Shown here: positions 1 to 64,000 of the stretch, in pieces
Layout of the letters: each line of letters opens with the position of its first letter
Position numbering within the stretch: position 1 is the stretch's first letter
Translations under genes and position numbers: made by a program
Notes under the pieces: model-generated
What the model was told of the DNA's origin: nothing
Database searches by the model: none
What the model saw: only the letters and a program-made list of their open reading frames with translations
NCBI GenBank assembly: GCA_001799635.1
Contig: MGTV01000029.1
Coordinates: 1,309-65,308 of the forward strand
DNA length: 64,000 nucleotides
Reading direction: 5' to 3'
From: Elusimicrobia bacterium GWA2_62_23
Lineage (GTDB): Bacteria; Elusimicrobiota; Elusimicrobia; Elusimicrobiales; UBA9959

Positions 1-90
1 AAATTTTTCTTTTTGCCGGGCAGGATATTCTAACAAAGAAATGCCAGGGAATCGGGGCAAACTTTTGAAGTAACTAGGAACTACATGGAT

Positions 91-160
91 TTGGGGTCAG
101 GTCTTTACTTTTGACCTTTAGCGAGAGCCGCCGGGGAAGCCCGGCGGTTTGTTTTTGGGG
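91..160 (+). repeat. Copy 1 of a ~70 nt intergenic repeat (GGGGTCAGGTCTTTACTTTTGACC module plus terminator hairpin)
   Basis: Near-identical to 981-1050 and partly to 585-612. Contains GGTCA-N12-TGACC, then the stem CCGCCGGG/CCCGGCGG (128-147, loop GAAG) and a T-tract (148-156). Confidence 0.7.
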
Positions 161-286
161 CGACACTACGCTGGCCGCCTGAAGAGCATAGCTCTTGATG
201 CGGCAGGGCCATAGGCCACTCGGGATGGCCTGCTAGGCTATATATACTGCGGGGGGATGTGGTCGGATATGATACATATAAAAGTA

Positions 287-315
287 TTGACAAATAGCCA
301 TATGCGGGGTAGACT
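287..315 (+). promoter_or_regulatory. Sigma70-like promoter (TTGACA-17 nt-TAGACT) for the 349-582 gene
   Basis: TTGACA at 287-292, exact 17-nt spacer, TAGACT at 310-315. GAGG at 341-344 precedes the ATG at 349. Confidence 0.5.
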
Positions 316-348
316 ATATGAAAGACGTGCGGAAAGGGGCGAGGTATT

Positions 349-582
349 ATGAAAAAGACAAAGGATGAAGATAAGCCGGTGGGGAAACTGACCCGGGTGG
401 ATGACTTTCTTCCGCCCCCGGGCGCGTTGGCCATGCCTGAGGACACCATAAAGGTGACCCTGTCTCTCAGCCGCTCCAGCGTGAACTTCTTCAAAGAGCA
501 GGCGCGCCGCAACCACACCAAGTACCAGCGCATGATACGCAGCCTGGTGGATACCTACACGGCCCATTACCTGCACCATTAG
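349..582 (+). CDS. Small ribbon-helix-helix/CopG-type antitoxin (BrnA-like), no adjacent toxin
   Basis: 77 aa. The LPPPGALAMPEDTIKVTLSLSRSSVNFFKEQARRNHTKYQRMIRSLVDTY pattern matches antitoxins of the BrnA/CopG class from memory. Has its own promoter and SD. Confidence 0.5.
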   Translation: MKKTKDEDKPVGKLTRVDDFLPPPGALAMPEDTIKVTLSLSRSSVNFFKEQARRNHTKYQRMIRSLVDTYTAHYLHH

Positions 583-584
583 TC

Positions 585-612
585 TTGGGGTCAGGTCTTT
601 ACTTTGACATTA
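585..612 (+). repeat. Copy 2 (5' module only) of the intergenic repeat
   Basis: CTTGGGGTCAGGTCTTTACTTTGAC matches the 5' half of copies 1 and 3. The terminator hairpin half is absent. Confidence 0.55.
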
Positions 613-674
613 TAAGAGAGAAGGTAATTCGTTAAACTGAAAGTCAGTTGGCGGTAATGCGTAAGGAGGGATGT

Positions 675-968
675 ATGCCACAAAACCATTTAGGCAGGAA
701 TGAGCCCTGCCACTGCGGCAGCGGCAAAAAATATAAGAATTGCCATTACTCCGAGGATAGGGGAAAACAGACGGAGGTGTTGAACACCACCGACAATGAG
801 CAGATCTCTCCAAGGCATAAGCAATTCCTCGGACTGCCCGCGCTGCCTCCGCAGTTTTCTGGTGCCGGTACCGCCCAGGGGATAAAGAAAGCCTATGCCC
901 TGTGGCTTGTGATATCGCTGTTCTCTTTGGCGGCGCTGCTGATCGTTCTTTTCATCTACAGAGGCTGA
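675..968 (+). CDS. SEC-C motif protein with a C-terminal transmembrane anchor
   Basis: CHCGSGKKYKNCH is the SecA C-terminal type metal-binding motif. Hydrophobic tail AYALWLVISLFSLAALLIVLFIY. AAGGAGG at 663-669 favours the ATG at 675 over upstream in-frame starts at 648 and 657. Confidence 0.6.
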   Translation: MPQNHLGRNEPCHCGSGKKYKNCHYSEDRGKQTEVLNTTDNEQISPRHKQFLGLPALPPQFSGAGTAQGIKKAYALWLVISLFSLAALLIVLFIYRG

Positions 969-980
969 CAGAACGCGGAT

Positions 981-1050
981 TAGGGGTCAGGTACTTATTT
1001 TGACCTTTAATGCGAGCCGCCGGGGAAGCCCGGCGGTTTTGTTTTTTGGG
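981..1050 (+). repeat. Copy 3 of the ~70 nt intergenic repeat, including an intrinsic terminator
   Basis: About 90 percent identical by eye to 91-160. Stem CCGCCGGG/CCCGGCGG at 1017-1036 followed by TTTTGTTTTTT. Confidence 0.7.
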
Positions 1051-1059
1051 GGGTGTTGG

Positions 1060-1186
1060 GGTCGGCCGGGGGGATGCCTCTGAGAACCAGTTGGGGAGGG
1101 GAGGCTCCGCCGCCGAAGGCGGTGGAGGGGAACCGCGCAACGGTTCCCTGCAGTCCTGGTTCGCGGAGGCATCCCCCCGGACGGCC
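1060..1186. other. Multi-stem structured element (candidate cis-regulatory RNA, sRNA or repeat)
   Basis: Perfect 15-bp long-range pairing CCGGGGGGATGCCTC (1066-1080) with GAGGCATCCCCCCGG (1166-1180), extendable to 1060/1186. Inner stem GAACCAG (1084-1090)/CTGGTTC (1156-1162). Hairpins at 1105-1127 and 1128-1148. Confidence 0.35.
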
Positions 1187-1213
1187 ACTTGGCTATGGGG
1201 GGGGCTGATTAGT

Positions 1214-1219
1214 TACAAT
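1214..1219 (+). promoter_or_regulatory. -10-like box TACAAT 7 nt upstream of the ATG at 1227 (possible leaderless start)
   Basis: TACAAT at 1214-1219. No SD between it and the start codon. Confidence 0.25.
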
Positions 1220-1226
1220 TATTGGG

Positions 1227-1988
1227 ATGTTCATACTGAAGAAGATTCTGGTGGCGTTTTTGCTGCCGCCGGGGACAATGGTGGTGGCTTTTTTGCTGCT
1301 GGCTTTCTACCTGCGGCGCAAGGAGCGGCTGGCCGCGCTGTTCTGCCTGGCCATGGCTGCCTTCACCTGGATAGGCACCACGCACGCCTTCGCGGACCTG
1401 TCCCTGCGCCCGCTGGAGAGCGCTTACACCCGCCCCGAAAAACCGCAGGGCGACGTTATAGTAATGCTCTGCGCGGGCTCGCGCGACTGGACCAATGTGC
1501 TGTCCGCAGCCGAGAACCTCTATCCCCACACCCTCGAGCGGGCCGCAGCCGCCGCCCTGCTCCATAAGAAGACCGGCCTGCCCATTATCATCACCGGCGG
1601 CTCGCCGTTCAGCGCCTATCCCGAGGCCGAGGCCGTGGCCCGCTGGCTGGAAGAAGCCGGCGTGCCGCGCAAGGCGCTCCTGACCGAGCCCGCCGCCCGC
1701 GACACTATCGAAAGCGCCGCCAATGTAAAGAAACTCTGCGACGAAAAGGGCTACAAGAAGATCCTGCTGCTCACCTTCGCCTACCACATGCCCCGCTCTG
1801 TTTTTCTCTTCAAAAAAGCCGGCTTCACCGACCTGGTGCCGTTCCCGGTTGCCCGCAGGGCCATGCCCGGAGCCAAACGCGATATCACCGATTACCTGCC
1901 CGGCAGCAGCCTGGAAGCCCGCGCGGCGCTCAACGAACGCCTGGGCCTGCTGGTTTACCGGCTGCGCTTCGGCGGCGATAAGAATTAA
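1227..1988 (+). CDS. DUF218/YdcF-family membrane-associated protein
   Basis: N-terminal TM segments. The GGSPFSAYPEAEAVARWL...ARDTIESAANV...LLLTFAYHMPRS pattern is typical of the YdcF/ElyC/SanA (DUF218) family. Confidence 0.6.
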   Translation: MFILKKILVAFLLPPGTMVVAFLLLAFYLRRKERLAALFCLAMAAFTWIGTTHAFADLSLRPLESAYTRPEKPQGDVIVMLCAGSRDWTNVLSAAENLYPHTLERAAAAALLHKKTGLPIIITGGSPFSAYPEAEAVARWLEEAGVPRKALLTEPAARDTIESAANVKKLCDEKGYKKILLLTFAYHMPRSVFLFKKAGFTDLVPFPVARRAMPGAKRDITDYLPGSSLEARAALNERLGLLVYRLRFGGDKN

Positions 1989-1991
1989 CCC

Positions 1992-4481
1992 ATGGAAAGC
2001 ATAGTCTTCTTCGGCAAAGGCGGCATAGGCAAGAGCACGGTGGCGTCCAACGTGTCGGCCATCCTCGCCGCGCGCGGCCGCAAGGTGCTGCACGTGGGCT
2101 GCGACCCCAAAGGCGATTCCACCCTGGCGCTCACCGGCCGCCGCGTAAAGCACTTCGCCGACGGCGGCGTGTTCGCGGGCGAGCAGGCCCTGCGCGCCAG
2201 CATCCATCCCTCGCTTTTCAAGAACATCAACTGCGTGGAAGCCGGCGGCCCGCAGGCCGGCGTGGGCTGCGCCGGCGCCGGCATAGGCGCCATGCTGGAC
2301 ATCATGAAGGAATTCTCCGTGCTGGAGAAGGACGGCTACGACGCCGTGGTGTTCGACGTGCTGGGCGACGTGGTGTGCGGCGGCTTCGCGGCCCCGTTGC
2401 GCCGCGGGCTCGCTGGCAAGGCAGTTATAGTGGTGTCCGAAGAGATGCTCTCACTTTACGCCGCCAATAAACTGGTGGCCATGGTGAACAATTACGCCCG
2501 CAACGGCGTGTGGCTGGCCGGCCTGGCCGTGAACGCCAAGGACCAGGCGGCCGTGCGCCTGGCGCAGGCCTTTGCCGCGGCCGCCCGTACGCGTGTGCTG
2601 GGCATGATCCCCCGCGACCCGGCCGTGGCGCGCGCCGAGAAAATGCACCGCCCCGTGACGGTGACGGATGCCCGCAGCCCCGCCGCGGCCGCCATGGTGC
2701 GCCTGGCGGCGGCCATACAGAACGCGAAAAAGCCGGAAGTCTCCCCGCGGCCCCTCTCGGACCAGGAATTCCAGGAACTCTTTACCGGCCGGCCCGCGGA
2801 GACGGCGCTGGCTGGCGTTTCGCGCGGAGACCGGGTGCCGCCGGCCGAGCGGCTGCGCCGTGCCGGCTTTACCGTTACCGGCATAGCCGGCGGCCAGGCG
2901 CTGGCCTCGTGGCGCTCCGGCCAGCTGGTCTTCAACGTGATAATTTCTTCCGCATCGGACGCCCGGCCCGGCATGACCCGCTCCGGCGACTGGGCGGTCT
3001 GCTTCGCCCCGGACGCCGGCCCGGAGTCCTCGGCCCGCAGGGGCGCGCTGGACGCGGCGGCCGCCGGGCTCTCGGGCGTCACCTTCGACGATTTCTTCAG
3101 CGCTTTCGGCGGCGGCACCGATTTCTACCGCAATATAAACGCTTTCGAGGAACTGGCCAGCCATTCCCTGCCCGGAGGCGGCGCCCCGCGCGAGCCGCAT
3201 GTGGGCTTTGGCCAGTGGCATCGTTTCGTCTTTCCCGGAGCTCAGACCATTTCCGTTCCTCCCGGCGTGGCGCTGGTGGAGCACGGCGAGGCCGAGTGCC
3301 GTTTTTCCAGCGCGGCCCGCACGCCGCTGAGCGCCCTGCAGCGTTCCGCCGCCGGCCTGGCCGGCAGCGGGCTGGAGCCGGTGTGCCCCGGTCTGCCCAA
3401 AGAGGACGCGAACGCCGTTAATACCGGGTTCACCTATGCCGACGCCGTGCTGGGCGACGGACCTAAGGTGGAAGCCGCGCTGGGCGCCGCCGCCAGGATG
3501 ACCGGCAAGGGCGGCCTGGTGGAACTCTACAACACCTGCTCGCCCATGCTGCTGGCCACCGACCTGAAGGCCCACGCCGGCCGGGTGGCCGCGGCCGAGG
3601 GTGTGAAGATCTCCCGCTACAATCTCAATAGTTTTTACCTGGGCGTGCCGGAAAAAACAGCGGCGCGGGCCGCCTATGCCGCCTCGCGGCTGAAGGCCAT
3701 GAAGCGCCGCCGGGCCTGGGATGTGAACCTCTGCGGTTTCGGCGCTTCCCGCGGTGCGCTGGAGGCGCTGCTTAAAAGCGCCGGCCTGTCCGCCGCGCCG
3801 GAAGCCGGGGATTTTTACGCCACCGCCGCCGGTTCCGCTCTACAGGTGCTGCCGGAGCCGGACCCGGTGCTGGAGAAAGGTTTTGCCGCGGCCGGTTACG
3901 GATACGTAGTGCCGCCGGCGCCTTACGGCCTGGCCGCCAGCGGGGCCTGGTTGAAAGCGGTAACCGCCGCGCTCGGCCGCAGGAAGAGCGCCGCGCTTCC
4001 CAAAGCCGCCTTGGACCAATACGATGTCCTCTCCAAAAAGCTGGCCCGTTTCGCCGTGGCTTTTGTGGGGCAGGCCGGGGAACTGGGCTGCCTGCGCGGG
4101 GCGCACCCGCGCTGCGGCGTGCCGGCGCTGGACTTCCTGGCCGAGGCGGGCATGAAACTGCGCCTGCTGGTTTACGCGCCCGCGCCCGAAGCGCGCGCCG
4201 CCGCCGCCGCGGAGGTCAAGCGGCTTCCCGCCGGGATAAGCCGGCGCGTTTCGCTGGCTTTTTTCTCGTCCCCGGAAGAACTGAACGAACTGCTGAAGAA
4301 AGACAAGGCCCTGCGGCTAGTCTATTCGGACATCCCCATGGATCCCCGCGCGGCCGCGGCCGGTAAGACCGCCCTGTCGCCGCTGGTGTTCGAACCGGGT
4401 TACGAAGGCGCCGCCGAGACGCTGCGCCGTTTGGAAGCGCTGTGCCGCTGGAATTTCAATGAAAGATACCCGTCCCGCTAA
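1992..4481 (+). CDS. Nitrogenase-like fusion protein: NifH/BchL-type Fe-protein ATPase (aa 1-265) + unassigned insert + NifD/E/BchN-like component-1 domain
   Basis: P-loop GKGGIGKST, switch I CDPKGDST, and the 4Fe-4S ligand contexts GVGCAGAG and LGDVVCGGFA. The ORF continues without a stop into HGEAEC, PVCPG and NTCSPMLLATDL motifs plus VNLCGFG, resembling the Oxidored_nitro family. Confidence 0.8.
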   Translation: MESIVFFGKGGIGKSTVASNVSAILAARGRKVLHVGCDPKGDSTLALTGRRVKHFADGGVFAGEQALRASIHPSLFKNINCVEAGGPQAGVGCAGAGIGAMLDIMKEFSVLEKDGYDAVVFDVLGDVVCGGFAAPLRRGLAGKAVIVVSEEMLSLYAANKLVAMVNNYARNGVWLAGLAVNAKDQAAVRLAQAFAAAARTRVLGMIPRDPAVARAEKMHRPVTVTDARSPAAAAMVRLAAAIQNAKKPEVSPRPLSDQEFQELFTGRPAETALAGVSRGDRVPPAERLRRAGFTVTGIAGGQALASWRSGQLVFNVIISSASDARPGMTRSGDWAVCFAPDAGPESSARRGALDAAAAGLSGVTFDDFFSAFGGGTDFYRNINAFEELASHSLPGGGAPREPHVGFGQWHRFVFPGAQTISVPPGVALVEHGEAECRFSSAARTPLSALQRSAAGLAGSGLEPVCPGLPKEDANAVNTGFTYADAVLGDGPKVEAALGAAARMTGKGGLVELYNTCSPMLLATDLKAHAGRVAAAEGVKISRYNLNSFYLGVPEKTAARAAYAASRLKAMKRRRAWDVNLCGFGASRGALEALLKSAGLSAAPEAGDFYATAAGSALQVLPEPDPVLEKGFAAAGYGYVVPPAPYGLAASGAWLKAVTAALGRRKSAALPKAALDQYDVLSKKLARFAVAFVGQAGELGCLRGAHPRCGVPALDFLAEAGMKLRLLVYAPAPEARAAAAAEVKRLPAGISRRVSLAFFSSPEELNELLKKDKALRLVYSDIPMDPRAAAAGKTALSPLVFEPGYEGAAETLRRLEALCRWNFNERYPSR

Positions 4482-5775
4482 GGTCTTCGACAAGTCCTAC
4501 TCCATGCCCTACCTCATGGGGTATTTCCTCGCGGCCAACGCGGTGAAGGACCTGTGCGCCGTGGTGGACGGCGCCAACTGCGTGATGCAGAAAGTGGACC
4601 TGCTGGAAGGCAATCACGACCTGTTCTGTACCCTGCTCTCGCCGGACGGGCGGCACCGCGCCGTCTGCACCATGGTGAATCCTCTGAACCCGGACAAGAA
4701 CCCGGAGAAGAAGCTTTCCGCCCTGCTCAGGAGTCTGGCCGCCCACGGCGGTTACGGCGCGGTCACCGTTACCAGCCTGCCCTTCTGCCGCATGGCCGGC
4801 ATGGACTACGCCGGCATAGCCGGGGCCGTGCAGGGTAAAACCCCGGTGGCCGCCCTGCCGCCCATGCCACCGGAGGCGGACTGGCTGGATGGTTATGCCG
4901 ACACGCTCTATACGCTGGCCCGGTCCCTGCCGCTGGCCGGGAAGAAGGGGCGGCTCAAAGCGGCGGTAGTGGGCTACATGTTCGACCGCAATGAATTCGA
5001 CCACCTGGGCAATTTGAAGGAATTGAAGCGACTGCTGGGGCTGGCCGGGCTGGACCTGGTGTCGGTCTGGCCTTCCGGCGGCGGCTGCGCCGAACTTTCC
5101 CGCGCCGGCGAGGCCGGGCTGATAATTTCCCTGCCTTACGGCCGCAAGGCCGCCCGCACGCTGGCCGCGCGCACCGGGGCGAAACTGCTGGAGACCGGCC
5201 TGCCGCTGGGCCTTGGCGCCACATCGGCATGGCTAGCCGCCGCGCGCTCGGCGGCCGGCCTGAAAGGCCCCCTGCCCGCCGCCCTACACGCCGAGGAGGC
5301 CGCCGCGGCCGCCCTGCTGCGCCCCGCCCTGCGGCTGCTGCAGAACAGGAACATCGTTTTCTGCGGCGATCCCTGGCTTTACGGGGCGGTGGCCGCCTTC
5401 GCCGGCGAGCTCTGCTCGGAAGTCTCGGCCGCTTTTTTCAACTGCGCCCCCAGGCAGCTGGGGCCCGCGCCCAAGCCCGGAGCCCTGCTGTTCGCCCCGG
5501 CGCCCGACGACGCGGCCGCGGCGCTGCTGGCCCTGGGGCGCTACCGCCGCCCGGACCTGGCCGTGGCCGATTCTTTCGCCTGGCAGCAGGGGCTGACGGG
5601 GGGGGCGCCGCTGGCGGAGCTGGGGTTCCCTTCCTACGCCCGCCACTGCCTGGCCGACGAGCCTTTCCTCGGCTACGCCGGCGCCGCGCGCCTGGCCGCC
5701 CGCCTGGTGAACGCCCTGCAGGGCGGCCGCGGCTGCCCCCCCTTACAGGAAGGGCTTAAAAAAGGTAGAATATAG
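4459..5775 (+). CDS. Nitrogenase component-1-like protein (NifK/NifN/BchB-like partner)
   Basis: VVDGANC, LFCTLL, AVCTMV and SLPFCRMAGMDY motifs; KAAVVGYMF...LGNLKELKRLLGLAGLDLV resembles Oxidored_nitro family architecture. Overlaps the upstream gene by 23 nt. Confidence 0.65.
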   Translation: MKDTRPAKVFDKSYSMPYLMGYFLAANAVKDLCAVVDGANCVMQKVDLLEGNHDLFCTLLSPDGRHRAVCTMVNPLNPDKNPEKKLSALLRSLAAHGGYGAVTVTSLPFCRMAGMDYAGIAGAVQGKTPVAALPPMPPEADWLDGYADTLYTLARSLPLAGKKGRLKAAVVGYMFDRNEFDHLGNLKELKRLLGLAGLDLVSVWPSGGGCAELSRAGEAGLIISLPYGRKAARTLAARTGAKLLETGLPLGLGATSAWLAAARSAAGLKGPLPAALHAEEAAAAALLRPALRLLQNRNIVFCGDPWLYGAVAAFAGELCSEVSAAFFNCAPRQLGPAPKPGALLFAPAPDDAAAALLALGRYRRPDLAVADSFAWQQGLTGGAPLAELGFPSYARHCLADEPFLGYAGAARLAARLVNALQGGRGCPPLQEGLKKGRI

Positions 5776-5781
5776 CTATGA

Positions 5782-5800
5782 CGGGGCCTTGAAGGCCCCG
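5782..5800 (+). terminator. GC hairpin between the nitrogenase-like module and infC (terminator or processing/regulatory site, no U-tract)
   Basis: CGGGGCC-TTGAA-GGCCCCG. Confidence 0.3.
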
Positions 5801-5829
5801 CCGGTCGTCTAAGCCACAGGAGGCTAGTT

Positions 5830-6402
5830 TTGTACCACGATAAGAGAATCAGGGTTAACAGGAACGTTACGGCCCCGCAGGTGCGTCTCATCGACATGCA
5901 CGGGACCATGCTGGGCATAAAGCCCCTCATAGAGGCCGTCAATATGGCCAAGGGCGCCGGGCTCGACCTCGTCGAGATCTCCCCGGACGCCAACCCGCCC
6001 GTCTGCAAGGTGATGGACTTTTCCAAATTCCTTTACGAGAAGGAAAAGCAGGACCGCGAGAACCGCAAGAAGCAGAAGGCCGGCGTGCTCAAGGAAATAC
6101 GCCTTAACCCGCGCATAGCTTCCCACGACCTGCAGACCAAGGTCAAACATATAGAAGAATTCCTGAAGGAACACAACAAGGTGCGCGTCACCGTGGTGTT
6201 CCGCGGCCGCGAGAACCAGCACCGCAACCTCGGCGAAGAGATCCTGATGGCCATAAAGGACAACCTGTCCGCAGTAGGCGTGGTGGAAGGCCGCCCGTCC
6301 ATGATGGGCAACCGCATGAGCATCATGCTGGCCCCGGCCCATGTCCAGGCGAAGCCCGCCGCCAAGCCGGCGCCCAAGCCTGAGCAGGCCCCGGGAGCCT
6401 GA
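5830..6402 (+). CDS. infC: Translation initiation factor IF-3
   Basis: KRIRVNRNVTAPQVRLID...GLDLVEISPDANPPVCKVMDF is typical IF3. TTG start 6 nt after AGGAGG (5818-5823). Confidence 0.9.
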   Translation: MYHDKRIRVNRNVTAPQVRLIDMHGTMLGIKPLIEAVNMAKGAGLDLVEISPDANPPVCKVMDFSKFLYEKEKQDRENRKKQKAGVLKEIRLNPRIASHDLQTKVKHIEEFLKEHNKVRVTVVFRGRENQHRNLGEEILMAIKDNLSAVGVVEGRPSMMGNRMSIMLAPAHVQAKPAAKPAPKPEQAPGA

Positions 6403-6464
6403 CCTTTTCAAGGCAGCCCCGAAATTTATATAATAGACAGACTTACTTAGAGAGAGATAATACT

Positions 6465-6668
6465 ATGCCTAAAATGAAATCCCACAGCGGAGCCAAGAAA
6501 AGATTTAAGAAGACCGTCTCGGGCAAGTGGCTGCACCGGAAGTCCGGCCTGCGCCATCTGCTCACCGGGATGTCGGCCAAGCGCGGGCGCAATCTGCGCA
6601 CCGCCAAGGTGGAGGAGAAGAACTCCGCCGAGGCCCATGTCCTGCGCCAGGCCCTGCCGTACGGTTAA
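6465..6668 (+). CDS. rpmI: 50S ribosomal protein L35
   Basis: MPKMKSHSGAKKRFKKT... Canonical position between infC and rplT. Confidence 0.9.
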   Translation: MPKMKSHSGAKKRFKKTVSGKWLHRKSGLRHLLTGMSAKRGRNLRTAKVEEKNSAEAHVLRQALPYG

Positions 6669-6723
6669 TAACAATAAAAGGAGCCGCTCCCGACGGTAAA
6701 AGCCTCGGAACGGAAGTAGCGCC

Positions 6724-7107
6724 ATGAGAATAAAATACAGCGTAGCTCGCAACAAACGTAAGAAAAGGATTTTAAAGCTCTCCAAGGGCTATTACGGCAA
6801 TAAGGGCAACCGCCTGCGCCAGGCGACCCAGCAGGTCAAGAAGTCCCTGACCACCGCCTATATCCACCGCCGCGACAAGAAGGGCGACATCCGCCAGCTG
6901 TGGATAGTGCGCCTCAACGCCGCCGCCCGCGAAGAGGGAATGTCCTACAGCCGGTTCATGGACGGTCTGCACAAGGCCAACATCGCCCTGAACCGCAAGA
7001 TGCTCTCCGAGATAGCCATCCGCGACCCGCAGTCCTTCAAGCAGCTGGCCGAGATCTCCAGGAAAGCCATCGGTACGATCAAGAAAGTGGTCGGCACCGA
7101 GAAATAA
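6724..7107 (+). CDS. rplT: 50S ribosomal protein L20
   Basis: MRIKYSVARNKRKKRILKLSKGYYG...IALNRKMLSEIA. Confidence 0.95.
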   Translation: MRIKYSVARNKRKKRILKLSKGYYGNKGNRLRQATQQVKKSLTTAYIHRRDKKGDIRQLWIVRLNAAAREEGMSYSRFMDGLHKANIALNRKMLSEIAIRDPQSFKQLAEISRKAIGTIKKVVGTEK

Positions 7108-7116
7108 GGACTCGCC

Positions 7117-8166
7117 GTGAACGCCGGTGAGTGGAAGGAAAAACTGTCCGCAATACGGGACAGTTTTTCCGTTTCTATAGCCAAAAAACCCGCCGATAAC
7201 CCGGAGGCCCTGGAGCTGCGCTTCCTCGGCCGCAAGGGCGAGCTGGCGCTGTTGCTGCGGGACCTCAAGGATATCCCGCTCGAAGAGCGCAAGCCGCTAG
7301 GCGCGCTGGGCAATACCGCCAAGCAGGAAATGGAGGCGAAGCTCGCCGAGCTCAAGGGCGCCGCCCCCGCGGCCGGCCCCGCCGCCGCGCCCGGCCTGGA
7401 CCTGACCCTGCCCGGTACGCCCTTCCCCAAGGGCAGCCTGCACCCGCTTACCCACGTGATGAACCGCCTGGCCGAGGCCTTCCTCAAGCTCGGCTTCACC
7501 ATGAGCGACGGGCCGCTGGTGGAGGACGACTACCATAATTTCGAGGCGCTGAACTTCCCTCCGTTCCATCCCGCGCGCGACATGCAGGATACGTTCTACG
7601 TGGACGCCAAGGACGCCGCCGGCAAGTTCATGCTGCTGCGCACCCACACCTCCCCGGTGCAGATCCGCTCCATGGAGAAGACCGAGCCGCCCATCCGCGT
7701 GTTCCACACCGGGCGCGTGTTCCGCTCCGAGGCCGTGGACGCCAGCCACTCTTTCGCCTTCCACCAGATAGAAGGCCTCTACGTGGACAAGGGCGTGAGC
7801 ATGGCGGACCTGAAGTGGACCGCCGACGCCTTCATGAAGGACCTGTTCGGCTCCGGCGTGAAGACCCGCTTCAACCCGTCCTACTTCCCCTTCGTGGAAC
7901 CGGGCGCCGAAGTGGACATGAGCTGCGTTTTCTGCAAGACCGGCGCCGGGCGCTGCCCCGTCTGTAAAGGCACCGGCTGGCTGGAACTGATGGGCGCCGG
8001 CATGGTGCACCCCAACGTGCTGAAAGGCTGCAAGTACGATCCCGAAAAGTGGAGCGGCTTCGCCTTCGGTGGCGGCATAGAGCGCTTCGCCATGCTGCTC
8101 TACGGCATCAGCGACATGCGCATGCTCTACGAGAACGATCTCCGCGTATTGAAGCAGGTACAGTAA
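7117..8166 (+). CDS. pheS: Phenylalanine--tRNA ligase alpha subunit
   Basis: HPLTHV, FPPFHPARDMQDTFY, LLRTHTSPVQIR and GAGMVHPNVL motifs. GTG start. Confidence 0.95.
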   Translation: MNAGEWKEKLSAIRDSFSVSIAKKPADNPEALELRFLGRKGELALLLRDLKDIPLEERKPLGALGNTAKQEMEAKLAELKGAAPAAGPAAAPGLDLTLPGTPFPKGSLHPLTHVMNRLAEAFLKLGFTMSDGPLVEDDYHNFEALNFPPFHPARDMQDTFYVDAKDAAGKFMLLRTHTSPVQIRSMEKTEPPIRVFHTGRVFRSEAVDASHSFAFHQIEGLYVDKGVSMADLKWTADAFMKDLFGSGVKTRFNPSYFPFVEPGAEVDMSCVFCKTGAGRCPVCKGTGWLELMGAGMVHPNVLKGCKYDPEKWSGFAFGGGIERFAMLLYGISDMRMLYENDLRVLKQVQ

Positions 8167-10553
8167 TGAAAATACTCTATTCCTGGCTCTCCGATTTCAT
8201 CGAGAACCCTCCCGCGCCGGAAGACCTGTCGGCTAAGCTCTGCCGCATAGGCCTGAAGGTGGAGGAACTGCACAAGACCGGCGTGTCTTTTACCGGCGTG
8301 TGCGTGGGCCGGATAGAGAAGATAGACAAGCACCCCAACGCCGACAAGCTGGCGCTGGTGGACGTGAACGACGGCCGGGGCGTCATGCGCGTGGTCTGCG
8401 GCGCCAAGAACATAGCCGTGGGCCAGCATATCCCTTTCGCCAAGGTGGGCGCCATGCTCGCCGAGGGCGAGCTGAAGAAGGCCAAGATCCGCGGCGTGGA
8501 AAGCGAAGGCATGATCTGTTCCGCCGGCGAGCTGGGCCTGGAGGGCTACGACAATTCCGGCATCCTGGTGCTGGACCCCGGCACGCAGCTCGGTTCCGAC
8601 GCGGCCGCCCTTTTCCCCAAGGCCGATTACGTAATGGAAGTGGAGATGCTGCCCAACCAGGGTTACTGCCTCTCCCATTACGCGCTGGCCCGTGAACTTT
8701 CCGTTTTCTACGGCCTGAAGCTCAAGGACGCCTCCGTTTTCCAGGGCGAAGCCCGCGGCGAGACGGTGCCGGTGGAAGTGAAAGCGCCGGACCTCTGCAC
8801 CCGCTACACCGCCCTGGTCCTCAAGGGCGTGAAGAACGCCAGGACCCCCGAGTGGATGGGCGCGCGCCTGCGCGCCATGGGCTCCAATCCCAAGGGCAAT
8901 ATCCTTATAGACGGCTCCAACTACGTCATGTACGAGCTGGGCCAGCCCACGCACTGCTTCGATATCTCCCAGCTTTCCGGCCCCAAGATCATAGTCCGCC
9001 GCGCCCTGGCCGGCGAGATGATGAAGACCCTGGACGGCCAGGCGCTCAAGCTGGACCCGGGGATGCTCGTGATAGCCGATTCCTCCAAGCCCGTGGCCCT
9101 GGCCGGCGTGATGGGCGGCGCCTATTCTGCCGTTTCCGACGCCACCGAGGCGATACTCATAGAATCCGCCCGCTTTAACCCGCCGACCGTGCGGCAGGCA
9201 TCCAAGACCACCGGCATAAAGAGCGAGTCTTCCTACCGCTTCGAACGCGGCACCGACCCGGAGCTGACCCTGAAGGCCGCCCGGCGCCTGGCCGGCCTCA
9301 TCCTCGAGGCCGCGTCCGGGGCGAAGGTGGAGCAGATCAGCGACGTCTGCCCGGTGAAGTACCAGCCGCCGGTGGTGGAAGTGGCCCCGGCCAAGGTCAA
9401 CGCCATCCTCGGCACCGGCATCGCCGACGGCGAGATCTACGCCTGCCTGAAAGCTTTCCAGCCCGACCTCAGGGATTCCAAGCCCTGGAAGTTCTCCGTG
9501 CCTTCCTACCGGCAGGACATAGAGAGCGTCTGGGACGTGGCCGAAGAAGTGGCCCGCTATATCGGCTACGACGTGATCCCGTCCGTTTCGCACATGCCCA
9601 TGCTGCCGTCCACCGTGACCCCTCATTGGACGGCCGTCTCCGAACTGAAGACCGCGCTGGCCTCGCTCGGCTTCAGCGAAGCCTATAACTACGATTTCGT
9701 CTCCGCCAAGGAACTGAAGCTCTGCGGCCTGGCCCCGGAGGCGGCGCTGGAAGTGAAGAACCCGCTGTCGCTGGATTTCCAGTATCTGCGGCCCACGCTG
9801 CTGCCCGGCCTGCTCAAGACGCTGCGCTACAACCTCAACCGCGGCCGCGAGACCGTGCTGATCTTCGAGAGCGGCACCGTTTATTCCCGCAAAGAAGCGG
9901 GCAAGGCCGAGGACGTTCACTGCTCCGGCCTGCTGTACGGGGATTTCCCCGAAGGCGGGTCCTGGAAGGGCGGCGCCGGCAAAGCGGATTTCTACGCCCT
10001 CAAGGGCGTGATGGGCAGGCTCTTCTCCGGCAAGGGCGGTTTCCGCTACGAGAAGGCGAAGAAAGCCCCGTCCTATTTCCAGGCCGGCATGTGCCTGGAG
10101 ATGCGCCTGGGCGCCTCTTCGGCCGGCTATATAGGCAAGCTGAGCCGCGAAGCGGCCGCCGCGGCCGACCTGAAGGACGACAACGTTTTCCTGTTCGAGA
10201 TCCCGCTGGCCTGCGTGGCCCAGGCTGGCAAGACCGAGTTCTGGCAGAAGATCGTGAAGATAAAGCCGGTGTCGGCCTTCCCGCAGAACTGGCGCGACCT
10301 GTCCGTGGTGCTCGAAGAAAAGCACGAGTGGGGGGAGCTGGAACGGGCTTTCTCCGGCGTGCAGGACCTCGCGAGCGTGCGGCTGGTGGACGTTTACAAG
10401 GGCAAGAATATCCCCGCCGGCTTCCGCAGCCTGAGCATACGCTTTACCTTCTCCTCCGCGGAGAAGACCCTCAACGACGCCGAGGTGGGCGCCAGGATGA
10501 CCTCCATCCTGGACAAGCTCTCCAAGAACTTCGGCGCCAAGCTGCGCGCCTGA
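8166..10553 (+). CDS. pheT: Phenylalanine--tRNA ligase beta subunit
   Basis: MKILYSWLSDF N-terminus, tRNA-binding domain (KHPNADKL), B3/4 and B5 regions. The ATG overlaps the pheS stop by 1 nt. Confidence 0.95.
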   Translation: MKILYSWLSDFIENPPAPEDLSAKLCRIGLKVEELHKTGVSFTGVCVGRIEKIDKHPNADKLALVDVNDGRGVMRVVCGAKNIAVGQHIPFAKVGAMLAEGELKKAKIRGVESEGMICSAGELGLEGYDNSGILVLDPGTQLGSDAAALFPKADYVMEVEMLPNQGYCLSHYALARELSVFYGLKLKDASVFQGEARGETVPVEVKAPDLCTRYTALVLKGVKNARTPEWMGARLRAMGSNPKGNILIDGSNYVMYELGQPTHCFDISQLSGPKIIVRRALAGEMMKTLDGQALKLDPGMLVIADSSKPVALAGVMGGAYSAVSDATEAILIESARFNPPTVRQASKTTGIKSESSYRFERGTDPELTLKAARRLAGLILEAASGAKVEQISDVCPVKYQPPVVEVAPAKVNAILGTGIADGEIYACLKAFQPDLRDSKPWKFSVPSYRQDIESVWDVAEEVARYIGYDVIPSVSHMPMLPSTVTPHWTAVSELKTALASLGFSEAYNYDFVSAKELKLCGLAPEAALEVKNPLSLDFQYLRPTLLPGLLKTLRYNLNRGRETVLIFESGTVYSRKEAGKAEDVHCSGLLYGDFPEGGSWKGGAGKADFYALKGVMGRLFSGKGGFRYEKAKKAPSYFQAGMCLEMRLGASSAGYIGKLSREAAAAADLKDDNVFLFEIPLACVAQAGKTEFWQKIVKIKPVSAFPQNWRDLSVVLEEKHEWGELERAFSGVQDLASVRLVDVYKGKNIPAGFRSLSIRFTFSSAEKTLNDAEVGARMTSILDKLSKNFGAKLRA

Positions 10554-10554
10554 C

Positions 10555-10803
10555 ATGAAGCATAAACTCGAGGGCGTCTGTTCCAAAGAGGTCAGCTTCC
10601 GGGTGGCGGACGGGCGGCTGAAGGGCGTTAAGTTCTTCAAGGGCTGCCCCGGCAACCTGGAGGCGCTGGCCCGGCTGCTGGAAGGCATGCCCGTTAAGGA
10701 TGCCGTGAAAAAGCTCAAAGGCATAACCTGCGGCGACAAAGCCACTTCCTGCTCCGACCAGCTGGCGAAAGTACTGCTGAAGCTGATAAAAACCTCCAAA
10801 TAG
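10555..10803 (+). CDS. TSCPD-domain small protein (TIGR03905-like, 4-Cys)
   Basis: KGCPGNLEALARLLEGMPVKDAVKKLKGITCGDKATSCSDQLAKVL. Confidence 0.7.
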   Translation: MKHKLEGVCSKEVSFRVADGRLKGVKFFKGCPGNLEALARLLEGMPVKDAVKKLKGITCGDKATSCSDQLAKVLLKLIKTSK

Positions 10804-10826
10804 GCCCGCTTCCTTTGCCTTCCCGG

Positions 10827-10853
10827 CCGCCGGCTCGCCGGCGGTTTTTCTTT
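10827..10853 (+). terminator. Intrinsic terminator
   Basis: CCGCCGG-CTCG-CCGGCGG followed by TTTTTCTTT. Confidence 0.7.
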
Positions 10854-10916
10854 GCCGAGGTTGCCAAGCCGAGGGGCATTTGCTAAAAAATACTTAAAGG
10901 CCGGTGGAACGCTATT

Positions 10917-11762
10917 ATGAAAACCAGAAAACTTAAGACGGTGATGAAAGGCAACTGGGTCATGGAGGGCGCCGGAGTAAAGCTCCGCCGCATCTTCGGT
11001 TTTGGCGACACGTCGCTGACCGACCCGTTCCTGCTGCTGGATAATTTCGGCTCGGCCGACCCCGAAGATTACATCGCCGGCTTCCCGTGGCATCCCCACC
11101 GCGGCATGGAGACCATCACCTACATGCTGGAGGGCGAGGTGGAGCACCGCGATTCGCTGGGGAACATGGGCGTGATAAAGGGCGGCCAGGTGCAGTGGAT
11201 GACGGCGGGCTCCGGCATAGTGCACCAGGAGATGCCCAAGGCTTACGAGGGGACCATGCGGGGCTTCCAGCTCTGGGCCAACCTGCCGCGCAAACATAAA
11301 ATGACGCGACCCCGCTACCGCGACATCAGGGCGGGGGACATCCCCGAGGCCAGGGGACCCGGCTGGAGCATGAAGGTGATCTGCGGCGAGTACGCCGGGG
11401 TAAAGGGCCCCGCGGAAGATATCGTGATAGACCCCTGGTACTTCGACGTGAAGGCGGACCCGGGCGCCGAAATAAAACTGGCCACGCGGCCGGAAGACAA
11501 CGTGCTGGTCTGCGTGTTCGAGGGAAAAGGCTATTTTGACAAGGAAAAGGCGCAGCTGGTGGAGCCGGGCCAGGCCGCCCTGCTGGGCGGGGGGGAGACC
11601 CTGTTCTGCGCGGCCTCGGAGGAAGGGGTGCGCTTCATGCTGATGGCCGCCAAACCGCTCGGCGAGCCGGTGGCCTGGCGCGGCCCCATCGTCATGAACA
11701 CCGAGACCGAGCTGAAGGTGGCTTTCGACGAATACCGCAAGGGCACGTTCATAAAGAAATAA
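10917..11762 (+). CDS. Pirin-family protein
   Basis: FPWHPHRGMETITYMLEGEVEHRDSLGN, QWMTAGSGIVHQEMP. Confidence 0.9.
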   Translation: MKTRKLKTVMKGNWVMEGAGVKLRRIFGFGDTSLTDPFLLLDNFGSADPEDYIAGFPWHPHRGMETITYMLEGEVEHRDSLGNMGVIKGGQVQWMTAGSGIVHQEMPKAYEGTMRGFQLWANLPRKHKMTRPRYRDIRAGDIPEARGPGWSMKVICGEYAGVKGPAEDIVIDPWYFDVKADPGAEIKLATRPEDNVLVCVFEGKGYFDKEKAQLVEPGQAALLGGGETLFCAASEEGVRFMLMAAKPLGEPVAWRGPIVMNTETELKVAFDEYRKGTFIKK

Positions 11763-11763
11763 T

Positions 11764-12633
11764 ATGCAAGGCGCCATGTGGCTGATAGGACTGATGCTGG
11801 CCTCAGGCGGGGCCGTGCTGATCTTCGCCTCGCCCCCGGGCATGGCCGTGGCCGGCAGCGCCGGCGTGGGGCTCTGCTGCTCGGGAGGCCTGTTCCTGTT
11901 CGTCGCTTACTATCTCTCTCAGGACCGGGTCCACAAGCTGAACATAGTCAGGACCGGCGCGCTGGCGGGTTCCGCGGCGGCCGCCTTCTCCGGCTTCGTC
12001 ACGGTCATGTATTATCTCGGGTACTCCGAACTGCCCCATGCCCGGCTGTTCAGCGCGCTGGGTTACGCCGGCATAGCGGCCGGGCTGGCGGGAGCGGTTT
12101 ACGGCTACCGCTACCACGTCAACGCGGACCTGCTGGAACTGGCGGCGGCCCTCGGCCTGGCGCCGGCAGACAGCGGCCTGACCAGGCCCGACGGGCGTTA
12201 CGACCTGAAAGGCGTCATGAACGGGGTGGAGGTGCTGCTGGACGGCGCCGATCACGCCGGCGGGAAGGGCCGGCCGCATTCCGTGGGGCTGGACATAAAG
12301 TGCCGCGTGGCCAATTCCTCCGGGGCCTGGATAGCGGCGTATCCGGAAGGGTTCGGGAACAGGCCCCTGGGCTCGCTGCCCGCGGAGACCGGGCCGGTGC
12401 CTTACTGGGACTGGTACACCGTGCGTTCCGAGCCGCCGGACGCCGCCGAAAAACTGATCTCGGCGGCGCGCGGCCGCCCCGACTCAGTATTCCAGGACAA
12501 GTACGGCTTCAAATTTTTGGAACTCAAGGATAAGGAACTTTTCTGCCGTTTCCAGCAGGAGGGTTTTTTCCGGGAGGACTGGGTCCGCCGCTTAGCGGAC
12601 CAGGTTTCCAAACTGGCCGCGTCCATGACCTGA
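11764..12633 (+). CDS. Hypothetical membrane protein (about 4 N-terminal TM helices + soluble C-terminal domain)
   Basis: ORF with coding-like composition and hydrophobic N-terminal third. No family recognised. Confidence 0.45.
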   Translation: MQGAMWLIGLMLASGGAVLIFASPPGMAVAGSAGVGLCCSGGLFLFVAYYLSQDRVHKLNIVRTGALAGSAAAAFSGFVTVMYYLGYSELPHARLFSALGYAGIAAGLAGAVYGYRYHVNADLLELAAALGLAPADSGLTRPDGRYDLKGVMNGVEVLLDGADHAGGKGRPHSVGLDIKCRVANSSGAWIAAYPEGFGNRPLGSLPAETGPVPYWDWYTVRSEPPDAAEKLISAARGRPDSVFQDKYGFKFLELKDKELFCRFQQEGFFREDWVRRLADQVSKLAASMT

Positions 12634-12639
12634 CGCGGG

Positions 12640-13050
12640 CTACTCCCGTATCAGGCCTTTATATATCCAGCCTACGTCGCTCTTGACCAGCAGCAGCGCG
12701 CCACGGATCTTCTCGGCGCGGCCCGCCTTGGGCCCGGTGCCCAGCCTGGCGCTGACGTATTCCAGTTTTGCCAGGTAGGCCTGCGTTTCCTGCGGCCCGC
12801 CGTCCAGCCGCGCCGCTTCCTCCAGCGTAAGCCATTTGACCTCGCTCTCGAAGTTGAGCAGCAGCCCCTTGCCTTCGGGCAGGGCGCGCTCCGCGGCTTC
12901 CAGCTGCCGGAAGTCGAGCACTTCGGCCACGGCCGCCAGGTCCTTTCTGAACCCGCTTTCCGCGGCTACGGACGCCGATTCCGGGCAATTGCAGGCGCAA
13001 AGGCACAGGGCAGCGGCGGCGCAGGCCGCCTGTGTTAATATCGCGTTCAT
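12640..13050 (-). CDS. Hypothetical small exported/lipoprotein-like protein
   Basis: Cys-rich hydrophobic N-terminus MNAILTQAACAAAALCLCACNC. GGGGGA SD upstream. Confidence 0.4.
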   Translation of the reverse strand: MNAILTQAACAAAALCLCACNCPESASVAAESGFRKDLAAVAEVLDFRQLEAAERALPEGKGLLLNFESEVKWLTLEEAARLDGGPQETQAYLAKLEYVSARLGTGPKAGRAEKIRGALLLVKSDVGWIYKGLIRE

Positions 13051-13101
13051 GGTATCCCCCTAACGCTAATAGGGTAATACTTTTTAGCGGCCGAGGCAAA
13101 C

Positions 13102-13137
13102 CTGAAAATGAAGAACCCCGCTTTCGCGGGGTTCTTC
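13102..13137 (-). terminator. Intrinsic terminator of the protease gene
   Basis: GAAGAACCCCGC-GAAA-GCGGGGTTCTTC followed by ATTTTCAGG, read on the minus strand. Confidence 0.65.
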
Positions 13138-13156
13138 GTTGCTGCGTCGCGCCTGT

Positions 13157-14176
13157 TTAGAAGCGGATCTGGCGGGCGAGTTCCTCGGAGGGGGCTCCGA
13201 CTTCGCCTACCTGCATGTCCAGCAGCGTGGGCTCCGATTTGGAGACGCCGAGCCCGGGCACGTACTTGCTCACCTTGGAGATCTTGGTTACGGCCTCGCC
13301 TCTGCCTTCGTTCTGGCCGACCTTGGCCTGGACCTTGCAGCCCTGGGGCGTGTCCACAAAGTCGGTGCCGCCGCGCACCAGCACGCCTTCTATCTTGCCG
13401 GTGGAGGCGTTGAAGACCGCGCTGCCGGAGTTGCCGCCGAAAGTGTCCAGGTCGGTGAGGAAGAAGGCGCGCGGCTTATTGTCGCGCACGGTGCCGCCGC
13501 CGGTGACCTTGAGCGGCAGGCCCACGGGGTGCCCTATCACGAAAACCTTGTCGCCGTTGTTCACTTCGCCGCCGCGGTTGAGGGGTAGGGGCTTGCGGCC
13601 TTCCACTTTGCGGTCCAGCTGGATCACCGCGAAGTCAGGGCCGGCCTTATTAAGGAGGGCGCTGATGATGGCGAGGCCGGTGCCGAAGAGACCGGAACCC
13701 TGCTTGTCCAGGTCGCGCTTGATGATGCGCTTGCAGCCGTAAACGTCGGAGGGCTTGGTGGCGGTGACCGGGGCGGAGCCGCCGGCCTGGCCGATGTTGT
13801 AGCCGAAAACGAACTTGGTGTCGGCGCAGGAGGCCTCGTCGGTGATGCAGTGGCCGGCCGTCAGGACTATGTCCTCGCCTACCAGCGTGCCGGAACAGAA
13901 GGCGCCGATGGGCTGCTCGCGGAACTTCTCGCCCGGGCAGAGGTTGAGGGCGTCGCCGAAGCTGATGGTGGCCAGCATGTAATTGCCGTTCAGTTCCTTG
14001 ACCTGCTTGGAGGGCCAGAGGGAGACCACGGAGTCGGCCAGCCGCTGCATGGCGGCGGGGGCCTCGAAATAGTCGAGCCGGTCGTCGGAGCCGTAAATGC
14101 TCCTGTCGGCGAAAGCCGAGGCCGGGAAGAACAGGGCCGCGGCGAGGATGGAAAAGGACTTGCTGAATTTGCTCAT
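13157..14176 (-). CDS. Secreted trypsin-like (S1 family) serine endopeptidase
   Basis: Signal peptide MSKFSKSFSILAAALFFPASAFA. Catalytic contexts TAGHC, DFAVIQLD and GGNSGSAV. GGAGG SD before the ATG at 14176; the longer track ORF start at 14233 is rejected. Confidence 0.8.
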   Translation of the reverse strand: MSKFSKSFSILAAALFFPASAFADRSIYGSDDRLDYFEAPAAMQRLADSVVSLWPSKQVKELNGNYMLATISFGDALNLCPGEKFREQPIGAFCSGTLVGEDIVLTAGHCITDEASCADTKFVFGYNIGQAGGSAPVTATKPSDVYGCKRIIKRDLDKQGSGLFGTGLAIISALLNKAGPDFAVIQLDRKVEGRKPLPLNRGGEVNNGDKVFVIGHPVGLPLKVTGGGTVRDNKPRAFFLTDLDTFGGNSGSAVFNASTGKIEGVLVRGGTDFVDTPQGCKVQAKVGQNEGRGEAVTKISKVSKYVPGLGVSKSEPTLLDMQVGEVGAPSEELARQIRF

Positions 14177-14234
14177 GGAACCTCCGGTAGTAGACATTAG
14201 ATATATTATTCCTTCTTTAAGGAGGCGCCACAAA

Positions 14235-14269
14235 GGTCCAAGGGCCTTGTATTTGCCGGTCCAAGGGCC
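14235..14269. promoter_or_regulatory. Two 12-nt direct repeats (GGTCCAAGGGCC) spaced 23 nt start-to-start, upstream of the protease gene
   Basis: Exact copies at 14235-14246 and 14258-14269, between the kinase-gene terminator hairpin and the protease start. Confidence 0.3.
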
Positions 14270-14339
14270 CCCATGCCGGTAGGCCCAAAGGAAAGCCCCC
14301 GGTCGCGCCGGGGGCTTTGAACCGGGAGCGGCCGCCTTC

Positions 14340-16568
<2,229 letters not shown>

Positions 16569-16623
16569 AAAGTTGGATGAATGCGACCACGGCGCGGCTT
16601 CCTTTCAAGACCCCCGCAAATAA

Positions 16624-16629
16624 TATAAT
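16624..16629 (+). promoter_or_regulatory. -10 box TATAAT 8 nt upstream of the ATG at 16638 (possible leaderless start)
   Basis: TATAAT at 16624-16629, then ATTGCGCT, then ATG. No SD. Confidence 0.35.
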
Positions 16630-16637
16630 ATTGCGCT

Positions 16638-18812
16638 ATGGGTGAACTATGGCGTTTCAGGGACGAGTGGCTGCTGCGCGGCCTGGCCGCGGCGCCCGGG
16701 GTGACGCCGCAGCTCATAGAGCAGTTCCGCGCCGAAAAACGCAAATTCGTGGCCCACGCCCTCGTAGAGGCCGGGGTGATCACGGCCGGGCAGCTGGTGA
16801 CGACCGGCGAGACCCTTTCCAAAACAAAATATTTCCAGCTGGCCCCGGAACACGTGGATAAGTTCGCGCTTTCGCTGGTGCCCGAAAAGATCTGCCGCAA
16901 GTACGACCTGCTGCCGCTGAACCTGGGGGAAAGCGAGATAAAGGTGGCGATGCTGAACCCCACCGACATGACCGCGCAGGCGGACGTGGAGGCCCTGACC
17001 GGCCGGCGCGTGCTGCCGGTGTTCAGCGCGCCGCGGGAGATAGAGACCTGCCTGGAGCAGCTCTTCAGCGCCGACACGGTCATCTTCGACCTGCTTAACA
17101 AGGTGGAGGCGCCCGACGATATCATGGTGCTGGGCGCCGCCAAGAACTCCGAAAGCCAGGATTCCGCCATCACCTCCCCGGTGATCATGCTGGTGAATTC
17201 CATAATCTCCCAGGCTTACCGCCGGCGTTCCTCCGACATCCACATAGAGCACGAGGAACAGAACAGCCACGTGCGCATCCGCATAGACGGCGAGCTGAAG
17301 AACATCATGAAGCTGCCGCGCCACATAGCTACGGGGCCCGTGGTCTCGCGCATCAAGATCATGTCGGACCTGGACGTATCCAACCATTTCAAGCCCCAGG
17401 ACGGACGCACCAAGATCCGCATCGGCACTGCGGAAGTGGGTTTGCGCGTTTCCACGCTGCCCACCTCTTACGGCGAGAAAGTGGTGATGCGCATCCTGGA
17501 CCAGCGTGCGGCCGAGGTGCCGTTCGAAAAACTGGGTTTCGCCCCCGAAGTGGCCGCCGCCATAGACAAGTGCGCCGCCGCCCCGCAGGGGATCATCCTG
17601 GTGACCGGACCCACCGGCTCCGGCAAGACCACCACGCTTTATTCCGTGCTCAACAAGGTGAAGCAGGAGACCACCAACGTGGTCACCGTGGAAGACCCGA
17701 TAGAGTACAAACTTCCCGGCATCAACCAGGTGCAGGTGAACGAGAAACAGGGTCTCGGCTTCGCGGCCGTGCTGCGCTCGGTGCTGCGCCAGGACCCGGA
17801 CATCATCATGGTCGGCGAGATCCGCGATCATGAGACCGCGGACATCGCCTTCCAGGCGGCCATGACCGGCCACCTGGTGCTGTCCACCCTGCACACCAAC
17901 GATACGGTCTCGACCCTGGCGCGGCTGGTGGACATGGGCGTGGACCGTTTCAAGATCTCGCCCGGCCTGCTGGCCATAACCGCCCAGCGCCTGGTGCGCA
18001 GGCTGTGCCCACTTTGCAAAGCGCCCGTGCCGGAAGCGGAGGCCTCACCGGAGGTCCTCCGGGCCCTCGGAGACCGCGGCCTCGGCAAGGTTTATTACCG
18101 CCCCGCGGGGTGCAAGGCCTGCGAGGGCACCGGTTACGCCGGGCGCACCTCCATAGTGGAGCTGCTGCTGATAGACCCGAAGATCAAGGAACTGATAAAC
18201 GCCGGCGCCCTGGCGGAAGAGATCGTCAGGTCCGGTTCGGCTTCCGGTTCGCTGCGTACCATGTCGCATGACGCGCTCTGGCACCTGGCGACGGGGCAGT
18301 GCGACCTCAGGGAGATAGAGCCGTACCTCGCCCTGGGGAAGCAGGCCGCCGCGCCGCAAAAAGCGCCGCCGGAGACGGTCCATGAGGTTCCCGGCGCCCC
18401 GCCGGCCGCGGCCGCGCGGCCGGAAGGGAAGCCCCGCGTGATGATAGTGGACGACGACAAGATCATGCGGATGCTGCTGAAAAAATTCGTGGAGAACGCC
18501 GGGTACGAGGCCCTGGAGGCCGAGGACGGGGAAGCCGCCCTTACCAAAATAGCGGAGGGCCCCGCCCCTGACCTGCTGGTGTCGGATATCAATATGCCCA
18601 AGATGAACGGCCTTGAGCTGGTGAAGGGCCTGCGCAACACCCTGGGCCTGCTGGACCTGCCCGTGATAATGCTGACCACGGAAAGTTCCGACAAGAGCCA
18701 GGAGCTGGCTTTTCAGCTGGGCGCCGACGATTACGTGATAAAACCCTTCAAGGGCCCGCTGGTGATGGCGCGGATAACGGCCGCCCTGCGGCGGTCCGGG
18801 CGCCTGGGCTGA
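16638..18812 (+). CDS. GspE/PilB-family secretion ATPase fused to a C-terminal response-regulator receiver domain
   Basis: T2SSE N-terminal domain, Walker [17 protein letters not shown], Walker [13 protein letters not shown], His box [12 protein letters not shown], tetra-Cys CPLCK...CKACEGTG. A Pro/Ala linker then leads to the receiver [11 protein letters not shown]...[13 protein letters not shown]...DDYVIKPF. Confidence 0.9.
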
Positions 18813-18831
18813 ATGCTCCGCTCCAGCCTGA

Positions 18832-18870
18832 AAAAATACGCGCCGCTTTAAGCGGCGCGTATCTTTTTTG
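18832..18870. terminator. Bidirectional intrinsic terminator between convergent genes
   Basis: AAAAAATAC-GCGCCGC-TTTAA-GCGGCGC-GTATCTTTTTT. Confidence 0.75.
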
Positions 18871-18887
18871 AGGGGCCGGGAGCGGGG

Positions 18888-19265
18888 TCAGCCGCCGGTA
18901 AGGCGCTTGACGGCCTCCAGGACCTCCTCGGGTCTCGCTACCTTGTTGAGGACTATCACGGAGGGGCCTTCGTGGATCTTCTTGGCGACTTCGTCGGGGG
19001 CCATGGATGAGTAGATGAGGAAGGGGACCTGGAAAGAGCCGGACATCATCTGCAGGCGCTCGTAAACGGCGAAGCCGCCGCCGGCCGGCATCATGATGTC
19101 GAGTACTATGAGGTCCGGTTTGATCTGCTTGGCCAGCATGAGCCCCTGTATCGCGTCCAGGGCGGCGAAAACCTGGTAGCCGGCCTTCTCGAACATCAGC
19201 TTCAGCAGGGCGTGGACCGTGCGGTCGTCGTCCACCACAAGGATCTTCTTTCTGGTCGCGTCCAT
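18888..19265 (-). CDS. Single-domain response regulator (CheY-like receiver)
   Basis: KILVVDDDRTVHALL...DLIVLDIMMPAGGG. Confidence 0.85.
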   Translation of the reverse strand: MDATRKKILVVDDDRTVHALLKLMFEKAGYQVFAALDAIQGLMLAKQIKPDLIVLDIMMPAGGGFAVYERLQMMSGSFQVPFLIYSSMAPDEVAKKIHEGPSVIVLNKVARPEEVLEAVKRLTGG

Positions 19266-19336
19266 TTCGTTAAAATAATATCAAATTTGCGGCCGCCGGC
19301 CCCGTATTTTATTTCCTATAAATTTTATAGATTCGG

Positions 19337-19342
19337 TATAAT
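19337..19342 (+). promoter_or_regulatory. -10 box TATAAT 8 nt upstream of the ATG at 19351 (possible leaderless start)
   Basis: TATAAT at 19337-19342, then TACCATAG, then ATG. No SD. Confidence 0.35.
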
Positions 19343-19350
19343 TACCATAG

Positions 19351-19617
19351 ATGCACAGCCGCATAAAACGCCTTGAAGAACTGGTGGCCGGCGCCTCGGA
19401 ACTGATAGCCCGCCTGAAGGAGGAGAACGTGGTTCTCCGCAAACAGGTGGAGCTGCTGACCGCCGCCCGCAACAAGGCCGCTTCCAATACCGCCGCAGCG
19501 CGCGAACTGGCGGATTTTAAGGCCAAAGTCCGCCGCCGCCTGGAGCGGATCTGCGCCAAAATAGAGAAGGCGAACGACCTGCAACCCGGTCTGTTCGAGG
19601 AAGAAGATGAGCAATAA
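19351..19617 (+). CDS. Coiled-coil protein, ZapB-like/DUF904-like (cell-division associated)
   Basis: 88-aa heptad-rich sequence immediately upstream of, and overlapping, zapA. Confidence 0.35.
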   Translation: MHSRIKRLEELVAGASELIARLKEENVVLRKQVELLTAARNKAASNTAAARELADFKAKVRRRLERICAKIEKANDLQPGLFEEEDEQ

Positions 19618-19906
19618 CGATTTTGAGGCCAAGGTGCGCGGCCGGACCATAAAGTTCCCCGCCGTGGACGGCCTGACCGAGCTGGAGCTGGGCGGCATCG
19701 TCGCGCAGGTCGAGGAGAAGATAAGCCAGATAGAGGAAAAGCTCAACGTGGTGGATACCTCCAAGCTGGCCATCCTGGCCGCCTACGCCTTCGCCGTGGA
19801 ACTCAACAATCTCAGGCAGAAGTCCGAGACCAACCGCGAGGCGGACTCCAGAAAAGTGGAGGAAATGGTCTCCATGCTGGAAAAAACGCTGGAGGACGGC
19901 AAGTAA
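19607..19906 (+). CDS. zapA: Cell division protein ZapA
   Basis: Architecture V-x-G-R-x-I-x-F, then a helical region AILAAYAFAVELNNL, comparable to ZapA. Confidence 0.7.
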   Translation: MSNNDFEAKVRGRTIKFPAVDGLTELELGGIVAQVEEKISQIEEKLNVVDTSKLAILAAYAFAVELNNLRQKSETNREADSRKVEEMVSMLEKTLEDGK

Positions 19907-19907
19907 G

Positions 19908-21239
19908 ATGCCTGACTCCCTTTTCGACGAAAAGCCGACGGCTCCGGAACAGGAGGGCGGCCCCGCCTATAAGCCGCTGGCCGCCCGGCTCGCGCCCAGG
20001 GAGATAACCGAGTTCTCCGGGCAGGAGGAGATCCTGGGCGAGGGCAAGCTGCTGCGCCGCGCCATAGAGGCCGACACCCTTAAATCCGCCGTGTTCTTCG
20101 GTCCGCCCGGCTGCGGCAAAACGGCCCTCGCCCGCTACATAGCCGGCCGCGCCAACGCCAAGACCTTCGAGCTCAACGCCGTGATGGCCGGCGTGCCCGA
20201 CCTGCGCAAGATCATAGAGTACTCCAAAGGCCTGGGGGCGGGCCTGGCGCGGAGCCAGCGCGTGCTGCTGGTGCTGGACGAGATCCACCATTTCAACCGC
20301 ACCCAGCAGGACGTGCTGCTGCCCTCCGTGGAGAAGGGCGAGATCATCCTGATAGGCATGACCACGGAGAACCCGTTCTTCTACATCAACCAGGCCCTGC
20401 TGTCGCGCTTCATCGTGGTGGAGTTCAAGCCGTTGCAGGCCGCGCACCTTTCGGACATCTTCGACCGGGCCGTCACGCACCCGGAAGGGCTACTCAACCT
20501 TAAGCCCGAGGTCACTCCCGGGGCGAAAAAATATCTGATAGATAATTCCTCCGGCGACGCCCGCCGCCTGCTCAACGCGCTGGAGCTGGCCGCCGTCACC
20601 ACCAAGCCCGGGGCGGACGGCGTGCGCCGCATAGACGAGGCCGTGGCCCGCGAGAGCATACAGCGCAGGAGCCTCCGCTACGACCGCAGCTCCGACGAGC
20701 ATTACGACCATATCTCCGCTTTCATCAAGAGCATGCGCGGTTCCGACCCGGACGCCGCGGTCTACTGGCTCGCGAAGATGCTGGAGGCCGGCGAGGACCC
20801 CAGGTTCGTCGCGCGGCGCATCCTCATCTGCGCCTCGGAGGACGTGGGCAACGCCAACCCCATGGCGCTGGTCACGGCGCAGGCCGCTTTCAGCGCCGCG
20901 GAGGTCTTGGGCATGCCCGAGGCGCGCATAGTCCTGGCGCAGGCGGCCATCTACGTGGCCTGCTCGCCCAAGTCCAACGCTTCCTATCTGGCCGTGAACG
21001 CCGCCCAGGCCGAGGTGAAGAGCGGCACGGAGCGGCCGGTGCCGCTGCACCTGCGCGACGGCTCCAAGGACGGCGCGGCGCTGGGGCACGGCCGCGGCTA
21101 CAAGTACCCGCACGATTTCGAGAACCACTACGTCAGGCAGGAATACATGCCGGCCCCTGAAAAGTTCTACGAGCCTACCGACCAGGGTTTCGAGGCCGAG
21201 ATAGGCAAGCGCCTCAAGCGGCTGCGCGGGGAGAAATGA
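19908..21239 (+). CDS. rarA: Replication-associated recombination protein A (AAA+ ATPase)
   Basis: FFGPPGCGKTALA, LLVLDEIHHFNRTQQD, C-terminal MgsA domain DPDAAVYWLAKMLEAGEDPRF. Confidence 0.9.
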   Translation: MPDSLFDEKPTAPEQEGGPAYKPLAARLAPREITEFSGQEEILGEGKLLRRAIEADTLKSAVFFGPPGCGKTALARYIAGRANAKTFELNAVMAGVPDLRKIIEYSKGLGAGLARSQRVLLVLDEIHHFNRTQQDVLLPSVEKGEIILIGMTTENPFFYINQALLSRFIVVEFKPLQAAHLSDIFDRAVTHPEGLLNLKPEVTPGAKKYLIDNSSGDARRLLNALELAAVTTKPGADGVRRIDEAVARESIQRRSLRYDRSSDEHYDHISAFIKSMRGSDPDAAVYWLAKMLEAGEDPRFVARRILICASEDVGNANPMALVTAQAAFSAAEVLGMPEARIVLAQAAIYVACSPKSNASYLAVNAAQAEVKSGTERPVPLHLRDGSKDGAALGHGRGYKYPHDFENHYVRQEYMPAPEKFYEPTDQGFEAEIGKRLKRLRGEK

Positions 21240-22504
21240 CGGAACCAAGGATCTACACGGTCAGCGAGCTCAGCGGGGGCATCAAGTACCTGCTCGAGAC
21301 CAATTTCCGCGAGCTGTGGGTGGAGGGGGAGATCTCCGGCCTCAAGGTCTCGTCGCTCGGCCATACCTATTTCGACCTGAAGGACGCCAATTCCAATATC
21401 TCCGGCGTGCTGTTCCGCGGCTTCGCGCAGGGGCTGAAGTTCGACCTGCAGAACGGCCTGCTGGTGCGGGTGCGCGGCAATATCACCACTTACGACAAAC
21501 AGAGCAAGTACCAGCTGATGGCCAAGGAGGTGCAGCCGGCCGGCATTGGTCCGCTGCAGTTGGCCTTCGAGCAGCTCAAGAAAAAGCTCCAGGCCGAGGG
21601 CCTGTTCGACCCTGCGCGCAAACGCCCCATCCCGGCCCTGCCGCAGAAGATAGCGGTGGTAACTTCTCCGACGGGCGCGGCCATAAGGGACATCCTCTCC
21701 ATTCTCAAGCGGCGCTACACCAACATGCACATCATCGTGGCGCCGGTGAAGGTGCAGGGGGCAGGTTCCAAAGAGGAGATCGCCCAGGCCATAAAGGACC
21801 TCAACGAGGGCTTCCCGGACATAGACGTGATGCTGGTCGGGCGCGGCGGCGGGTCCATGGAGGACCTGTGGGCCTTCAACGAGGAGATAGTGGCCCGCGC
21901 CATAGCCGGCTCCAAAATACCGGTGATCTCCTGCGTTGGCCACGAGACCGATTTCACGATAGCCGACTTCGTCGCGGACCTGCGCGCCCCGACGCCGAGC
22001 GCGGCGGCCGAACTGGTGGTAAAGAGCAAGGTGGAGCTGGCGGCGCAGATAGCCGGGCTGGAGAAGCGGCTGCTGCAGAGCCTGCGCATCTATTACGAGA
22101 ACCTGCAGGGCAAGTTCCACCGCCTGGTCTCCAGCCGGCCCATGCAGAACCCGCTGGTTCTGCTGGAGCGGCCGCTGCGGCGCCTGGACGACGCCGTGGA
22201 GGGTATGGTGGCCGCTTCCGCCGACCGGCTGCGCCGCGCGGCGGAAAAACTGAATTTGCAGAGCGAAAAACTGAAAGCGCTGAGCCCGCTCTTCCCGCTG
22301 AAGAAAGGCTACGCCATAGTCAAGGACGCGCGGGGCAAGGCCGTGAAGACGGCGGCGGTCCTGGCTCCGGGCGACCGGCTGAACCTGCAGTTCGCGGAAG
22401 GCAGGGCCGAGGCGGAAGTGGTGGACGGCGGCGGCACGGCGGACAAGCCGCGGCCGGCTAAAAAAGCCGCGGAGAAGGGCGGCCAACAGGAGACTTTATG
22501 GTGA
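21236..22504 (+). CDS. xseA: Exodeoxyribonuclease VII large subunit
   Basis: YTVSELSGGIKYLLE...WVEGEISG, VVTSPTGAAIRDI, GRGGGSMEDLWAFN. Confidence 0.9.
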   Translation: MTEPRIYTVSELSGGIKYLLETNFRELWVEGEISGLKVSSLGHTYFDLKDANSNISGVLFRGFAQGLKFDLQNGLLVRVRGNITTYDKQSKYQLMAKEVQPAGIGPLQLAFEQLKKKLQAEGLFDPARKRPIPALPQKIAVVTSPTGAAIRDILSILKRRYTNMHIIVAPVKVQGAGSKEEIAQAIKDLNEGFPDIDVMLVGRGGGSMEDLWAFNEEIVARAIAGSKIPVISCVGHETDFTIADFVADLRAPTPSAAAELVVKSKVELAAQIAGLEKRLLQSLRIYYENLQGKFHRLVSSRPMQNPLVLLERPLRRLDDAVEGMVAASADRLRRAAEKLNLQSEKLKALSPLFPLKKGYAIVKDARGKAVKTAAVLAPGDRLNLQFAEGRAEAEVVDGGGTADKPRPAKKAAEKGGQQETLW

Positions 22505-22743
22505 AAAAAACTACCGGCGGTTTCGAGGAAAAGCTGGCCAAGCTCGAAGAGATAGTGGCCAAGCTCGAGGACGAGGGCACCCCCATAGAGGAATCCCTTT
22601 CCCTGTTCGAGGAAGGCGTGGGCATCTCCAAAGAGCTGTCCGTAAAGCTCGAAGAGGTGAAGCGCAAGATAGAAGTGCTGCGCAAGGACGCCGAGGGCAA
22701 ACTGAAACTCGAGGAATTCGAGGACGAAGACCGGGAGAAATAA
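22498..22743 (+). CDS. xseB: Exodeoxyribonuclease VII small subunit
   Basis: FEEKLAKLEEIVAKLEDEGTPIEESLSLFEEG. Confidence 0.85.
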   Translation: MVKKTTGGFEEKLAKLEEIVAKLEDEGTPIEESLSLFEEGVGISKELSVKLEEVKRKIEVLRKDAEGKLKLEEFEDEDREK

Positions 22744-22750
22744 ACGCCGG

Positions 22751-23488
22751 ATGAAAAAAAAACGCCTGGACGTAGCCTGCGTGGAGCGGGGCCTTTTCGA
22801 AAGCCGTGAAAAGGCCCTGCGCGCCATCATGGCCGGGCTGGTCACCGTCAACGGCCGCGCGGCCGATAAGGCCGGGCAGGCCGTGCGCGAGGACGACGCC
22901 CTGGAGCTGGTAAAGAACGACTGCCCCTACGTGTCCCGCGGCGGCCTGAAGCTGAAGGGCGCGCTGGACGCTTTCAAGGTCTCGCCAGCCGGCAAGGTCT
23001 GCCTGGACGTGGGCGTGGCCACCGGCGGCTTCACGGACTGCTTCCTGCAGGCCGGGGCGCTTAAGGTCTACGCTGTGGACGTGGGCGAAGGCCAGATCCA
23101 CGAACGCATCAAGAACGATCCACGGGTGGCCTTCATGCCGCAGACCAACGCCAGGTTCCTCAAGCCGGAATTGTTCCCCGAGCGGCCGGAACTCTGCGCC
23201 ATCGACGTGTCTTTCATTTCCCTTAAAATGATTCTGGGCCCCGTATTTTCCTCCATGGCCTCCGGCGGCGAGGTGCTGGCGCTGGTAAAGCCGCAGTTCG
23301 AGCTGCAGGCCGCCGACCTGCGGCGCGGGATCGTGAAGGACGAGCCTACCCGCCTCGGCGTGATGGACGGGATGCGGCGCTTCCTTAAGGAAAGCCTGCC
23401 CGGCGTGAAAGAGCTGGGGCTGGCGGACTCGCCTATAAAAGGCGCGAAAGGCAACCTGGAATTCCTGTGGCACCTGAAAAAGAAATAA
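22751..23488 (+). CDS. tlyA: TlyA-family rRNA (cytidine-2'-O)-methyltransferase
   Basis: S4 domain RLDVACVERGLFESREKA; YVSRGGLKLKGALDAF; LDVGVATGGFTDCFLQ. Confidence 0.85.
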   Translation: MKKKRLDVACVERGLFESREKALRAIMAGLVTVNGRAADKAGQAVREDDALELVKNDCPYVSRGGLKLKGALDAFKVSPAGKVCLDVGVATGGFTDCFLQAGALKVYAVDVGEGQIHERIKNDPRVAFMPQTNARFLKPELFPERPELCAIDVSFISLKMILGPVFSSMASGGEVLALVKPQFELQAADLRRGIVKDEPTRLGVMDGMRRFLKESLPGVKELGLADSPIKGAKGNLEFLWHLKKK

Positions 23489-24630
23489 AAGCGGCCAGGC
23501 CCGGGCCCGCCTGCGTGGTCTGGGAACTTACCCTGGCCTGCAATCTGAAATGCCTGCACTGCGGCTCCACCGCCGGCGGCCGGCGTGACGCCGAGCTTTC
23601 CCCGGCCGAGGCTCTCGCCCTTTGCGAGGACCTGAAACGTTCCGGCGCGCGGGGCGTGGCGCTGATGGGCGGCGAGCCGCTGCTCCGGAAGGATTTTTTC
23701 GAAATAGCCGCCAGGGTGCGGGAGCTGGGCATGGAACTCTCGGTGATCACCAACGGCACCGTGCCGGGAGAAGAAGTTTTTGCGCGTCTGGCGGCGCTGG
23801 CGCCGCGGGCCGTGGCCGTGAGCCTGGACGCCGCCGACCCGGCCCTGCACGACAGGATACGCGGCGTGCCCGGGGCTTTCGCCAAGTCTTTTGCGTTCAT
23901 AGAACGCTGCCTGAAGGCTGGCCTGCCGGTCAGCGTCATTACCACCGTTCACAAGCTGAACCTTAAAGAACTGCCGGCCCTGCGCGACCTGCTGAAAGGG
24001 CGCGGCATAGCCTGGCAGGTGCAGACCGCCGGCGCCGAGGGCGGCCGTTTCTCCCGGGACCTGCTGCTGGACCGGGAGGAATTCTACTCGGTGGGGATGT
24101 TCGTGGAGGCCTGCCGGCGAACTTACGCGCCCGAGGTGCTGCCGGTGATAGGAGCGCATGACCTGGGCTACCATTCCCTGCTGCTTGACAATGTTTCGCT
24201 TTACGAAAAGTGGGAAGGCTGCCAGGCGGGCCTCTCGGTGGCCGGGATACGCAGCGACGGCGGGGTGATGGGCTGCCTGGCCATGAACGCCCCCGGGTTC
24301 GTGGAGGGGAACGTTCGTGAAAAAAGCTTCACGGAGATCTGGAACGCCGCCGGAGGTTTCGCCTATACCCGCTCTTTCACCGAGGACCAGGCCGGCCCGG
24401 AATGCGCGGGCTGCGAACACGCGCGTACCTGCGGCGGCGGCTGCAGCGAGATGTCGCTGATGAAGACCGGGCGCCTGCATAACGATCCTTATTGCTTCGC
24501 ACGGATAGAACGGGAACTCTTCCCGGAAGAGCTGCCGGGGCCGTTCGCGAGGGCCGCCCTTTCGGCCCGAGGCCGCGCCGCCGGGAAGTTGGCCAGGCTG
24601 GGCCGGTTCTTTTCCGGAAAACGCAGCTGA
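23467..24630 (+). CDS. Radical SAM enzyme with a full SPASM domain
   Basis: CNLKCLHC (CxxxCxxC); MGGEPLL. SPASM Cys pattern CQAGLSVAGIRSDGGVMGC ... CAGCEHARTCGGGC ... PYC. GTG start at 23467 overlaps tlyA; alternative GTG at 23514. Confidence 0.85.
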   Translation: MAPEKEIKAARPGPACVVWELTLACNLKCLHCGSTAGGRRDAELSPAEALALCEDLKRSGARGVALMGGEPLLRKDFFEIAARVRELGMELSVITNGTVPGEEVFARLAALAPRAVAVSLDAADPALHDRIRGVPGAFAKSFAFIERCLKAGLPVSVITTVHKLNLKELPALRDLLKGRGIAWQVQTAGAEGGRFSRDLLLDREEFYSVGMFVEACRRTYAPEVLPVIGAHDLGYHSLLLDNVSLYEKWEGCQAGLSVAGIRSDGGVMGCLAMNAPGFVEGNVREKSFTEIWNAAGGFAYTRSFTEDQAGPECAGCEHARTCGGGCSEMSLMKTGRLHNDPYCFARIERELFPEELPGPFARAALSARGRAAGKLARLGRFFSGKRS

Positions 24631-24649
24631 TTTTTCATAGAATATCCAC

Positions 24650-25489
24650 ATGCTGATAGTGGCGGGCTCTAAAGCGTACGATGAGGCCGACTGGCTGCTC
24701 TCCAACGGGGCGGCCGAGGTCTATTGCGGCGTGCCAGGCCTGCCCAACCACCGCGACGAGGACCAGTGCCTGAAGGACGACGGGGAGTTCGTGCGCATAG
24801 CGCGCATGGCCAAGGGCAAGGGGAAGCGGGCGCTGCTCGCCATCAACGAAGCCTGCTTCGAAGAGAACTACCCCGAAGTGGCCGCGCGGGTGAAGGCCAT
24901 CCTGAAGGCCTGCCGGGTGCCGGTCATCATCCGCGAACTGCCGCTGCTGCATTACCTGCGCAAGAGCGGCGTCAAAGCCGACTTCATCATAAGCAGCCTG
25001 TCGCTGGTCTTTAATTCCCGCGCGCTGGATTACTACAAGGACCTCGGCGTGAAGCGGGTGATATTGCCCTTCCACCTGATGCCCTACGAGGCGGGCCGGA
25101 TCATAGACAACCGCCTGGGGATGGAGACCGAGATCTTCTTCCACGCCGATTTCTGCTGCCCCAACATGGACCCGGCCTGCCGGCTCGACGGCTGGCTGAA
25201 GTCCTTCCAGGTTTGCCGCTTCCCGTACACCTGCGGCGGCGAGCCCTACCGCATGCCCGAGGCCAACGTGCCGCAGAAGCTGGACATGGTCTACGACGCT
25301 TTCCACGCCGGGATAAAGTACCTGAAGATCATCCGCGTCACCGATTTCGGCGACCAGCGGGAAGTGCTCAAAGAGGCCCGGGTGATGCTGGCCCTGCTGG
25401 AGAAAGGAGTTTCCCGGGAGGATTTTAGGAAGCTCGGCGAGAAACTGTATTTCTCCGTCTCGCGCCACGGCGCAAGGACCGGCCGATGA
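24650..25489 (+). CDS. UbiU-like peptidase-U32-family protein, paralog 1 (putative Fe-S subunit of an O2-independent hydroxylase)
   Basis: N-terminus resembles U32 (AGSKAYDEADWLLSNGAAEVYCG). Cys cluster FFHADFCCPNMDPACRL...CRFPYTC is a divergent form of the U32 signature. Clear paralog of 26190-27035. Confidence 0.55.
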   Translation: MLIVAGSKAYDEADWLLSNGAAEVYCGVPGLPNHRDEDQCLKDDGEFVRIARMAKGKGKRALLAINEACFEENYPEVAARVKAILKACRVPVIIRELPLLHYLRKSGVKADFIISSLSLVFNSRALDYYKDLGVKRVILPFHLMPYEAGRIIDNRLGMETEIFFHADFCCPNMDPACRLDGWLKSFQVCRFPYTCGGEPYRMPEANVPQKLDMVYDAFHAGIKYLKIIRVTDFGDQREVLKEARVMLALLEKGVSREDFRKLGEKLYFSVSRHGARTGR

Positions 25490-26193
25490 AAATCGAACGC
25501 GCCCTTCAACTGAGCGCTCCCGCCCTGCGGGCGGCCGCCCCCGGGGCCTTTAAGAAGGCCGGGCTACTTTATCTGGGCGACGAGTTCTGCCAGAACCTGG
25601 TGCCGTCCCCGGAAGATTTCGCCCTGGCGCTGGCGAAGTTCCCCGGCCGGGTGGCGCTGGTGACCCCGCTGTTGACGGACGCCGCTTTCGACAGCGTGGA
25701 GGAGATAATTAAGGCGCAGTCCTCGCCGCGCCGCCGCCTGGAGGTGGTGGTGAACGACCTGGGCCTGCTCCACACGCTCAAGACCCGTTACGCCCGGCGC
25801 GTGCTGGTCTCCCTGGGACGGGTGTTCGCGCACAGGGTGAAGGTGATGCCGCGCTCTTTCGCCGCCGGCTTCCTGAAGAAACACAACGTGAAGCGCGTGG
25901 AACTGGACGACCCGGCGCTGCTGCCGCGCTTCGAAGGCCTCGGCCTGAAAGTCTCTTTCCATACGCCTTTCCGCTACGTGTCCGTTACGCGGTTCTGTCC
26001 GTGGGAGCGGCACTGGCCCGCCGGCTGCGGCTACGCCTGCGAGGGGCGCGTAAAGGAATTGGAGCATCCCCGCCTGCCTGCGCCGCTGCTGCTCAAGGGC
26101 CAGGCCTACGGCCTGAAGACCGGCGCCCCGCCGCGCCACCCGGCCATAGACAGGCTGGTGCAGGAGCCGCTTCCCGCGGGGAGGCGCAAGTGA
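25486..26193 (+). CDS. UbiV-like peptidase-U32-family protein, paralog 1
   Basis: Cys at YLGDEFC (C35) and TRFCPWERHWPAGCGYAC (C171, C181, C185). The spacing mirrors the four Fe-S Cys of E. coli UbiV as I recall them. ATGA overlap with the upstream gene. Confidence 0.55.
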   Translation: MKIERALQLSAPALRAAAPGAFKKAGLLYLGDEFCQNLVPSPEDFALALAKFPGRVALVTPLLTDAAFDSVEEIIKAQSSPRRRLEVVVNDLGLLHTLKTRYARRVLVSLGRVFAHRVKVMPRSFAAGFLKKHNVKRVELDDPALLPRFEGLGLKVSFHTPFRYVSVTRFCPWERHWPAGCGYACEGRVKELEHPRLPAPLLLKGQAYGLKTGAPPRHPAIDRLVQEPLPAGRRK

Positions 26194-27035
26194 AGACCGT
26201 GGTGGGGGTGAAGACCTACGACGAGGCCGCCACTATGCTGCGCCTCGGGGCCGACGAACTTTACGGCGGACTCGCCGCGGTTCCCAATCACCGGTTGCCC
26301 GCCCAGTCTTTCCAGACCATGGACGAGATAAAGGCCGCCGTTAAACTGACCAGGAAGCTGGGGCGCCGTTTCTCGCTGCTGGTGAACCAGCCTTCCTTCG
26401 GGGCCAAGTCCCGTAAAACGCTGGCCGTGGCGCGGGAGCTGGACGAAGCGGGCCTTGGCGCCTGCATAGTGCGCGAAATACCCATGCTGGAAAGCCTCGC
26501 CGCCCTCGGCCTGAAGGCCCGGCTTACGGTCAGCAGTCTGGCGCTGTGTTTTAATCTGCCGGCCATGCGGCGCTATAAACAATTGGGAGCTTCGCGCGTG
26601 GTGCTGCCTTTCCAATTGCTCCCCGGTGAGGCGGCGCCGCTGATAAAGAACCGCTACGGCCTGGAGACCGAGGTCTTCTTTCACGCCGATTTCTGCTGCG
26701 CCAACATAGACCCCGCCTGCCGCCTCTGGAACCTGACGCACCGCGACCAGACCTGCCGCTTCTCCTACAAGGGCCCCGGCGGGCGCTGGCGCATGCCCGA
26801 GGCCAACGCCCGGGAGAAGATGCGGGCCGTGTACGGCTTCTACCACAGCGGGGCCCGGTACCTGAAGATCATCCGCATGAACGATTTCTCCGAGGAGCTG
26901 GAAGTCTTCAAATTCGCCCGGATCGTGGACAAGCTGCTCGCGAAAGGGCAGAGCGAAGAGGAATTCGCCCGGCTGGGGGAAAAACTTTATTTTACCGTGT
27001 CGCGGCACGCGAGGAGCGCATGGAAAAAGCGTTAG
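26190..27035 (+). CDS. UbiU-like peptidase-U32-family protein, paralog 2
   Basis: GTG start overlapping the upstream stop (GTGA). VFFHADFCCANIDPACRL...CRFSY; C-terminal half aligns residue-for-residue with 24650-25489 (RMPEAN, YLKIIR, LGEKLYF-VSRH). Confidence 0.55.
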   Translation: MKTVVGVKTYDEAATMLRLGADELYGGLAAVPNHRLPAQSFQTMDEIKAAVKLTRKLGRRFSLLVNQPSFGAKSRKTLAVARELDEAGLGACIVREIPMLESLAALGLKARLTVSSLALCFNLPAMRRYKQLGASRVVLPFQLLPGEAAPLIKNRYGLETEVFFHADFCCANIDPACRLWNLTHRDQTCRFSYKGPGGRWRMPEANAREKMRAVYGFYHSGARYLKIIRMNDFSEELEVFKFARIVDKLLAKGQSEEEFARLGEKLYFTVSRHARSAWKKR

Positions 27036-27706
27036 CCCTGGAAAACTGCTCGCCCGGGGCGCTGCGCAAGCTCCCCGCCGACTGCCGGGCGGTGGTCATA
27101 GGCTCCGAATTCTGTTCGGGGCTGCTGCCGTCGCCGGCCGAAGCCCGCGCGCTCCGGCGGAAGTCCCGGGGCCGGATAATACTGGCCACCACGCTGCTCA
27201 CCCAGGCCGCCCTGGAGAAAGTGAAGGAATTGATAAAAATAATTAATTCCGGCGGGCCGGCCGAGGTAGTGGCCAACGACCTGGGGCTGCTGGAAACGCT
27301 GCGCGCCGGCAGGAAGGCGCCGCCCGTAAGCTGCGGCCGCATCCTCGCGCACCGGGTAAAGATCATGCCGGAGGCTTATGCCAGGAACTTCCTGGCCCGC
27401 TACCGCGTCGCCGGGTTCGAGGTGGACGACGCCTCGATCATAAAGCGGCTGGCGCCTTACGGCCTGCCTTTCTCCTGGCATTACCCTTTCCGCTACGCCA
27501 CCGTCACCCGGTTCTGCCCCTGGGAGAACCGCTGGGCGGCCGGCTGCGCCCGCTCCTGCCTCGGGCGGGCCCGCAAATTGGTGAGCCCGCGGGTTCCCGG
27601 CCCGCTCTGGCTGCGCGGCTGCGCCTATTTCATACCCGGGCAGAAGCCGCGCCGGGACGCCGCCCGCAACGTCTATACGCCTCCGGCTGAAACGAATGAA
27701 GCTTAA
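27020..27706 (+). CDS. UbiV-like peptidase-U32-family protein, paralog 2
   Basis: VIGSEFC and TRFCPWENRWAAGCARSC. Paralog of 25486-26193. Overlaps both neighbours. Confidence 0.55.
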   Translation: MEKALALENCSPGALRKLPADCRAVVIGSEFCSGLLPSPAEARALRRKSRGRIILATTLLTQAALEKVKELIKIINSGGPAEVVANDLGLLETLRAGRKAPPVSCGRILAHRVKIMPEAYARNFLARYRVAGFEVDDASIIKRLAPYGLPFSWHYPFRYATVTRFCPWENRWAAGCARSCLGRARKLVSPRVPGPLWLRGCAYFIPGQKPRRDAARNVYTPPAETNEA

Positions 27707-28658
27707 CCTCGGCTGCGGGTATAACCGCCTGGAAGGCTGGCTCAACCTGGACGCCAGTCCCGCTTCCGCGGCGGACCGGACCATGCCGGCGCACGATCTG
27801 GATCTCCCCGCCGCTTCCGTTTCCGAGATCCGCGCCGTCCAGCTGGCGGAACACCTGGGTTTTTTCAAGGCCAAGTACTTTCTCTCGGAATGCTGGCGGG
27901 TGCTGGAGCCCGGCGGCAAACTGCTGCTGGAAACCCCGCACATAGAAAAGACCTTCGAGTTCTTCCTGGCCGGCGGCCACGCCGTAAAAGAAGCCGCCCT
28001 CGGCTGGGTTTACGGCTCCGAGACCCCTGGTATGGGGCATGTTTATTGTTTCCCCGCGCCGCTTCTGGAGGAACTGCTGTCCGAGGCCGGGTTCGAGGTG
28101 GAGCGGCGTGAGGAGTTCCTGTTCCAGCCGGCCCGCCCCGCCCTGCGGTTCCTGGTCGTGAAAAAGCAGGGGGAAAAGGCGGCGCTGAACGCGGCCCTGC
28201 GGCGCAAACTCCTGGACGACGGCGTGGCCATTTTCGGGGAAGAAGAAACTTCCGCCGGGCTGGAGCTGGCCGTGCGCAGGCTGGTGGCCGGCGGGGGTAA
28301 TTCCGCCTCTGAGCTGGAGCAGGCGCTGGTGAGCGCCCCGGCAGCGCTCGCTTATTTTTCGCTCGCCGAAGAGAACGAACACCGCCCGTCCAGGGAGGCC
28401 GCCGCCTGCGCCAGGCTCTGCGGCTGGGAGCTGCAGGGGCGCCAGGCCGCCGCCTATCTGGCCGGCCTGGAGTCCGGGCTGAGCGACCGGCAGGCTTTCG
28501 AGAAAGGCCTGGAGGCCGGCCGGGAACTGTTGGCCGCCGCCCTGGCCGGGCAGGCGCAGCCGCCGGGCCAGGGGCCGCAACCGGGCGCGCCCGCGGTTTT
28601 TACGCCGGGCGCCGCGGCCGGCTGGGCGTTCCGGCGGAAATTCAAGGCGCCGCGGTGA
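27696..28658 (+). CDS. Class I SAM-dependent methyltransferase (Methyltransf_11-like) with a ~170-aa helical C-terminal extension
   Basis: MKLNLGCGYNRLEGWLNLD, VLEPGGKLLLETP. Overlaps the upstream gene by 11 nt. Confidence 0.75.
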   Translation: MKLNLGCGYNRLEGWLNLDASPASAADRTMPAHDLDLPAASVSEIRAVQLAEHLGFFKAKYFLSECWRVLEPGGKLLLETPHIEKTFEFFLAGGHAVKEAALGWVYGSETPGMGHVYCFPAPLLEELLSEAGFEVERREEFLFQPARPALRFLVVKKQGEKAALNAALRRKLLDDGVAIFGEEETSAGLELAVRRLVAGGGNSASELEQALVSAPAALAYFSLAEENEHRPSREAAACARLCGWELQGRQAAAYLAGLESGLSDRQAFEKGLEAGRELLAAALAGQAQPPGQGPQPGAPAVFTPGAAAGWAFRRKFKAPR

Positions 28659-28704
28659 TTTGCCGGGGCGGGCGCAAATATTATAGGCTTTAGTTAAGGA
28701 AGGG

Positions 28705-28732
28705 GCGGACCAGGGGGTCCGCTCTTTGTTTT
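28705..28732 (+). terminator. Intrinsic terminator closing the radical-SAM/U32/methyltransferase operon
   Basis: GCGGACC-AGGG-GGTCCGC followed by TCTTTGTTTT. Confidence 0.75.
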
Positions 28733-28793
28733 ATACTGGAAAAATTTACCGGCTTTCGCCTAAGACGGCCGGACATCATAGGAGAAACTACAA

Positions 28794-28970
28794 ATGAAGA
28801 AAATAGCACTGTTCACTCTGCCCTTCGCCGCGCTGTTGCTGGCCGCCGCCTGCAAGAAACAGGAAGCCGCCCCGGCCGCCGAGCAGGTCGCCGGTACCGC
28901 CGTCGAGGCCGCCCCGACCGCCGCGCCGGCTGCCGCCCCGACCGCCGCCCCGGAAAAGAAAGGCAACTAA
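28794..28970 (+). CDS. Small Ala/Pro-rich putative lipoprotein (58 aa, below the ORF-track cutoff)
   Basis: MKKIALFTLPFAALLLAAAC lipobox-like signal. GGAGAA SD. Followed by a strong terminator. Confidence 0.4.
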   Translation: MKKIALFTLPFAALLLAAACKKQEAAPAAEQVAGTAVEAAPTAAPAAAPTAAPEKKGN

Positions 28971-28989
28971 GTCTTTCCAGAGCCGAACC

Positions 28990-29025
28990 GCCGGCGCCTC
29001 CCTCAAGGGGGCGCCGGCTTTTTTT
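28990..29025 (+). terminator. Intrinsic terminator
   Basis: GCCGGCGCC...GGCGCCGGC stem followed by TTTTTTT. Confidence 0.75.
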
Positions 29026-29085
29026 CGCGCTCAAAATTAATTACACTATTCCTCAGCGGCGAGGCGCCGACCAAGGGGTTTTACT

Positions 29086-29382
29086 ATGAAAAAACTTTAC
29101 GAACTCGGGGCCAGGACCGGCCTGGACAAGGGCGACGTCAACCGCATCGCCAAGCTGGGCGTGCTGGGGCTGCTCGCCCTGGGCCTGGCCTCTCTGGCCG
29201 CCTGCTTCAAGGCGCAGAAAGCCGCCGAACCCGAAGCCGGGCCCCAGACGCTCCAGGACCTGGCCAATTCCGTGAACAGCAGCACCGGTCCCGTGAAGGA
29301 CGACTGCGGGCCTTATCCAGGGTATCCCTGCGGCACCCGCTACTACACCGTCAGCGTTTCCGATTTCCGGAGGTTGGCATGA
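29086..29382 (+). CDS. Hypothetical small membrane/lipoprotein-like protein
   Basis: Internal hydrophobic segment LGVLGLLALGLASLAAC. C-terminal CGPYPGYPCG motif. No family recognised. Confidence 0.4.
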   Translation: MKKLYELGARTGLDKGDVNRIAKLGVLGLLALGLASLAACFKAQKAAEPEAGPQTLQDLANSVNSSTGPVKDDCGPYPGYPCGTRYYTVSVSDFRRLA

Positions 29383-30323
29383 ACCGGAAATTAAAATTAG
29401 CCGCCCTGGCCCTGCTGCTCTGCGCGCCCGCCGCCGCGCTGGACTGCCCCCGCGGGCAGGAAACTGCCGAGGACTGCCCCTGGGCCGGCGCCGCCCGCCT
29501 GCTCAACGAGAAAGCGGCCCGGAACGAGCCGCTCGAGCCGGTCTTCGCCGCGCAGCTGCCCGGCCTGCTGCGCCAGCTGGACGCCGACCGCTCTTCCCCG
29601 GCGCTGCAGCTCTGGGGCGAAAGCATAAACTTCGACGAGCTGGCCAAGGGCGAGATAGTGCATCCCGGCATATTAACCTTTATTTCTGCCCGCCTGGGCG
29701 CCGCCAAGCCGCGCGGCCGCATAATTCACGCCGGGCTCGAACACACCTACGGCTATCTTTTCAGCCTGCTGCAGACCAAGTTCGGTTTCAAGCGCGCCCG
29801 CTGGGTACGCCCCGACATAGAGGACGGCCTGGGCCTGCCGCGCGGCAGCGCCGGGCCCGCGCCCGCCGAGGGCACGCTGCTGGCCAATATCACCTGCCTC
29901 GCCGGCGGCATAGCGCTCAAGGACGATCCGGCGGCCTCCGCGCTGCTCGCCCGCATGGTGCCCTACTGCTCGGGCCCTGTAAGGGCCTTCGCCGCCCGCC
30001 CGCTGAAGCGCGGGCGGCTTACCGAGGAAGTTCTGCTTCCCGGCGGCCGCAAGGTGGTGCTGCGCACCGACTTCGCTCCGTTCAGGGCGGTCAGCGGCGG
30101 CAATACCCACCTGCTGGTCTATTCCGTTTATGATTCCGTCCTGGGCCGCGCCTACTTGGTCACGGCTTTCCCGGTCGGCAAGGGTTTCGTCGACAACGCC
30201 CTGGCCCCGTCTGGGCTGGGCGCCGGCAAGCCGGTGCAGACGCGCTATAACGCCCACGTGGAAGGGCTGACCGGCGCCGGCAAGTTCAAGGGCAGCAGGG
30301 CTCTCGCCGTGATAGAGCAATGA
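29379..30323 (+). CDS. Hypothetical secreted protein
   Basis: Signal peptide MNRKLKLAALALLLCAPAAA. Overlaps both neighbours by 4 nt. No family recognised. Confidence 0.5.
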   Translation: MNRKLKLAALALLLCAPAAALDCPRGQETAEDCPWAGAARLLNEKAARNEPLEPVFAAQLPGLLRQLDADRSSPALQLWGESINFDELAKGEIVHPGILTFISARLGAAKPRGRIIHAGLEHTYGYLFSLLQTKFGFKRARWVRPDIEDGLGLPRGSAGPAPAEGTLLANITCLAGGIALKDDPAASALLARMVPYCSGPVRAFAARPLKRGRLTEEVLLPGGRKVVLRTDFAPFRAVSGGNTHLLVYSVYDSVLGRAYLVTAFPVGKGFVDNALAPSGLGAGKPVQTRYNAHVEGLTGAGKFKGSRALAVIEQ

Positions 30324-31813
30324 GAAAGCTGCTGCTGCCGCTGGCCCTGCTGCTCTCGGGCTGCGGCAATTATTATTCCGTAAGGGTTCCTTACAATCTG
30401 CCGGATATGCCCGGCGCCGCCTCGGCGCGTCCCGCCCTTTCCGCCGTCTACCTTAAAGTTTCCGTGCCAAAGTCCGGCGAAGATACCGGGCTGGGCGCCC
30501 TGGCCGGGGCGCTGACGAACCGCCAGGGCCCGGAGTTCAGGCCTTCAGAACTGGCCCGCAGGGCCGCCAGGGCGCTGAACGGTCCCGGCGCCAAAGTGTG
30601 CGCCTGGCGCGTGGACAAAACCGGCGGTGACGATCCCTTTCTCGGCCGGCTGGCTCCGTCGGGCCTGCTGGTAATAGAGGCGGCCGCGCCTTCCCTCTCT
30701 TCCAAAAAAGAAGAGCGCTCCAAGGTCTACTACAACAAGAAGAAGCAGTCTCAGACGGTGAAGAGCAAAGTCTGGGCCTACTCGGCCTCGCTCTACGCCA
30801 AAGTCTCCTTTTATTCCCTGCCGGAGATGCAGGAGCTTGACTCCTGGACGGACACCTTCTCTTTCGCCGAGGACCGCTTCGACAATTCCAAGGACGCCGC
30901 CGAGTGGTACGCCGAGAACGAGGGGAAACTCTACGCGGGGCTGGCCGAGCGGCTCAAGGGCCGCTACGCCGGGCGGCCCGTGGAGCGGTTCAGGCCGCTC
31001 TTCGCCGTGAAGAAAGACAAGGAATCCGAAGAGGCCCTTAAGCTGGCCAGAGAGAATAAGTGGGATGGGGCCGAAGAGATCTGGGGGCGCCGGGCCGGCG
31101 CGGCCGGCGGCTGGCGCGACCAGCTGGGCCTGGCGGTAGCCGCCGAACTGCGCAAGGACTACGCCGGAGCCGGGGCGCTTTACGCCCGCGCGCAGGCGGC
31201 CGCCGCCGGCGACAAGGCCGCCGGGGGCGTGCGCTGGGCCGAGATCTTCCGGGACCTGGAGATCTTCTCCTCCACCGCCGCGGCCGGCAGCTGCGGCCGG
31301 GACTGGTTCGGCGGGCGTACCGCGCTGCTGCCTTTCACCGACCAGACGACTTTCGTGGACGGGCCGCCGCTGGTGCGCCGCCTGGTCTACGAGCACCTCA
31401 AGGCCGCCGGCTACGACCTTTTGACGCTGGATGAAACTGACGAACTGCTGCGCCGCCGCGGCTTCTCGGACGGCGGCCAGCTGGCCGCGGCCAAGCCCGC
31501 CGACATCGCCGGCTGGCTGGGCGCGAAGCGCCTGATCTATTGCGATATCAGCGATTTCGGGGAGATCATGGCCGGGGTTTACAACCGGCGCATGGTGAAG
31601 GGTTCCGCGGTGGTCTGGGAAGCCGGTTCCGGCTCGGAACTGGCCTTCGAGGAAAGCGTGGTAAAGGTGAAGACCCCCAAGAACTTCGCATCGGGCCTGT
31701 TCAGCCAGCTCGCCAAGGGCCTGGCCGAGCGCATCAAGAACGCGCCGCTCGCCTACGAGAGCGGCCTCTTCGCCCGCCAGCTCACCGAAAACCTCCCCAA
31801 CCAAAGCAAATAA
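30320..31813 (+). CDS. Lipoprotein with a C-terminal DUF799/GNA1162-like domain
   Basis: Lipobox LALLLSGC. C-terminal LLPFTDQT...GYDLLTLDETDELL...GAKRLIYCDISDFG resembles DUF799 lipoproteins (from memory). Confidence 0.55.
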   Translation: MRKLLLPLALLLSGCGNYYSVRVPYNLPDMPGAASARPALSAVYLKVSVPKSGEDTGLGALAGALTNRQGPEFRPSELARRAARALNGPGAKVCAWRVDKTGGDDPFLGRLAPSGLLVIEAAAPSLSSKKEERSKVYYNKKKQSQTVKSKVWAYSASLYAKVSFYSLPEMQELDSWTDTFSFAEDRFDNSKDAAEWYAENEGKLYAGLAERLKGRYAGRPVERFRPLFAVKKDKESEEALKLARENKWDGAEEIWGRRAGAAGGWRDQLGLAVAAELRKDYAGAGALYARAQAAAAGDKAAGGVRWAEIFRDLEIFSSTAAAGSCGRDWFGGRTALLPFTDQTTFVDGPPLVRRLVYEHLKAAGYDLLTLDETDELLRRRGFSDGGQLAAAKPADIAGWLGAKRLIYCDISDFGEIMAGVYNRRMVKGSAVVWEAGSGSELAFEESVVKVKTPKNFASGLFSQLAKGLAERIKNAPLAYESGLFARQLTENLPNQSK

Positions 31814-31829
31814 GATCGATCGGCATGTT

Positions 31830-31858
31830 CCCCCTGCGAGCCGTTACGGCGCAGGGGG
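31830..31858 (+). terminator. GC hairpin after the lipoprotein gene (no clear U-tract)
   Basis: CCCCCTGCG-N11-CGCAGGGGG. Confidence 0.4.
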
Positions 31859-31870
31859 ATGTCCTTTCAT

Positions 31871-32041
31871 GCAGGCCGAATCATAGGAGCGGGTGGCGAG
31901 GGTGTGCCTTCCGAGGGATTTCCCGGAAGCCTGAGCTTGCGTAAGCGCGAAGGCTGAGGGATAAGCGGCGCGCACGGTGTGCGCGACCGCGTGCCCGAGG
32001 AAGGCATACCCTCGACAGGACCCGCGAACTTGCAGGCCTGC
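31871..32041 (+). repeat. Copy A of a 130-175 nt imperfect-palindrome intergenic repeat family
   Basis: Arms CGAGGGTGTGCCTTCC (31897-31912) and GGAAGGCATACCCTCG (31999-32014) pair over 16 bp. Shares conserved blocks with 39104-39233 (inverted) and 62721-62897. Confidence 0.75.
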
Positions 32042-32047
32042 CTACCC

Positions 32048-33328
32048 CTAATCCCTTTCGAAGACGAGCAGGGTTTCGGAGTGGGGGGTGTTGGGGTAGA
32101 AGTCGAAGGCGGCCGACCGGATTATCTTGTACTTCTCCATGAAGAAGGCGGCGTCGCGGCCCTGCGTGATGGGGTTGCAGGACAGGTAGATGATGCGCTT
32201 GGGCAGGATCTCCATGATGCGCTTGATGACCTTGTTATGCAGGCCCGCGCGCGGCGGGTCCAGCACCAGGATGTCGGTCCCGTCGAACAGGTCGTCCTTC
32301 ATCTTCTCGGAGAGCGAGCAGACCATGGAGAAGTTCTTGGCGCCGAGGTCCTTGGCGTTGAGCGCCGCGTACTTGGCCGAACTGTCCGAGGCCTCCACGG
32401 CCAGTACCTTGTCCGCGAGGTCGCGCAGGTGCAGGCCTATCACGCCCACGCCGGAATAGAGGTCCACCAGTTTGCCGCACTTGAATGCGGCGCCGCGGAT
32501 CTCCTTGAGCGCCTCGGCGAGCAGCTCCATGTTGTTCTGGAAGAAGCAGTCGAAGCCGTAATAGAATTTGTCGCCGAGGATCTCCTCGGTCACGAATTCC
32601 CGTCCCCAGGTCTTGAGTATTTCGTCCACCTGGCTGACCGAGCTGACGGGGTTGGAGTAGATGGCGAGGAAGCCGTCCAGCCCGGGCAGCAGCATGTCGG
32701 GCAGTTCGATGTCCCGGCGCTTCACGAACAGCGCCGCCACACGCGAGCCGGGTTTCTTGGCGTCGCGGATGATGAGCGTCTTGAGGTCGGCGGTGGAAAG
32801 CTTCAGGGAGTTGATGACGCCGAGGATCTTCAGGGCGGCGGCGTTGGCGGCCGGGCTGATGAGGGCGCAGCCTTCGGGCAGCAGGTATTTTTCACGGTAA
32901 TTGCCGCGCTTGTGGAAGGCGAAGGAGAGGGCGCCCGGCTCGCCGGTGAAACTGTACTCTATCTTGGTGCGGTAGCCGAAGATCTCTTTCGCGCCGTAGA
33001 ACTTGTCGAGCCTGATGGTCTCCTTGGTGGTCTGGTACAGCAGGTCCTCTATGAGGCCTTTCTTGGTCTCGCACTGGAACTCGTAGTCCATCACCTGCCA
33101 CGGCGAGCAGCTGAGGTAGTGGTCCTCCTTCGGGGCCACGCGGCGGGGGGAGGGCTTTACGATCTCCAGCAGCTCCGCCTCCGCGAAGTTCTTCTTCTCG
33201 AAAGTCACGCGGACCCTGGCGGTTTCCTCCGGCAGGACGCCGTAGCAGAATACCACCTTGCCCTCGCTTCTGCCGAGAGCTTTTCCTTCGCCTACAATTT
33301 TCTTGAATTCGAGCGTAATTTCGCGCAT
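32048..33328 (-). CDS. TRAM-domain class I SAM-dependent RNA (uracil-5) methyltransferase, RlmD/TrmA family
   Basis: N-terminal TRAM-like EGKALGRSEGKVVFCYGVLPEE. LVDLYSGVGVIGL SAM motif. C-terminal IIYLSCNP...DFYPNTPHSE. Confidence 0.8.
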   Translation of the reverse strand: MREITLEFKKIVGEGKALGRSEGKVVFCYGVLPEETARVRVTFEKKNFAEAELLEIVKPSPRRVAPKEDHYLSCSPWQVMDYEFQCETKKGLIEDLLYQTTKETIRLDKFYGAKEIFGYRTKIEYSFTGEPGALSFAFHKRGNYREKYLLPEGCALISPAANAAALKILGVINSLKLSTADLKTLIIRDAKKPGSRVAALFVKRRDIELPDMLLPGLDGFLAIYSNPVSSVSQVDEILKTWGREFVTEEILGDKFYYGFDCFFQNNMELLAEALKEIRGAAFKCGKLVDLYSGVGVIGLHLRDLADKVLAVEASDSSAKYAALNAKDLGAKNFSMVCSLSEKMKDDLFDGTDILVLDPPRAGLHNKVIKRIMEILPKRIIYLSCNPITQGRDAAFFMEKYKIIRSAAFDFYPNTPHSETLLVFERD

Positions 33329-33360
33329 AAAATCGCCTATTCCCGGTGCCGTTTGTTTTA

Positions 33361-33366
33361 TATACT
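33361..33366 (+). promoter_or_regulatory. -10-like box TATACT 9 nt upstream of the ATG at 33376
   Basis: TATACT, then ACATTTAGA, then ATG. No SD. Confidence 0.3.
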
Positions 33367-33375
33367 ACATTTAGA

Positions 33376-34524
33376 ATGACCGGACTGCAACAGAAACTTC
33401 CGCCCCACGTCAGGCAGCGGCTGCTTTATTGGGCGACGGTAGTGCTGGCCGCGGCCGCCCTGGCCGCCAATATAACGGCTTCCTGGAAGGTTTACCGCCA
33501 GGAGCCGCTGCGTGAGGCCGCCTCCCGCTCGCTCTTCGCCGCCAACTCCTCTTTTTTCTACGACTCCGGCCTGGCCGAGCCGCTGCCGGTATTCACGCTG
33601 AAGCTGGCCATGGCGGCGGGCGCGCCCCCGGACGCGGCGCTGCGCGCGCAGGGGCTGGCCGTCCTGGCCCTGCTGGGGTTGGTCACTTTCCTGGTCCTGC
33701 GCCGGCGTTTCGGGGAAACCGCGGCCGTCATGGCGGCGCTGTTCCTCGGGGCCAACCCGTATTTCGGCTTTTACGCCATGCAGGGCGGTTCCCACCTCTA
33801 CTCCCTTCTGTTCCTGCTGCTCTTCTGGCATTATTTCGACCTCCCGGGCGGCGGCCGGCGCGAGGCGCTGCTGGCCGGCCTGGCCGGCGGCCTGGCTTGC
33901 CTGAGCCGCCTCGATGCCGGGTGGGCGCTGCTGCTCCTGGCGGCCTGTTCGCTGGCGGCGCGCCGCGAAAAGACGCGGCTATTGCCGGCGGCGCTGGCGC
34001 TGGGCCTGGCCCTCCTGCTGACCCTGCCCTACCTGGCCTGGCAGAAGGCCAAGTATTCCAACGCCTTCTACGCGCAGGAACTGTCGCTGCGCCGCTGGGC
34101 CAATGTGGACAGTTACGGCTACGCGCCTGGGGCCCCGTACCAGGCCGCCCCGCTGGGACCCGCCGCCTTCGTTTTCCGCAACGGCGCTTCGGGCGCCCTG
34201 CAAAGTTTTTTCAGCGGCCTGGGCAGGGCCTTCTCCTACGAACTTCCGCGAACGGTATACTATAAATTCCTTTTCGTCCTGGTCTTCGTCGGGGGCTACG
34301 CAGCTTTCACACTTAAGAGGGACTGGCTGCTCTTTTTCCTGGCGGCGGCGCTGCTGCCGGTCCTGCCGCTCGCCACTATCAAGCAGGTGCCGGCCGCCGG
34401 AGGTATAGAACTCAGGTATTACCTCTGGGCGGCCTGGGCGCTCTTCGCGCTGGCGGGGCTTGGGTTCCAGGAACTGCTGGCTTTGCTGGAGCGCCGGTTG
34501 CAGAAAGCCGCGGTTAAAAAATAG
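33376..34524 (+). CDS. Polytopic membrane glycosyltransferase, GT-C fold (ArnT/PMT-like, GT39/83-like), putative
   Basis: About 10 hydrophobic segments, pattern resembling ArnT-type proteins. ATG at 33376 preferred over the track start at 33346. Confidence 0.45.
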   Translation: MTGLQQKLPPHVRQRLLYWATVVLAAAALAANITASWKVYRQEPLREAASRSLFAANSSFFYDSGLAEPLPVFTLKLAMAAGAPPDAALRAQGLAVLALLGLVTFLVLRRRFGETAAVMAALFLGANPYFGFYAMQGGSHLYSLLFLLLFWHYFDLPGGGRREALLAGLAGGLACLSRLDAGWALLLLAACSLAARREKTRLLPAALALGLALLLTLPYLAWQKAKYSNAFYAQELSLRRWANVDSYGYAPGAPYQAAPLGPAAFVFRNGASGALQSFFSGLGRAFSYELPRTVYYKFLFVLVFVGGYAAFTLKRDWLLFFLAAALLPVLPLATIKQVPAAGGIELRYYLWAAWALFALAGLGFQELLALLERRLQKAAVKK

Positions 34525-34541
34525 AAAGGACGGGCTTACCC

Positions 34542-35468
34542 ATGAACGGTAACAATAAATACAAATTCATCGCCGCGCTGGCGGGGCTCTTTCTGGTCCC
34601 TTTCCTTATCCTGAGCCGCCACTTCATTTACGGAGAGCGCGAACTCGAGCGCAAGGACATGTTGCGCTACCTGGAACTGCGCACGCAGACCGGCGCGGGG
34701 ATAATTTCCGACGTGCTCAACCTCAATTACAGCCTGTCCAGGCTGACCGCGGGCTCCGGCTCCGGGCAGGCCGGGATAAAGGACGAACTGCGGCGCCGGG
34801 TCAAAGAGGCCCCTTTCATCTATTCGGAACTGGCGCTGCTGGGGCCCTCTGGCTCCGAACTGGCCAGGTTCTCCGCGGAGAAGAGCGTGAAGGCGCGGCT
34901 TGACTACGGCCAAGTCTTCGCGGAGGCGAAAGAGAGCCGGGCTCCGGCCGGGGCGGTGGAGTACGGCGACTATACCCCGCCAGCGCTGGTACTCTGCGAG
35001 CCCCGCGCAGGCGCGGCCGCGAAGCCGGACTATTATCTGGCCGGGCGCCTGAGCCTGGCCTACCTGGGCGAAGTGGTGCGCATGATGGGCAAGAATTCCT
35101 CCGGCAATTTCGGCCTGGTGGACGCCGGCGGCCAGATCATCGCGGACTCCATGAGCATGTCCATAGTGAAACCGGGGCTTAAAGCCCCGCCCGAAGTAGT
35201 GAAACTGCTCCAGGTCTCCCAGGACCGGGAGGCGGAGAATTTTTCCAGCGAGGTATTCTTCCGGGGCCGGACCTATCTGGCCTCGGTCTCGGCCGTAGGC
35301 GGCACCCGGTGGTGGATCTACGAGATCATGGATGCGCCCGCTCTTTCGGCCAGGCAGACCTCCTCCTGGGCGATCCGTGTGGTGCTTTCGGGCGTGCTGC
35401 TGATAATCATCTTCTCCGTAATTTCATACCTGCTGGCCGTTCGCTGGCTTAAAGAGGAGCTTTTGTAG
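34542..35468 (+). CDS. Cache-like periplasmic sensor domain flanked by two TM helices, with no cytoplasmic output domain
   Basis: TM1 FIAALAGLFLVPFLIL and TM2 VVLSGVLLIIIFSVISYLLAV. Intervening pattern (LALLGPSGSELARF..., FGLVDAGGQIIADS) resembles Cache domains. Confidence 0.45.
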   Translation: MNGNNKYKFIAALAGLFLVPFLILSRHFIYGERELERKDMLRYLELRTQTGAGIISDVLNLNYSLSRLTAGSGSGQAGIKDELRRRVKEAPFIYSELALLGPSGSELARFSAEKSVKARLDYGQVFAEAKESRAPAGAVEYGDYTPPALVLCEPRAGAAAKPDYYLAGRLSLAYLGEVVRMMGKNSSGNFGLVDAGGQIIADSMSMSIVKPGLKAPPEVVKLLQVSQDREAENFSSEVFFRGRTYLASVSAVGGTRWWIYEIMDAPALSARQTSSWAIRVVLSGVLLIIIFSVISYLLAVRWLKEELL

Positions 35469-35541
35469 GCCTGGGACTTTAGGGCAAAGCTCCGGGGGCC
35501 GTTGCGCCCTTGCGGGCCGGCCGCCGGCGAGGTAACCTATC

Positions 35542-37482
35542 ATGATGGGTCTTTCCGTTCAGCTATTCAGGCTGGCTCTGCTGCTGGTCCTGCCGTTGGC
35601 GGCCTACGCCGGTCCCGAGGCGGACCGGGCGGCCGCCGGCATCCTTTTCGACGGCTCCCTCCCTTCCGCCCCTCTCCTGCCGGACGCGCCCGGCCAGAAA
35701 GCCGGCGCGGAGGCCGAGTTCCTGCGCCAGATGAAAGAGGTGCTCTCTTCCGGCGGCTGGGACGGCCCGTCGCCGCAGCTGCGGCATTTCGTTTTCAAGA
35801 ACGCCGCCGGCGGCTGGACCGCCCAGGCGCAGAGCGTCGGCCTGGAAGGTTTCCTCTGGACCAAGAAGGAGCTGGAAGGCAAATACGGGGCCGCCGCCTT
35901 CGCCGGGCAGACCGCCGATTATTTCAATTACCTGGACGCGCTGCTCAAGCCGGTGCCCTGGACCTCCGACCTGCGCAAGGCGCTCGACGAGCTGGAGGCT
36001 TCCGGCCTGAGCGAAGCCCAGAAGAACGCCCGCCTCAACCTCATCCTGGAGAGCTACGTGGCCGGCCTGCAGGCCAACATGGAGCGCTATGACGCGGCCG
36101 CCTGGTCGAAGAAAGCGCGGATCTACGAGCTGTTCCCGAGAGCCTATGATCTCGCCGGCAGCCGCGGCGGAAAATTCTTCAGGGAATTCCGGGCTTCGGA
36201 CTTCGACAGGATAAAAAAGATGGGTTTCGACGCGGTCTGGCCTATGGGCATTCTGCCCATAGGCGTGCGCGGCCAGACCGGCACCGGCGGCGGCTCCCCG
36301 TACTCCATCAGCGACCACGCCACGGTCAACCCCGACCTGGGCACGGAGGAAGATTTCCGCCAGTTCGTGCGGACGGCGCACGCGGCAGGGCTGCGGGTCA
36401 TAGTGGACTTCGTGGTGAACCACACCTCGCTGGATTCCCGGCTGCTGGCCGAGAACCCGGACTATTTCGTCAGCTTCCGCTACGACGGGTCCTGCCCGAA
36501 GGACGGCTATTTCGAGAGCTGGCATAACGGCTCGAAGTACTGCGTGCACCACGGCGGGTTCGAGTACGGCGGCGGCGTCTCCAGCTGGATAGACACCGCG
36601 CAGATAAATTATTCCAACCGGGGCCTGCGTGACAAGATGACCTCCATAGTGAAGGGCTGGGTGACCAAGTTCGACGTGGACGGCTTCCGCGTGGACATGG
36701 CCTACCTGGCGCTCAACAACGTTTTCTCCCGCACCTGGCAGAAAAGCATGCCGAAAGACGAGTTCTACCGCCAGTTGATCTGGACCGTGAAGGCCGCCAA
36801 GCCTTCCGCCGCTTTCATGGCCGAAGCCTACGCCTACCAGGAAGACCTGGGTGCCTGCGGTTTCGACACCATCTACAGTAAGCACGAAGAGGCCCGGCCC
36901 GAGGGGCAGACCGGCTGGTATAACGCTTCCGAAGCCGGCAACCCTTACGCCATGCAGAGTTCCATAAACCGGCAGGCCTTCCTGGCCTGGCAGGCGGGGG
37001 GCGCGGGGTCCGTGATGTTCACCGGCAACCACGACGAGCCGGCTCCTGAGAAAGTTTACGGCCGCCGGCTGCCGGCCGCCCTGGCGCTGACCTTCCTTTA
37101 CCCGGGCTCCGTCATGATGTATTCCGGGGCGGAAATAGGCTACGACGCCGCCGTCCCGACCGAGCATAAACCGCTGCCTTTCAGCGTGCCCTGCGAGATA
37201 GACTGGGACGGCGGGGACGCGCAGGTGAAGAGGACTTACCAGGAGGTGCTGGCCCTGGCCGCGCGGGTGCGCGGCGAGCTGGGCGCCTACGTGATCGAGC
37301 CCCTCTGGCCCGCTCCCGGCCAGAACTGGGCCGGCTACATTTTAAGTTCCACCGACAAGCCGGGCCTCAGGAAGGCGGTCATAGGCAACGTGACCTGGGA
37401 CACTACGCGGGCGGACCTGCCGCAGGCCGGGTTCAGCGGCCCGCTGGCGCCGGGCGAATACCGTGTTTTAGACCTGCGCTAG
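35542..37482 (+). CDS. Secreted alpha-amylase-family glycoside hydrolase (GH13)
   Basis: Signal peptide. GH13 regions I-IV: VDFVVNHTS, GFRVDMAYL, FMAEAY, FTGNHDEP. Confidence 0.8.
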   Translation: MMGLSVQLFRLALLLVLPLAAYAGPEADRAAAGILFDGSLPSAPLLPDAPGQKAGAEAEFLRQMKEVLSSGGWDGPSPQLRHFVFKNAAGGWTAQAQSVGLEGFLWTKKELEGKYGAAAFAGQTADYFNYLDALLKPVPWTSDLRKALDELEASGLSEAQKNARLNLILESYVAGLQANMERYDAAAWSKKARIYELFPRAYDLAGSRGGKFFREFRASDFDRIKKMGFDAVWPMGILPIGVRGQTGTGGGSPYSISDHATVNPDLGTEEDFRQFVRTAHAAGLRVIVDFVVNHTSLDSRLLAENPDYFVSFRYDGSCPKDGYFESWHNGSKYCVHHGGFEYGGGVSSWIDTAQINYSNRGLRDKMTSIVKGWVTKFDVDGFRVDMAYLALNNVFSRTWQKSMPKDEFYRQLIWTVKAAKPSAAFMAEAYAYQEDLGACGFDTIYSKHEEARPEGQTGWYNASEAGNPYAMQSSINRQAFLAWQAGGAGSVMFTGNHDEPAPEKVYGRRLPAALALTFLYPGSVMMYSGAEIGYDAAVPTEHKPLPFSVPCEIDWDGGDAQVKRTYQEVLALAARVRGELGAYVIEPLWPAPGQNWAGYILSSTDKPGLRKAVIGNVTWDTTRADLPQAGFSGPLAPGEYRVLDLR

Positions 37483-37488
37483 GCTATT

Positions 37489-37497
37489 TGCTATAAT
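37489..37497 (+). promoter_or_regulatory. Extended -10 promoter element TGCTATAAT
   Basis: TGnTATAAT match at 37489-37497, 52 nt upstream of the GTG at 37550. Confidence 0.4.
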
Positions 37498-37549
37498 TTG
37501 GGCGGGGTAGTATTCACAATATCTTGATAAGCGTCAACAGAGAGGGTCC

Positions 37550-39046
37550 GTGCTTCGTTCGAATCCGCACTTGATCGAAATCAACACCCGGCTGTGGCTC
37601 AAGCAGCTGAGGGTGAAGTATTCTCTCCCCGAGATGACGCTTTCCGCCGTCCCCGACGAGGAGTGGCTGGAACTGCGCCACCTCGGCTTCGACATCATCT
37701 GGCTGCTTGGTGTCTGGGAGGCCAGCCCAGAGTCCGAGCGGATAGCCCGGCAGGACCGCGTCCTGCTGGAGGAGCTCAAGAACCTGCCGCCCGGTTTCGG
37801 GCCGGAGGCCGTCGGTTCCTCGCCCTATTCCGTGCACTGGTACCGCCTGAACGCGGCGCTAGGCTTCGAGTGGGAGCTGAAGGCCCTGCGCGAAAAACTG
37901 AATTCCATGGGCATGAAGCTGATGGTGGACCTGGTCTCCAACCACACCTCCCGGGACAATCCTTATGTCAAGGAATGCCCGGACTGCTTCATCAACGGCA
38001 GCGAAGATGATTTTAAGGCGCACCCCGACTGGTTCTTCGAACTGGCCGACGGCGAGAAGAAGCGCTACATCGCCTACGGCCGCGATCCCAACTTCCCCGC
38101 CTGGACCGACAGCGCCCAACTCAACTATTTCAACCCCGACACCAGGGCGCGCATGCTGGACGTGCTGCTGCGCATCGCCGACATGGCCGACGGCGTGCGC
38201 TGCGACATGGTTATGCTGACCCTGAACGAGATCCATGAGGGCACCTGGGGCTGGCTGCTGGGCCGCAACGGCTATAAGCGGCCGGAGCAGGAGTTCTGGG
38301 AAAGCGCCATCAAAGCCGTCCGGGAAAAACACCCGGAGTTCGTCTTCCTGGCCGAGGTGTACTGGGGCCTGGAGTGGCGCGTGCAGCAGATCGGTTTCGA
38401 CTATACCTACGACAAAGGCACCTACGACCGCCTGCGCTTCCAGGGGCCGCAGGAAGTGCGCGGCCACCTGCGCGCCGAAAAGCTTTACCAGAAACGGTCC
38501 GCCCGGTTCATAGACAACCACGACGAGCAGCCCTCGCTCTCCGCTTTCGGGCGGCAGAAGGCCCTGGCGGCCGGCGTGGTGGTCTCCACCATCAAGGGCC
38601 TCCGGTTCTACAACGACAACCAGCTGGACGGCGTTAAGACCCGCGTGCCTCTGCAGCTCACGGAGCTCTACGAGCGGACGCCGGACCTGGAAGTGAAGAA
38701 ATTCTACGCCAAGCTGCTCAAGATCACCGACCATCCCGCCTTCCACGGCGGCGAATGGGCGCTGCTGGACGTGCGCCAGTGCGACAAGGAGAACCGCAGC
38801 AACGTTAATATCCTGGCCTGGAGCTGGGCCCAGCGCCGCACGCTGAAAGTGGTGGTGGTGAACTATTCCGGGGAGACTTCCTGCGGGGTGGTGAACGTTT
38901 CCATCAAGAGCGAGGGCGAGACCACGGCCCTCTTTGAGGAGCTCTCGGACCGGTTCTTCTCGTTCAAATCCGAGGACCTGGCCGGCGGCCTGCGCCTGCA
39001 GCAGATGGCCCCCTATTCCGCCCACATCTTCGACGTGCAGTTCTAA
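37550..39046 (+). CDS. Cytoplasmic alpha-amylase-family glycoside hydrolase (GH13)
   Basis: VDLVSNHTS, DGVRCDMVML, FLAEVYW, FIDNHDEQ. GTG start. Confidence 0.8.
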   Translation: MLRSNPHLIEINTRLWLKQLRVKYSLPEMTLSAVPDEEWLELRHLGFDIIWLLGVWEASPESERIARQDRVLLEELKNLPPGFGPEAVGSSPYSVHWYRLNAALGFEWELKALREKLNSMGMKLMVDLVSNHTSRDNPYVKECPDCFINGSEDDFKAHPDWFFELADGEKKRYIAYGRDPNFPAWTDSAQLNYFNPDTRARMLDVLLRIADMADGVRCDMVMLTLNEIHEGTWGWLLGRNGYKRPEQEFWESAIKAVREKHPEFVFLAEVYWGLEWRVQQIGFDYTYDKGTYDRLRFQGPQEVRGHLRAEKLYQKRSARFIDNHDEQPSLSAFGRQKALAAGVVVSTIKGLRFYNDNQLDGVKTRVPLQLTELYERTPDLEVKKFYAKLLKITDHPAFHGGEWALLDVRQCDKENRSNVNILAWSWAQRRTLKVVVVNYSGETSCGVVNVSIKSEGETTALFEELSDRFFSFKSEDLAGGLRLQQMAPYSAHIFDVQF

Positions 39047-39063
39047 ACTTTCCGTCCAAAAAG

Positions 39064-39091
39064 AAAGCCGGCCTAACCAGCCGGCTTTTTT
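39064..39091 (+). terminator. Intrinsic terminator
   Basis: AAAGCCGGC-CTAACCA-GCCGGCTTTTTT. Confidence 0.8.
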
Positions 39092-39103
39092 ATTTATGGA
39101 TAC

Positions 39104-39233
39104 TAGGCGGGCGAGGGTATGCCTTCTCCGGGTACGCACGGCCACACCGTGGCCGTGCTCTCGCACTCGGGCTCGTCGCTTCGCAAGCCTCGCCCTCGTG
39201 AGGCCCCTCCGAAGGCACACCCTCGCCCGCCTA
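39104..39233 (-). repeat. Copy B (inverted orientation, shorter) of the palindromic intergenic repeat family
   Basis: Its reverse complement aligns with copies A and C (GGCGGGCGAGGGTGTGCCTTCGGAGGGGC...GAGGCTTGCGAAGCGACGAG...CACGGTGTG...GAAGGCATACCCTCGCCCGCC). Confidence 0.75.
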
Positions 39234-39956
39234 GGGCTCGCGGGCCAGGGTGAAAGCGGCAACCGACTTCGCGCCGGCTTTCTTCAGTTCGGCGGCCAGT
39301 GAGGCCAGCGTGGCCAGCGTGGTGGCCACGTCGTCTATCAGCAGCACGTTCCTGGCGCGCACCAGCTCCGGCTTCAGCACTTCGAACGCCCCTTCCATGT
39401 TCAACCTGCGCTCCGTCTTGGAGAGCGAGGTCTGGCTCGGCGTGTCGCGCCGGCGCCCCAGCGCCCCCTCGAGGCGGAAGAGGCCCGCCGCCGGGGCCAG
39501 CCCCGCGGCCAGCAGTTCGGCCTGGTTGAAGCCGCGCGAGCGCAGCTTGGCCGGGTGCAGCGGTACGGCGGCGCAGAAATTGTAGGTGGCCAGCTCCGGC
39601 GCGCGCCGCAGGCCGGCGGCCATGCCCGCCGCCAGCCAGCCGGCCAGATCTTCCCTGCCGCGGTACTTGAACGCGTGCAGCAGCGAGCGCAGCGGCGGGT
39701 TGAAGACGTAGGCCGAGCGGGCGAGGGCCAGGGCGCCGGCGGCGCGGCCCCGGCAGTCGGGGCAGTTGGCGCCGCCGCCGGAGAGCGGCAGGCCGCAGAC
39801 CCGGCAGGAGAGGGCCGGGACCGGCTCCAGGGCCGCGAAGCAGCCGGGACAGAGCGGGCCCTGGTGCAGGTAATGCAGGTCTTCGAGGCAGTGCAGGCAG
39901 GCGCGGGGCAACAGCGCGTTTAGCAGCCAGCGCCCGGCTTTTACTAGAGGCTTCAT
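39231..39956 (-). CDS. comF: ComF-family protein (PRTase-fold, competence-associated)
   Basis: N-terminal Cys pairs CLHC...CPGC...CRVC...CPDC. C-terminal PRTase motif VLLIDDVATTLATL. Confidence 0.8.
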   Translation of the reverse strand: MKPLVKAGRWLLNALLPRACLHCLEDLHYLHQGPLCPGCFAALEPVPALSCRVCGLPLSGGGANCPDCRGRAAGALALARSAYVFNPPLRSLLHAFKYRGREDLAGWLAAGMAAGLRRAPELATYNFCAAVPLHPAKLRSRGFNQAELLAAGLAPAAGLFRLEGALGRRRDTPSQTSLSKTERRLNMEGAFEVLKPELVRARNVLLIDDVATTLATLASLAAELKKAGAKSVAAFTLAREP

Positions 39957-39981
39957 ATCCCCCCGGATACTTCCCTGACCG

Positions 39982-42900
39982 CTAGAACTGGAAGGTCAGC
40001 GTGCTGCCGGCCTGGTACGAGAGGTACTCTTCCTGCTTGAGATACTTGTGCCACAGGCGCTGCAGCCCGGCGTTGAAGGTCAGGCGCAGGTTCTTGGCGG
40101 CCTCGTAGTCGGCGCTGGAGTTCAGGGTGAAGAGCTTGGTGTTCTCCGCTATGGTTATGGGCGACGACTTGATGGCGTAGCTCAGCGTGGTGGTCCAGAC
40201 TATGCGGTTCGTGAAAATTATCGTCTGCTTCATGAATGGCAGCTTGAGGCCCTTTGGCAGCTGGAAGTCCGTCTTTATCAGCAGGCTGGGGGTGATGGTG
40301 CGGGTGTTCTGCGTCACCACGCCGAGCGCGGCCTTGGCCTTGTCGGAGACGTAGTCCGCCTTGGGGGTGAAGCGGAACTTGCCGTAATCAAAAGTGCCCT
40401 GCAGGGTGGCGTCGTCGTGGCGGGTGCTGCCGGTCAGGCGGTTCACGCGCAGGTCCCTCTTGTCGGTCAGGCGCAGGTTGTAGCTGGCGGCGGTGTCCAT
40501 CCAGTTGAGCAGTTTGAAGCGGAGGTCCATGCCGTACGTGTCCGAGGAGTCCAGGGAGATCTTCTTGGCCTCGTTGGTGTTGCGGGAGTACTTCAGGTTG
40601 ATGGTGGCGCCCTGGGCCCAGCGTCGGGCCCCGGTGAGCAGTTCCAACTGCGATAGCGACAGGATCATGTCCGGGAAGGTGCGGTTGACGCTCTTGGAGA
40701 TGGTGCCCGTCACTTCGGAGCGCTGAACCGAGTTGCTGTAATTGTTGGTCACCGACAGCGTCTTGAGCGCCGAGGCCCGGCCCGCGAAGGCGTAGCCCTC
40801 GAAGGGCTGCCAGCGCTGGGTGGAGCTCACGGTGTCGCGCATGGTTATGGAATTGCGCTGGGCCAGGCGGTTGGCCGGCTTCAGGGGGTCGCGGATCCAG
40901 AGCTTGTTGCGCGTGTTGTAGTCCTTCTCCACGTTCTGCCAGATGTCGCCGTCCTGGATCTGGTAGTTGGAGGACAGCACCAGCGAGCGCAGCAGGCGGT
41001 TGGAGGGCATCAGGTCGTTCATGCTGATGGTCAGGGCCACGCCGCCCTGCGCGGTGCGGTTCACGTTCTTGATCTGGCCGGCGGTGTAGACCTGCGAGCT
41101 CTGCGCCACGGTGACGGTGGTGGTGTTGAGGTTGTTGCTCTCCATGGTGGTCACGGAGTAGTTCACCGACGGGTTGAGCCAGCGGGCCAGCATGAAGTTG
41201 GAGTTGAAGTCCACCGTCTGCTGCATGGACTTGGGGTAGCGTTCCCGCGCGGTGGGGGCGGCCAGCGGCGAGCGCTCCTCCCGGGCGGTCTGCAGGGTAT
41301 AGCCCGGGTTGAAGGAGGACCCGTTCCAGGGGATGAAGGTGAGCCTGGCGCCGTACACGTCGGTGCGCTCGCTGGTGTCGTAGAGCCCGGAGAGGTTGAG
41401 CAGGCGGCTCTCGTCGTAGCGGACCCGGCTTAGTCCCAGGGAATAGTTGAGGTTCAGCGAGCGCGGCAGCACCGGCACCGCGCCCGGCACGGAGTAGGAC
41501 AGGTTGGCGGCGTAGAGGTCCCGGTCGTCCTTGCGGCTCAGCAGGTTGTAGTCGGTGATGCCCTTGGTGTAGTTCAGACCCAGCTTGGGCAGCGCCCCGA
41601 CGCTGAGCGTGCCGGCGGCCGTGCCGTCGAATTTCTTCACGCGGCCCTGCTGCAGCGAATTCACCAGGTTGTTGCCGCCGGTCACCAGGGCGTTGGGCGT
41701 TACGGTGATCTGGCGCGCCGCGGTGACGTTCACCGGGAAGAAGGCCAGGCGCGTGATGTTGAGGTAGCCCGTATTATGTTCGTTGTCCTGGTTAGCGATG
41801 GCGGTGACCGGCGTCTGGAAATTGCGGTCTACTAAACGGTGCTTGCCGCCGAAACTGAACCACCCGGGGATCTCGAAAGCGCCTTCCACCTTGCGGGCGT
41901 TGCCCACCCGGGTGAGCGGGTCCGCCACGTGCAGTTCGTTGAAATAGACGGCGCCGCTGTGGGGCTGGTCGTCCTTGGCGGCTATCCCGATGATGAACTG
42001 CGGCACCTGCTGCAGGCTGGGCGTGCCGGTGGAGGTCACTACCACGCCCGAAGTGCCGGAGGCCCAGCGGTCGGGTATCCCGTCTTCGGTTATGTCGGTC
42101 TGGTCGATGACCACCATCTTCCAGCCGGTGAAGTTAAGAGGGACCTCGGCCTTGAAGTAGCTGGCCTCGTCGCCGGCCTTCAGGTAGAAGCTGGCGTTGG
42201 CGTCCGCGGCGCCCTGGTTGTTCAGCAGGAAGCGCAGCTTGCCGTGCTGCGACACGTCTATGGCGCGGGTGAACTTGCGGTAGACGTAGGCGGTGGCCGT
42301 GGAAGAGACGTTGTCGTAGGTGACGGAGAGCGTCTGCTCCACCACGGTCGCGCCGTTGCTCTTTTCTTTCTGCTCCGAAACGGAACCGTAAAGGTCGTTA
42401 TAGACTATGGTAGCCTCGCCGCCGGCGTCGTAGATGGGGGTGTAGCCGGGGTTGTCCAGGTTGTTCACGGCGGTGGCCTGCATGGTGCCGGCCTGCGTGG
42501 CCGTGCCGGCGTTGACGGACCAGGTATTGCCCACGGCGGAGATGCGGGCGAACTTTAGGACGCCGGAGGCGGCGCCGCCGGGGGTCTGCTTCAGGGAGAT
42601 GCGCACCTGTTTCACGGCGTTCCATTTATAGGTGTCCGTGGAAGCTATGGCCAGCGGCATCACCAGGGTGTGCCAGCCGGCGAAGTCCACAGTATTCTTC
42701 AGGTTGCCGGAGTCGTTGTTGTCCGTGAATTTGGAGTTCTTCACGTAACCAAAGCTGTTCCCTGTTGAGTCACCGAAGTCCAGGCGTCCGTTCTTGTTGA
42801 GGTCTTCGGAGTCCAGGCGTCCGTTGTTCGCCCCGTAGCGGCGCGAGTTGACGGCGTTGGAGGGTGAGTAGAGCCAACCTATGTCCTCGGAACTTCCCAC

Positions 42901-45345
42901 CTGCGCGTCGCAGTTGAGGTCTTCGCTTTTGGGGGCGTTGTGAAGCACTAGTCCCGATGTGCAGACAAAGGTGTCGCCGCTGCGGCCGTCCGCGTCCTCG
43001 CTGATCTGTCCCAGGTGGATGTTTATCTGCGGACCCTCGTTCCCGGCGGCGGTGCTGTTCTGTCCGTAGACCACCAGTTCCAGCACGTTCTTCTGCGAGA
43101 AGTCCAGGCCGGTGGGGGACAGCGGGTAAACTATGGAGACTTCGGACGAGACGTTGAAGTCGTAGTTAACGCTCAATACCTGCTGGGAACCGTCCGAACT
43201 GGAGGCAGGGTTGATGTCGCGGGACTTCACGTTCTCGGTGTTCCAGTCCAGGGCCGTAGGGTCCGCGGGGGCGAGCGTGGGGTTGGCCGCTATGAACCAG
43301 TAGTTCCGGTCCATGGCCGCGGAATCCTCCTGTTTGGCGCCTTCCATGTTGTCTATCAGGGCCACGTCGTTGAGGTTGGGGTTCAACCGGCTCTGCGCTA
43401 CTTCTCCACCGATAGATGCCCGCAGGCCCAGCAGGTTCAGGCCTTTGAGCTGGGAGTCGCCTTCGTAGACCAGCATGCTGTTGGTGAGGTCCGTGATGTT
43501 CGGCACTGAATTGGACTTGATTCCTCCCTGGTAGAGCATGGTGGAACCCAGGGAGAAATGATCGCCGAAGTCGTAGGAGATGCGGCCTCCCACCATGGAC
43601 TGGTTGCCCACCCCGCCGAAGGGCGAAACTTCGTAGGAGATGTCTATCTTGGAATCCTGGCTGACGCGTTCCGGGTAGTAGAACGTGATGAAGCCGGAGT
43701 CGTAGTCTATGAAATATTCCTCGTTGCGGCCGAGCTTGCGGCCGTCCACGCGCACCACTTCCGACTGGAGCACTATGTTGGGCTCCAGCATGAAGGTCTT
43801 GAAGCGGTAGGAATATTCCACGCGGAAGACGCGTTTGGACACCGGGGCGGCCGAATATACCTGCTGGTCCGGGGTGGCGGGGGCCCCTTCCTCGCCGAAA
43901 GGCTCTTTCAGGTTGAAGATGCCCTGTTCGAAATCCACTTCGATATCGTCGGGATAGACCTGGCGTGGGCTCAGGGACGAACCGACGCTGTTGCGGTTGA
44001 GGTCCTGCACCTTAAGGGTGAAATTACCGGTGCCGTTGTCGCGCACGATATTGGTCTGGCCTATGGAATAGTAGGTCTTGAGCTCCCGGTTCCAGCAGGT
44101 CTCGGCGGCGGCCGTCAGCGTGTCGGAGGAGATCAGCGGGATGTCGCTGGGGCTCTTTATGATCTTGGGCAGCCCGCTGCCGCCGGTATTGAGCAACAGG
44201 GGGGCGGTGTTCTGGGCCAGCATGGAGCCGTCGGAGTTCTGGAAGTCTATTATGACCACGTCCTGCGGGTTCAGGGTGCGGCTGAACGTCACCATGCCCT
44301 TAATGTAGTCCATCACGTAGTCTATGCCGGGGCTCAGCAGCTGGAAGCGGCCCCGGTAGGTGACCGTGGACAGCGCCAGATCGTCGGCGGTGATGTCGAA
44401 GACCGTGACATTGTCCACCTGCGCCAGCGTCTGCTGGTCTATGTAGATGCGTTCGGTCCCGGACTTGATAGGCAGGCGGTTGCAGACCGTGGTATCGCAG
44501 CCGAAGGTGAGGTCGTAGTACTTGCGGCGCAGGTAGCTGACGTCCAGGATGTCCGTGCCCTGGAACTGGGTGTTGCCGGTGAACTGCTTGGTCTTGGTCT
44601 GGCCCTTGGTGCGCGAGCCCACGAAGGTGAACTTGAGGCGGTTGGTCTTGAGGTCGGCGCGGATACCGAACAGCTGCTTATTGTAGGAAACGAATTCGGT
44701 GGCCGGCAGCGAGAGGTCGATGTCGCCGAACGAAACGTTCTGCACCACTTCGTTGGGGTCGCCGGTATAGACCACCGAGATGTCCTGCTTGTCCACCTTG
44801 GTGTCGTCGTAGTCCACGTTGACGGTGATCTTCTGGCCCACCTTGCCCTGCATGCGCACCTGCATCTGCTGGGTGATCTCGAAGAGGCTGAGGCTGCGGG
44901 GGCGCGTGTTGGTGGTCTGTTCGTAAAGGTACTTCTTGCCGCTGTAGTTGAGGGCTATCACCTTGCGGCCCGTCACGGAGAGCGTGGTGCCGGATTCCTT
45001 GAACTCAACCTGCGGTTCCACCATGGTAGGCAGGTCGGTGGAGATCTCTATGGCCCTGGCGGGGGCCAGTTCGTCCTGGCGGAAGCGGCCGGTCTCCACC
45101 GCCTCGCGCACCGAGTTCCAGGCGTCCTCGCTGTAGGAGAAAGGCAGGTCGCCGGACATTTCGTCAAGGGTGGAGCCCGCGGGCTCGGCCTGTTCCTGGT
45201 CCACGGTCACGCGTGAAGGGTCGGGCCTGTCGAGCAGGAGGAAGCGGCCGCCCTCCGGCTTCGGCACGGCGAAGTCGGCGGCCGCCGCGCCGGGGGCGCA
45301 GGCCAGTACCGCTGTGAGGAAAAGTAGTTTCGCCGTCTCTTTCAC
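39982..45345 (-). CDS. Giant outer-membrane beta-barrel protein, SprA-like
   Basis: Signal peptide MKETAKLLFLTAVLACAPGAAAA if the GTG at 45345 is used (alternatives 45366, 45426). The block VVYTGDPNEVVQNVSFGDIDLSLP...QLFGIRADLKTNRLKFTFVGSRTKGQ resembles the conserved SprA N-terminal signature (from memory). Ends in ...STLTFQF. Confidence 0.55.
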   Translation of the reverse strand: MKETAKLLFLTAVLACAPGAAAADFAVPKPEGGRFLLLDRPDPSRVTVDQEQAEPAGSTLDEMSGDLPFSYSEDAWNSVREAVETGRFRQDELAPARAIEISTDLPTMVEPQVEFKESGTTLSVTGRKVIALNYSGKKYLYEQTTNTRPRSLSLFEITQQMQVRMQGKVGQKITVNVDYDDTKVDKQDISVVYTGDPNEVVQNVSFGDIDLSLPATEFVSYNKQLFGIRADLKTNRLKFTFVGSRTKGQTKTKQFTGNTQFQGTDILDVSYLRRKYYDLTFGCDTTVCNRLPIKSGTERIYIDQQTLAQVDNVTVFDITADDLALSTVTYRGRFQLLSPGIDYVMDYIKGMVTFSRTLNPQDVVIIDFQNSDGSMLAQNTAPLLLNTGGSGLPKIIKSPSDIPLISSDTLTAAAETCWNRELKTYYSIGQTNIVRDNGTGNFTLKVQDLNRNSVGSSLSPRQVYPDDIEVDFEQGIFNLKEPFGEEGAPATPDQQVYSAAPVSKRVFRVEYSYRFKTFMLEPNIVLQSEVVRVDGRKLGRNEEYFIDYDSGFITFYYPERVSQDSKIDISYEVSPFGGVGNQSMVGGRISYDFGDHFSLGSTMLYQGGIKSNSVPNITDLTNSMLVYEGDSQLKGLNLLGLRASIGGEVAQSRLNPNLNDVALIDNMEGAKQEDSAAMDRNYWFIAANPTLAPADPTALDWNTENVKSRDINPASSSDGSQQVLSVNYDFNVSSEVSIVYPLSPTGLDFSQKNVLELVVYGQNSTAAGNEGPQINIHLGQISEDADGRSGDTFVCTSGLVLHNAPKSEDLNCDAQVGSSEDIGWLYSPSNAVNSRRYGANNGRLDSEDLNKNGRLDFGDSTGNSFGYVKNSKFTDNNDSGNLKNTVDFAGWHTLVMPLAIASTDTYKWNAVKQVRISLKQTPGGAASGVLKFARISAVGNTWSVNAGTATQAGTMQATAVNNLDNPGYTPIYDAGGEATIVYNDLYGSVSEQKEKSNGATVVEQTLSVTYDNVSSTATAYVYRKFTRAIDVSQHGKLRFLLNNQGAADANASFYLKAGDEASYFKAEVPLNFTGWKMVVIDQTDITEDGIPDRWASGTSGVVVTSTGTPSLQQVPQFIIGIAAKDDQPHSGAVYFNELHVADPLTRVGNARKVEGAFEIPGWFSFGGKHRLVDRNFQTPVTAIANQDNEHNTGYLNITRLAFFPVNVTAARQITVTPNALVTGGNNLVNSLQQGRVKKFDGTAAGTLSVGALPKLGLNYTKGITDYNLLSRKDDRDLYAANLSYSVPGAVPVLPRSLNLNYSLGLSRVRYDESRLLNLSGLYDTSERTDVYGARLTFIPWNGSSFNPGYTLQTAREERSPLAAPTARERYPKSMQQTVDFNSNFMLARWLNPSVNYSVTTMESNNLNTTTVTVAQSSQVYTAGQIKNVNRTAQGGVALTISMNDLMPSNRLLRSLVLSSNYQIQDGDIWQNVEKDYNTRNKLWIRDPLKPANRLAQRNSITMRDTVSSTQRWQPFEGYAFAGRASALKTLSVTNNYSNSVQRSEVTGTISKSVNRTFPDMILSLSQLELLTGARRWAQGATINLKYSRNTNEAKKISLDSSDTYGMDLRFKLLNWMDTAASYNLRLTDKRDLRVNRLTGSTRHDDATLQGTFDYGKFRFTPKADYVSDKAKAALGVVTQNTRTITPSLLIKTDFQLPKGLKLPFMKQTIIFTNRIVWTTTLSYAIKSSPITIAENTKLFTLNSSADYEAAKNLRLTFNAGLQRLWHKYLKQEEYLSYQAGSTLTFQF

Positions 45346-45434
45346 TTTAAATAAATCAAGAACCACAGGCCTGCCGGTTTTCCCCGGGCAAGCGAGACCG
45401 CGGCCGCCGCGAAGTTTCCACGGCACCGTCGATA

Positions 45435-45440
45435 TATAAT
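45435..45440 (+). promoter_or_regulatory. -10 box TATAAT 11 nt upstream of the ATG at 45452
   Basis: TATAAT, then AGAATAAATAA, then ATG. No SD. Confidence 0.3.
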
Positions 45441-45451
45441 AGAATAAATAA

Positions 45452-46564
45452 ATGGCCGTGCCTATAGCCCGACTTTACCTGCTCAAGGTCTTCTCCAAAT
45501 TCCTGGGGCTGTCGCTGTTCGTCTTCGTGGCGCTGCTCGTGATGCTGAATTTCGTGCAGATAGTCAACCAGGGCGTGCTGGCCGGGTTCTCCTTCTATTT
45601 CCTGGCCAAGAGCATCCTTTTCCTGCTGCCGAACATAGTGGCCACTTCCCTGCCGCTGGCCTTTCTGCTCGCCATGCTGCTCTCGCTGGGGCAGATGTCG
45701 CAGGACGGCGAGATCATAGCGCTGCGCGCGGGCGGCTTCTCCTTCAAGGAGATCCTGTCCTGCGTGTTCTGGGCCTCGGTGGCGGCCTCGCTGCTGCTGC
45801 TCGTCATCAACAACTGGGTCGGGCCCGCGGCCCTGCGGCGGTCCACGGACTACACCGTCTCCATGCTCAACCGCGTCACCAAGATAGAGCTCAAGCCCCG
45901 CACTTTCCAGAAGATCTCCGACTGGGTGCTCTACGCCGGCGAGGTGGACGCGCTCAGCGGGGACATGCGCGGCGTCAAGCTGACGCGCCGCATCAACAAG
46001 GGCGACGCTCCCGCTTTCGTCACCAAGATCAACGCCGCCGACGGGCGCTACCGCGTGGTGCGCGAGAAGGGGCTGGAGATAGAGCTGGCCAGCGGCCAGT
46101 TCAGCCAGACCGACTGCGCCGACGCCGAGAAACTGCTCTACGGCCGCTTCTCCTCCTATAAGACGCTGCTGCCTTTCTTCTCCGATAACGGCAAAGGGCG
46201 CAAGCTCAACCAGCGCGAGATCTCCACCCCTGGCCTCCTCGCCCGGCTGCGCGCCGGCATCCCGGACCCGCAGATAGCCGCCAAGTTCCGCATAGAGGCC
46301 GCTTCCCGCTTCGCGCTGGCCCTGGCGCCGCTGGTCTTCTTCCTGGTGGGCGCGCCGCTGGGCGTGGCCCTGGACAAGCGCGGGCGCTCGGCGGGCTTCG
46401 GCCTGACGCTGCTTATAATCTTCTTTTACTACGGCCTGACCATAACCGGGATGGTGCTGGCCCGCAAGTACTCGGCCCTTTTCCCGTGGGCTATCTTCGT
46501 GCCGGCCCTGCTTACCGGGGGCGCAGGCGGGTGGCTGTGGCGCCGCCGGCTGCACGCTAAATAA
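45452..46564 (+). CDS. lptF: LPS export ABC permease, LptF/LptG (YjgP/YjgQ) family
   Basis: ARLYLLKVFSKFLGLSLFVFVALLVM N-terminus and six-TM topology with a periplasmic insert. F versus G is assigned by gene order only. Confidence 0.75.
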   Translation: MAVPIARLYLLKVFSKFLGLSLFVFVALLVMLNFVQIVNQGVLAGFSFYFLAKSILFLLPNIVATSLPLAFLLAMLLSLGQMSQDGEIIALRAGGFSFKEILSCVFWASVAASLLLLVINNWVGPAALRRSTDYTVSMLNRVTKIELKPRTFQKISDWVLYAGEVDALSGDMRGVKLTRRINKGDAPAFVTKINAADGRYRVVREKGLEIELASGQFSQTDCADAEKLLYGRFSSYKTLLPFFSDNGKGRKLNQREISTPGLLARLRAGIPDPQIAAKFRIEAASRFALALAPLVFFLVGAPLGVALDKRGRSAGFGLTLLIIFFYYGLTITGMVLARKYSALFPWAIFVPALLTGGAGGWLWRRRLHAK

Positions 46565-47653
46565 ATGAACAGGATCTTCTTCCGCTACATCGCGCGCTCC
46601 TTCTGGGCCCCTTTCGGGTTCGGGCTGGGCGTGTTCTGCCTGCTGCTGCTGTTCGGCAGCCTGTTCGACAACCTTAATTTCTTCATGAAGAGCGGGGCCG
46701 GGGCCGGCGTCTTTTTAAGCTACGTCTTCTACCAGGCGCCCTACTTCATGGTGAAGATGACCCCCATAGCGACCCTGCTGGCGGTGCTGTTCGCCATGGG
46801 CGGGATGATGGCCAGGGGGGAATGGAAGGCGGGGCTCGCGGGCGGCTGGCGGCCCTTCGACATGATAAAGCCGCTGCTGGTCTGCGCCGCGCTCGCCGGC
46901 GCCGGGCAGTTCGCGCTGCAGGAGACGGCGGCTCCCGATTTTTACCTGCGCTCGGAGCATCTCTTCGAAGAGAAACTGCGCGGCCGCGAGGATTGGCGGC
47001 GCGTGGTGAAGAAGGACGTCTCTTTCTCCGCCGGCGACGATGTGTTCGTGACGGCGCATCTCTTCGACGGGCGGCAGAAGAACATGCAGCGGGTGATAGT
47101 GAATATCTACAAGGAAGGGGCGCTTTTCCTGGAGCTCAATTCGTCCTGGGCGCAGTGGCTGCCCGAGACCAAGCAATGGATGTTCCACGACGGCGTCATG
47201 ATAAAGTACGACGGGGACAATAAGCCGTCCACCAAGCGGTTCGCCGAGTACCGGTCCGCCATCTCCGTGCCCCCGGAGAACCTGGTGCTGGAGAAACTGG
47301 TGCCGGAAGGCGTGTCCATGCTGGACGTGCTGCGCCGCCTGCGCCGCCTGAAGGCGGTGGGCGCGCCTGCCGCCGCCGAGCGGACGCTGCTCTGGGTGAA
47401 GTTGGCCGCGCCGCTGGCCAACCCCGCCATGGCGCTGATAGGCGCCGCGATGGTGCTGCTGATGCGCAGGAACAATAAATTTTTCAGCTTCGGCCTGGCG
47501 CTGGGCTTCGGCTTTTTCTTCTGGGCCGTGATCATCATGTCCCAGGAGGCCGGCAACGCCGAGCTGGTGCACCCGGTGATAGCCGGGTTCGCGCCGGCCG
47601 CGGGGTTCGCGCTGGCTTCGCTTTGGGGCCTGCGCCGCGCGCGGGCTATTTAG
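46565..47653 (+). CDS. lptG: LPS export ABC permease, LptF/LptG family
   Basis: IFFRYIARSFWAPFGFGLGVFCLLLLF. Abuts the preceding permease gene with no gap. Confidence 0.75.
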   Translation: MNRIFFRYIARSFWAPFGFGLGVFCLLLLFGSLFDNLNFFMKSGAGAGVFLSYVFYQAPYFMVKMTPIATLLAVLFAMGGMMARGEWKAGLAGGWRPFDMIKPLLVCAALAGAGQFALQETAAPDFYLRSEHLFEEKLRGREDWRRVVKKDVSFSAGDDVFVTAHLFDGRQKNMQRVIVNIYKEGALFLELNSSWAQWLPETKQWMFHDGVMIKYDGDNKPSTKRFAEYRSAISVPPENLVLEKLVPEGVSMLDVLRRLRRLKAVGAPAAAERTLLWVKLAAPLANPAMALIGAAMVLLMRRNNKFFSFGLALGFGFFFWAVIIMSQEAGNAELVHPVIAGFAPAAGFALASLWGLRRARAI

Positions 47654-48146
47654 GGTAGGTTACCTGCAGGACTTCCAGCCGCACCGTCTCGTTCTTCCTG
47701 TTCCAATTTACCACGCTGCCCGGTTTGGCGCCTATGAGGGCCGCGGCCAGGGGCGCTGACCAGTTCAGCTTGCCCGCCGCCGGGTCGGCTTCGTCTTCCC
47801 CGACTATCGTGTAATCTTTTTCAGCGCCGCCGGCCTCGCGTACCCGCACCGACGCGCCGAAGCGCGCCTCGCTGTCGGCCAGGCCCCTGTTGTCCACTAA
47901 TATCGCCCGGCCGATCTGGCCTTCGTAGTAGCTCAGGTCCAGCTCGGCCTGCCGCAGGGGCAGACCGGCCGGCTCGCCGGGCTTTTTGGCTTTCAAGAGA
48001 CTCGCGCGCAGCGTCGAGAGTTCAGAGGCTTTGGCCTGCAGCATGGCCAGGCCCGCCGGGGTCACATAGTTCGGCCGGCCGCTGGGCTGGCGCCGCACCG
48101 GTTCTTCCGGCGTATCGGCGTCGTTCTTGATGAAAGCCTGGCTCAC
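47646..48146 (-). CDS. GreA/GreB-family transcription factor-like protein
   Basis: N-terminal coiled-coil plus C-terminal FGASVRV...YTIVGEDEADPAAGKLNWSAPLAAALIGAKPG, typical of the GreA C-terminal domain. Confidence 0.65.
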   Translation of the reverse strand: MSQAFIKNDADTPEEPVRRQPSGRPNYVTPAGLAMLQAKASELSTLRASLLKAKKPGEPAGLPLRQAELDLSYYEGQIGRAILVDNRGLADSEARFGASVRVREAGGAEKDYTIVGEDEADPAAGKLNWSAPLAAALIGAKPGSVVNWNRKNETVRLEVLQVTYPK

Positions 48147-48149
48147 GTC

Positions 48150-50114
48150 CTATTTCACCAGCTTTTTCGCCGCCGCGGCTATCTTTTCCGGGGTTATCCC
48201 CAGGGCCGCGTAGGCCTGGCCGGCCGGGGCGGATTTACCGAAAGTTTCCACGCCTATGGTCGAGACGTCGGTGCCCAGCAGCTCGGTCCAGCCTACGGAG
48301 CGGCCGGCTTCCACCGCCAGCTTGGGCAGGTTGGGCAGGAACACGGAATCCTTATAGGCCTGGTCCTGTTCGCGGAACAGCTCGAAAGAGGGAACCGAGA
48401 TGATGCGGGCGGCTATGCCGTCCTTCTCCAGCAGCGCGGCCGCTTCGAATAGCATGGACACTTCCGAGCCGGAGGCGATGAGTTCCACCGACGGCACCGT
48501 GGACGGGCCGCGCAGCAGGTAGGCGCCGCGCTTGAGGCCGGCGGCGATCTTTTCCTTGTACTGCGTCATGAGCGGCAGCTTCTGTCGCGAGAGCGCCAGG
48601 CACGCCGGGCGTTTGGAGCGCACCGCGGCCTCCCAGGCGTAAAGCGTTTCCCAGGCGTCGGCCGGGCGCAGCACCAGCAGGCCCGGGATCAGCCGCAGGC
48701 TCATCAGGTGCTCCACCGGCTGGTGGGTGGGGCCGTCCTCGCCAACGCCGATGCTGTCGTGAGTGAACACGAACACCGCCGGGGTCTGCATGAGCGCGGC
48801 CAGGCGCAGCGCCGGGCGCATGTAGTCCGAGAAGACCAGGAACGTGGCGCCGAAGGGGATCAGCCCGCCGTGCAGCGCCAGGCCGTTGAGGATGGCGCCC
48901 ATGGCGTGCTCGCGGATGCCGAAATGCAGCGTGCGGCCGGGCTCTTTGACGAAGTCGGTCTTCGTGGACGGGCCCAGGTCGGCCGAACCGCCGGTGAGGC
49001 CGGGCAGCGCGTCGGCCATGAGGTTGATGACCTTGCCGGAAGCTTCGCGCGTGGCCACCGGCTTGTCGAAGAAGGACGGTTCCTGGTTGAAGAGGCCTTC
49101 CGGGATCTCGCGGCCCAGCATGGCCTTGGCGAGGTCCGCTTTCGCCGGGTTGGCCTCGGAGTAGTTCTTCCAGAGCTTCAGCCAGCGCTTGCGGTCGCGC
49201 TCGCCGGCGGCGGCCTGCTCGGCGAAGCGGGCGCGGGCTTCCGCGGGCACGCAGAAAGGCTCGTCGGGGGGGCAGCCGAGCACTTTTTTGGTGGCGGCGA
49301 TCTCTTCTGGCTTGAGCGGTTCGCCGTGCACCGAGTTCTTGTCCTGCTTGGGGCTGCCGAAGCCGATATGGGTCTTGGCGATGATGATGGAGGGCTGCTC
49401 GGCCTCCCTTTTGGCTTTGCGGATGGCGGCGTCCAGGGCGTCGAGGTCGTTGCCGTCCTCCACCTCTATGACCTGCCAGCTCTGGGCCTGGAAGCGCTTC
49501 TTCACGTCTTCGGTGAAGGCCAGGTCGGTGGAGCCTTCTATGGTGATGCCGTTGGAGTCGTAGATGCAGATCAGTTTGCCCAGCTTCATGGTGCCGGCGA
49601 GGGAGGCCGCCTCGTAGGAGACGCCTTCCATCAGGTCGCCGTCGCCGCAGAGCACGTAGGTGCAGTGGTCCACCAGCGGGAATTCGGGGGTGTTGAGCTT
49701 CTCGGCCATGAGCTTCTCGGCGAGGGCCATGCCCACCGCGGTGGCGAAACCCTGCCCCAGCGGGCCGGTGGTCATTTCCACGCCCTTGGTGTGGCGGTAT
49801 TCCGGGTGGCCGGGGGTGAGGCTGTCGAGCTGGCGGAATTTCTTCAGGTCGTCCAGCTCCAGGCCGAAGCCGTAAAGGTGCAGCAGCGAGTAGAGCATGG
49901 ACGAGCCGTGCCCGGCGGAGAGCACGAAGCGGTCCCGGTCGAACCACTCGGGGTCGGAGGCGGAGAATTTGAGCGAGCCGGCCCAGAGGGCGTAGGCCAG
50001 GGGCGCGGCGCCGAGGGGGAGTCCGGGGTGGCCTGAATCGGCCTTGCCTACCATGTCTATGGAAAGGCCGCGGATGGTGTTCACGCACAGGTTGTCGGTC
50101 GTGTCGAATTTCAT
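48150..50114 (-). CDS. tkt: Transketolase
   Basis: SGHPGLPLGAAP, GHGSMLLYSLLHL, GDGDLMEGVS, THDSIGVGEDGPTHQP. Confidence 0.95.
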   Translation of the reverse strand: MKFDTTDNLCVNTIRGLSIDMVGKADSGHPGLPLGAAPLAYALWAGSLKFSASDPEWFDRDRFVLSAGHGSSMLYSLLHLYGFGLELDDLKKFRQLDSLTPGHPEYRHTKGVEMTTGPLGQGFATAVGMALAEKLMAEKLNTPEFPLVDHCTYVLCGDGDLMEGVSYEAASLAGTMKLGKLICIYDSNGITIEGSTDLAFTEDVKKRFQAQSWQVIEVEDGNDLDALDAAIRKAKREAEQPSIIIAKTHIGFGSPKQDKNSVHGEPLKPEEIAATKKVLGCPPDEPFCVPAEARARFAEQAAAGERDRKRWLKLWKNYSEANPAKADLAKAMLGREIPEGLFNQEPSFFDKPVATREASGKVINLMADALPGLTGGSADLGPSTKTDFVKEPGRTLHFGIREHAMGAILNGLALHGGLIPFGATFLVFSDYMRPALRLAALMQTPAVFVFTHDSIGVGEDGPTHQPVEHLMSLRLIPGLLVLRPADAWETLYAWEAAVRSKRPACLALSRQKLPLMTQYKEKIAAGLKRGAYLLRGPSTVPSVELIASGSEVSMLFEAAALLEKDGIAARIISVPSFELFREQDQAYKDSVFLPNLPKLAVEAGRSVGWTELLGTDVSTIGVETFGKSAPAGQAYAALGITPEKIAAAAKKLVK

Positions 50115-50692
50115 TTTCGCTCCAGTAGTTTAATTTTCCACGCCTGCAAAGCTATGATGGTCTTGGCGTCCCGGATAAGTCCGGCCTTGAACAGCCGCCA
50201 CGCCTTTTCGAAAGTAAGGACCTCGGTGCGCACGAACTCGTCCTCGTCGGGTGAGGCGGGCCCCGGGCGTAGCCCGGAAGCGGTGAAGATGTGCAGCACC
50301 TCGTTGGAGAAGGCGGTGGTGGGCCAGAAGGCGACCAGCGGTTTTACGCTCTTCGCCGTGTAGCCGGTCTCTTCCTGCAACTCGGCCTTCGCCCGCGCCA
50401 GCGGCCGGTCCGCGGCGGAATGCAGTTTGCCGGCCGGGATCTCCAGGGTGGCTTCGCCTACGGGGTAGCGGTATTGCCGCACGAAAATTATCCGGCCGTC
50501 GGGCAGCACCGGCAGCACGGCCACCGCGCCCGGGTGCGCCATGAAGGCCCGCGTGGCCTTCTTGCCGTTGGGCAGCACCACCGTATCGGCGCGGAAATCC
50601 ACCGTGCCCGAGAACACCAGGCGCTTCTTGTGGAACCGCTCCGTCAATCCCGCGTGCTTCTTCATCCCCCCATTATATAATTTCCGTATCAA
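50111..50692 (-). CDS. NUDIX hydrolase (ADP-ribose pyrophosphatase-like)
   Basis: Nudix box region AGKLH...ARAKAELQEETGY. Confidence 0.8.
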   Translation of the reverse strand: MIRKLYNGGMKKHAGLTERFHKKRLVFSGTVDFRADTVVLPNGKKATRAFMAHPGAVAVLPVLPDGRIIFVRQYRYPVGEATLEIPAGKLHSAADRPLARAKAELQEETGYTAKSVKPLVAFWPTTAFSNEVLHIFTASGLRPGPASPDEDEFVRTEVLTFEKAWRLFKAGLIRDAKTIIALQAWKIKLLERK

Positions 50693-50829
50693 TATACAGT
50701 CCAGGTCGGCGGGGCGGAGGCACGCGGGCCCTCTTCCGCCGCGCCCGCTTAGGCGAACGAGGGGAACATGCCGGCGACACTACGGTGTCGGGGTGGTCTG
50801 CTAGGCTATTGGGGGAGGCCGGAGGGCCC

Positions 50830-50858
50830 TTGACCGGAGGCTGCCGCTGATGTATACT
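50830..50858 (+). promoter_or_regulatory. Sigma70-like promoter (TTGACC-17 nt-TATACT) for mazEF
   Basis: TTGACC at 50830-50835, 17-nt spacer, TATACT at 50853-50858. AGGAGG at 50871-50876 before the ATG at 50882. Confidence 0.5.
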
Positions 50859-50881
50859 CAATGTAGATACAGGAGGCGGTT

Positions 50882-51124
50882 ATGACGACAGTGGTACAGA
50901 AATGGGGCAATAGCCTGGCTCTGCGCATCCCCAGCGCCTTCGCCAAGGACATACACCTGCACCAGGGGTCAACGGTGGAGGTGGCCATAGTGGAGGGGAA
51001 TATGGTGATAAAACCAAGGAAGAAGCGGAAACCGTCGCTGGCGCGCCTACTTAAGGGCGTAACCGCCCGGAACCTGCACGCCGAACAGGACTATGGCGAA
51101 CAGGCTGGCCGGGAGACCTGGTAA
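50882..51124 (+). CDS. mazE: AbrB/MazE-family antitoxin
   Basis: VQKWGNSLALRIPSAFAKDIHL SpoVT/AbrB fold signature. Confidence 0.8.
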   Translation: MTTVVQKWGNSLALRIPSAFAKDIHLHQGSTVEVAIVEGNMVIKPRKKRKPSLARLLKGVTARNLHAEQDYGEQAGRETW

Positions 51125-51125
51125 T

Positions 51126-51461
51126 ATGCCCTACGTCCCGGAGCGCGGAGACGTGGTCTGGCTCAGCTTCGCGCCCCAGGCCGGCCATGAACAGGCCGGG
51201 CACAGGCCGGCCCTGGTGCTGTCGCCCTCCGCCTACAATAAAAAAGTAGGCCTCGCGCTCTTCTGCCCCCTGACCACCCAGGTGAAAGGGTACCCCTTTG
51301 AAGTTTTGGTCCCTCCGGGTCTTAAAGCCGGCGGCGTAGTCCTCTCCGACCAGGTCCGCACCATGGACTGGCGCGCGAGAGGGGCCAAGCTCTGCTGCCG
51401 GATCCCGCAGGGCACCGTGTCCGAAGTCCTGGAAAAGCTCGGCGCCCTGATCGGGGAGTAA
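51126..51461 (+). CDS. mazF: MazF/PemK-family endoribonuclease toxin
   Basis: YVPERGDVVWLSFAPQAGHEQAGHRPALVLSP...CPLTTQVKGYPFEV...VVLSDQVRTMDW. Confidence 0.9.
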   Translation: MPYVPERGDVVWLSFAPQAGHEQAGHRPALVLSPSAYNKKVGLALFCPLTTQVKGYPFEVLVPPGLKAGGVVLSDQVRTMDWRARGAKLCCRIPQGTVSEVLEKLGALIGE

Positions 51462-51566
51462 GTTCGGGCCCGGCGCCCGAAATTCCTTAAGGGCTATATT
51501 TATTTATATAATTAAGGGACGCGGGTTATTTGGGCCGCGGGCGGTTTCGCTTTATTCCGGGTAGAG

Positions 51567-54500
51567 ATGCAAACAAAGTTCGTCCATCTTCATAACCACT
51601 CCGAGTACTCGCTGCTCGACGGCATGCTGCGCCTTTCCGACGGGCACGGCGGCCCTTCCGATTTCCTCAAGGGCCTGGGCGCCCACCCCGGCAACGCCCT
51701 GGCCATCACCGACCACGGCAATATGTACGGCGCCATGGAGTTCTACTTCATGGCCAAGGCCGTGAACCTCAAGCCCATAATCGGCTGCGAATGCTACGTC
51801 ACCCGCGGCTCGCGCAAGGACCGCGACAAGAGCACCGGCCGCCGCGACAACGGCCACATGACCGTGCTCGCCAAGAACGACGTCGGTTACCGCAACCTCA
51901 TGAAGCTGGTTTCCGCCTCGTTCATAGAGGGCTTCTACCACGATCCCCGCATAGACGCGGAGCTCCTGGCCAAGCACGCCGAGGGCCTGGTCTGCCTGTC
52001 CGGCTGCCTCAAGTCGCATATCGCGCGCAACTGCGCCGAGAACAAGCTGGACGAAGCCGCCAAGATAGCCATGGAGTACCAGGATATCCTGGGCAAGGGC
52101 AATTTCTACCTGGAGCTGATGGACCACAATATCCCCGAGGAGACCGCCGCCATGGCCGGCCTCATAGAAGTGGCCAAGCGCACCGGCATCCCGCTCGTGG
52201 CCACGAACGACTGCCATTACCAGAAGAAGGACGACTGGGAAGCGCACGACGCGCACATCTGCATTTCCACCGGCTCGCTCATGGACGACCCGGACCGCAT
52301 GCGGATGACCACCCACGAGCTCTACTACAAATCCCCCGACGAGATGATAAAGCTCTTCTCGCACACCCCGGAGGCCATCAAGAACACGCTGGCCATCGCC
52401 GAGATGTGCGACGTCAAGATAGACACCAGCAAACTGCACCTGCCCGCTTTCGATATCCCGAAGGACTACAAGGACAAGCACCCGGAGGGCGACGGCGACT
52501 TCTACTACCTCAGGGACCTCTGCGAGGCCGGCCTGAAGAAGAAAGTGCCCGGCGCCGGGGCCGAGTACCATAAGCGCCTGGAGTTCGAACTCGACACCAT
52601 AAAGAAGATGGGCTTTTCCAGCTACTTCCTGATAGTCATGGATTTCATCAACCACGGCCGCTCCATAGGCGTGCCCGTGGGGCCCGGCCGCGGTTCCGGC
52701 GCCGGCGCGCTGGTGGCCTATACGCTGGACATTACCCGCGTGGACCCGCTGCCCAATTCCCTGCTGTTCGAGCGCTTCCTGAACCCGGGCCGCAAGAGCA
52801 TGCCGGACCTCGACATCGACTTTTCCGACGACGGCCGCGAGAAGGTGGTGCAGTACGTGCGCGAGAAGTACGGCTCTTCGCGCGTGGCCAACATCATCAC
52901 CTACGGCACCATCAAGGCCAAGAGCGCCATCCGGGACGTGGGCCGCGTGATGAACATACCGCTTACCGAGGTCAACGCCATCGCCAAGCTCATCCCCGGC
53001 GACCCCAAGGCCACCCTGTTCAAGGCCATGAACGAAGTGGGTGAGCTCAAAGAGTTCATGCGGGACCCCAAGCTTAAGAAGATGTTCGACATCGCCCTTA
53101 AGGTGGAAGGCCTGCGCCGCCACACCGGCGTGCACGCCGCCGGCGTGGTGATCTCCAAGGACGAAGTCACGGATTACGTGCCGCTGTCCAACCGCAACAC
53201 CAAGGAAATAGTCACCACCCAGTACGACGGCAACATGCTAGGCAGCCTCGGCATGCTCAAGGTGGACTTCCTGGGCCTGCGCACGCTCACCATCATAGAG
53301 ACCGCCAGCGAATTCATCCGCAAACTGCCGGACAAGAAAGATTTCGACATCTATTCCGTCCCGATGGACGACAAGAAGACCTTCGACCTGCTCTGCGAAG
53401 GCAGGACCACCGGCGTGTTCCAGCTGGAAAGCGAAGGCATGAAGAAGCTGGTGAAGGGCCTGAAACCCTCAGCGTTCAGCGACATCGCGGCCCTGGTCGC
53501 TCTCTACCGCCCCGGCCCCATAGAGAGCGGCATGCTCGAGATGTTCGTGGAGCGCAAGCACGGCCGCAAGAAGATCGTGTACGACCACCCGCTGCTCGAG
53601 CCTATCCTGAAGGACACCTACGGCACCATGGTGTACCAGGAGCAGGTCATGGAAATTTCCAAGAAGCTGGCCGACTTCACGCCCAGCGAGGCCGACGACT
53701 TCCGCAAAGCCATGGGCAAGAAGAAGCTGGACGTCATGGAGAAGCTGCGCGTGAAGTTCGTGGAGCAGTCCAAGAAATTCCACGACGTGTCCAATAAGCT
53801 TTCCAGCAAGATCTTCGACGACATGGCGAAGTTCGCCGGCTACGGCTTTAATAAGTCCCACTCGGTGGCTTACGCCCTGGTGGCCTATCATACGGCCTGG
53901 CTCAAGGCCAATTACCCGGTGGAGTTCATGGCCGCCCTGCTGACGAGCGAGATAGGCAAGAGCGCCGTCAATTCCGAAGAGAAAGAGAATAAGCTGGTCA
54001 CCTACATAGGCGAATCCCAGGACATGGAGATAGAGATAGCCGGGCCCAGCGTGAACCGCTCCTTCACTAAATTTTCCATCGAGGACCACAACGGCCGGCC
54101 GGCCATCCGCTTCGCGCTCACCGCGGTGAAGAACGTGGGCGAGGGCGTGGTGGAGGCCATAGTGGCCGAGCGCGCCAAGAACGGGCCCTTCCGCTCTTTC
54201 GAGGAATTCACCCTGCGCGCCGATTCCAAGCAACTCAATAAGCGCGTCATCGAGTCCCTGGCCAAAGGCGGCTGTTTCGACTGCTTCTACCCCGCCGAGA
54301 AGCCGGAGCAGTCCCGTACCAAGGCTATGGAAGCCGTGGAGCTGTTCTGCGGCGGCAAGGGGAAGGACTGCAACCAGGCCATGCTCTTCGGCGAGGAGAA
54401 GAAGGCCGCGCCGGTGATGAGCGAGCACGCCCTGCTCAAGAACGAGCACGAGGTGCTGGGTTTCTATTTCTCGGGCCACCCGCTCAACAGCTACCGGCGC

Positions 54501-55079
54501 CACCTGGCCATGGTCTCCAACGCGCAGGCCGACAAGGTGCTGGCCGGCGGTTTCGAGGAAGGCGCCATAGTGCGCGTGGCCGGCATAGTGACGCAGTTCA
54601 AGAACATGCAGACCAAGAAGACCGGCGAGGCCATGGCCAAGTTCGAGGTGGAAGACCTGACCGGCAACATAGGCGTCTGCCTGTTCCCCAAGAAGTACAA
54701 GATCTACGGTTCCCAGCTGGGCCCCAACAAAGTGGTGGTGGTCACCGGCAAGGTGCAGAAATCCGATTTCGGCGAGCAGAATTTCGAGCTGATAGCCGAA
54801 GAGGCGTACCCGCTCTTCGACGCCATGAACAAGTGGGCCCGCGGCCTGGTGGTGAACCTGCCGGAGGGCATCCTTTTCGACGAGAAGCAGCTGCACGACC
54901 TGAGGAGCGTCCTGGGCAAGAGCCACGGGCTGTGCCCCGTCTATTTCCAGGTGAACACCAAGGGGCACAGCACCTACATGATAGAGACCACCGAACGGGT
55001 AGGCCTGACGGAGCACCTGCTGCACGATATAGAGAAGCTGCTGGGGGATAAAACATGGAAAGTGGAAAGCGGATCCTGA
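51567..55079 (+). CDS. dnaE: DNA polymerase III alpha subunit
   Basis: PHP domain HLHNHSEYSLLDG; GPGRGSGAGALVAY; DIDIDF; HAAGVVIS; OB-fold C-terminus. Confidence 0.97.
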   Translation: MQTKFVHLHNHSEYSLLDGMLRLSDGHGGPSDFLKGLGAHPGNALAITDHGNMYGAMEFYFMAKAVNLKPIIGCECYVTRGSRKDRDKSTGRRDNGHMTVLAKNDVGYRNLMKLVSASFIEGFYHDPRIDAELLAKHAEGLVCLSGCLKSHIARNCAENKLDEAAKIAMEYQDILGKGNFYLELMDHNIPEETAAMAGLIEVAKRTGIPLVATNDCHYQKKDDWEAHDAHICISTGSLMDDPDRMRMTTHELYYKSPDEMIKLFSHTPEAIKNTLAIAEMCDVKIDTSKLHLPAFDIPKDYKDKHPEGDGDFYYLRDLCEAGLKKKVPGAGAEYHKRLEFELDTIKKMGFSSYFLIVMDFINHGRSIGVPVGPGRGSGAGALVAYTLDITRVDPLPNSLLFERFLNPGRKSMPDLDIDFSDDGREKVVQYVREKYGSSRVANIITYGTIKAKSAIRDVGRVMNIPLTEVNAIAKLIPGDPKATLFKAMNEVGELKEFMRDPKLKKMFDIALKVEGLRRHTGVHAAGVVISKDEVTDYVPLSNRNTKEIVTTQYDGNMLGSLGMLKVDFLGLRTLTIIETASEFIRKLPDKKDFDIYSVPMDDKKTFDLLCEGRTTGVFQLESEGMKKLVKGLKPSAFSDIAALVALYRPGPIESGMLEMFVERKHGRKKIVYDHPLLEPILKDTYGTMVYQEQVMEISKKLADFTPSEADDFRKAMGKKKLDVMEKLRVKFVEQSKKFHDVSNKLSSKIFDDMAKFAGYGFNKSHSVAYALVAYHTAWLKANYPVEFMAALLTSEIGKSAVNSEEKENKLVTYIGESQDMEIEIAGPSVNRSFTKFSIEDHNGRPAIRFALTAVKNVGEGVVEAIVAERAKNGPFRSFEEFTLRADSKQLNKRVIESLAKGGCFDCFYPAEKPEQSRTKAMEAVELFCGGKGKDCNQAMLFGEEKKAAPVMSEHALLKNEHEVLGFYFSGHPLNSYRRHLAMVSNAQADKVLAGGFEEGAIVRVAGIVTQFKNMQTKKTGEAMAKFEVEDLTGNIGVCLFPKKYKIYGSQLGPNKVVVVTGKVQKSDFGEQNFELIAEEAYPLFDAMNKWARGLVVNLPEGILFDEKQLHDLRSVLGKSHGLCPVYFQVNTKGHSTYMIETTERVGLTEHLLHDIEKLLGDKTWKVESGS

Positions 55080-55426
55080 TAGCTGACGACGACCCGGATA
55101 TAATCGACCTGCTGGAGGCCTACTTCCGGAAGGCGGGGTACCACGTCACCGCCAAGGTGAACGGCAAAGACGCGCTGCAGGCCGCCGAGACCGAGAAGTT
55201 CGATCTGGTGCTGCTGGACGTGATGATGCCCTACATAGACGGCTACCATGTGGCCAGCGAGATCTCCTCGCGGCTTGGGTCGGAGGCGCCCAAGATCATC
55301 ATCATGACCTCTCGCGACGTGGCGGCTGAAAAAGGCATCGCCCTGCTCAGCGGGGCCACCGACGCCGTGCAGAAGCCGTTCTCGCTGGAAGAACTGGAAG
55401 CGAAGGTGAAGGCCGCGCTGGCCTGA
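55055..55426 (+). CDS. Single-domain response regulator (receiver only)
   Basis: RILIADDDPDIIDLL...DLVLLDVMMPYIDG...QKPF. Its start overlaps the dnaE 3' end by 25 nt. Confidence 0.85.
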   Translation: MESGKRILIADDDPDIIDLLEAYFRKAGYHVTAKVNGKDALQAAETEKFDLVLLDVMMPYIDGYHVASEISSRLGSEAPKIIIMTSRDVAAEKGIALLSGATDAVQKPFSLEELEAKVKAALA

Positions 55427-55463
55427 AGATTTGGCAAGTCATTACTCTCAAGGAAGGTAAACG

Positions 55464-56213
55464 ATGAAAAAGTTCAAAGTCGCCGTAACGCTGCTGCTGC
55501 TGGCCGCCGCTCCCGCGCTGGCCGCCAAGGATAAGGACAAGGGCGAATCCGTGGTGCTGCCGGACGTGGAAATGATAGACGTCCCCACCGCCGGTATCCT
55601 CGACTACTACGGTTTCATGGTAAAGACCCGCGCCTATTCCGGCGGCGGCGTGCTGACCGGGCTCAATTTCGGCGTGCTCGAGCGCCTGAACCTGGGCGCG
55701 GCGATGACGGTGGATAAGTTCATCGGTTCGGATTCCGGCATAAAGATGCGCAAACCGGAGATCCAGGTGAAGTTCCGCTTTTACGACGGCGGCTACTACA
55801 TCCCGGCCGCGGCCCTCGGTTACGACGGCCAGGGCTACTTCTATAACCCGGACAGCAAGAAATACCTGGAGAAGGGCAAGGGCCTTTACCTGGTGGGGTC
55901 CAAGGAGATCGGCATCCCCGGCCTGGCGCTGCACGGCGGCTTCAACGTGCCGGACTTCGACAATAATTACCTGTTCGGCTTCCTGGGCATGAACTACACC
56001 CTGGAGGACAAGATAGCGTTCATGCTGGAATCCGACAGCATGTTCCACTCCGACGACCCGTCCCGCTTCAACGCCGGCACGCGCATCTACATCACGCCTT
56101 ACTTCCAGCTGGACTTCGCGCTGCGCGAGATAGGCCGCAACGGCACTTTCTCCAACGGCGCGCCGCGCAAATCCGAGCGCATAGTACAGATGCGCTACAA
56201 CACCAGTTTCTGA
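55464..56213 (+). CDS. Hypothetical outer-membrane beta-barrel protein
   Basis: Signal peptide MKKFKVAVTLLLLAAAPALA. Alternating-polarity strands. C-terminal ...MRYNTSF. Confidence 0.5.
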   Translation: MKKFKVAVTLLLLAAAPALAAKDKDKGESVVLPDVEMIDVPTAGILDYYGFMVKTRAYSGGGVLTGLNFGVLERLNLGAAMTVDKFIGSDSGIKMRKPEIQVKFRFYDGGYYIPAAALGYDGQGYFYNPDSKKYLEKGKGLYLVGSKEIGIPGLALHGGFNVPDFDNNYLFGFLGMNYTLEDKIAFMLESDSMFHSDDPSRFNAGTRIYITPYFQLDFALREIGRNGTFSNGAPRKSERIVQMRYNTSF

Positions 56214-56239
56214 CCCTACACCAAGGAGACCATACCACT

Positions 56240-57274
56240 ATGAAAAAAAAGATAGGCATACTGACCGGCGGCGGCGACTGTCCCGGGCTTAACCCGGCCA
56301 TCCGCGGCTGCGTTTACGCGGCGGAGAAGTTCGGCTACCAGTGCGTGGGCCTGCAGGACGGCTGGAAGGGCCTGGTAAACGGCGTCACGATGCCGCTGGA
56401 CCGCGAAGCCGTGGAATACGCCATCATGAAGGGCGGCACCATGCTCGGCACCTCCCGCACCAATCCTTTCAAGGACGAGGCCAACGTGAAGAAGTGCCTG
56501 GCCAATTTCAAGAAGCTGGGCCTGCACGCGCTGGTGGCGATGGGCGGCGAGGACACCCTCGGCGTGGCCACGCGCCTTTACGGCGAGCACAAGCTTAACG
56601 TCGTGGGCGTGCCCAAGACCATGGACAACGACCTGAGCGCCACCGATTATACCTTCGGCTTCGACACCTCCGTCACGAAGGCCATGGAGGCCGCCGAGGC
56701 CCTCATGGACACCGGGCGCAGCCACCGCCGCGTGATGGTTATGGAAGTGATGGGCCGCCACGCGGGCTGGGTGGCGCTGTTTACCGGCATCGCCTCGGCC
56801 GCCGACTACGTCTGCCTGCCCGAGCGCAAGATCAACACGATAGAGATGATAGAGAAGATCAAGGCCGCCTACTCCCGCAAGCGCTTCGCGCTGGTGGTCA
56901 CGAGCGAAGCCGCCGTGCTGCCCGCCGAGAAGGCTGACGAGAGCAAGCACGAACTGGACCAGTTCGGCCACCACATCCTCAAGGACCGCGGCATGGGCGA
57001 GCACATAGCGCACTTCATAGAGAAGCAGACCGGCTTCGAGACCCGTTCGGCCGTGATAGGCCACATGCAGCGCGGCGGCGCGCCGACGCTGTTCGACCGG
57101 ATCCTAGGCACCCGCGTGGGCATCAAGGCCGCGGAGCTGGTGCGCGACGGCGACTTCGGCAAAATGAGCGCCCTCGTGGGCAACAACGTGGTGGGCGTGC
57201 CGCTGGAAAAAGCCACCGGCGAGCTCAAGACCGTCTCCAAAGAGTGGTTCGACCTGATGGAAGTGCTGTTCTAA
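56240..57274 (+). CDS. pfp: 6-phosphofructokinase, predicted PPi-dependent type
   Basis: GILTGGGDCPGLN. MGGEDT (Asp at the position of E. coli Gly104) and PKTMDND (Lys at the position of Gly124). Confidence 0.85.
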   Translation: MKKKIGILTGGGDCPGLNPAIRGCVYAAEKFGYQCVGLQDGWKGLVNGVTMPLDREAVEYAIMKGGTMLGTSRTNPFKDEANVKKCLANFKKLGLHALVAMGGEDTLGVATRLYGEHKLNVVGVPKTMDNDLSATDYTFGFDTSVTKAMEAAEALMDTGRSHRRVMVMEVMGRHAGWVALFTGIASAADYVCLPERKINTIEMIEKIKAAYSRKRFALVVTSEAAVLPAEKADESKHELDQFGHHILKDRGMGEHIAHFIEKQTGFETRSAVIGHMQRGGAPTLFDRILGTRVGIKAAELVRDGDFGKMSALVGNNVVGVPLEKATGELKTVSKEWFDLMEVLF

Positions 57275-57283
57275 AGGGAGCTT

Positions 57284-57826
57284 ATGGAAAACACCCAAAA
57301 CAAGCCGGCGCCGCAGTTCCAGCGCAAGACGATACTCATAAAGAAGCACCTGCAATACCGCTACATGGCGCTCATCTTCGCGAGCGTGCTGCTCGCCTTC
57401 ATAGTGGTGGGGCTGGATATCCTGTGGACCGTCTCCAAGGTGGTCAACGAGCATCCCATGATGCAGCCGCTGCTCGAGGAGATGTCCGCCATGATGCCGT
57501 TGTTCGGCATCAAGATCGTGATGTACATGATCATGGTGCTGATAGTGTCGGCCGTGGTCTCGCACCGCATGGCCGGCCCCATCTTCAAGTTCGAGAAGAG
57601 CTGCGCCACCGTGGCCGAGGGCGACCTTACGCACCGCGTCTACCTGCGCCAGGGCGACCAGCTCACCGAGCTGCAGGACCACTTCAATAACATGACCGGC
57701 GCCGTCAACGAGGCGGTGAAGGAATACGAGGCGTTCCGCCAGGCGGCCGCCGCGGCCGGCATGCAGGACAAGGCCGAAGAACTCCGCAAGAAAGTCGCGG
57801 AGATAATGCCTAAGTTCAAGGTGTAA
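57284..57826 (+). CDS. Two-TM protein with a HAMP domain and no output domain
   Basis: HRMAGPIFKFEKSCATVAEGDLTHRVYLRQGDQLTELQDHFNNM. Confidence 0.6.
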   Translation: MENTQNKPAPQFQRKTILIKKHLQYRYMALIFASVLLAFIVVGLDILWTVSKVVNEHPMMQPLLEEMSAMMPLFGIKIVMYMIMVLIVSAVVSHRMAGPIFKFEKSCATVAEGDLTHRVYLRQGDQLTELQDHFNNMTGAVNEAVKEYEAFRQAAAAAGMQDKAEELRKKVAEIMPKFKV

Positions 57827-57827
57827 G

Positions 57828-59114
57828 ATGCGATCCGAAAGGCTGGCCGCCGCGCTGGTGGCGCTGTTCATAGGCGCCGCCGCGGCGCAGGGCGGCGGGG
57901 AAACCCTTACCATAGACGGCGCCGTGGCGCTGGCGGTGAAGAACAGCCCGGCGGCGCTCGCCGCCGAGCAGGACATCATTATAGCCAGGCAGCGCGTGCG
58001 CGAAGCGCGTTTCATGGCCCTGCCCCAGTTCGCGCTCTCCGGCATAGCCAGCCGCGCCAGCCTGGAGCATCCAGCCGTGCTGGGGCCGGAACTGGGTGAA
58101 AGCTACCTCTCCCCAGACATAGACAATTCCTTCTACACGCTGCGCGCGCAGGCGCTGCAGCCCCTCTACACCGGCGGCAAGAACACCAACACCCTCAAGC
58201 TCGCCAAGACCGCGCATAACCAGGCCAAGGTGAATTACGAGACCGCCAAGGCGGACGCCGCCCTGGGCGCGAAAAAAGCTTTTTATACGCTGCTCTACCA
58301 GCGCCGGCTGAGCGAGACCGCCGCCGGCTGGATGCGCAAAGCCCGGGCGCTGGACGCCGGCCTGCGCAAGGACGCTTTCGAGGAGTTGGAGGCGGCCATG
58401 CTGCTGGCGGGGTTGGCCGACAAGGCACGGCAGGCCGCCGCGGACGAAGAGGCGGCGGAGTCGGACTTGCTCCGGGCCCTGAACCTGGAGCCCGGCTACA
58501 AGGCGCGCCTGGAAGGCGACTTCCAGCCGAGGCCGGTGGAGGAGGACGCCACCCGCAGCCTGGTGACGGCCATGGAACTGCGGTCCGAGCTCAAGAGCGA
58601 GCTGTACAAGGCGCAGATGGACGACATCGCCGTGAACATGGCCATGGTGCGCCGCTACCCTACTATTTATCTCGGGGCCAGTTACGACGTGAACGCCTAC
58701 CGCCTGCAGGACCTGTCCGATAACGCGCGGCGCTCCAGCAACTGGCTGGCCTCGCTGGCCGTTAAATTCCCGCTTTCCTACGACGTCTGGACCCAGGTGC
58801 AGCAGCGCAAGGCGCAGCAGCGCCAGGGCGAGCTGAAACGCGCCGAGCTGCAGGATAAGGTGCGTTTCGAGATCATTTCCGCCCACAAGGAGGCCGCGGC
58901 CTGGCAGGCCGAAGCCGTCCGCCTGACCGAAGAGGCGGCCCGGATGAAATCCGGCTACGAGGCCGCCGTGCGCGCGGCCCGCCCGTCCATGGCCGCCCTG
59001 CGCGCCCTTTGCGCCCTCTGCGATCTGGAGCGCAAAGCGCTGGACGCGGTGCGCCGCCAGCTGATGGCCCGCATCCGCCTGGAATGGGCGCGCGGCAGGG
59101 ACCTGGCCCGCTGA
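57828..59114 (+). CDS. TolC-family outer-membrane efflux protein
   Basis: Signal peptide, two OEP repeats (LTIDGAVALAVKNSPAL...; LRALNLEPGY...). Confidence 0.75.
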   Translation: MRSERLAAALVALFIGAAAAQGGGETLTIDGAVALAVKNSPAALAAEQDIIIARQRVREARFMALPQFALSGIASRASLEHPAVLGPELGESYLSPDIDNSFYTLRAQALQPLYTGGKNTNTLKLAKTAHNQAKVNYETAKADAALGAKKAFYTLLYQRRLSETAAGWMRKARALDAGLRKDAFEELEAAMLLAGLADKARQAAADEEAAESDLLRALNLEPGYKARLEGDFQPRPVEEDATRSLVTAMELRSELKSELYKAQMDDIAVNMAMVRRYPTIYLGASYDVNAYRLQDLSDNARRSSNWLASLAVKFPLSYDVWTQVQQRKAQQRQGELKRAELQDKVRFEIISAHKEAAAWQAEAVRLTEEAARMKSGYEAAVRAARPSMAALRALCALCDLERKALDAVRRQLMARIRLEWARGRDLAR

Positions 59115-59142
59115 CCCGGGCCGCCCGGCACTTTTTCAAAAG

Positions 59143-60084
59143 ATGAAAACCTTTCTCGCCATCCTGCTGCTATGCCTGACCGCGCTGCCCGCGGCCGCCC
59201 AGCTTTCCGACGACGAGATCCTGCGGGAGGCCCTTTGGACCAGGGCCGCCACCGCCAAGCGGCCCGCCCGCCCTTCGGTGGGTCTGGCCTTGTCCGGAGG
59301 CGGGGCCCGCGGTTTCGCCCATACCGGCGTGCTGGAAGCCCTGGAATACGCGGGGTTCCCTGTGGATTACGTGGCCGGGACTTCCATGGGCGCGCTGATA
59401 GGGGCCATATATTCTTCCGGCCAGCCCATAGAGGAACTCTGGGGTTTCGGGCGCGACGCGGCCCGCCTCAAGGTCGGCAGGGATTTCGGCGGCATCAAGA
59501 TGCTGCCGCTGCTGATAGCCGACAAGCTCATAACTCCCAAATACATCACCCAGTTCATACAGGGCCGCCTCGCCGGCCTCACCTTCGAAAAATTGCGCAA
59601 GCCCTTCGCCTGTACCGCCATGGATATCCGCACCGGCGAGAAGATCATTTTTACCGAAGGCCCCCTGGACATCGCGGTGCGGGCCAGCGTCAACATCCCC
59701 GGCGTTTTCGCGCCGGTGCAGTACCGGCACCGGTACCTGGTGGACGGCGGCGTGGTGGATAACGTGCCGGTGGACGCGGCGCGCGGGCTCGGCGCCGACT
59801 GGGTGCTGGCCAGCGTCATGGAGAACTCGGTGAACAAGAACCCGGAGAGCGTGCTGACCACGCTGCTGCAGGTGATAGATATCCGCGGTTCGCTGCTTTC
59901 CAAGGAAGCTGAAAAGACCTCCAATTTCGTCATGCGGTCCCAGGTGGGGGACATGAGCGTGGCCGACTTCGAACGCTGCACCGAAGCCGGAGAGGCCGGC
60001 CTTACCGCGGCGTCGGCGGCCATGGACGCCGCCCGGGAGAATTTCCTGGTCTATGCCGCCCCGCGCCTGGTGGAGGGCCTATGA
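59143..60084 (+). CDS. Patatin-like phospholipase
   Basis: GLALSGGGARGFAHTG, catalytic GTSMGA, and DGG (VDGGVVDNVP). Confidence 0.85.
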   Translation: MKTFLAILLLCLTALPAAAQLSDDEILREALWTRAATAKRPARPSVGLALSGGGARGFAHTGVLEALEYAGFPVDYVAGTSMGALIGAIYSSGQPIEELWGFGRDAARLKVGRDFGGIKMLPLLIADKLITPKYITQFIQGRLAGLTFEKLRKPFACTAMDIRTGEKIIFTEGPLDIAVRASVNIPGVFAPVQYRHRYLVDGGVVDNVPVDAARGLGADWVLASVMENSVNKNPESVLTTLLQVIDIRGSLLSKEAEKTSNFVMRSQVGDMSVADFERCTEAGEAGLTAASAAMDAARENFLVYAAPRLVEGL

Positions 60085-61055
60085 GGTTCCCGGCGGCGCT
60101 GCTCCTGCTGCTGGCCGCCGCCCCGGCGCACGCGTTCATTTTCGGAAAGAGCCCCTCCGGCAGGGCCGAGGCCATCCTCACCGAGATGCGCGCCGCGCGC
60201 GACCGGGGAGACTGCGGCGCTGTCTCCCGTCAGGCCGACGCTTTCCTGGCCGAAAAACCGCCGCCCGCCATGCGGGAAGCCGCCTATGCCTGCATAGGCG
60301 CCTGTCATGAGAGCAGCGGCCTCACCGACAAGGCCATAAGCCTCTATAAGCTCGCTATAGAGCTTTATCCCGAAAACGCCGGTTTCAAGTCCCGCCTGGC
60401 CGCCATTTACAACAGTTCCGGGTTCCATTCCAACGCCGCCCCGCTGTTCCTGAAAGTGCTGGATAAGCGCCCCGACGATATCCCCGCCAACCTGGGGCTG
60501 GCCCGGGCCTATTCGGCCCTGGGGTTCTACTCAAGGGCCAAGACCTATTTCTCCCGCGCCGTGGTGCTGCAGGATTTTTACGACCCCGCCGCGCTGCGGG
60601 ATTACTCCGTCTGCCTGCTCAAGAAGCGGGACTGGGAGGAGGCGCTGTTCATAGCCGGCAAAGGCGCCGCCGCCCAGCCGGGTTCCGCCTACTGGCACCT
60701 GGTCAGGGCCAGGGCCCAGGCCGGGCGCGGGGATTACTATAAAGCCCTGCCCGAGATGGAGGGCGCCATATTGTTGGAACCTTCACGGCAGCTTCGCCTT
60801 GAGCGCGCGCTTTACCTGCTGCTGGGCGGCCTTCCCCGCCGGGCTATAACCGCCGCGGAGGCGGAACTGGCCGCGCGGCCCGGTGACCCGCTGGCCTCCG
60901 TGGTGAAAGGCATGGCGCTGTACCGGCTCGGCGACAAGGCCGCGGCGCGGCCTTATTTCGAAGCCGCGCGCTCCGGGGGGGAATTCACCGCCAGGGTCGC
61001 GGCTTCCTTCCTTGGCGTGAGCGCGGCGGCGGGGCCTCAAACATGCGAAAAATAA
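60081..61055 (+). CDS. Secreted TPR-repeat protein
   Basis: Signal peptide MRFPAALLLLLAAAPAHA. Repeated A-x-x-x-Y-x-x-A-hydrophobic TPR-like helices. Confidence 0.6.
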   Translation: MRFPAALLLLLAAAPAHAFIFGKSPSGRAEAILTEMRAARDRGDCGAVSRQADAFLAEKPPPAMREAAYACIGACHESSGLTDKAISLYKLAIELYPENAGFKSRLAAIYNSSGFHSNAAPLFLKVLDKRPDDIPANLGLARAYSALGFYSRAKTYFSRAVVLQDFYDPAALRDYSVCLLKKRDWEEALFIAGKGAAAQPGSAYWHLVRARAQAGRGDYYKALPEMEGAILLEPSRQLRLERALYLLLGGLPRRAITAAEAELAARPGDPLASVVKGMALYRLGDKAAARPYFEAARSGGEFTARVAASFLGVSAAAGPQTCEK

Positions 61056-61843
61056 AATTCTGGAAAATGTCGGGGGCGGGCAACGATTTCGCGCTGATCA
61101 CCGGCGCGGCCCGGACTTCCGCCCTGAAATCCCTGGCTGTCAGGCTGTGTGCCAGGAAAGAGGGCGTGGGAGCCGACGGGTTGCTGTTCGTCCGCCGGGC
61201 GGGCCGCGGCGCCGTGGAGGTCCGTTATTTCAATTCCGACGGCTCGGAGGCTTTCTGCGGCAACGGGTCGCGCTGCGCGGCCTGGTGGGCGCACCTGAAA
61301 GGGCTGGCGGGCCGCAAGTTCCTCCTGAAGACCCTGGCCGGAACGCTGGAGGCGGAAATAGCCGGCCCCGAAAGCGTGCGCATGCGCATGCCCGACGTGA
61401 AAGGCGCGTCCCTGGCGCACAAGGGGAAGTACCCGCGCGGCGTGGGCCTGGTGCATTTTCTCAATACCGGGGTGCCGCACGCGGTGGCGCCGGTGCGCGG
61501 GCTGGAAAAGCTGGATGTGGCAACCCTTGGGCGCCTGTTGCGGTTCAATAAGGCTTTCGGGCGGGCGGGCGCCAACGCGGATTTCGTGGAGGTGCGGGGC
61601 GGCCGGGTGCAGGTCCGCACTTACGAACGTGGAGTGGAAGGTGAGACACTGGCCTGCGGCACCGGCATTACCGCGGCCGCCGTGGCGCTTTCGCTGGCCG
61701 GCTCGCTGACGCCTCCGGTGACGCTGCTCTCGCGCAGCGGCGAGAAATTCAAGGTGTGGCTGAAGCCGGCCGGGAAGAAGGCTTCGAAAATAGTCCTCCA
61801 GGGCCCGGCGCGGTTGATCTTCGAAGGAGAATTCAAATGCTGA
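61043..61843 (+). CDS. dapF: Diaminopimelate epimerase
   Basis: FWKMSGAGNDFALI, NSDGSEAFCGNG, LACGTGITA. Confidence 0.9.
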   Translation: MRKIKFWKMSGAGNDFALITGAARTSALKSLAVRLCARKEGVGADGLLFVRRAGRGAVEVRYFNSDGSEAFCGNGSRCAAWWAHLKGLAGRKFLLKTLAGTLEAEIAGPESVRMRMPDVKGASLAHKGKYPRGVGLVHFLNTGVPHAVAPVRGLEKLDVATLGRLLRFNKAFGRAGANADFVEVRGGRVQVRTYERGVEGETLACGTGITAAAVALSLAGSLTPPVTLLSRSGEKFKVWLKPAGKKASKIVLQGPARLIFEGEFKC

Positions 61844-62721
61844 AACTCAAAGGCGTTTTCACGGCTATCGTTACCCCTTTCAAGAGCGGCAAGCCGGACC
61901 TCGAGGCGCTCAAAAAAATAGTGAAGTTCCAGATAGAAGGCGGCGTGAGCGGCCTGGTGCCCTGCGGTTCCACCGGTGAGGCGGCTACGCTGTCGCCGGA
62001 AGAATACCTGGCCGTGATAAAGACCGTGGTGGCCGCGGCCAAGGGCAAAGTGCCCGTGGTCCCCGGGGTAGGCACGAATTCCACCGAAAAGTCGGTGGAG
62101 ATGGTGAAGAAGGTCTCCGCTCTCGGCGTGGACGGCCTGCTGGCCATAGTGCCCTACTACAACAAGCCCACGCAGGAAGGCATGACCGTTCATTTCTCCG
62201 AGCTGGCCAAGGCCACGCGCCTGCCGGTGATCCTCTACAATATCCCCGGCCGCACCGGTGTGAACATGCTGCCGGCCACGGCGCTGGGGCTGCGCGCTAA
62301 ATTCTCCAACATAGTCGGCATCAAGGAAGCCTCTGGCAGCCTCGACCAGGTGAGCGAGATCATAAACGGGGCCGATAAGGATTTTATCGTCATGAGCGGC
62401 GACGATTCGCTGACGCTGCCGATGATGTCGGTAGGCGCGAAGGGCGTAATCTCGGTGGCGGCCAACGTGGCGCCCGCCGAGACGGCCCGGATGTGCGAGT
62501 TGTTCCTGGACGGGGACATCTCCGGCGCGGCGGAGCTGCACCACCGGCTGTTCCCGCTGGTGAAGGCCCTGTTCTGCGAGACCAACCCTATACCTGTGAA
62601 GTACGCGGCGTCGCTCCTGGGCCTGTGCTCTTGCGAGCCGCGCCTGCCGCTCACGCCGCTCTCCCAGGCCCGCCGGGCCGGGCTGAAAGCGGAACTGATA
62701 AAAGCCGGCATCCTTAACTAG
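61837..62721 (+). CDS. dapA: 4-hydroxy-tetrahydrodipicolinate synthase
   Basis: GVFTAIVTPF, GSTGEAATLS, YNKPTQEG, ILYNIPGRTG, GIKEASG. The ATG at 61837 overlaps the dapF stop. Confidence 0.95.
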   Translation: MLKLKGVFTAIVTPFKSGKPDLEALKKIVKFQIEGGVSGLVPCGSTGEAATLSPEEYLAVIKTVVAAAKGKVPVVPGVGTNSTEKSVEMVKKVSALGVDGLLAIVPYYNKPTQEGMTVHFSELAKATRLPVILYNIPGRTGVNMLPATALGLRAKFSNIVGIKEASGSLDQVSEIINGADKDFIVMSGDDSLTLPMMSVGAKGVISVAANVAPAETARMCELFLDGDISGAAELHHRLFPLVKALFCETNPIPVKYAASLLGLCSCEPRLPLTPLSQARRAGLKAELIKAGILN

Positions 62722-62897
62722 CCTGTTGCCGAATAATAGGAGCGGGTGGCGACGGGTATGCCTTCGGAGGGGCGTCGCGGAGGCCGAGGCTTACGTAAGC
62801 GACGAGGCCGAGCGACGAGCGGCGAGCACGGTGTGCGAGACCGCGTACCCGTAGAAGGCATACCCGTCGACACTCGCGAACCTGCAGGCAACAGGCC
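62721..62897 (+). repeat. Copy C of the palindromic intergenic repeat family
   Basis: Outer stem GCCTGTTGCC (62721-62730)/GGCAACAGGC (62887-62896). Inner 16-bp arms CGACGGGTATGCCTTC/GAAGGCATACCCGTCG. Central GCTTACGTAAGC palindrome. Confidence 0.75.
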
Positions 62898-62900
62898 TGA

Positions 62901-63740
62901 CTATTCCTGGGGTGGTTCGCCCGCGGCTGCGGGCGTGCTTACTATTACTTCGGTGGAATTGATGACCTCGAAAGAGTCCTGCAGGACCGCGTCCTCGGCT
63001 TCATCGGGGAGGTAGCCTGAGGCGCGCATGCGGCCTATGATGCGGCTCTTCTGGCGCTCCATGAAGCGCGTGCCGCCCACCGGGTTGTAGCGCCGGGGGG
63101 AGGGCAGGGCGGCCGCCAGGGCGGCGGCTTCCTCCGGCGTGAGGTCCGCGGCGCTCTTGCCGAAGTAGGCCTGCGCCGCCGCTTCCGCGCCGTAAATGCC
63201 TTTGCCCCACTCCGCCACGTTCAGGTAGAGCTCGAAAATGCGGCGCTTGCCCAGGTGGCGCTCCAGCCGGCGGGCGATGAGAATCTCTTTCACCTTGCGC
63301 AGCGGGTTCTTGGAGGGGGAGAGGTAGAGATTGCGCGCGAGCTGCTGGGTGATGGTGCTGCCGCCCTTGGCGAAGCGGCGCTTCTTCAGGTCTTCGGCTA
63401 TGGCCCGCTGGGTGCTCTCCCAGTCCACGCCCTTGTGGGCGTAGAACCCGTCGTCCTCGGCCACCAGCACCGCGTGTTTCAGGTTCTCCGAAATGGCCGT
63501 CCAGGGCGTCCAGACCATGCGGCGCGGCAGTTTTTTGCCCTGCGCCCGGGCCTGGCGCTCCTTGAGGCGCATGAAAGAGGTTTCTGACGGGTTCGTCTTT
63601 TTGAGCGGGGTAACGTCGGGCAGCCACAGCACGTAGCCGGCGCTGACCAGGAGGAACAGGCCCAGCAGCGCTGCCAGGACGCGCAATTCTCGGCCGGCGA
63701 AGGGATAGCCGCCGCGCGCGGCCGGAGAAGTTCTGGGCAT
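62901..63740 (-). CDS. mtgA: Monofunctional peptidoglycan glycosyltransferase (GT51)
   Basis: AVLVAEDDGFYAHKGVD, GGSTITQQLARN, RRIFELYLNVAEWG. Confidence 0.9.
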   Translation of the reverse strand: MPRTSPAARGGYPFAGRELRVLAALLGLFLLVSAGYVLWLPDVTPLKKTNPSETSFMRLKERQARAQGKKLPRRMVWTPWTAISENLKHAVLVAEDDGFYAHKGVDWESTQRAIAEDLKKRRFAKGGSTITQQLARNLYLSPSKNPLRKVKEILIARRLERHLGKRRIFELYLNVAEWGKGIYGAEAAAQAYFGKSAADLTPEEAAALAAALPSPRRYNPVGGTRFMERQKSRIIGRMRASGYLPDEAEDAVLQDSFEVINSTEVIVSTPAAAGEPPQE

Positions 63741-63744
63741 GGGT

Positions 63745-64000
63745 TTAATGCCGGCCCAGCAGGCGGTCGGCGGCTTCCAGGCCTTCCTTCACGCTCTCTT
63801 CCATGAAGGAGTATTTCCACCCGCCGTAGCGGCCTATGCTCTGGGCTTTGCGGGCTTTGAGCCAGTCGCCGATTACGGGCAGGGCGGCGGTCCGCTCCTT
63901 GTTGTAGACCACGTAGGCGCAGGGGATCTTGAGCCAAAGCTTTTCCACTACGCGCGCGCCGGGGCCGAGCAGGCCGCAGGCCTTCAGGCCTTTCAGGGCG
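63745..64000 (-). CDS. C-terminal fragment of a FAD-dependent oxidoreductase-like protein (gene continues beyond the window)
   Basis: The tail ...SIGRYGGWKYSFMEESVKEG resembles amine-oxidase/UDP-galactopyranose-mutase-type flavoproteins. The ORF is open to the window edge. Confidence 0.35.
   Translation of the reverse strand, partial: ALKGLKACGLLGPGARVVEKLWLKIPCAYVVYNKERTAALPVIGDWLKARKAQSIGRYGGWKYSFMEESVKEGLEAADRLLGRH

Follow-up and report, generated by a model that had tools for sequence, protein, structure and literature searches.

Group VI nitrogenase paralogs (NflH/NflD/NflK) are published but uncharacterised. They are known from Elusimicrobia in groundwater and have relatives among Myxococcales and Gracilibacteria (Méheust et al. 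2020, bioRxiv 10.1101/765248; for a review, see Chem Rev 2026, PMC13474568, section 7). In the tree of Méheust et al. 2020 (bioRxiv 10.1101/765248), Group VI NifH and the DPOR/COR group are sisters. In the Group VI passages of these texts, H, D and K are three distinct proteins, and the word 'fused' is not used for them. A 2012 paper described single ORFs in which H continues into a D/E-like domain, with a K/N-like gene next. They came from Archaea, Firmicutes and Deltaproteobacteria and not from Elusimicrobia; the sequences were given as 'data not shown' and left out of its analysis (BMC Genomics 13:162, PMC3464626). Among the other comparison systems, CfbC and CfbD form a stable, nucleotide-independent complex, and the methylthio-alkane reductase Mar (MarBHDK) and the isethionate reductase Isr (IsrBHDK) represent Groups IV-C and IV-F.

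The locus described here, in a 64-kb stretch of DNA (the window), has the same gene architecture as the 2012 fusions. Judged from its homologs, it belongs to Group VI of the nitrogenase-like (NFL) enzymes, which is known from groundwater Elusimicrobia, since these homologs come from five genomes (GWF2_62_30, RBG_16_66_12, RIFCSPLOWO2_12_FULL_59_9, GWD2_63_28 and HGW-Elusimicrobia-3) that were all scored Group VI positive in Table S3 of Méheust et al. 2020 (bioRxiv 10.1101/765248). Like Group VI as described, it comes from Rifle groundwater, retains the NifH motifs and both Cys, has highly divergent D and K proteins that keep no more than four of the six P-cluster Cys, lacks FeMo-cofactor ligands and nifB, and has radical SAM neighbours in its relatives. 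Group VI is sharply set off from other sequences: its proteins scored at least 488 bits (D-like) and 322 bits (K-like), and all other NFL and Nif D and K proteins at most 98 and 90 bits, respectively. The initial annotation had pointed to groundwater nitrogenase paralogs beside radical SAM genes, which is exactly the right family. Its expectation that the locus falls outside the characterised clades also held: NCBIfam scores far below every cut-off separate it from DPOR, COR and CfbCD, and Mar is set apart by features only.

The fused gene and its K-like partner

The motifs noted earlier were all found in place: GKGGIGKST (aa 8-16), CDPKGDST (37-44), GVGCAGAG (90-97) and DVVCGGFA (126-133) in the H part of ORF1, HGEAEC (431-436), PVCPG (463-467) and NTCSPMLLATDL (514-525) in its D part, and VVDGANC (35-41), LFC (55-57), AVCT (68-71) and LPFCRMAGMDY (107-117) in ORF2. 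Significant Pfam matches on both ORFs (Fer4_NifH and Oxidored_nitro on ORF1, Oxidored_nitro on ORF2; Table 1) bear out the proposed in-frame fusion of a NifH-type to a NifD-like domain with a K-like partner, and uphold the prediction of an ATP-dependent reductase of the nitrogenase superfamily with its substrate left unassigned. By domain content, ORF1 and ORF2 are thus a real gene pair for a predicted nitrogenase-like, ATP-driven reductase. Their 23-nt overlap is real, and ORF2 is translationally coupled to ORF1; homologs share the N-terminal MK[DN]T of ORF2.

Table 1. Features of the locus and its surroundings (positions in the window)
Feature	Position	Strand	Description
Terminator-like hairpin upstream of the DUF218 gene	1014..1039	+	11-bp stem, 8 G-C pairs, then T run; consensus match only
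DUF218/ElyC-like membrane protein	1227..1988	+	Pfam DUF218 95.9 bits; weak NCBIfam ElyC match
ORF1, fused H-D protein	1992..4481	+	829 aa; NifH-type ATPase, tether, extra module, NifD-like domain
H domain, aa 1-265	1992..2786	+	NifH-type P-loop ATPase; Fer4_NifH aa 3-265, 231.7 bits
Flexible tether, aa 266-283	2787..2840	+	pLDDT <50 at aa 269-280
Clade-specific folded module, aa 284-372	2841..3107	+	one helix, five beta strands, then helices
Second low-confidence loop, module to D-like core, aa 373-400	3108..3191	+	pLDDT <50 at aa 374-399
D-like (alpha-type) domain, aa 401-829	3192..4478	+	Oxidored_nitro aa 427-770, 38.3 bits (cut-off 28.6 bits, Pfam scan of ORF1)
ORF2, K-like (beta-type) partner	4459..5775	+	438 aa; Oxidored_nitro 103.4 bits
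Candidate distal partner cassette	23467..27706	+	radical SAM/SPASM, two U32, X4 (Pfam and NCBIfam)
Radical SAM/SPASM protein	23467-24630	+	Pfam/NCBIfam
Two peptidase-U32-family proteins	24650-25489, 26001-27035	+	Pfam/NCBIfam
Protein 'X4'	27020-27706	+	no family match (Pfam/NCBIfam)

The initial annotation had called the reductase an orphan, which is contradicted by at least 120 clusters in a K-like search and 78 loci in a metagenome scan. A search of other genomes for the same fusion returned more than 80 homologs (32-66% identity) with the same H-D architecture; the 120 matches listed were all at least 583 aa long, 82 of them full-length (about 790-890 aa), and at least 33 of the best 150 50%-identity cluster representatives carry the fusion. 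Within Group VI, it is confined to particular clades, and in most other members H and D, the latter extended at its N terminus, are separate genes. Since these separate genes overlap by 4-22 nt in three loci (L012, L013 and L049), a single-base error could join them, and the long ORF1 could be an assembly chimera or a frameshift joining ordinary nifH-like and nifD-like genes. The probability of such an artefact is close to nil: six separately listed assemblies share this DNA without a mismatch (0 over 3784 nt), their records, with contig names of differing style, fall under five sample accessions (four from ENA and one from JGI), and the reading frame is maintained across a variable-length junction at 32-66% identity. 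Together with the conserved fused homologs, this identity refutes in practice a frameshift or chimera, which the initial annotation had wished to see excluded.

The H domain was modelled by AF2 with pLDDT ~90 and matched NifH chains in Foldseek with TM 0.82-0.89. The equivalents of Av K10, K15, D39, K41, D43, D125, D129, C97 and C132 are invariant among 82 homologs, and in a dimer, C93 and C129 of ORF1 would hold a bridging [4Fe-4S] cluster. As noted before, Ala replaces the Arg of the CAGRG motif; none of the 82 family members has Arg at this NifH Arg100 position. The NCBIfam NifH model scored 224.7 bits against a cut-off of 394, followed by CfbC (216 against 402), and a rough NJ tree sets the H domains apart from generic NifH-like proteins.

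The tether is Ala-, Pro-, Gly- and Arg-rich in homologs with a variation of roughly 13-35 residues; the second loop shows low column conservation (0.32-0.52). The AF2 model of ORF1 contains confident domains with a floppy tether between them, and its pTM of 0.59 means that the arrangement between domains is not defined. The module between H and D, roughly 120 aa, is specific to the clade of the window, and this whole clade differs from Group VI as described by having H and D in one chain with this addition. Modelled alone, the module reached pLDDT >93 over most of its length. It had no Pfam match, its best Foldseek match in the PDB had an E value of 0.85 and TM <0.3, and its HMM retrieved only the fused clade of the window.

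Putative cluster ligands and related systems

The best solved match of the D-like profile was MarD (PDB 9d9u, 9fmg; 9e-28, 100 bits, spanning only about 225 profile positions), followed by NifE (3e-20) and NifD (6e-17); the K-like profile matched AnfK (5e-20), NifK (2e-17), MarK (1e-14) and BchB (2e-13). Mapping against Azospirillum NifD placed the invariant Cys436 (3297-3299) and Cys516 (3537-3539) at the NifD Cys88 and Cys154 positions, and showed that the D-like domain lacks Cys at both alpha62 and alpha275. The alpha275 Cys, a FeMo-cofactor ligand, is kept in other NFL D-like proteins (L051, L054, L055). In ORF2, Cys41 (4579-4581) is invariant at the NifK Cys70 position; Cys70 (4666-4668), at about NifK Cys95, is present in 61% of homologs, Cys110 in 39% and Cys57 in 8%, and Asp37, His53 and His66 are more than 95% conserved. 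One of the Cys proposed earlier as ligands, Cys465 of PVCPG, is conserved in only 2% of homologs and is not a family ligand, and in the NifK/N-like Cys pattern read in ORF2 only Cys41 is invariant. Invariant Cys occupy three of the six P-cluster positions, the window protein having Cys at four, and the putative fourth cluster ligand varies within the family.

The two-Cys pattern of D is like that of CfbD, which binds its [4Fe-4S] cluster via Cys at the positions of the same invariant pair. Based on this likeness to a homodimeric protein, a D-D' cluster with K in another role may be considered. Furthermore, CfbC is the second-best NCBIfam match of the H domain, and the stable CfbC-CfbD complex is a non-covalent analogue of the tether; the initial annotation overlooked this complex in calling a permanent tether mechanistically unusual, and the tether is less without precedent than was supposed. 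In contrast to CfbCD, where CfbD is a homodimer without a K-type partner, a K-like protein, itself carrying an invariant Cys, always adjoins here, the H domain scores far below the CfbC cut-off, cfb genes are absent and the host is a bacterium and not a methanogen.

DPOR (BchL/BchNB) and COR (BchX/BchYZ) likewise combine an ATP-dependent H-type dimer with an alpha/beta-type heteromer, and, by way of a single interface [4Fe-4S] cluster, reduce one C=C bond in a tetrapyrrole. The DPOR cluster is held by three Cys from BchN and one Asp from BchB, whereas here D offers two Cys and K one or two; moreover, the BchL, BchX, BchN, BchB and BchZ models scored far below their cut-offs, and there are no bch/chl genes. 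Isr works with a radical SAM protein, as Group VI may do; as differences from Mar and Isr, Group VI has neither the alpha275-position Cys of L051, L054 and L055 nor a NifB-type partner.

A separate architecture was observed in H-H-D fusion proteins (P0083-P0105, about 1080-1094 aa; locus L090), which also have the reductase covalently tethered to an alpha-type domain followed by a separate K-like gene. This family is unrelated to the window fusion. In the NJ tree, its H domains lie outside the Group VI clade, and an ABC importer of the iron/cobalamin type flanks its genes. Each chain contains two complete NifH domains, so that every D-K pair is served by an entire pseudo-dimer.

Neighbouring genes

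The hairpin upstream of the DUF218 gene is likely the end of the preceding transcription unit, as judged from its match to the terminator consensus, and no comparable site was found between DUF218, ORF1 and ORF2. The DUF218 gene is probably co-transcribed with ORF1. The 3-nt gap between them was correctly noted before, but the two adjoin only in the window and its close relatives (L007, L093), so DUF218 is not a conserved partner. The absence of nifB/E/N, bch and cfb genes was borne out within the 64-kb window, which also holds no tetrapyrrole genes.

The nearest radical SAM gene lies 17.7 kb past the end of ORF2, in line with the 18 kb given earlier; in relatives, however, a radical SAM/U32 cassette stands directly beside the fused gene and its K-like partner (HD-K). 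The order radical SAM, U32, X4 directly adjoins HD-K in L010/L108, L106 and L170 and is partly present in L094, L109 and L118. The window lineage differs in having no adjoining radical SAM gene and this candidate cassette 18 kb off, with a modest identity of 26-33% to the cassettes of about six relatives. From the recurring adjacency only, we infer that the cassette is functionally linked to HD-K. Radical SAM genes occur in 32 of the 56 longer loci, and relatives also carry HemN-like and B12-binding radical SAM genes and a radical SAM fused to a tetrapyrrole-methylase domain.

Proposed function and alternatives

We favor, with a probability of about 60%, a reading of the Group VI fused HD and K as an ATP-driven reductase for an organic cofactor precursor and not for N2. 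In this clade, the gene for a NifH-type reductase has merged with that for a NifD-like subunit. Two H domains would dimerise around a bridging [4Fe-4S] cluster, and ATP binding and hydrolysis would push electrons singly to a cluster of [4Fe-4S] type where D and K meet, held by Cys436 and Cys516 of D and Cys41 of K, plus Cys70 of K in the window protein, and from there to an organic substrate that D/K would bind. Since the tether holds donor and acceptor together, the cycle would probably involve docking and undocking on a leash or a CfbCD-like stable complex instead of full dissociation, and since there is one H domain per D-K pair, one H2 dimer would serve two D-K units or join two. The substrate is likely a conjugated cofactor or natural-product precursor, tetrapyrrole or peptide-derived, in whose processing radical SAM enzymes and U32-type proteins resembling anaerobic hydroxylases would also take part.

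The product of the same enzyme could also be a peptide-derived (RiPP-like) molecule or redox cofactor and not a tetrapyrrole, with radical SAM/SPASM and Hxs-like proteins modifying a precursor peptide and the NFL enzyme reducing an intermediate. The SPASM and HxsC/HxsD-like neighbours in some relatives point to peptides over tetrapyrroles. The window radical SAM/SPASM protein best matches a GDL-motif peptide maturase (201 bits) and a nif11-class maturase (177 bits), the radical SAM neighbour in L106 is closest to HxsC, HxsD-like genes surround the radical SAM gene beside HD-K in L170, and arrays of 5-9 radical SAM genes adjoin some Group VI loci. However, the maturase and HxsC scores are all far below curated cut-offs, the tetrapyrrole models AhbD and NirJ score nearly as high, radical SAM genes of HemN-like, B12-binding and tetrapyrrole-methylase-fused type are present too, and no precursor peptide was noted in a non-systematic look. 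We know of no nitrogenase-like enzyme that acts on a peptide, and consider this product rather unlikely.

We regard as improbable that D-K is a NifEN-like scaffold or maturase assembling or holding a metal cluster or cofactor, with the tethered H as an ATP-dependent insertase or maturation factor, like NifH for NifEN and P-cluster maturation. The D-like profile does match NifE better than NifD, comparable fusions were named 'nifH and nifE-like' followed by 'nifN-like' (PMC3464626), and many radical SAM genes lie nearby, NifB being a radical SAM enzyme; but the alpha275 Cys that holds the cofactor or precursor in NifD/NifE-type proteins is absent here, none of the neighbouring radical SAM proteins scanned is NifB-like, the nearby genes include no client enzyme that would use such a cofactor, and the best solved match is a reductase, MarD. 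A divergent true nitrogenase would fit the superfamily membership and the fact that an Elusimicrobia lineage, Endomicrobium proavitum, fixes N2 via a Group IV enzyme. Nevertheless, the incomplete P-cluster Cys set, the missing alpha275 Cys, the lack of nifB/E/N in the window and the low NifH model score leave N2 fixation with hardly any probability.

Since it belongs to the published Group VI, the reductase favored above is an interesting member of a known family and not a new kind of enzyme. To the description of this family, the present analysis adds the module of ~120 aa, the CfbD-like Cys pattern of D together with the K Cys, the distal candidate cassette and the unrelated H-H-D family.

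The HD fusion and its K-like partner

An initial annotation of this stretch had described an orphan nitrogenase-like reductase, in which a NifH-type ATPase domain (H) is fused to a NifD-like domain (D) in one chain (HD, encoded by ORF1) and accompanied by an overlapping K-like protein (K, encoded by ORF2). The motifs quoted there were all located in ORF1 and ORF2 at the positions claimed, and Pfam matched Fer4_NifH to aa 3-265 of ORF1 (231.7 bits), Oxidored_nitro to aa 427-770 of ORF1 (38.3 bits, cut-off 28.6) and Oxidored_nitro to ORF2 (103.4 bits). The ORF1 protein is identical on 8 contigs from groundwater metagenome assemblies, and six fetched records, which represent five sample accessions (four ENA, one JGI) with different contig naming styles, showed 0 mismatches to the window over up to 3784 nt. 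Furthermore, the best 120 database relatives of ORF1 are all long (583-1094 aa), and 82 can be aligned with it from end to end (32-66% identity), nearly gap-free except for a short linker. The identical DNA in the six records and the full-length relatives rule out an artefact; the H-D fusion with a K-like partner is genuine and conserved. The 23-nt overlap of the two ORFs is also genuine, since homologs of ORF2 share its MK[DN]T N-terminus and related loci show the same overlap. A start 13 aa downstream, which would make the overlap spurious, was excluded by this conservation from the ATG at 4459; the length difference between ORF2 and its homologs lies at the C-terminus.

The AlphaFold model of ORF1 (mean pLDDT 85) consists of five parts, and its pTM is 0.59; therefore, the relative arrangement of the domains is not defined. 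Ala, Pro, Gly and Arg are abundant in the tether that follows the H domain, and the length of this tether varies by roughly 13-35 residues among homologs. The module behind it, when predicted by itself, reached pLDDT values mostly >93. Neither this module nor the extra N-terminal segments of split D-like proteins matched a Pfam family, and a Foldseek search of the PDB with the module gave no structural match (best E 0.85, TM <0.3). An HMM of the module detects solely the fused clade of the window itself, and the top 50 Foldseek matches of the full-length ORF1 model in the PDB are NifH chains only.

Features of the HD-K region, the distal cassette and a second fused family
Feature	Position	Strand	Basis or remark
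ORF1 (H-D fusion, 829 aa)	1992-4481	+	ORF call
ORF2 (K-like, 438 aa)	4459-5775	+	ORF call
NifH-like domain	aa 1-265 of ORF1		AlphaFold model
Disordered tether	~aa 269-280 of ORF1		AlphaFold model
Folded module	~aa 284-372 of ORF1		AlphaFold model
Second floppy loop	aa 374-399 of ORF1		AlphaFold model
D-like domain	ORF1, after the aa 374-399 loop		AlphaFold model
Terminator-like hairpin	1014-1039		precedes DUF218 gene
Cassette cluster	23467-28658	+	radical SAM/SPASM, two U32, X4, methyltransferase-like gene
H-H-D locus	L090:8001-12647		proteins P0083-P0085, P0089-P0091, P0093, P0098, P0105

Both fused and split architectures occur in the family to which we assign HD-K (Group VI, see below). Where the K-like protein shares at least ~50% identity with ORF2, the locus encodes a fused HD of 820-960 aa, and the more distant loci mostly carry separate genes in the order D (~600-640 aa)-K-H or H-D-K; in the Myxococcales representatives, the overlap between H and D is 4 nt. 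The best 150 representatives at 50% identity comprise 33 fused proteins, 72 unfused long D proteins and 45 fragments, and the fusion thus characterises certain clades and not the whole family. One Elusimicrobia locus (L169:335-21690) combines three nitrogenase-like sets (D-K-H, H-D-K and fused HD-K); its four radical SAM genes include one fused to TP_methylase (tetrapyrrole methylase family) and one fused to Sel1 repeats. In Elusimicrobia RBG_16_66_12 (L012:129-2752), separate H-like (278 aa) and D-like (602 aa) ORFs overlap by 22 nt. This H protein groups with the fused proteins in a rough neighbor-joining (NJ) tree and the contig contains Ns, and the split may reflect secondary fission or a frameshift error.

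In an unrelated family of ~1080-1094 aa, a D-like domain comes after two complete NifH domains (H-H-D), and a K-like gene lies alongside. The P-loop, the switch I motif and the two cluster Cys are present in each of the H domains of this family, which the rough NJ tree places outside the Group VI clade; importer genes (Peripla_BP_2/FecCD/ABC) flank the locus. Two further homologs of ORF1, P0099 and P0103, are tandem H-H proteins that have no D-like domain, and their first NifH-like domain, which does not contain the switch I and Cys97-context motifs, looks degenerate from these motifs. P0099 and P0103 are 583-621 aa long, and P0107 and P0118 are similar in length.

Catalytic residues, cluster ligands and family placement

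Residue positions are given in the numbering of A. vinelandii (Av) nitrogenase. Equivalents of Av K10, K15, D39, K41, D43, D125, D129, C97 and C132 are invariant in the H domain among the 82 homologs, and the domain thus retains all residues required for ATP hydrolysis and cluster binding. The Arg100 position is never Arg in these homologs but Ala, Thr, Val or Leu. Profile matches to solved structures (for D, MarD at 9e-28, NifE at 3e-20 and NifD at 6e-17; for K, AnfK at 5e-20 and NifK at 2e-17) confirm the assignment of D as the alpha-type and K as the beta-type subunit.

The cluster ligands were mapped on genuine NifD and NifK of one Azospirillum locus. D Cys436 aligns on the Cys of "HGPVGC" (NifD Cys88 position), D Cys516 on the Cys of "CPIGLIGDD" (NifD Cys154 position), and K Cys41 on NifK Cys70 (beta70). 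K Cys70 lies at about the Cys95 (beta95) position and is found in 61% of relatives. The Cys153 (beta153) position of K is Leu, and the homolog alignment of the D-like domain has no conserved Cys ahead of Cys436 that could correspond to Cys62 (alpha62). Hence four of the six P-cluster Cys positions are occupied in HD-K, three of them invariantly across the family. In the alignment to Azospirillum NifD, no Cys of the D-like domain aligned at the Cys275 (alpha275) position, and the alpha442 His position was not alignable. Only 2% of relatives have the Cys of the "PVCPG" motif (Cys465), which had been suggested as a cluster ligand, and it was rejected in this role for that reason. The reference NifK of Azospirillum sp. 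TSO35-2 (L070:12539-14104) reads 'EPNSAVSSSM' around beta95, where A. vinelandii NifK presumably reads 'EPVSCVSDSM' (Cys95); the TSO35-2 protein may not have that Cys.

By sequence features and gene context, HD-K falls outside the Nif/Vnf/Anf, DPOR/COR, CfbCD and Mar/Isr systems. The Nif/Vnf/Anf nitrogenases are defined by six P-cluster Cys, alphaCys275/alphaHis442 and NifB/E/N; the ligand set of HD-K differs from this, and its NCBIfam scores are far below the cut-offs (nifH 224.7 vs 394, nifK 26 vs 427). The same holds for DPOR and COR (BchL 174.5 vs 345, BchX 149 vs 331, BchN 32 vs 420, BchB 31 vs 490, BchZ 22 vs 529) and for CfbC (216 vs 402), and neither nif accessory genes (nifB/nifE/nifN) nor bch/chl, cfb or tetrapyrrole genes were found within the 64-kb window. 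The [4Fe-4S] ligands of CfbD occupy exactly the two invariant Cys positions of D, but the shared trait is that pattern alone; CfbD of methanogens is a homodimer with no beta-type partner, and HD has a conserved K-like one. The Mar/Isr systems (Group IV-C/IV-F) are recognised by the NifB-like MarB/IsrB, a cofactor-binding Cys in D and a sulfur-metabolism context. MarD matches the D-like profile partially with 100 bits; however, HD-K has no Cys at alpha275, and none of the scanned neighbours is NifB-like.

Instead, HD-K is a member of Group VI, the nitrogenase-like paralogs NflH/NflD/NflK already described in 2020. Group VI proteins are uncharacterised, have no NifB and no FeMo-cofactor ligands, keep no more than four of the six P-cluster Cys, often adjoin radical SAM genes and were proposed to act in tetrapyrrole reduction (Méheust et al. 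2020, bioRxiv 10.1101/765248; Chem Rev 2026, PMC13474568). They are recognised by a NifH-like protein with the ATP-binding motif and Cys97/Cys132 equivalents that falls outside NifH groups I-V and by genomes devoid of nifB/nifE/nifN, and they occur in groundwater Elusimicrobia of lineages IV/V and also in Myxococcales and Gracilibacteria, with none to 13 radical SAM copies nearby (Méheust et al. 2020). The H domain has these motifs invariantly and scores below the NifH, CfbC, BchL and BchX cut-offs, D and K are highly divergent with part of the P-cluster Cys set missing, and the contigs are of groundwater origin. Nearly all named relatives of ORF1 and ORF2, including the nearest ones, come from Elusimicrobia/Elusimicrobiales MAGs. 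Among their genomes are GWF2_62_30, RBG_16_66_12, RIFCSPLOWO2_12_FULL_59_9, GWD2_63_28 and HGW-Elusimicrobia-3, all five listed as carriers of a "new nitrogenase paralog (group VI)" in Table S3 of Méheust et al. 2020, and the H domain groups with proteins from such genomes in a rough NJ tree that has no support values. The initial annotation, which had referred to nitrogenase paralogs of groundwater lineages, pointed to the right family, but its description of the system as an orphan does not hold.

Group VI is a small and distinct family. Across 80 loci, Group VI proteins score at least 488 bits with the D-like HMM and at least 322 with the K-like HMM, compared with at most 98 and 90 for other D and K homologs. 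When 1.84 billion cluster representatives were searched exhaustively with the D-like part, 435 matched at E ≤ 1e-3, of which 189 reached E ≤ 1e-10, and an indexed search for homologs that used the D-like profile gave 11 proteins. Five of the 80 loci from the genome-contig scan, which was keyed on NifH motifs and is dominated by ordinary NifH, belong to Group VI.

Gene neighbourhood

In the window, HD-K sits between a DUF218 gene and infC-rpmI-rplT-pheST. The DUF218/ElyC-like gene lies 3 nt upstream of ORF1 as annotated initially (Pfam, NCBIfam), and no terminator-like hairpin was seen between DUF218, HD and K. As DUF218 adjoins HD-K in the closest relatives only, it was rejected as a functional partner. 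HD-K is separated by 17.7 kb from the nearest radical SAM/SPASM gene, which lies in a cassette that also encodes two peptidase U32 family proteins (weakly UbiU/TrhP-like), X4 (228 aa, no family match) and a weak methyltransferase-like protein; the remainder of the window consists of housekeeping genes. A 1814-aa ORF at 39982-45426 (-) has a coding-type GC3 of 0.88 and no Pfam match at E ≤ 1e-3.

The radical SAM-U32-X4 order is found directly beside HD-K in GWF2_62_30 (L010/L108) and in two other related loci (L106, L170), and parts of it in three more (L094, L109, L118). Radical SAM-like genes are nearby in 32 of the 56 longer Group VI loci, some in arrays of 5-9; these counts are approximate because genes in related loci were called heuristically and some are missed. 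The radical SAM proteins include B12-binding and HemN-like ones and one fused to a tetrapyrrole-methylase domain. HxsC-like radical SAM genes and genes for small HxsD-like proteins (relatives of the His-Xaa-Ser system) also lie beside Group VI genes in some loci (L170:15577-17837, L109:15443-15826), a hint that part of the pathway may act on a peptide.

Possible mechanism and significance of Group VI

The sequence features required for an H-type ATPase and for a cluster shared between alpha- and beta-type subunits are all present and conserved in HD-K. Two H domains would dimerise around a [4Fe-4S] cluster, ATP would drive electron transfer to a [4Fe-4S]-type cluster held by D Cys436/Cys516 and K Cys41 (plus Cys70 here), and an organic substrate would be reduced thereafter. 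Since each D-K pair has one H domain, two D-K units would have to use one H2 dimer in common or be linked by it; in the H-H-D family, where each chain supplies both H domains, this need does not arise. The tether itself had been considered mechanistically unusual. The fusion is genuine, but permanent association has a precedent in the CfbC-CfbD complex, which is stable and nucleotide-independent, and the tether is thus compatible with catalysis. H-D/E fusions were also mentioned in 2012 and dropped from the analysis of that paper (Dos Santos et al., BMC Genomics 13:162, PMC3464626), and in the literature we found no description of the fusion for Group VI. Altogether, the initial interpretation stands in the family and the fusion, and not in the orphan status or in the novelty of permanent association.

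The neighbours of Group VI genes are of two types, related to tetrapyrroles (HemN-like, B12-binding, tetrapyrrole-methylase fusion) and to peptides (SPASM, Hxs-like). We favour a cofactor-like organic molecule as the substrate; a peptide-derived substrate, to which the SPASM and Hxs-like neighbours point, is kept as a rival, as is a role of D-K as a scaffold similar to NifEN. In the most far-reaching view, the tether and the clade-specific module might convert a system whose two components normally dissociate into a self-contained machine in which one H2 alternates between two D-K units and which, together with the cassette, builds a new cofactor or natural product in groundwater Elusimicrobia, a proposal that we regard as doubtful, with roughly one chance in four.

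These results leave the classification unchanged, with the family described in 2020 and H-D/E fusions mentioned in 2012. Within the nitrogenase superfamily, no branch is understood less well than Group VI, and HD-K is moderately interesting and useful because no enzyme of this branch has been characterised: a natural single-chain H-D with a minimal gene set (HD and K) is a handy entry point for studies by expression, cryo-EM and spectroscopy, and the recurring radical SAM/U32/X4 cassette is a concrete gene set for co-expression in the substrate search. H and D were tethered at least twice, as H-D in Group VI and as H-H-D in another family, and HD bears on whether dissociation of the Fe-protein is mechanistically required.

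What the first reader, a model, noticed from the sequence alone, without database searches (positions are those of the whole stretch)
16638..18812. Type II/IV secretion ATPase (GspE/PilB) fused to a receiver domain, embedded in a phosphorelay locus without any pilus or secretion machinery genes
Seen in sequence:
- A complete GspE/PilB ATPase is present: T2SSE_N domain, Walker A/B, Asp and His boxes, and a tetra-Cys motif.
- A Pro/Ala-rich linker ([28 protein letters not shown]) joins it to a full CheY-like receiver carrying the phospho-acceptor context LLVSDINMP.
- Divergently transcribed is a hybrid histidine kinase with its own receiver and an Hpt domain (14340-16568).
- Convergent is a stand-alone receiver (18888-19265).
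- No PilC/GspF platform, pilin, secretin or PilM-Q genes occur within 10 kb on either side.

Inference: a multistep phosphorelay (HK to REC to Hpt) probably ends on the ATPase-borne receiver, with the single-domain receiver acting as a competitor or sink. That would give direct phosphorylation control of a pilus or secretion motor. I know c-di-GMP control through the N-terminal domain of MshE-type ATPases, but I do not recall a characterised C-terminal receiver fusion.
Basis: partly seen in the sequence, partly recalled or inferred. Interest (0 to 1): 0.55.

Follow-up and report, generated by a model that had tools for sequence, protein, structure and literature searches.

The report
Pilus motor ATPase with built-in phospho-switch
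An Elusimicrobia bacterium encodes a type IV pilus assembly motor (PilB-type ATPase) with a two-component receiver domain fused to its tail, next to a sensor kinase relay; the fusion is real and widespread in uncultured bacteria, has not been studied, and suggests pilus building can be switched directly by phosphorylation.

Summary
ORF 16638-18812 (+) encodes a 724-aa protein with MshEN/N1, a complete T2SSE ATPase, a disordered 30-aa Pro/Ala tether and a receiver with the full D605/D606/D650/T680/K702 set. A CHASE3 hybrid kinase-REC-Hpt gene lies divergent and a lone receiver convergent. No pilC, prepilin or secretin occurs anywhere in the 64 kb.

It is not an artefact or a rarity. 119 of the 120 closest protein clusters carry the receiver, as do 120 of the best 150 50%-identity representatives. 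Full-length relatives occur in Elusimicrobiota, Calditrichota, Gemmatimonadota and one Deltaproteobacteria MAG.

In Calditrichota the gene heads a complete pilus/secretion operon. A receiver-less Elusimicrobia relative (68% identity) sits in a pilB-pilC-pilS-pilR arrangement. The family is therefore a genuine PilB-type motor.

The published c-di-GMP motif is absent from all 139 family members tested. About 10 of 13 Elusimicrobia loci have kinase genes nearby, one with a stand-alone Hpt gene ending 6 nt upstream.

The best reading is a response regulator whose output is the pilus motor. Phosphotransfer and its effect are inferred, not shown. I found no paper describing the C-terminal fusion; an N-terminal REC variant is only catalogued. 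Verdict: new variant of a known kind, moderate interest.

The parts
16638..18812 (+). Gene for the 724-aa PilB-type ATPase with a C-terminal receiver (PilB-REC). It appears monocistronic.
   Evidence: ORF and translation. Pfam MshEN + T2SSE + Response_reg. The start [11 protein letters not shown] is conserved in relatives.
16638..16823 (+). Residues 1-62: four-helix N-terminal bundle (MshEN_N-like) that lacks the c-di-GMP-binding motif.
   Evidence: AlphaFold helices at 10-16, 24-32, 38-44 and 50-61, pLDDT 78-90. The relaxed 24-residue motif of Wang 2016 is absent here and in 0 of 139 family members, against 25 of 61 receiver-less PilB ORFs used as control.
16830..17075 (+). Residues 65-146: MshEN / T2SSE_N1 domain. 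In homologues this is the interface to PilM/GspL.
   Evidence: Pfam PF05157, E 1.4e-14.
17172..18317 (+). Residues 179-560: N2 and C-terminal ATPase domains with Walker A (324), Asp box (351), Walker B (386), His box (410) and the CxxC...CxxC zinc motif (457, 492).
   Evidence: Pfam PF00437, E 1.6e-128. Motif positions. Best solved relatives are Geobacter PilB 5zfr/5tsg at E ~1e-116.
18339..18428 (+). Residues 568-597: Pro/Ala-rich disordered tether between ATPase and receiver.
   Evidence: pLDDT below 50 for residues 568-595. Family linkers have a median of 39 aa, with 19% Ala and 15% Pro.
18438..18776 (+). Residues 601-713: CheY-like receiver with D605, D606, D650 (phospho-acceptor), T680 and K702, and the motif [10 protein letters not shown] in beta5.
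   Evidence: Pfam PF00072, E 7e-28. Alignment to CheY. Predicted (beta-alpha)5 fold, pLDDT 85-92.
18836..18862 (.). GC-rich hairpin (12-bp stem) flanked by an A-run and a T-run, between the convergent PilB-REC and receiver genes. Likely a bidirectional intrinsic terminator.
   Evidence: Terminator scan and sequence. The function is inferred.
18888..19265 (-). Stand-alone 125-aa receiver (DivK/DVU0259-like) with D12/D13, D56, S86 and K108 (own numbering). Candidate second terminal acceptor or phosphate sink.
   Evidence: Pfam PF00072, E 1.7e-16. NCBIfam NF045717, 72 bits, below its cutoff. An ortholog is seen only in L002, at 75% identity.
14340..16568 (-). Hybrid sensor kinase: TM-CHASE3-TM, PAS remnant, HisKA (H259), HATPase_c, REC (D555), Hpt (H681). 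Candidate phosphodonor.
   Evidence: Pfam. Motif positions. Orthologous CHASE3 kinases lie near the PilB gene in L002/L003, L005 and L088.
16569..16637 (.). 69-bp divergent intergenic region between the kinase and PilB-REC genes. Presumed shared promoter region.
   Evidence: Sequence. No consensus sigma-70 site was found there. The promoter role is inferred only.

Best explanation
The gene encodes a PilB-type (type IVa pilus / type II secretion superfamily) hexameric assembly ATPase of an Elusimicrobiales bacterium. It doubles as a response regulator.

The proposed pathway:
- A catalytically competent receiver hangs from the ATPase C-terminus on a disordered Pro/Ala tether of about 30 aa.
- The usual N-terminal c-di-GMP site of MshE/PilB-type ATPases is degenerate, so the receiver is the regulatory input.
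- The adjacent CHASE3 hybrid kinase senses an extracytoplasmic cue and relays phosphate H259 -> D555 -> H681 (Hpt).
- Hpt then passes phosphate to D650 of the ATPase-borne receiver, and probably also to the neighbouring lone receiver, which would compete for or drain phosphate.
- Phosphorylation then changes motor output after translation. The most likely route is receiver dimerisation or undocking that alters hexamer assembly or ATP turnover. The sign of the effect is unknown.
- The pilus platform, pilins and secretin are encoded elsewhere in the genome.

Shown here: domain composition, intact catalytic and receiver residues, a disordered tether, family-wide conservation, pilus-operon context in relatives, recurrent kinase and Hpt neighbours, and absence of the c-di-GMP motif.

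Inferred: the identity of the phosphodonor, the sink role of the lone receiver, the effect on ATPase activity, and pilus rather than secretion as the filament served.
For: Domains and motifs:
- Domain hits and motif positions.
- The receiver's acid pocket, T and K are intact in the window and in 130 of 138 family receivers, and in 106 of 122 receiver-bearing 50%-identity representatives.
- 119 of the 120 nearest clusters carry PF00072.
- 120 of the best 150 representatives have T2SSE followed by REC.

Motor identity:
- The best solved matches are PilB from Geobacter and Myxococcus and PilF from Thermus.
- Calditrichota members lead an operon of PilB-REC, prepilin peptidase, T2SSF, three N_methyl pilins, a PilX_N-like protein, PilO/GspM and a secretin, in 6 of 7 loci.
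- P0097 is receiver-less and 68% identical. It groups with the Elusimicrobia receiver-bearing sequences and is followed by pilC, pilS and pilR.

Relay:
- The kinase has its H, D and Hpt-H residues.
- CHASE3 kinase orthologs recur near this PilB.
- In L090, hybrid kinases and a 99-aa Hpt gene precede PilB-REC on the same strand, and the Hpt gene ends 6 nt upstream.
- In L008, a PAS-HK-REC-Hpt-CheW kinase and CheR follow it.
- Kinase genes also flank it in L007, L087, the P0113 locus, L005 and L089.

Other points:
- The c-di-GMP motif is absent in 0 of 139 members, against 25 of 61 controls.
- The tether is disordered and the receiver well folded in the AlphaFold model.
- Precedent for receivers acting on PilB in trans: PixG~P binds PilB1 and PixH counteracts it (PMC11181946); DrdR stimulates PilB/PilT ATPase (PMC13507683).
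Against: - No phosphotransfer or activity data exist.
- The kinase partner is not conserved across the family. Types vary, and L004, L086 and L092 have no kinase within 7-10 kb.
- L088 keeps the CHASE3 kinase although its PilB has no receiver, so that kinase must have other targets.
- The lone receiver is conserved only in the closest relative.
- The protein scores below the NCBIfam equivalog cutoffs for both PilB (527 against 676 bits) and GspE (518 against 630 bits). Pilus versus secretion is therefore not settled.
- No pilus gene lies in this 64-kb window, so the machine it serves is unseen.
- Gemmatimonadota members keep a receiver that cannot be phosphorylated, which shows the domain can work without phosphorylation.
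Confidence: 0.6

Rival explanations
1. The receiver is real, but its phosphodonor is not the neighbouring CHASE3 kinase. The adjacency in this genome is incidental, the cognate kinase or Hpt lies elsewhere, and the lone receiver is the true terminal acceptor of the adjacent relay.
For: - Neighbouring kinases differ between lineages: CHASE3 hybrid, CheB-CheR-HisKA_3, REC-HK, HATPase_c-only, PAS-HK-Hpt-CheW.
- Three loci have none.
- L088 retains the CHASE3 kinase beside a receiver-less PilB.
Against: - CHASE3 kinase orthologs recur within 0-5 kb of this PilB in four lineages.
- An Hpt-ending hybrid kinase needs a terminal receiver, and two lie directly beside it.
- L090 shows an Hpt gene ending 6 nt upstream of PilB-REC on the same strand.
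Confidence: 0.2
2. The receiver works mainly as a phosphorylation-independent structural module for docking, dimerisation or localisation, for example to the platform or a polar landmark. It would not be a switch on ATPase activity.
For: - Eight Gemmatimonadota orthologs keep the domain with D57->G/A/R, T87->A and K109->E, and add a GAF domain.
- 16 of 122 representatives lack D57 or K109.
- The FimX receiver, which lacks its Asp, is reported to be needed for localisation (review PMC11656802).
Against: - In Elusimicrobia, Calditrichota and the delta MAG, the full D/D/D/T(S)/K set is kept in every member examined. That argues for selection on phosphorylation chemistry.
- Kinase and Hpt neighbours are frequent.
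Confidence: 0.12
3. The protein powers a type II secretion-like or other non-pilus filament system, or is an orphan signalling ATPase, rather than a type IVa pilus extension motor.
For: - It scores below the equivalog cutoffs for both PilB and GspE, with near-equal scores.
- The Calditrichota operon order (E, peptidase, F, pseudopilin-like genes, M-like gene, secretin) resembles a T2SS as much as a T4P.
- There are no pilus genes in the window.
Against: - The top structural relatives are PilB/PilF.
- Coverage of the PilB model is nearly full length, 21-559 of 564.
- The nearest receiver-less relative has the pilB-pilC-pilS-pilR arrangement typical of T4aP.
Confidence: 0.15
4. The fusion is an assembly or gene-calling artefact: a chimeric contig, or a lost stop codon between a pilB and a receiver gene.
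For: None found.
Against: - The same single ORF occurs in independent assemblies at 99%, 92% and 50-79% identity.
- It occurs in GTDB genomes of four phyla.
- It occurs in 120 of 150 cluster representatives.
- The linker is in frame and of conserved length.
Confidence: 0.01

Closest known systems
Type IVa pilus extension ATPase PilB (Geobacter metallireducens/sulfurreducens PilB, PDB 5TSG/5TSH/5ZFR; Myxococcus xanthus PilB, 3JC8; Thermus PilF)
   Same: It has the N1 (MshEN), N2 and C-terminal ATPase domains with Walker A/B, Asp box, His box and a tetracysteine zinc site. Matches reach E ~1e-116 over residues 25-560. A close relative sits in a pilB-pilC-pilSR arrangement.
   Different: It carries an extra C-terminal tether and receiver (residues 568-724). 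It scores below the TIGR02538 equivalog cutoff. It is not next to pilC/pilD in this genome.
MshE/PilB-type c-di-GMP-sensing ATPases (V. cholerae MshE; MshEN domain, Wang et al. 2016, PMC5013675)
   Same: The overall MshEN-T2SSE layout is the same, and a four-helix N-terminal bundle is predicted.
   Different: The 24-residue c-di-GMP motif, even in its relaxed form, is absent here and in all 139 family members tested. The regulatory input appears to have moved to a C-terminal receiver.
REC-MshEN-T2SSE architecture (Geobacter metallireducens Gmet_3473), GAF-MshEN-T2SSE and MshEN-T2SSE-cNMPbind, catalogued in Wang et al. 2016, Supplementary Table 4
   Same: A signalling domain is fused to a PilB/GspE-type ATPase, and none of these has been characterised.
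   Different: Here the receiver is C-terminal rather than N-terminal. MshEN-T2SSE-REC is not in that table. The phyla differ: Elusimicrobiota, Calditrichota and Gemmatimonadota against Proteobacteria.
Stand-alone receivers that act on PilB in trans: Synechocystis PixG/PixH (PMC11181946), P. aeruginosa PilG/PilH (reviewed in PMC11656802), Xanthomonas DrdR (PMC13507683)
   Same: A phosphorylated CheY-like domain controls the pilus motor. A second receiver acts as antagonist or sink. The neighbouring kinases are chemosensory-type or hybrid.
   Different: In those systems the receiver is a separate protein that binds PilB. Here it is covalently tethered to each protomer, so there are six receivers per hexamer. 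That fixes the stoichiometry and removes the diffusion and localisation step.
Receiver-controlled oligomeric ATPases of the NtrC/DctD/NtrC1 class (my own knowledge, not tested here)
   Same: Receiver phosphorylation governs the assembly or activity of a ring ATPase. The receiver here has the GADDY-x-KPF beta5 motif and conserved alpha5 arginines, as in receivers that dimerise through alpha4-beta5-alpha5.
   Different: The ATPase fold differs: PilT-like ASCE secretion ATPase against AAA+. The receiver is C-terminal and the tether is long and disordered.

Membership tests
GspE/PilB/PilT secretion ATPase superfamily (Pfam T2SSE, PF00437) | Walker A, Asp box, Walker B and His box in order, within a T2SSE domain | tested here: met
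   PF00437 at 428.9 bits against a cutoff of 24.9. Motifs at residues 324, 351, 386 and 410.
GspE/PilB extension-ATPase subgroup | Tetracysteine (CxxC...CxxC) zinc motif in the C-terminal domain, and an N1/MshEN domain | tested here: met
   C457PLC and C492KAC. All four Cys are invariant in 50 family members. PF05157 at 54.3 bits.
Type IV-A pilus assembly ATPase PilB (NCBIfam TIGR02538 equivalog) | Score at or above the curated equivalog cutoff | tested here: not met
   526.8 bits against a cutoff of 675.65. The alignment is nearly full length, 21-559 of 564.
Type IV-A pilus assembly ATPase PilB | Encoded with pilC/pilD or other pilus machinery genes | tested here: inconclusive
   Not in this window. 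Yes for the receiver-less relative L088, with pilC-pilS-pilR, and for the Calditrichota family members. The rest of this genome is not available.
Type II secretion ATPase GspE (NCBIfam TIGR02533 equivalog) | Score at or above the curated equivalog cutoff | tested here: not met
   518.4 bits against a cutoff of 630.25.
MshEN c-di-GMP receptor (Wang et al. 2016) | Two 24-residue motifs [RKPN]hGxxhhxx[GAS]hhxxxxhxxxhxx[QNKRYWST] spaced by 5 residues | tested here: not met
   No single or tandem match in the window protein or in any of the 139 family members. Controls: 25 of 61 have a single motif and 9 of 61 the tandem.
Two-component receiver domain (Pfam Response_reg, PF00072), phospho-competent | Acidic pair, phospho-acceptor Asp, Thr/Ser and Lys (CheY D12, D13, D57, T87, K109) in a (beta-alpha)5 fold | tested here: met
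   D605, D606, D650, T680 and K702. 97.4 bits against a cutoff of 30.2. Predicted five beta-alpha units, pLDDT 85-92.
Two-component receiver domain | Actual phosphorylation at the conserved Asp | not testable with these tools
   Needs phosphotransfer, Phos-tag or mass spectrometry.
Multistep (His-Asp-His-Asp) phosphorelay | Hybrid kinase with an H-box His, a receiver Asp and an Hpt His | tested here: met
   HisKA, HATPase_c, Response_reg and Hpt are all above their cutoffs. H259, D555 and H681.
Multistep (His-Asp-His-Asp) phosphorelay | The terminal receiver is the cognate partner of that Hpt | tested here: inconclusive
   Supported by adjacency here and in L002/L003, by the Hpt gene directly upstream in L090, and by the Hpt-bearing kinase downstream in L008. 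However, partner types vary and some loci lack kinases.
REC-MshEN-T2SSE architecture (Gmet_3473 type) | Receiver N-terminal to MshEN | tested here: not met
   The receiver is C-terminal, at residues 601-713. Only 2 of 150 representatives have the REC-T2SSE order.

The most novel reading that the evidence does not exclude
PilB-REC proteins may be a widespread, multi-phylum class of response regulators whose output domain is the pilus/secretion motor itself. In Elusimicrobia they would be the terminal, cis-wired output of Hpt-type and chemosensory-like relays (PAS-HK-REC-Hpt-CheW plus CheR in L008; CheB-CheR kinase in L087). That would be a fused 'CheY-plus-motor' that replaces c-di-GMP sensing and gates filament extension within seconds. 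Gemmatimonadota would have later rewired the same scaffold to small-molecule sensing, with a pseudo-receiver plus a GAF domain.
Probability: 0.3. Interest if true: 0.65.

Novelty: new variant of a known kind. Interest (0 to 1): 0.45.

Why it matters
How pilus extension motors are switched on and off is an open question, reviewed in PMC11656802. Known inputs act in trans: c-di-GMP through MshEN or FimX-PilZ, and CheY-like proteins such as PilG, PixG and DrdR.

A natural covalent fusion of a phospho-competent receiver to PilB is independent, 'Rosetta-stone' evidence that receivers act directly on the motor. It also gives a simple one-polypeptide system for working out the mechanism by biochemistry and cryo-EM, using D650 variants and BeF3-. 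The pseudo-receiver-plus-GAF derivatives offer a built-in evolutionary comparison.

The family is large, so annotation pipelines that label it simply 'type II/IV secretion system protein' miss a whole class of response regulators. The practical impact is limited because all carriers are uncultured lineages.

Tried and rejected
1. Assembly or gene-calling artefact. Rejected: the same ORF occurs in many independent assemblies and phyla.

2. Single evolutionary origin of the fusion. A first neighbour-joining tree of the ATPase core grouped the Elusimicrobia, Gemmatimonadota and Calditrichota members with no receiver-less sequence inside. After adding more distant receiver-bearing representatives, the group was no longer a clean clade, with 0 of 100 bootstraps. 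I make no claim about one versus several gains and losses.

3. c-di-GMP control through MshEN. Rejected for this family on motif grounds. The test is motif-based only; binding was not measured.

4. Pilus genes hidden in small ORFs of the window. A prepilin-motif scan in six frames and a PilC tblastn were both negative, with working controls.

5. Literature. Searches combined PilB, GspE, T2SSE, receiver, CheY-like, Elusimicrobia and MshEN. I also read Wang 2016 Supplementary Table 4, the 2024 PilB review, which has 0 uses of 'receiver', Denise 2019 and Meheust 2020, which does not mention pili. No description of a C-terminal receiver on PilB was found. The library lacks most subscription journals, so absence is not proof.

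6. Cluster-member lookup for taxonomy of distant representatives gave almost no organism names.

7. Conserved neighbours in Gemmatimonadota (Crp-like regulator, luciferase-like oxidoreductase, AI-2E transporter, MarR) gave no functional lead.

8. The AlphaFold monomer confirms the domains and the disordered tether. It cannot show how the receiver contacts the hexamer, with pTM 0.49. No fold search was run because the sequence matches were already unambiguous.
Full report
WHAT IS THERE

ORF 16638-18812 (+) encodes a 724-aa protein. Pfam gives MshEN (residues 65-146), T2SSE (179-560, E 1.6e-128) and Response_reg (601-713, E 7e-28). Every ATPase signature is present: Walker A at 324, Asp box at 351, Walker B at 386, His box at 410, and CxxC at 457 and 492. 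The receiver aligns to CheY with D605/D606/D650/T680/K702.

An AlphaFold model built on 50 family members has mean pLDDT 83.5. It shows a four-helix N-terminal bundle, the N1/N2/C-terminal ATPase domains and a canonical (beta-alpha)5 receiver. Residues 568-595 have pLDDT below 50, so the Pro/Ala stretch is a disordered tether.

Neighbours:
- The divergent gene 14340-16568 (-) is a TM-CHASE3-TM-HisKA-HATPase_c-REC-Hpt hybrid kinase with H259, D555 and H681.
- The convergent gene 18888-19265 (-) is a 125-aa receiver.
- A 12-bp GC-rich hairpin flanked by A- and T-runs lies between the two convergent genes.
- The flanks are housekeeping genes: infC, rplT, pheS, pheT and pirin upstream; zapA, rarA, xseA and tlyA downstream.
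- The 64-kb window holds no PilC homologue, no prepilin motif in any frame, and no secretin or PilM/N/O domain in the ORFs scanned against Pfam.

ORGANISM, AND WHETHER THE FUSION IS REAL

The nearest proteins are from metagenomes at 99% and 92% identity, and from Elusimicrobiales/Elusimicrobiota MAGs at 50-79% identity. 119 of the 120 best 90%-identity clusters carry the receiver.

A profile-free scan of 1.84 billion 50%-identity representatives returned 150 top hits. Of these, 120 have T2SSE followed by a receiver (106 plain, 14 with further C-terminal domains). Only 2 have the receiver in front. 106 of 122 receiver-bearing representatives retain the phospho-acceptor Asp and the Lys.

A scan of GTDB species genomes found full-length matches in Elusimicrobiota, Calditrichota (7 loci), Gemmatimonadota (8 loci) and one Deltaproteobacteria MAG. 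PilB genes from other phyla stop aligning at about residue 560.

The fusion is therefore genuine, old and common in uncultured lineages. IMG already labels some members 'PilB-like protein/CheY-like'.

WHAT KIND OF ATPASE

The best solved relatives are PilB of Geobacter (5zfr, 5tsg), PilB of Myxococcus and PilF of Thermus, followed by GspE. NCBIfam places it between PilB (527 bits) and GspE (518 bits), below both equivalog cutoffs. By score alone it is an unassigned member of the extension-ATPase group.

Context in relatives settles that it is a real filament motor:
- In 6 of 7 Calditrichota loci the gene heads an operon of prepilin peptidase, T2SSF platform, three N_methyl pilins, a PilX_N-like protein, a PilO/GspM-like protein and a secretin.
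- In Elusimicrobia, the receiver-less protein P0097 (68% identical) is closest to the 70-77%-identity receiver-bearing group. It falls inside the smallest split that contains the Elusimicrobia members.
- P0097 is followed directly by pilC, then a pilS-like kinase and a pilR-like sigma-54 regulator.

So the family is orthologous to, or very close to, the housekeeping T4aP PilB. In that lineage the receiver was most likely lost secondarily.

REGULATORY LOGIC

The relaxed c-di-GMP motif published for MshEN occurs in none of the 139 family members. It occurs in 25 of 61 receiver-less PilB ORFs from the same set of fetched loci. The N-terminal second-messenger input therefore looks degenerate.

Kinase genes recur next to the gene in Elusimicrobia:
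- The CHASE3 hybrid kinase is adjacent in the window and in L002/L003, and 3-5 kb away in L005 and L088.
- In L090, hybrid PAS kinases and a stand-alone 99-aa Hpt gene precede PilB-REC on the same strand. The Hpt gene ends 6 nt upstream.
- In L008, a PAS-HisKA-HATPase-REC-Hpt-CheW kinase and CheR follow it, and a receiver protein lies divergent upstream.
- In L007, REC-HK, FIST and PAS-HK genes follow it.
- In L087, a CheB-CheR-PAS kinase and a NarL-type regulator precede it.
- The P0113 locus has a binding-protein/HK/PAS/REC/REC-HK operon upstream.
- L005 and L089 have an HATPase_c protein directly downstream.

About 10 of 13 distinct Elusimicrobia contexts have kinase-type genes within 7 kb. 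L004, L086 and L092 do not. None of the 13 has pilus genes adjacent.

This pattern fits a response regulator whose partner kinases have been swapped during evolution, which is ordinary for two-component systems. An Hpt-terminated relay feeding the fused receiver is the most economical reading of the window. The lone receiver is conserved only in the 92% relative. Its sink or competitor role rests on analogy with PixH and PilH (PMC11181946; PMC11656802).

MECHANISM (INFERRED)

Each protomer of the presumed hexamer carries a receiver on a disordered tether. Tether length has a family median of 39 aa, and composition is 19% Ala and 15% Pro.

The receiver's best structural matches are OmpR/PhoB-family receivers (PhoP, CpxR). 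It has the invariant GADDY-x-KPF beta5 motif and conserved alpha5 arginines. From general knowledge of that family, these features go with phosphorylation-driven alpha4-beta5-alpha5 dimerisation.

I therefore favour phosphorylation-dependent pairing of the tethered receivers, or their release from the ATPase, which would change hexamer assembly or ATP turnover. The direction of the effect cannot be predicted.

The eight Gemmatimonadota proteins show that the scaffold can be rewired. Their receiver has lost D12, D13, D57, T87 and K109, and a GAF domain has been added behind it.

COMPARISON WITH THE KNOWN

Receivers controlling PilB in trans are established:
- PixG~P binds PilB1 (PMC11181946).
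- DrdR stimulates PilB/PilT ATPase (PMC13507683).
- PilG/PilH act in the Pil-Chp system (PMC11656802).

Fusions of signalling domains to PilB-type ATPases are catalogued but unstudied. REC-MshEN-T2SSE, GAF-MshEN-T2SSE and MshEN-T2SSE-cNMPbind appear in Wang et al. 2016, Supplementary Table 4. MshEN-T2SSE-REC is not listed there. The 2024 review of PilB regulation never uses the word 'receiver'. My literature searches found no paper on a C-terminal receiver.

I file it as a new variant of a known kind: a known motor, a known type of regulator, and a known regulatory relationship, joined in one polypeptide in an undescribed order, with loss of the usual c-di-GMP site.

VERDICT

The feature is real, conserved and widespread. 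The phosphorelay reading is plausible and strengthened by comparative context, but it is not demonstrated.

- Interest: 0.45.
- Confidence that this is a PilB-type motor with a functional receiver: about 0.9.
- Confidence that the adjacent relay phosphorylates it and thereby controls the motor: about 0.5-0.6.

Noticed in passing
window 1992-4481 (+) and 4459-5775 (+): An 829-aa protein fuses a NifH-like domain (Fer4_NifH) to a nitrogenase component-1-like domain (Oxidored_nitro). A second Oxidored_nitro protein follows it. This may belong to the 'group VI' nitrogenase paralogs reported in groundwater Elusimicrobia (Meheust et al., bioRxiv 10.1101/765248). The NifH-NifD-like fusion and the group assignment were not checked phylogenetically.
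   Followed up: partly
window 14340-16568 (-) compared with L002 6596-9613 (-): The window's CHASE3 kinase is about 250 aa shorter than its counterpart in the 92% relative. The PAS region (L002 residues ~305-508) is missing. The N-terminal sensor part is only 55% identical, against 86% for the kinase-REC-Hpt part. The sensor module seems to evolve fast or to have been partly deleted.
   Followed up: partly
L009-L015 and L056 (Gemmatimonadota), e.g. L056 9962-12676: The orthologs are about 903 aa. Their receiver has lost all five active-site residues (V / S,G,A,T / G,A,R / A / E), and a GAF_2 domain is appended. A Crp-like regulator gene is conserved divergently upstream in 8 of 8 loci. This looks like a switch from phospho-control to ligand control.
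   Followed up: partly
L016 9965-21143 (Calditrichaceae MAG); likewise L017, L018, L020-L022: A compact operon runs PilB-REC, prepilin peptidase, T2SSF, three pilin-like genes, a PilX_N-like gene, a 600-650-aa protein with no Pfam match, a PilO/GspM-like gene, a 157-aa protein and an STN-secretin. It is a complete filament system headed by the receiver-bearing ATPase. T4P versus T2SS is not resolved.
   Followed up: partly
L008 9001-15896 (Elusimicrobia MAG): PilB-REC is followed by a single 988-aa PAS-HisKA-HATPase_c-REC-Hpt-CheW protein and by CheR. A 306-aa receiver protein lies divergent upstream. A HisKA-type kinase carrying a CheW domain is an unusual chemosensory hybrid.
   Followed up: no
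L007 4269-9351 (-) (Elusimicrobiota MAG): Flagellar genes (fliG, fliF, fliE, a rod protein and a REC-sigma54 activator) lie divergent from PilB-REC in one Elusimicrobiota MAG. REC-HK, FIST and PAS-HK genes lie downstream.
   Followed up: no
L024 3599-6121 (Deltaproteobacteria MAG): This family member has a double zinc-ribbon domain (DZR) inserted between the ATPase and the receiver.
   Followed up: no
window 39982-45426 (-): A 1814-aa ORF has no Pfam match. It has a signal-peptide-like N-terminus and ends in ...TLTFQF, a C-terminal signature typical of outer-membrane beta-barrels. It lies beside lptF/lptG, and the region has strong positive GC skew and negative AT skew. It may be a giant outer-membrane protein.
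   Followed up: no
window 19342-19773 (-) against 19351-19617 (+) and 19607-19906 (+): The 143-aa minus-strand ORF next to the lone receiver is probably spurious. The syntenic relative has an 88-aa gene and zapA on the + strand there.
   Followed up: partly
L001, L004, L005 and L089, immediately upstream of PilB-REC (e.g. L005 8870-9949, -): A protein of about 360 aa with no Pfam match is conserved at 70% identity and divergently transcribed from PilB-REC in the 71-77%-identity Elusimicrobiales group (in L089 by position and size only). It is absent from the window. An HATPase_c-only protein of about 375 aa lies directly downstream in L005 and L089.
   Followed up: partly

Follow-up and report, generated by a model that had tools for sequence, protein, structure and literature searches.

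A probable mosaic operon of an uncultured Elusimicrobium combines tandem U32-type subunit pairs with a radical-SAM/methyltransferase unit

A six-gene operon of an uncultured groundwater Elusimicrobium is very probably a mosaic of two separable modules, which in this lineage are best explained as co-transcribed and translationally coupled. One module consists of two tandem pairs of a large and a small U32-type protein (L1-S1-L2-S2), and the other of a radical-SAM/SPASM enzyme (rSAM), a methyltransferase-like protein (MT) and p98, a lipoprotein-like protein encoded downstream. The best explanation overall, to which we assign a probability of about 0.5, is that hydroxylase-like U32 pairs share the operon with enzymes for the maturation of p98. 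Because the rSAM-MT unit travels with this Cys/Tyr-rich lipoprotein, the target of the operon may be a protein and not a quinone or an RNA.

Gene organization

The window, by which we mean the whole stretch of 64,000 nucleotides that was analysed, carries the six genes on one strand from 23467 or 23515 to 28658, with neighbours that overlap or almost abut and a terminator at the end:

22751-23488, forward strand: tlyA, rRNA 2'-O-methyltransferase, upstream neighbour of the operon (context only)
23467-24630, forward strand: rSAM, radical-SAM/SPASM enzyme, 387 aa if started at GTG 23467, 371 aa if started at GTG 23515
24650-25489, forward strand: L1, large U32-domain subunit (putative Fe-S protein) of pair 1, 279 aa, 19-nt gap after rSAM
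25486-26193, forward strand: S1, small partner subunit of pair 1, 235 aa, ATGA overlap with L1
26190-27035, forward strand: L2, large U32-domain subunit of pair 2, 281 aa, GTG start, GTGA overlap with S1
27020-27706, forward strand: S2, small partner subunit of pair 2, 228 aa, 16-nt overlap with L2
27696-28658, forward strand: MT, methyltransferase-like protein, 320 aa, 11-nt overlap with S2
28700-28727, forward strand: intrinsic-terminator-like hairpin and T-run at the operon end, the element extending to 28737

An earlier reading of this DNA (the sequence-only reading) had described a tightly packed run of genes that begins with a 22-nt overlap between tlyA and rSAM and ends at a terminator at 28705-28732. 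The same-strand order, the gap and the four overlaps within the operon were found as described, and the terminator lies at most 5 nt from the hairpin and T-run given above, whose 12-bp stem has 7 GC pairs and is followed by GTTTTATACT. The overlap with tlyA is weak, as it hangs on GTG 23467 as the start codon; public gene calls start rSAM at GTG 23515, leaving a 26-nt gap to tlyA, and the N-terminus ahead of 'VVWELT' varies among relatives. TlyA was assigned by TIGR00478 (217.5 bits, cut-off 185.8) and has S4 and FtsJ domains.

The U32-type subunit pairs

Membership of the large subunits in the U32 family, which had been proposed previously, was borne out by Pfam, L1 scoring 36.5 and L2 42.6 bits with PF01136 (cut-off 22.4). 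As UbiU orthologues both were rejected (38 and 31 bits, cut-off 440), as they were for TrhP (25-28 bits, cut-off 534), and these true U32-domain proteins likewise lie outside RlhA. None of L1, L2, S1 and S2 attained the equivalog thresholds that NCBIfam sets for UbiU, UbiV and TrhP. L1 and L2 are paralogues with 46% identity (E = 7e-86, far above chance) and share the spacing C169, C170-x6-C177-x11-C189, in agreement with the sequence-only reading. C170, C177 and C189 of L1 are invariant among close relatives, and in an alignment of 106 L-family sequences C170 and C177 correspond to UbiU C169 and C176 (Fe-S ligand residues of UbiU and UbiV taken from PMC6747719). The AF2 model of L1 (pLDDT 82.7) is a TIM barrel, and among solved folds 5D88, a U32 structure, matches it best by TM-score (0.56/0.62).

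No Pfam or NCBIfam family matched the small subunits. S1 and S2 are also paralogues (45% identity, E = 2e-58, again far above chance) with the expected Cys spacing (S1: C35, C171-x9-C181-x3-C185; S2: C32, C166-x9-C176-x3-C180). The S1 family comprises 613 representative clusters (E <= 1e-3), and C35, C171, C181 and C185 are invariant in the S family, forming a UbiV-style C-xn-C-x9-C-x3-C motif. S1 and S2 fall into sister clades, and the duplication is therefore older than the window's Elusimicrobia group. AF2 predicts a TIM-barrel-like fold for S1 (pLDDT 93.6). Using hhalign, S aligned with the L/UbiU profile at 86% probability (E = 5.5e-6) and with E. coli UbiV at 54%, in the N-terminal half only, with C35 placed over UbiV C39; with E. 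coli UbiV as phmmer query no S protein was recovered. The relationship between S and UbiV is weak. The small subunits form a previously unclassified family of remote U32-like TIM barrels. The proposed likeness to UbiU/UbiV stands for the U32 domain of L and, remotely, for S, but not as orthology.

The pairing of a large with a small gene is conserved, since a same-strand L gene lies within 400 nt of S in 94 of 100 cases, and this adjacency supports the earlier analogy with UbiU/UbiV. The survey of L-S pairs covered 80 genome loci, and S beside L was spread over at least 12 phyla, among them Elusimicrobiota, Omnitrophota, Planctomycetota, Verrucomicrobiota/Lentisphaerota, Nitrospirota, Thermodesulfobacteriota, Myxococcota, Acidobacteriota, Bacillota, Pseudomonadota and DPANN archaea.

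Pairs from other phyla are found inside operons that resemble those for quinohemoprotein amine dehydrogenase maturation (qhp-like operons), with QhpD (rSAM/SPASM), the gamma peptide, QhpE and QhpF; in 8-11 loci the genes follow the order QhpD-like rSAM, QH-gamma, beta-propeller, S, L, ABC exporter and QhpE protease. QhpG is an O2-dependent Trp dihydroxylase in the making of cysteine tryptophylquinone (PMC7876137), and in L066, the sole locus annotated in detail, no flavoprotein QhpG was present between the alpha-like gene and QhpE. As the S-L pairs occupy the usual site of QhpG in these operons, a peptide substrate for the L-S family is plausible. The gene order suggests that S-L performs the task of QhpG there, dihydroxylation of peptidyl Trp after cross-linking by the rSAM; no published account of such a replacement was found in the literature.

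The radical-SAM enzyme, the methyltransferase and p98

The rSAM matched Radical_SAM PF04055 (1.7e-29) and SPASM PF13186 (1.7e-8). Both motifs read previously were recovered, CNLKCLHC (CxxxCxxC) at residues 25-32 and a SPASM region with 7 Cys (C252, C270, C313-x2-C316-x5-C322-x3-C326, C343). RiPP maturases head the list of its NCBIfam matches (rad_SAM_trio, 201 bits; rSAM_nif11_3, 177 bits), with AhbD (156 bits) and NirJ (144 bits) next, each match being far under its own cut-off, and the closest solved structure is PqqE (E = 1e-22). With these relatives the enzyme resembles peptide maturases in sequence; neither an RRE-sized N-terminal extension nor a recognisable RRE domain was detected in it. 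The N-terminal ~140 aa of MT, which begins with 'MKLNLGCG', resemble a class-I SAM methyltransferase, with sub-threshold Pfam scores (PF08241, 20.3 bits vs 21.2; PF13489, 19 bits vs 27), and a search for a PDB relative found none.

Downstream of the operon lie the following features:

28794-28970, forward strand: p58, small Ala/Pro-rich lipoprotein gene between MT and p98 (context only)
28990-29018: second terminator-like hairpin, between p58 and p98
29086-29382, forward strand: p98, 98-aa lipoprotein-like protein that may serve rSAM and MT as substrate or partner

The sequence-only reading had seen no precursor-peptide gene and thereby overlooked p98. This protein was found in 40 metagenome loci and, wherever enough upstream sequence was available, MT was always located 5' of it, together with rSAM where the contig reached that far. 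It matched no Pfam or NCBIfam family and is composed of a conserved N-terminus, a hydrophobic segment leading to LAAC, a variable linker and an invariant, Cys/Tyr-rich C-terminal tail, CGPYPGYPCGTRYYTVS. This motif is retained at overall identities as low as 35%, an invariance that is partly given by construction, as the locus scan demanded the motif; all loci come from a rather narrow group. p58, with a signal peptide and lipobox, occurs in most but not all p98 loci. p98 sits beyond two terminator-like hairpins in another transcription unit than the operon, and is translationally coupled to the envelope-protein genes p314 and p497, not to the operon. It resembles a Sec/lipoprotein substrate, an uncommon trait among radical-SAM-modified peptides. 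We give even odds to p98 being the target of rSAM and MT.

Two separable modules

The claim that the six genes form one conserved unit did not hold. In about 20 related metagenome loci tlyA, rSAM, MT, in part p58, and p98 follow in this order without L or S (L105-L108, L111-L115, L120-L127, L131, L134, L135), with rSAM directly beside MT. This U32-free arrangement is the commoner one, and among the p98 loci L-S-L-S was found only in L116 and window-like loci. Two loci, L018 and L019, possess L-S-L-S while rSAM, MT and p98 are all missing, at separate positions; L018 lacks them cleanly at three such positions. As both loci belong to different sub-clades of the S tree, the losses appear independent, and as they keep the cassette without p98, the cassette has or can have another substrate. 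L-S-L-S also occurs in unrelated contexts (L008, L011). The layout of the operon, with the 19-nt spacer and the 11-nt overlap, recurs in five or more genomes that show 78-93% identity.

Discussion

Module 1 is a tandem duplication of a two-gene unit encoding a large U32 protein and a small U32-like TIM barrel. In L and S the conserved Cys occupy positions comparable to those of the [4Fe-4S] ligands in UbiU and UbiV, and by analogy each L-S pair most likely forms a heterodimeric Fe-S enzyme; on balance the pairs are probably hydroxylase-like heterodimers of the UbiU/V type. Such an enzyme would hydroxylate an electron-rich aromatic ring in the absence of O2, probably taking the oxygen from prephenate. 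For UbiU/V, TrhP and RlhA direct in vitro hydroxylase activity has not yet been demonstrated (PMC10990095, PMC11574389). Module 2, in which rSAM and MT are directly adjacent in most relatives, would alter p98 before export through an rSAM cross-link and methylation. In the sub-lineage of the window the U32 cassette lies between rSAM and MT, and in the reading that we prefer the pairs would have been recruited to p98 maturation, hydroxylating the Tyr ring(s) of its motif for subsequent O-methylation by MT. This last step is tentative and rather doubtful, and nothing observed ties the U32 pairs specifically to p98, the motif of which is identical with or without the cassette.

UbiU-UbiV (E. coli YhbU/YhbV) is an O2-independent hydroxylase of ubiquinone biosynthesis whose known substrate is a lipid. 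Like L-S, it consists of two U32-type TIM-barrel proteins of unequal size from adjacent genes, is found in anaerobic settings, and shares with L the aligned C-x6-C and with S a lone far-upstream Cys followed by a C-xn-C-x3-C triad (UbiV C39, C180, C193, C197). In contrast, S is matched neither by the UbiV model nor by PF01136, both L and S fall below UbiU and UbiV in length (279/235 aa vs 331/292 aa), the small-subunit spacing is x9 instead of x12, and L has CC-x6-C-x11-C where UbiU has CX6CX16CX38C and other U32 proteins CX6CX15CX3/4C. The L-S pair is moreover tandemly duplicated, without a UbiT/SCP2 partner or a ubiquinone pathway nearby. RlhA and TrhP, which need prephenate but no O2 to hydroxylate a heteroaromatic ring, share the U32 domain and a conserved Cys motif, but each is one long chain that carries additional C-terminal domains and has no small partner.

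Like the qhp-like loci, the window combines an rSAM/SPASM enzyme, U32 pairs and a Cys/aromatic-rich small protein, whereas orthologues of QH-gamma, QhpD, QhpE and QhpF are lacking from it, and QhpG itself, an O2-using FAD monooxygenase, has no sequence relationship to S-L. PqqE/PqqA and the TIGR03913 'radical SAM trio' are paralleled by the full CX2CX5CX3C auxiliary-cluster motif of the rSAM and by p98, a small co-occurring protein with an aromatic/Cys motif that fits a precursor role. Different from these systems, the rSAM stays under equivalog cut-offs, a PqqD/RRE domain is missing, and p98 has a lipoprotein-type signal and is encoded past a terminator.

The alternative that survives best, possible though unlikely in our estimation, is that the U32 cassette is independent of rSAM, MT and p98, stands in the operon by chance or for co-expression only, and has as its substrate an aromatic or heteroaromatic compound other than a peptide, for example a lipid-linked, sugar-linked, tetrapyrrole or quinone-like metabolite. 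This would agree with the cassettes of L018 and L019, with the p98 motif that is unchanged by cassette presence and with the lipid substrate of UbiU/V. The otherwise closest S clades come from Elusimicrobia 'type B' loci rich in sugar- and lipid-type genes (DegT aminotransferase, NAD-epimerase, SDR, GT28-like protein, polysaccharide deacetylase, CrtI/HpnE-like amine oxidase, B12-rSAMs), and Tes/TrsS-like rSAMs adjoin S-L in Victivallales and Verrucomicrobiota loci, e.g. L034. However, the cassette lies exactly between rSAM and MT with spacer and overlap preserved in the five or more genomes, which makes neutrality unlikely, and genes for a small-molecule scaffold are absent from the window.

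The sequence-only reading had combined all six genes into one anaerobic pathway to a quinone-like or aromatic cofactor, which would comprise one rSAM reaction, two hydroxylations and a methylation at O or C. We consider this improbable, although translational coupling spans the six genes, a hydroxylase followed by a methyltransferase parallels UbiU/V and UbiG, the rSAM is also similar to the tetrapyrrole-modifying AhbD and NirJ, and 18 kb upstream lies a nitrogenase-like paralogue for which synthesis of a novel tetrapyrrole cofactor has been proposed (bioRxiv 10.1101/765248). Comparative data have already weakened it: the set of six does not co-occur, and where rSAMs and methyltransferases adjoin L-S pairs elsewhere (20-80 bits or no match), they are not orthologues of those in the window. 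Quinone-pathway genes are absent from the window, with no prenyltransferase, UbiX/D, Men or Mqn gene nearby.

A tlyA-coupled RNA modification, in which an rRNA or tRNA base would receive a hydroxyl from the U32 pairs, as with RlhA and TrhP, and then a methyl group from MT, is highly improbable. It has in its favour tlyA, which adjoins and possibly overlaps the operon, the presence of RlhA and TrhP in the U32 family and the weak TrhP-model matches of L1 and L2. Yet tlyA precedes rSAM in many p98-type loci with or without U32 genes, was seen near L-S pairs in no other context, and follows the housekeeping synteny xseA-xseB-tlyA in its position, while the overlap rests on an uncertain start codon; L and S also lack the C-terminal domains of RlhA/TrhP and score far under the TrhP cut-off. 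The tlyA link belongs to the rSAM-MT-p98 unit, and the idea of an RNA target therefore loses its sole basis. Hardly credible, finally, is a role of the U32 proteins as collagenase/PrtC-like peptidases, for instance in processing p98, as the public names 'U32 family peptidase' and 'collagenase-like PrtC family protease' imply: their invariant Cys clusters align with UbiU Fe-S ligands, they have an obligate partner subunit and occur in rSAM-rich anaerobic contexts, and Cys-containing U32 proteins are now mostly regarded as Fe-S oxidases (PMC6747719, PMC11574389).

Operon layout

The housekeeping run rarA-xseA-xseB-tlyA precedes, on the + strand, six genes encoding a radical-SAM/SPASM protein (rSAM), two pairs of a large U32-domain subunit (L) and a small partner subunit (S), and a methyltransferase-like protein (MT). 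These genes and the elements 3' of them lie at the following window positions.

23467 (or 23515)-24630, + strand: rSAM; junction with tlyA depends on the start codon
24650-25489, + strand: L1, large subunit of the first pair; 19-nt gap after rSAM
25486-26193, + strand: S1, small subunit of the first pair; ATGA overlap with L1
26190-27035, + strand: L2, large subunit of the second pair; GTGA overlap with S1
27020-27706, + strand: S2, small subunit of the second pair; 16-nt overlap with L2
27696-28658, + strand: MT; 11-nt overlap with S2
28700-28727: 12-bp hairpin with a T-run, 3' of MT
29086-29382: p98, lipoprotein-like ORF of 98 aa

The layout and junctions described in the sequence-only reading were confirmed except for a 22-nt overlap between tlyA and rSAM, which needs the GTG at 23467 as start codon. 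Since public gene calls start rSAM at the GTG at 23515, and residues N-terminal of 'VVWELT' are not conserved, the tlyA/rSAM junction is uncertain.

The large and small subunits as a two-subunit U32 enzyme

L1 and L2 (279 and 281 aa, 46% identity) matched the peptidase U32 family PF01136 with 36.5 and 42.6 bits (gathering cut-off 22.4), the match being confined to positions ~7-111 of the 233 in the profile. The AF2 model of L1 is a TIM barrel (pLDDT 82.7) with the U32 structure 5D88 as top TM match (TMq 0.56, TMt 0.62, E = 4.7e-6). No match was obtained in a PDB sequence search with the L family. Both proteins stayed below the UbiU equivalog NF047963 (38.4 and 30.6 bits vs 440) and the TrhP model PRK15452 (24.6 and 27.9 bits vs 534), and L1 also below the UbiV model NF047965 (15.4 bits, cut-off 275). 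TrhP and RlhA have extra C-terminal domains, whereas L1 and L2 are devoid of a C-terminal domain. Among close relatives C170, C177 and C189 of L are invariant and C169 is at least 90% conserved. When 106 L-family sequences were aligned, C170 and C177 fell into the columns of E. coli UbiU C169 and C176, respectively, both of which are cluster ligands (PMC6747719). The loop carrying the L1 cysteines (residues 171-191) was modelled with pLDDT <50, as expected for a cofactor-free model.

S1 and S2 are 45% identical. Neither they nor 71 further family members matched PF01136 or any other Pfam family at E <= 0.01, or any NCBIfam model, and the UbiV equivalog model NF047965 did not recognize S1 or S2. 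C35, C171, C181 and C185 are invariant in sets of 71 and 43 sequences, and the resulting pattern C-xn-C-x9-C-x3-C parallels that of UbiV, C-xn-C-x12-C-x3-C, with a different spacing. In profile-profile comparison the S family matched the L/UbiU profile (86%, E = 5.5e-6, 173 columns) and, weakly, E. coli UbiV (54%), with C35 aligned to UbiV C39. A profile for UbiV itself was not usable, as the homologues of the E. coli protein among the 120 matches listed were all at least 73% and nearly all at least 85% identical. The model of S1 is TIM-barrel-like (pLDDT 93.6). Judged by cysteine pattern, profile matches and predicted fold, S appears to be a very divergent U32-type partner subunit and not a UbiV orthologue. 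Simple orthology with UbiV was tried and rejected, as phmmer with E. coli UbiV found 0 of 100 S ORFs, even in loci from Pseudomonadota. L and S thus each hold four conserved cysteines that could ligate a [4Fe-4S] cluster, in a spacing unlike that of the published U32-oxidase motifs.

Loci encoding S were collected by scanning with an alignment of closer S relatives, one genome per species being kept, which gave 80 loci. A same-strand U32 gene was located within 400 nt of the S gene in 94 of 100 cases, and radical-SAM or B12-radical-SAM genes were found at most 5 kb away in 45 of the 80 loci. The pair is spread over at least 12 phyla, among them Elusimicrobiota, Omnitrophota, Planctomycetota, Verrucomicrobiota/Lentisphaerota, Nitrospirota, Thermodesulfobacteriota, Myxococcota, Acidobacteriota, Bacillota and Pseudomonadota as well as Undin-, Alti- and Nanoarchaeota, thereby including DPANN archaea. 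An exhaustive HMMER search yielded 613 representative clusters for the S family. The small subunit escapes all Pfam and NCBIfam models, and its gene is usually set among those for radical-SAM enzymes. According to the S tree, the tandem arrangement L-S-L-S originated more than once; in the window no second L/S locus was found.

The analogy with U32 proteins and UbiU/UbiV drawn in the sequence-only reading is, judging from PF01136 in L, the conserved cysteines and the L-S adjacency, largely right: L and S probably constitute a UbiU/UbiV-like two-subunit U32 enzyme, and their conserved pairing is real and widespread. This two-subunit architecture would extend far beyond the ubiquinone system. 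To our knowledge, no enzymes other than the U32 'oxidases' have been proposed to obtain the oxygen of the hydroxyl group they add from an organic molecule, prephenate, and we know of only three substrates, a ubiquinone precursor, tRNA U34 and rRNA C2501.

At one related locus (L098, 7001-7840) a homologue 79% identical to L1 has three of its four cluster cysteines replaced (C170R, C177W, C189Y), while the adjacent S retains all four. The locus, with a single L-S pair between rSAM and MT, possibly represents a cassette in decay, or else an artefact of sequencing.

The radical-SAM/SPASM enzyme and the methyltransferase-like protein

The first gene product matched PF04055 (1.7e-29, 103.6 bits, cut-off 29.5) and PF13186 (1.7e-8, 35.1 bits, cut-off 21.5). 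It carries a CxxxCxxC motif at residues 25-32 (Cys at 25/29/32) and seven cysteines in the SPASM region (252, 270, C313-x2-C316-x5-C322-x3-C326, 343), and is by these sequence features a bona fide radical-SAM/SPASM enzyme. It reached no curated cut-off among the named NCBIfam rSAM/SPASM equivalogs (rad_SAM_trio, nif11_3, AhbD, NirJ, PqqE, MftC and others). The best partial matches were RiPP maturases (201 bits against a cut-off of 591.75, and 177 bits), with AhbD (156 bits, cut-off 500) and NirJ next; the PqqE model scored 102 bits (cut-off 381), and PqqE is the closest solved structure (E = 1e-22). Pfam and NCBIfam searches detected no RRE or PqqD domain. MT carries a motif-I-like 'LNLGCG' at its N-terminus and came near to, yet stayed below, the thresholds of PF08241 (20.3 bits vs 21.2) and PF13489 (19 bits vs 27); a PDB sequence search returned no relative.

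The operon is a mosaic of two modules

Close relatives of the locus (L1 at least 78% identical) were compared. rSAM, MT and the downstream p98 are present in the window and at loci L017, L020, L097 and L098, whereas L018 and L019 kept L-S-L-S and are devoid of all three. In L018 the three absences are clean and at three separate positions, and in the S tree L018 and L019 fall into different sub-clades. A metagenome search with an alignment of p98 yielded 40 loci. In the ~20 that were readable the order is tlyA, rSAM, MT, in part a small Ala/Pro-rich lipoprotein gene (p58), p98 and then, where present, p314 and/or p497; MT directly follows rSAM, and no L or S gene was found. Among the p98 loci, L-S-L-S is located between rSAM and MT only in L116 and the window-like loci. 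Blocks of L-S-L-S with 60-70% identity have different surroundings (L008, L011, contig P0018).

Because rSAM-MT-p98 loci occur without L/S and L-S-L-S loci without rSAM, MT and p98, the former is one module and the latter another, and adjacency to tlyA is a property of the rSAM-MT-p98 module. The six genes had been read as a single pathway, which the separate occurrence of the two parts does not support; the coupling to tlyA, taken as possibly pointing to an RNA nucleoside, likewise loses its force, as tlyA accompanies rSAM-MT-p98 also where U32 genes are missing. Tight translational coupling of genes does not necessarily make an operon one pathway. The U32 cassette and the rSAM-MT-p98 triad are each new in their own right.

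p98 is the best candidate substrate or partner of rSAM and MT

p98 and its ~100-aa family members (loci L101-L140) matched no Pfam or NCBIfam model. The proteins share a conserved N-terminus (MKK-YE-GAKTGL...), a hydrophobic middle segment ending in a lipobox-like L-A-A-C, a variable linker and an invariant C-terminal motif, [ND]CGPYPGYPCGTRYYTVS; p98 has a lipoprotein-type signal. The gene lies 3' of two terminator-like hairpins, at 28700 and 28990, and is translationally coupled to two genes for envelope proteins, p314 and the GNA1162-like p497. At loci whose contig covers the upstream region, MT is always found upstream of p98, and rSAM wherever the contig extends that far. Because of this strict co-occurrence p98 is the best candidate for a substrate or partner of rSAM and MT, and the earlier statement that no precursor gene is evident is not supported. 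p58 was rejected as precursor peptide: it encodes a low-complexity Ala/Pro lipoprotein, is missing from some p98 loci and is kept in L018, where rSAM, MT and p98 are absent.

The p98 motif does not differ between loci that carry the U32 cassette and loci that lack it, so no specific tie links p98 to the U32 pairs. According to the main alternative, the cassette would act on an unrelated substrate that is not a peptide.

L-S pairs in qhp-like operons and other settings

Neighbouring stop-to-stop ORFs were clustered across the loci and representatives annotated, which revealed two recurrent settings. The first, found at 8-11 loci, resembles the qhp operons of quinohemoprotein amine dehydrogenase and comprises QH-alpha domain IV, a QhpD-like rSAM (389 bits), QH-gamma (43 bits), one or more beta-propellers, S, L, an ABC exporter and a QhpE protease (152 bits). 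The operons with an internal S-L pair are the following.

L066, 4725-14430: qhp-like operon
L050, L059, L063, L074, L080, L083, L086: qhp-like operons
L077, L079, L082: partly qhp-like

Canonical qhp operons encode the FAD enzyme QhpG, which uses O2 to dihydroxylate a Trp of the gamma-subunit and so starts cysteine tryptophylquinone formation (PMC7876137). Inside the operon of L066, the sole locus annotated in detail, no QhpG flavoprotein was found. Given this role of QhpG, the lack of the flavoprotein in L066 and the position of S-L in the operon, S-L looks like a non-orthologous, O2-independent replacement of QhpG; we found no paper describing such a replacement. The S-L-bearing operons therefore suggest O2-independent tryptophylquinone biogenesis, a prediction that touches on how anaerobes form protein-derived quinone cofactors that otherwise require oxygen.

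The second setting consists of rSAM-rich clusters with a CrtI/HpnE-like amine oxidase, Tes/TrsS-like or SPASM rSAMs and several B12-rSAMs, together with DegT aminotransferase, epimerase/SDR, GT28-like and deacetylase genes. Four loci from Victivallales, Lentisphaerae and Verrucomicrobiota MAGs (L034, L042, L045, L047) share a compact conserved set of CrtI/HpnE-like amine oxidase, Tes/TrsS-like radical-SAM, L and S with an opposed DegT aminotransferase, a set suggestive of a pathway that modifies a lipid or a sugar.

In a Nitrospirota MAG and an unassigned metagenome contig a TP_methylase (tetrapyrrole/RsmI-type) gene is located directly upstream of S-L (L013/L068, 7277-9478; L015, 7222-9754), which hints at another substrate class. 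A single L-S pair that is an outgroup to the window clade (L009/L010, 6666-9264) lies directly 3' of the gene for a DUF362 protein that contains 4Fe-4S domains of the ferredoxin type; this protein may be its electron-transfer partner. Contig P0018 (ERZ1426827) bears two back-to-back L-S-L-S blocks, one of them preceded by a 64-aa ORF, an rSAM/SPASM gene and an asparagine-synthase-like gene in a RiPP-like order.

Proposed function

By analogy to UbiU-UbiV, TrhP and RlhA, the two subunits of an L-S pair would each bind one [4Fe-4S] cluster and assemble into a heterodimer (PMC6747719, PMC10990095, PMC11574389). This heterodimer would catalyse the O2-independent hydroxylation of an electron-rich aromatic ring, probably with prephenate. 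Gene context suggests that rSAM/SPASM and MT tailor p98, and that the U32 pairs, inserted between the two genes in this lineage, may have joined the p98 route, e.g. by Tyr hydroxylation followed by O-methylation.

A more far-reaching reading, to which we give a probability of roughly one in five, is that the S-L proteins represent a large class of two-subunit U32 Fe-S enzymes that has so far gone undescribed and serves anaerobes as a general means to hydroxylate aromatic side chains of ribosomally synthesized peptides and proteins. At the qhp-like loci such an enzyme would replace the O2-dependent QhpG and allow cysteine tryptophylquinone formation without oxygen. In this Elusimicrobium the two pairs, rSAM/SPASM and the methyltransferase would turn the CGPYPGYPCGTRYYTVS tail of the lipoprotein into a cross-linked protein-derived cofactor that is hydroxylated or methoxylated, possibly of the quinone type, and exposed on the cell envelope. 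RNA modification, argued from tlyA, and a quinone substrate both have little support. No quinone or shikimate genes were found in the window.

Other genes of the window

A very large ORF of ~1790-1814 aa on the - strand (39982-45426) has no Pfam match on record. The segment 1992-5775 encodes an 829-aa fusion of a NifH-like and a NifD/K-like (Oxidored_nitro) domain; a second Oxidored_nitro gene (438 aa) comes next. These genes appear to correspond to the nitrogenase paralogue described as 'group VI' from groundwater Elusimicrobia, for which tetrapyrrole reduction has been proposed (bioRxiv 10.1101/765248); they lie 18 kb upstream of the operon and are separated from it by housekeeping genes.
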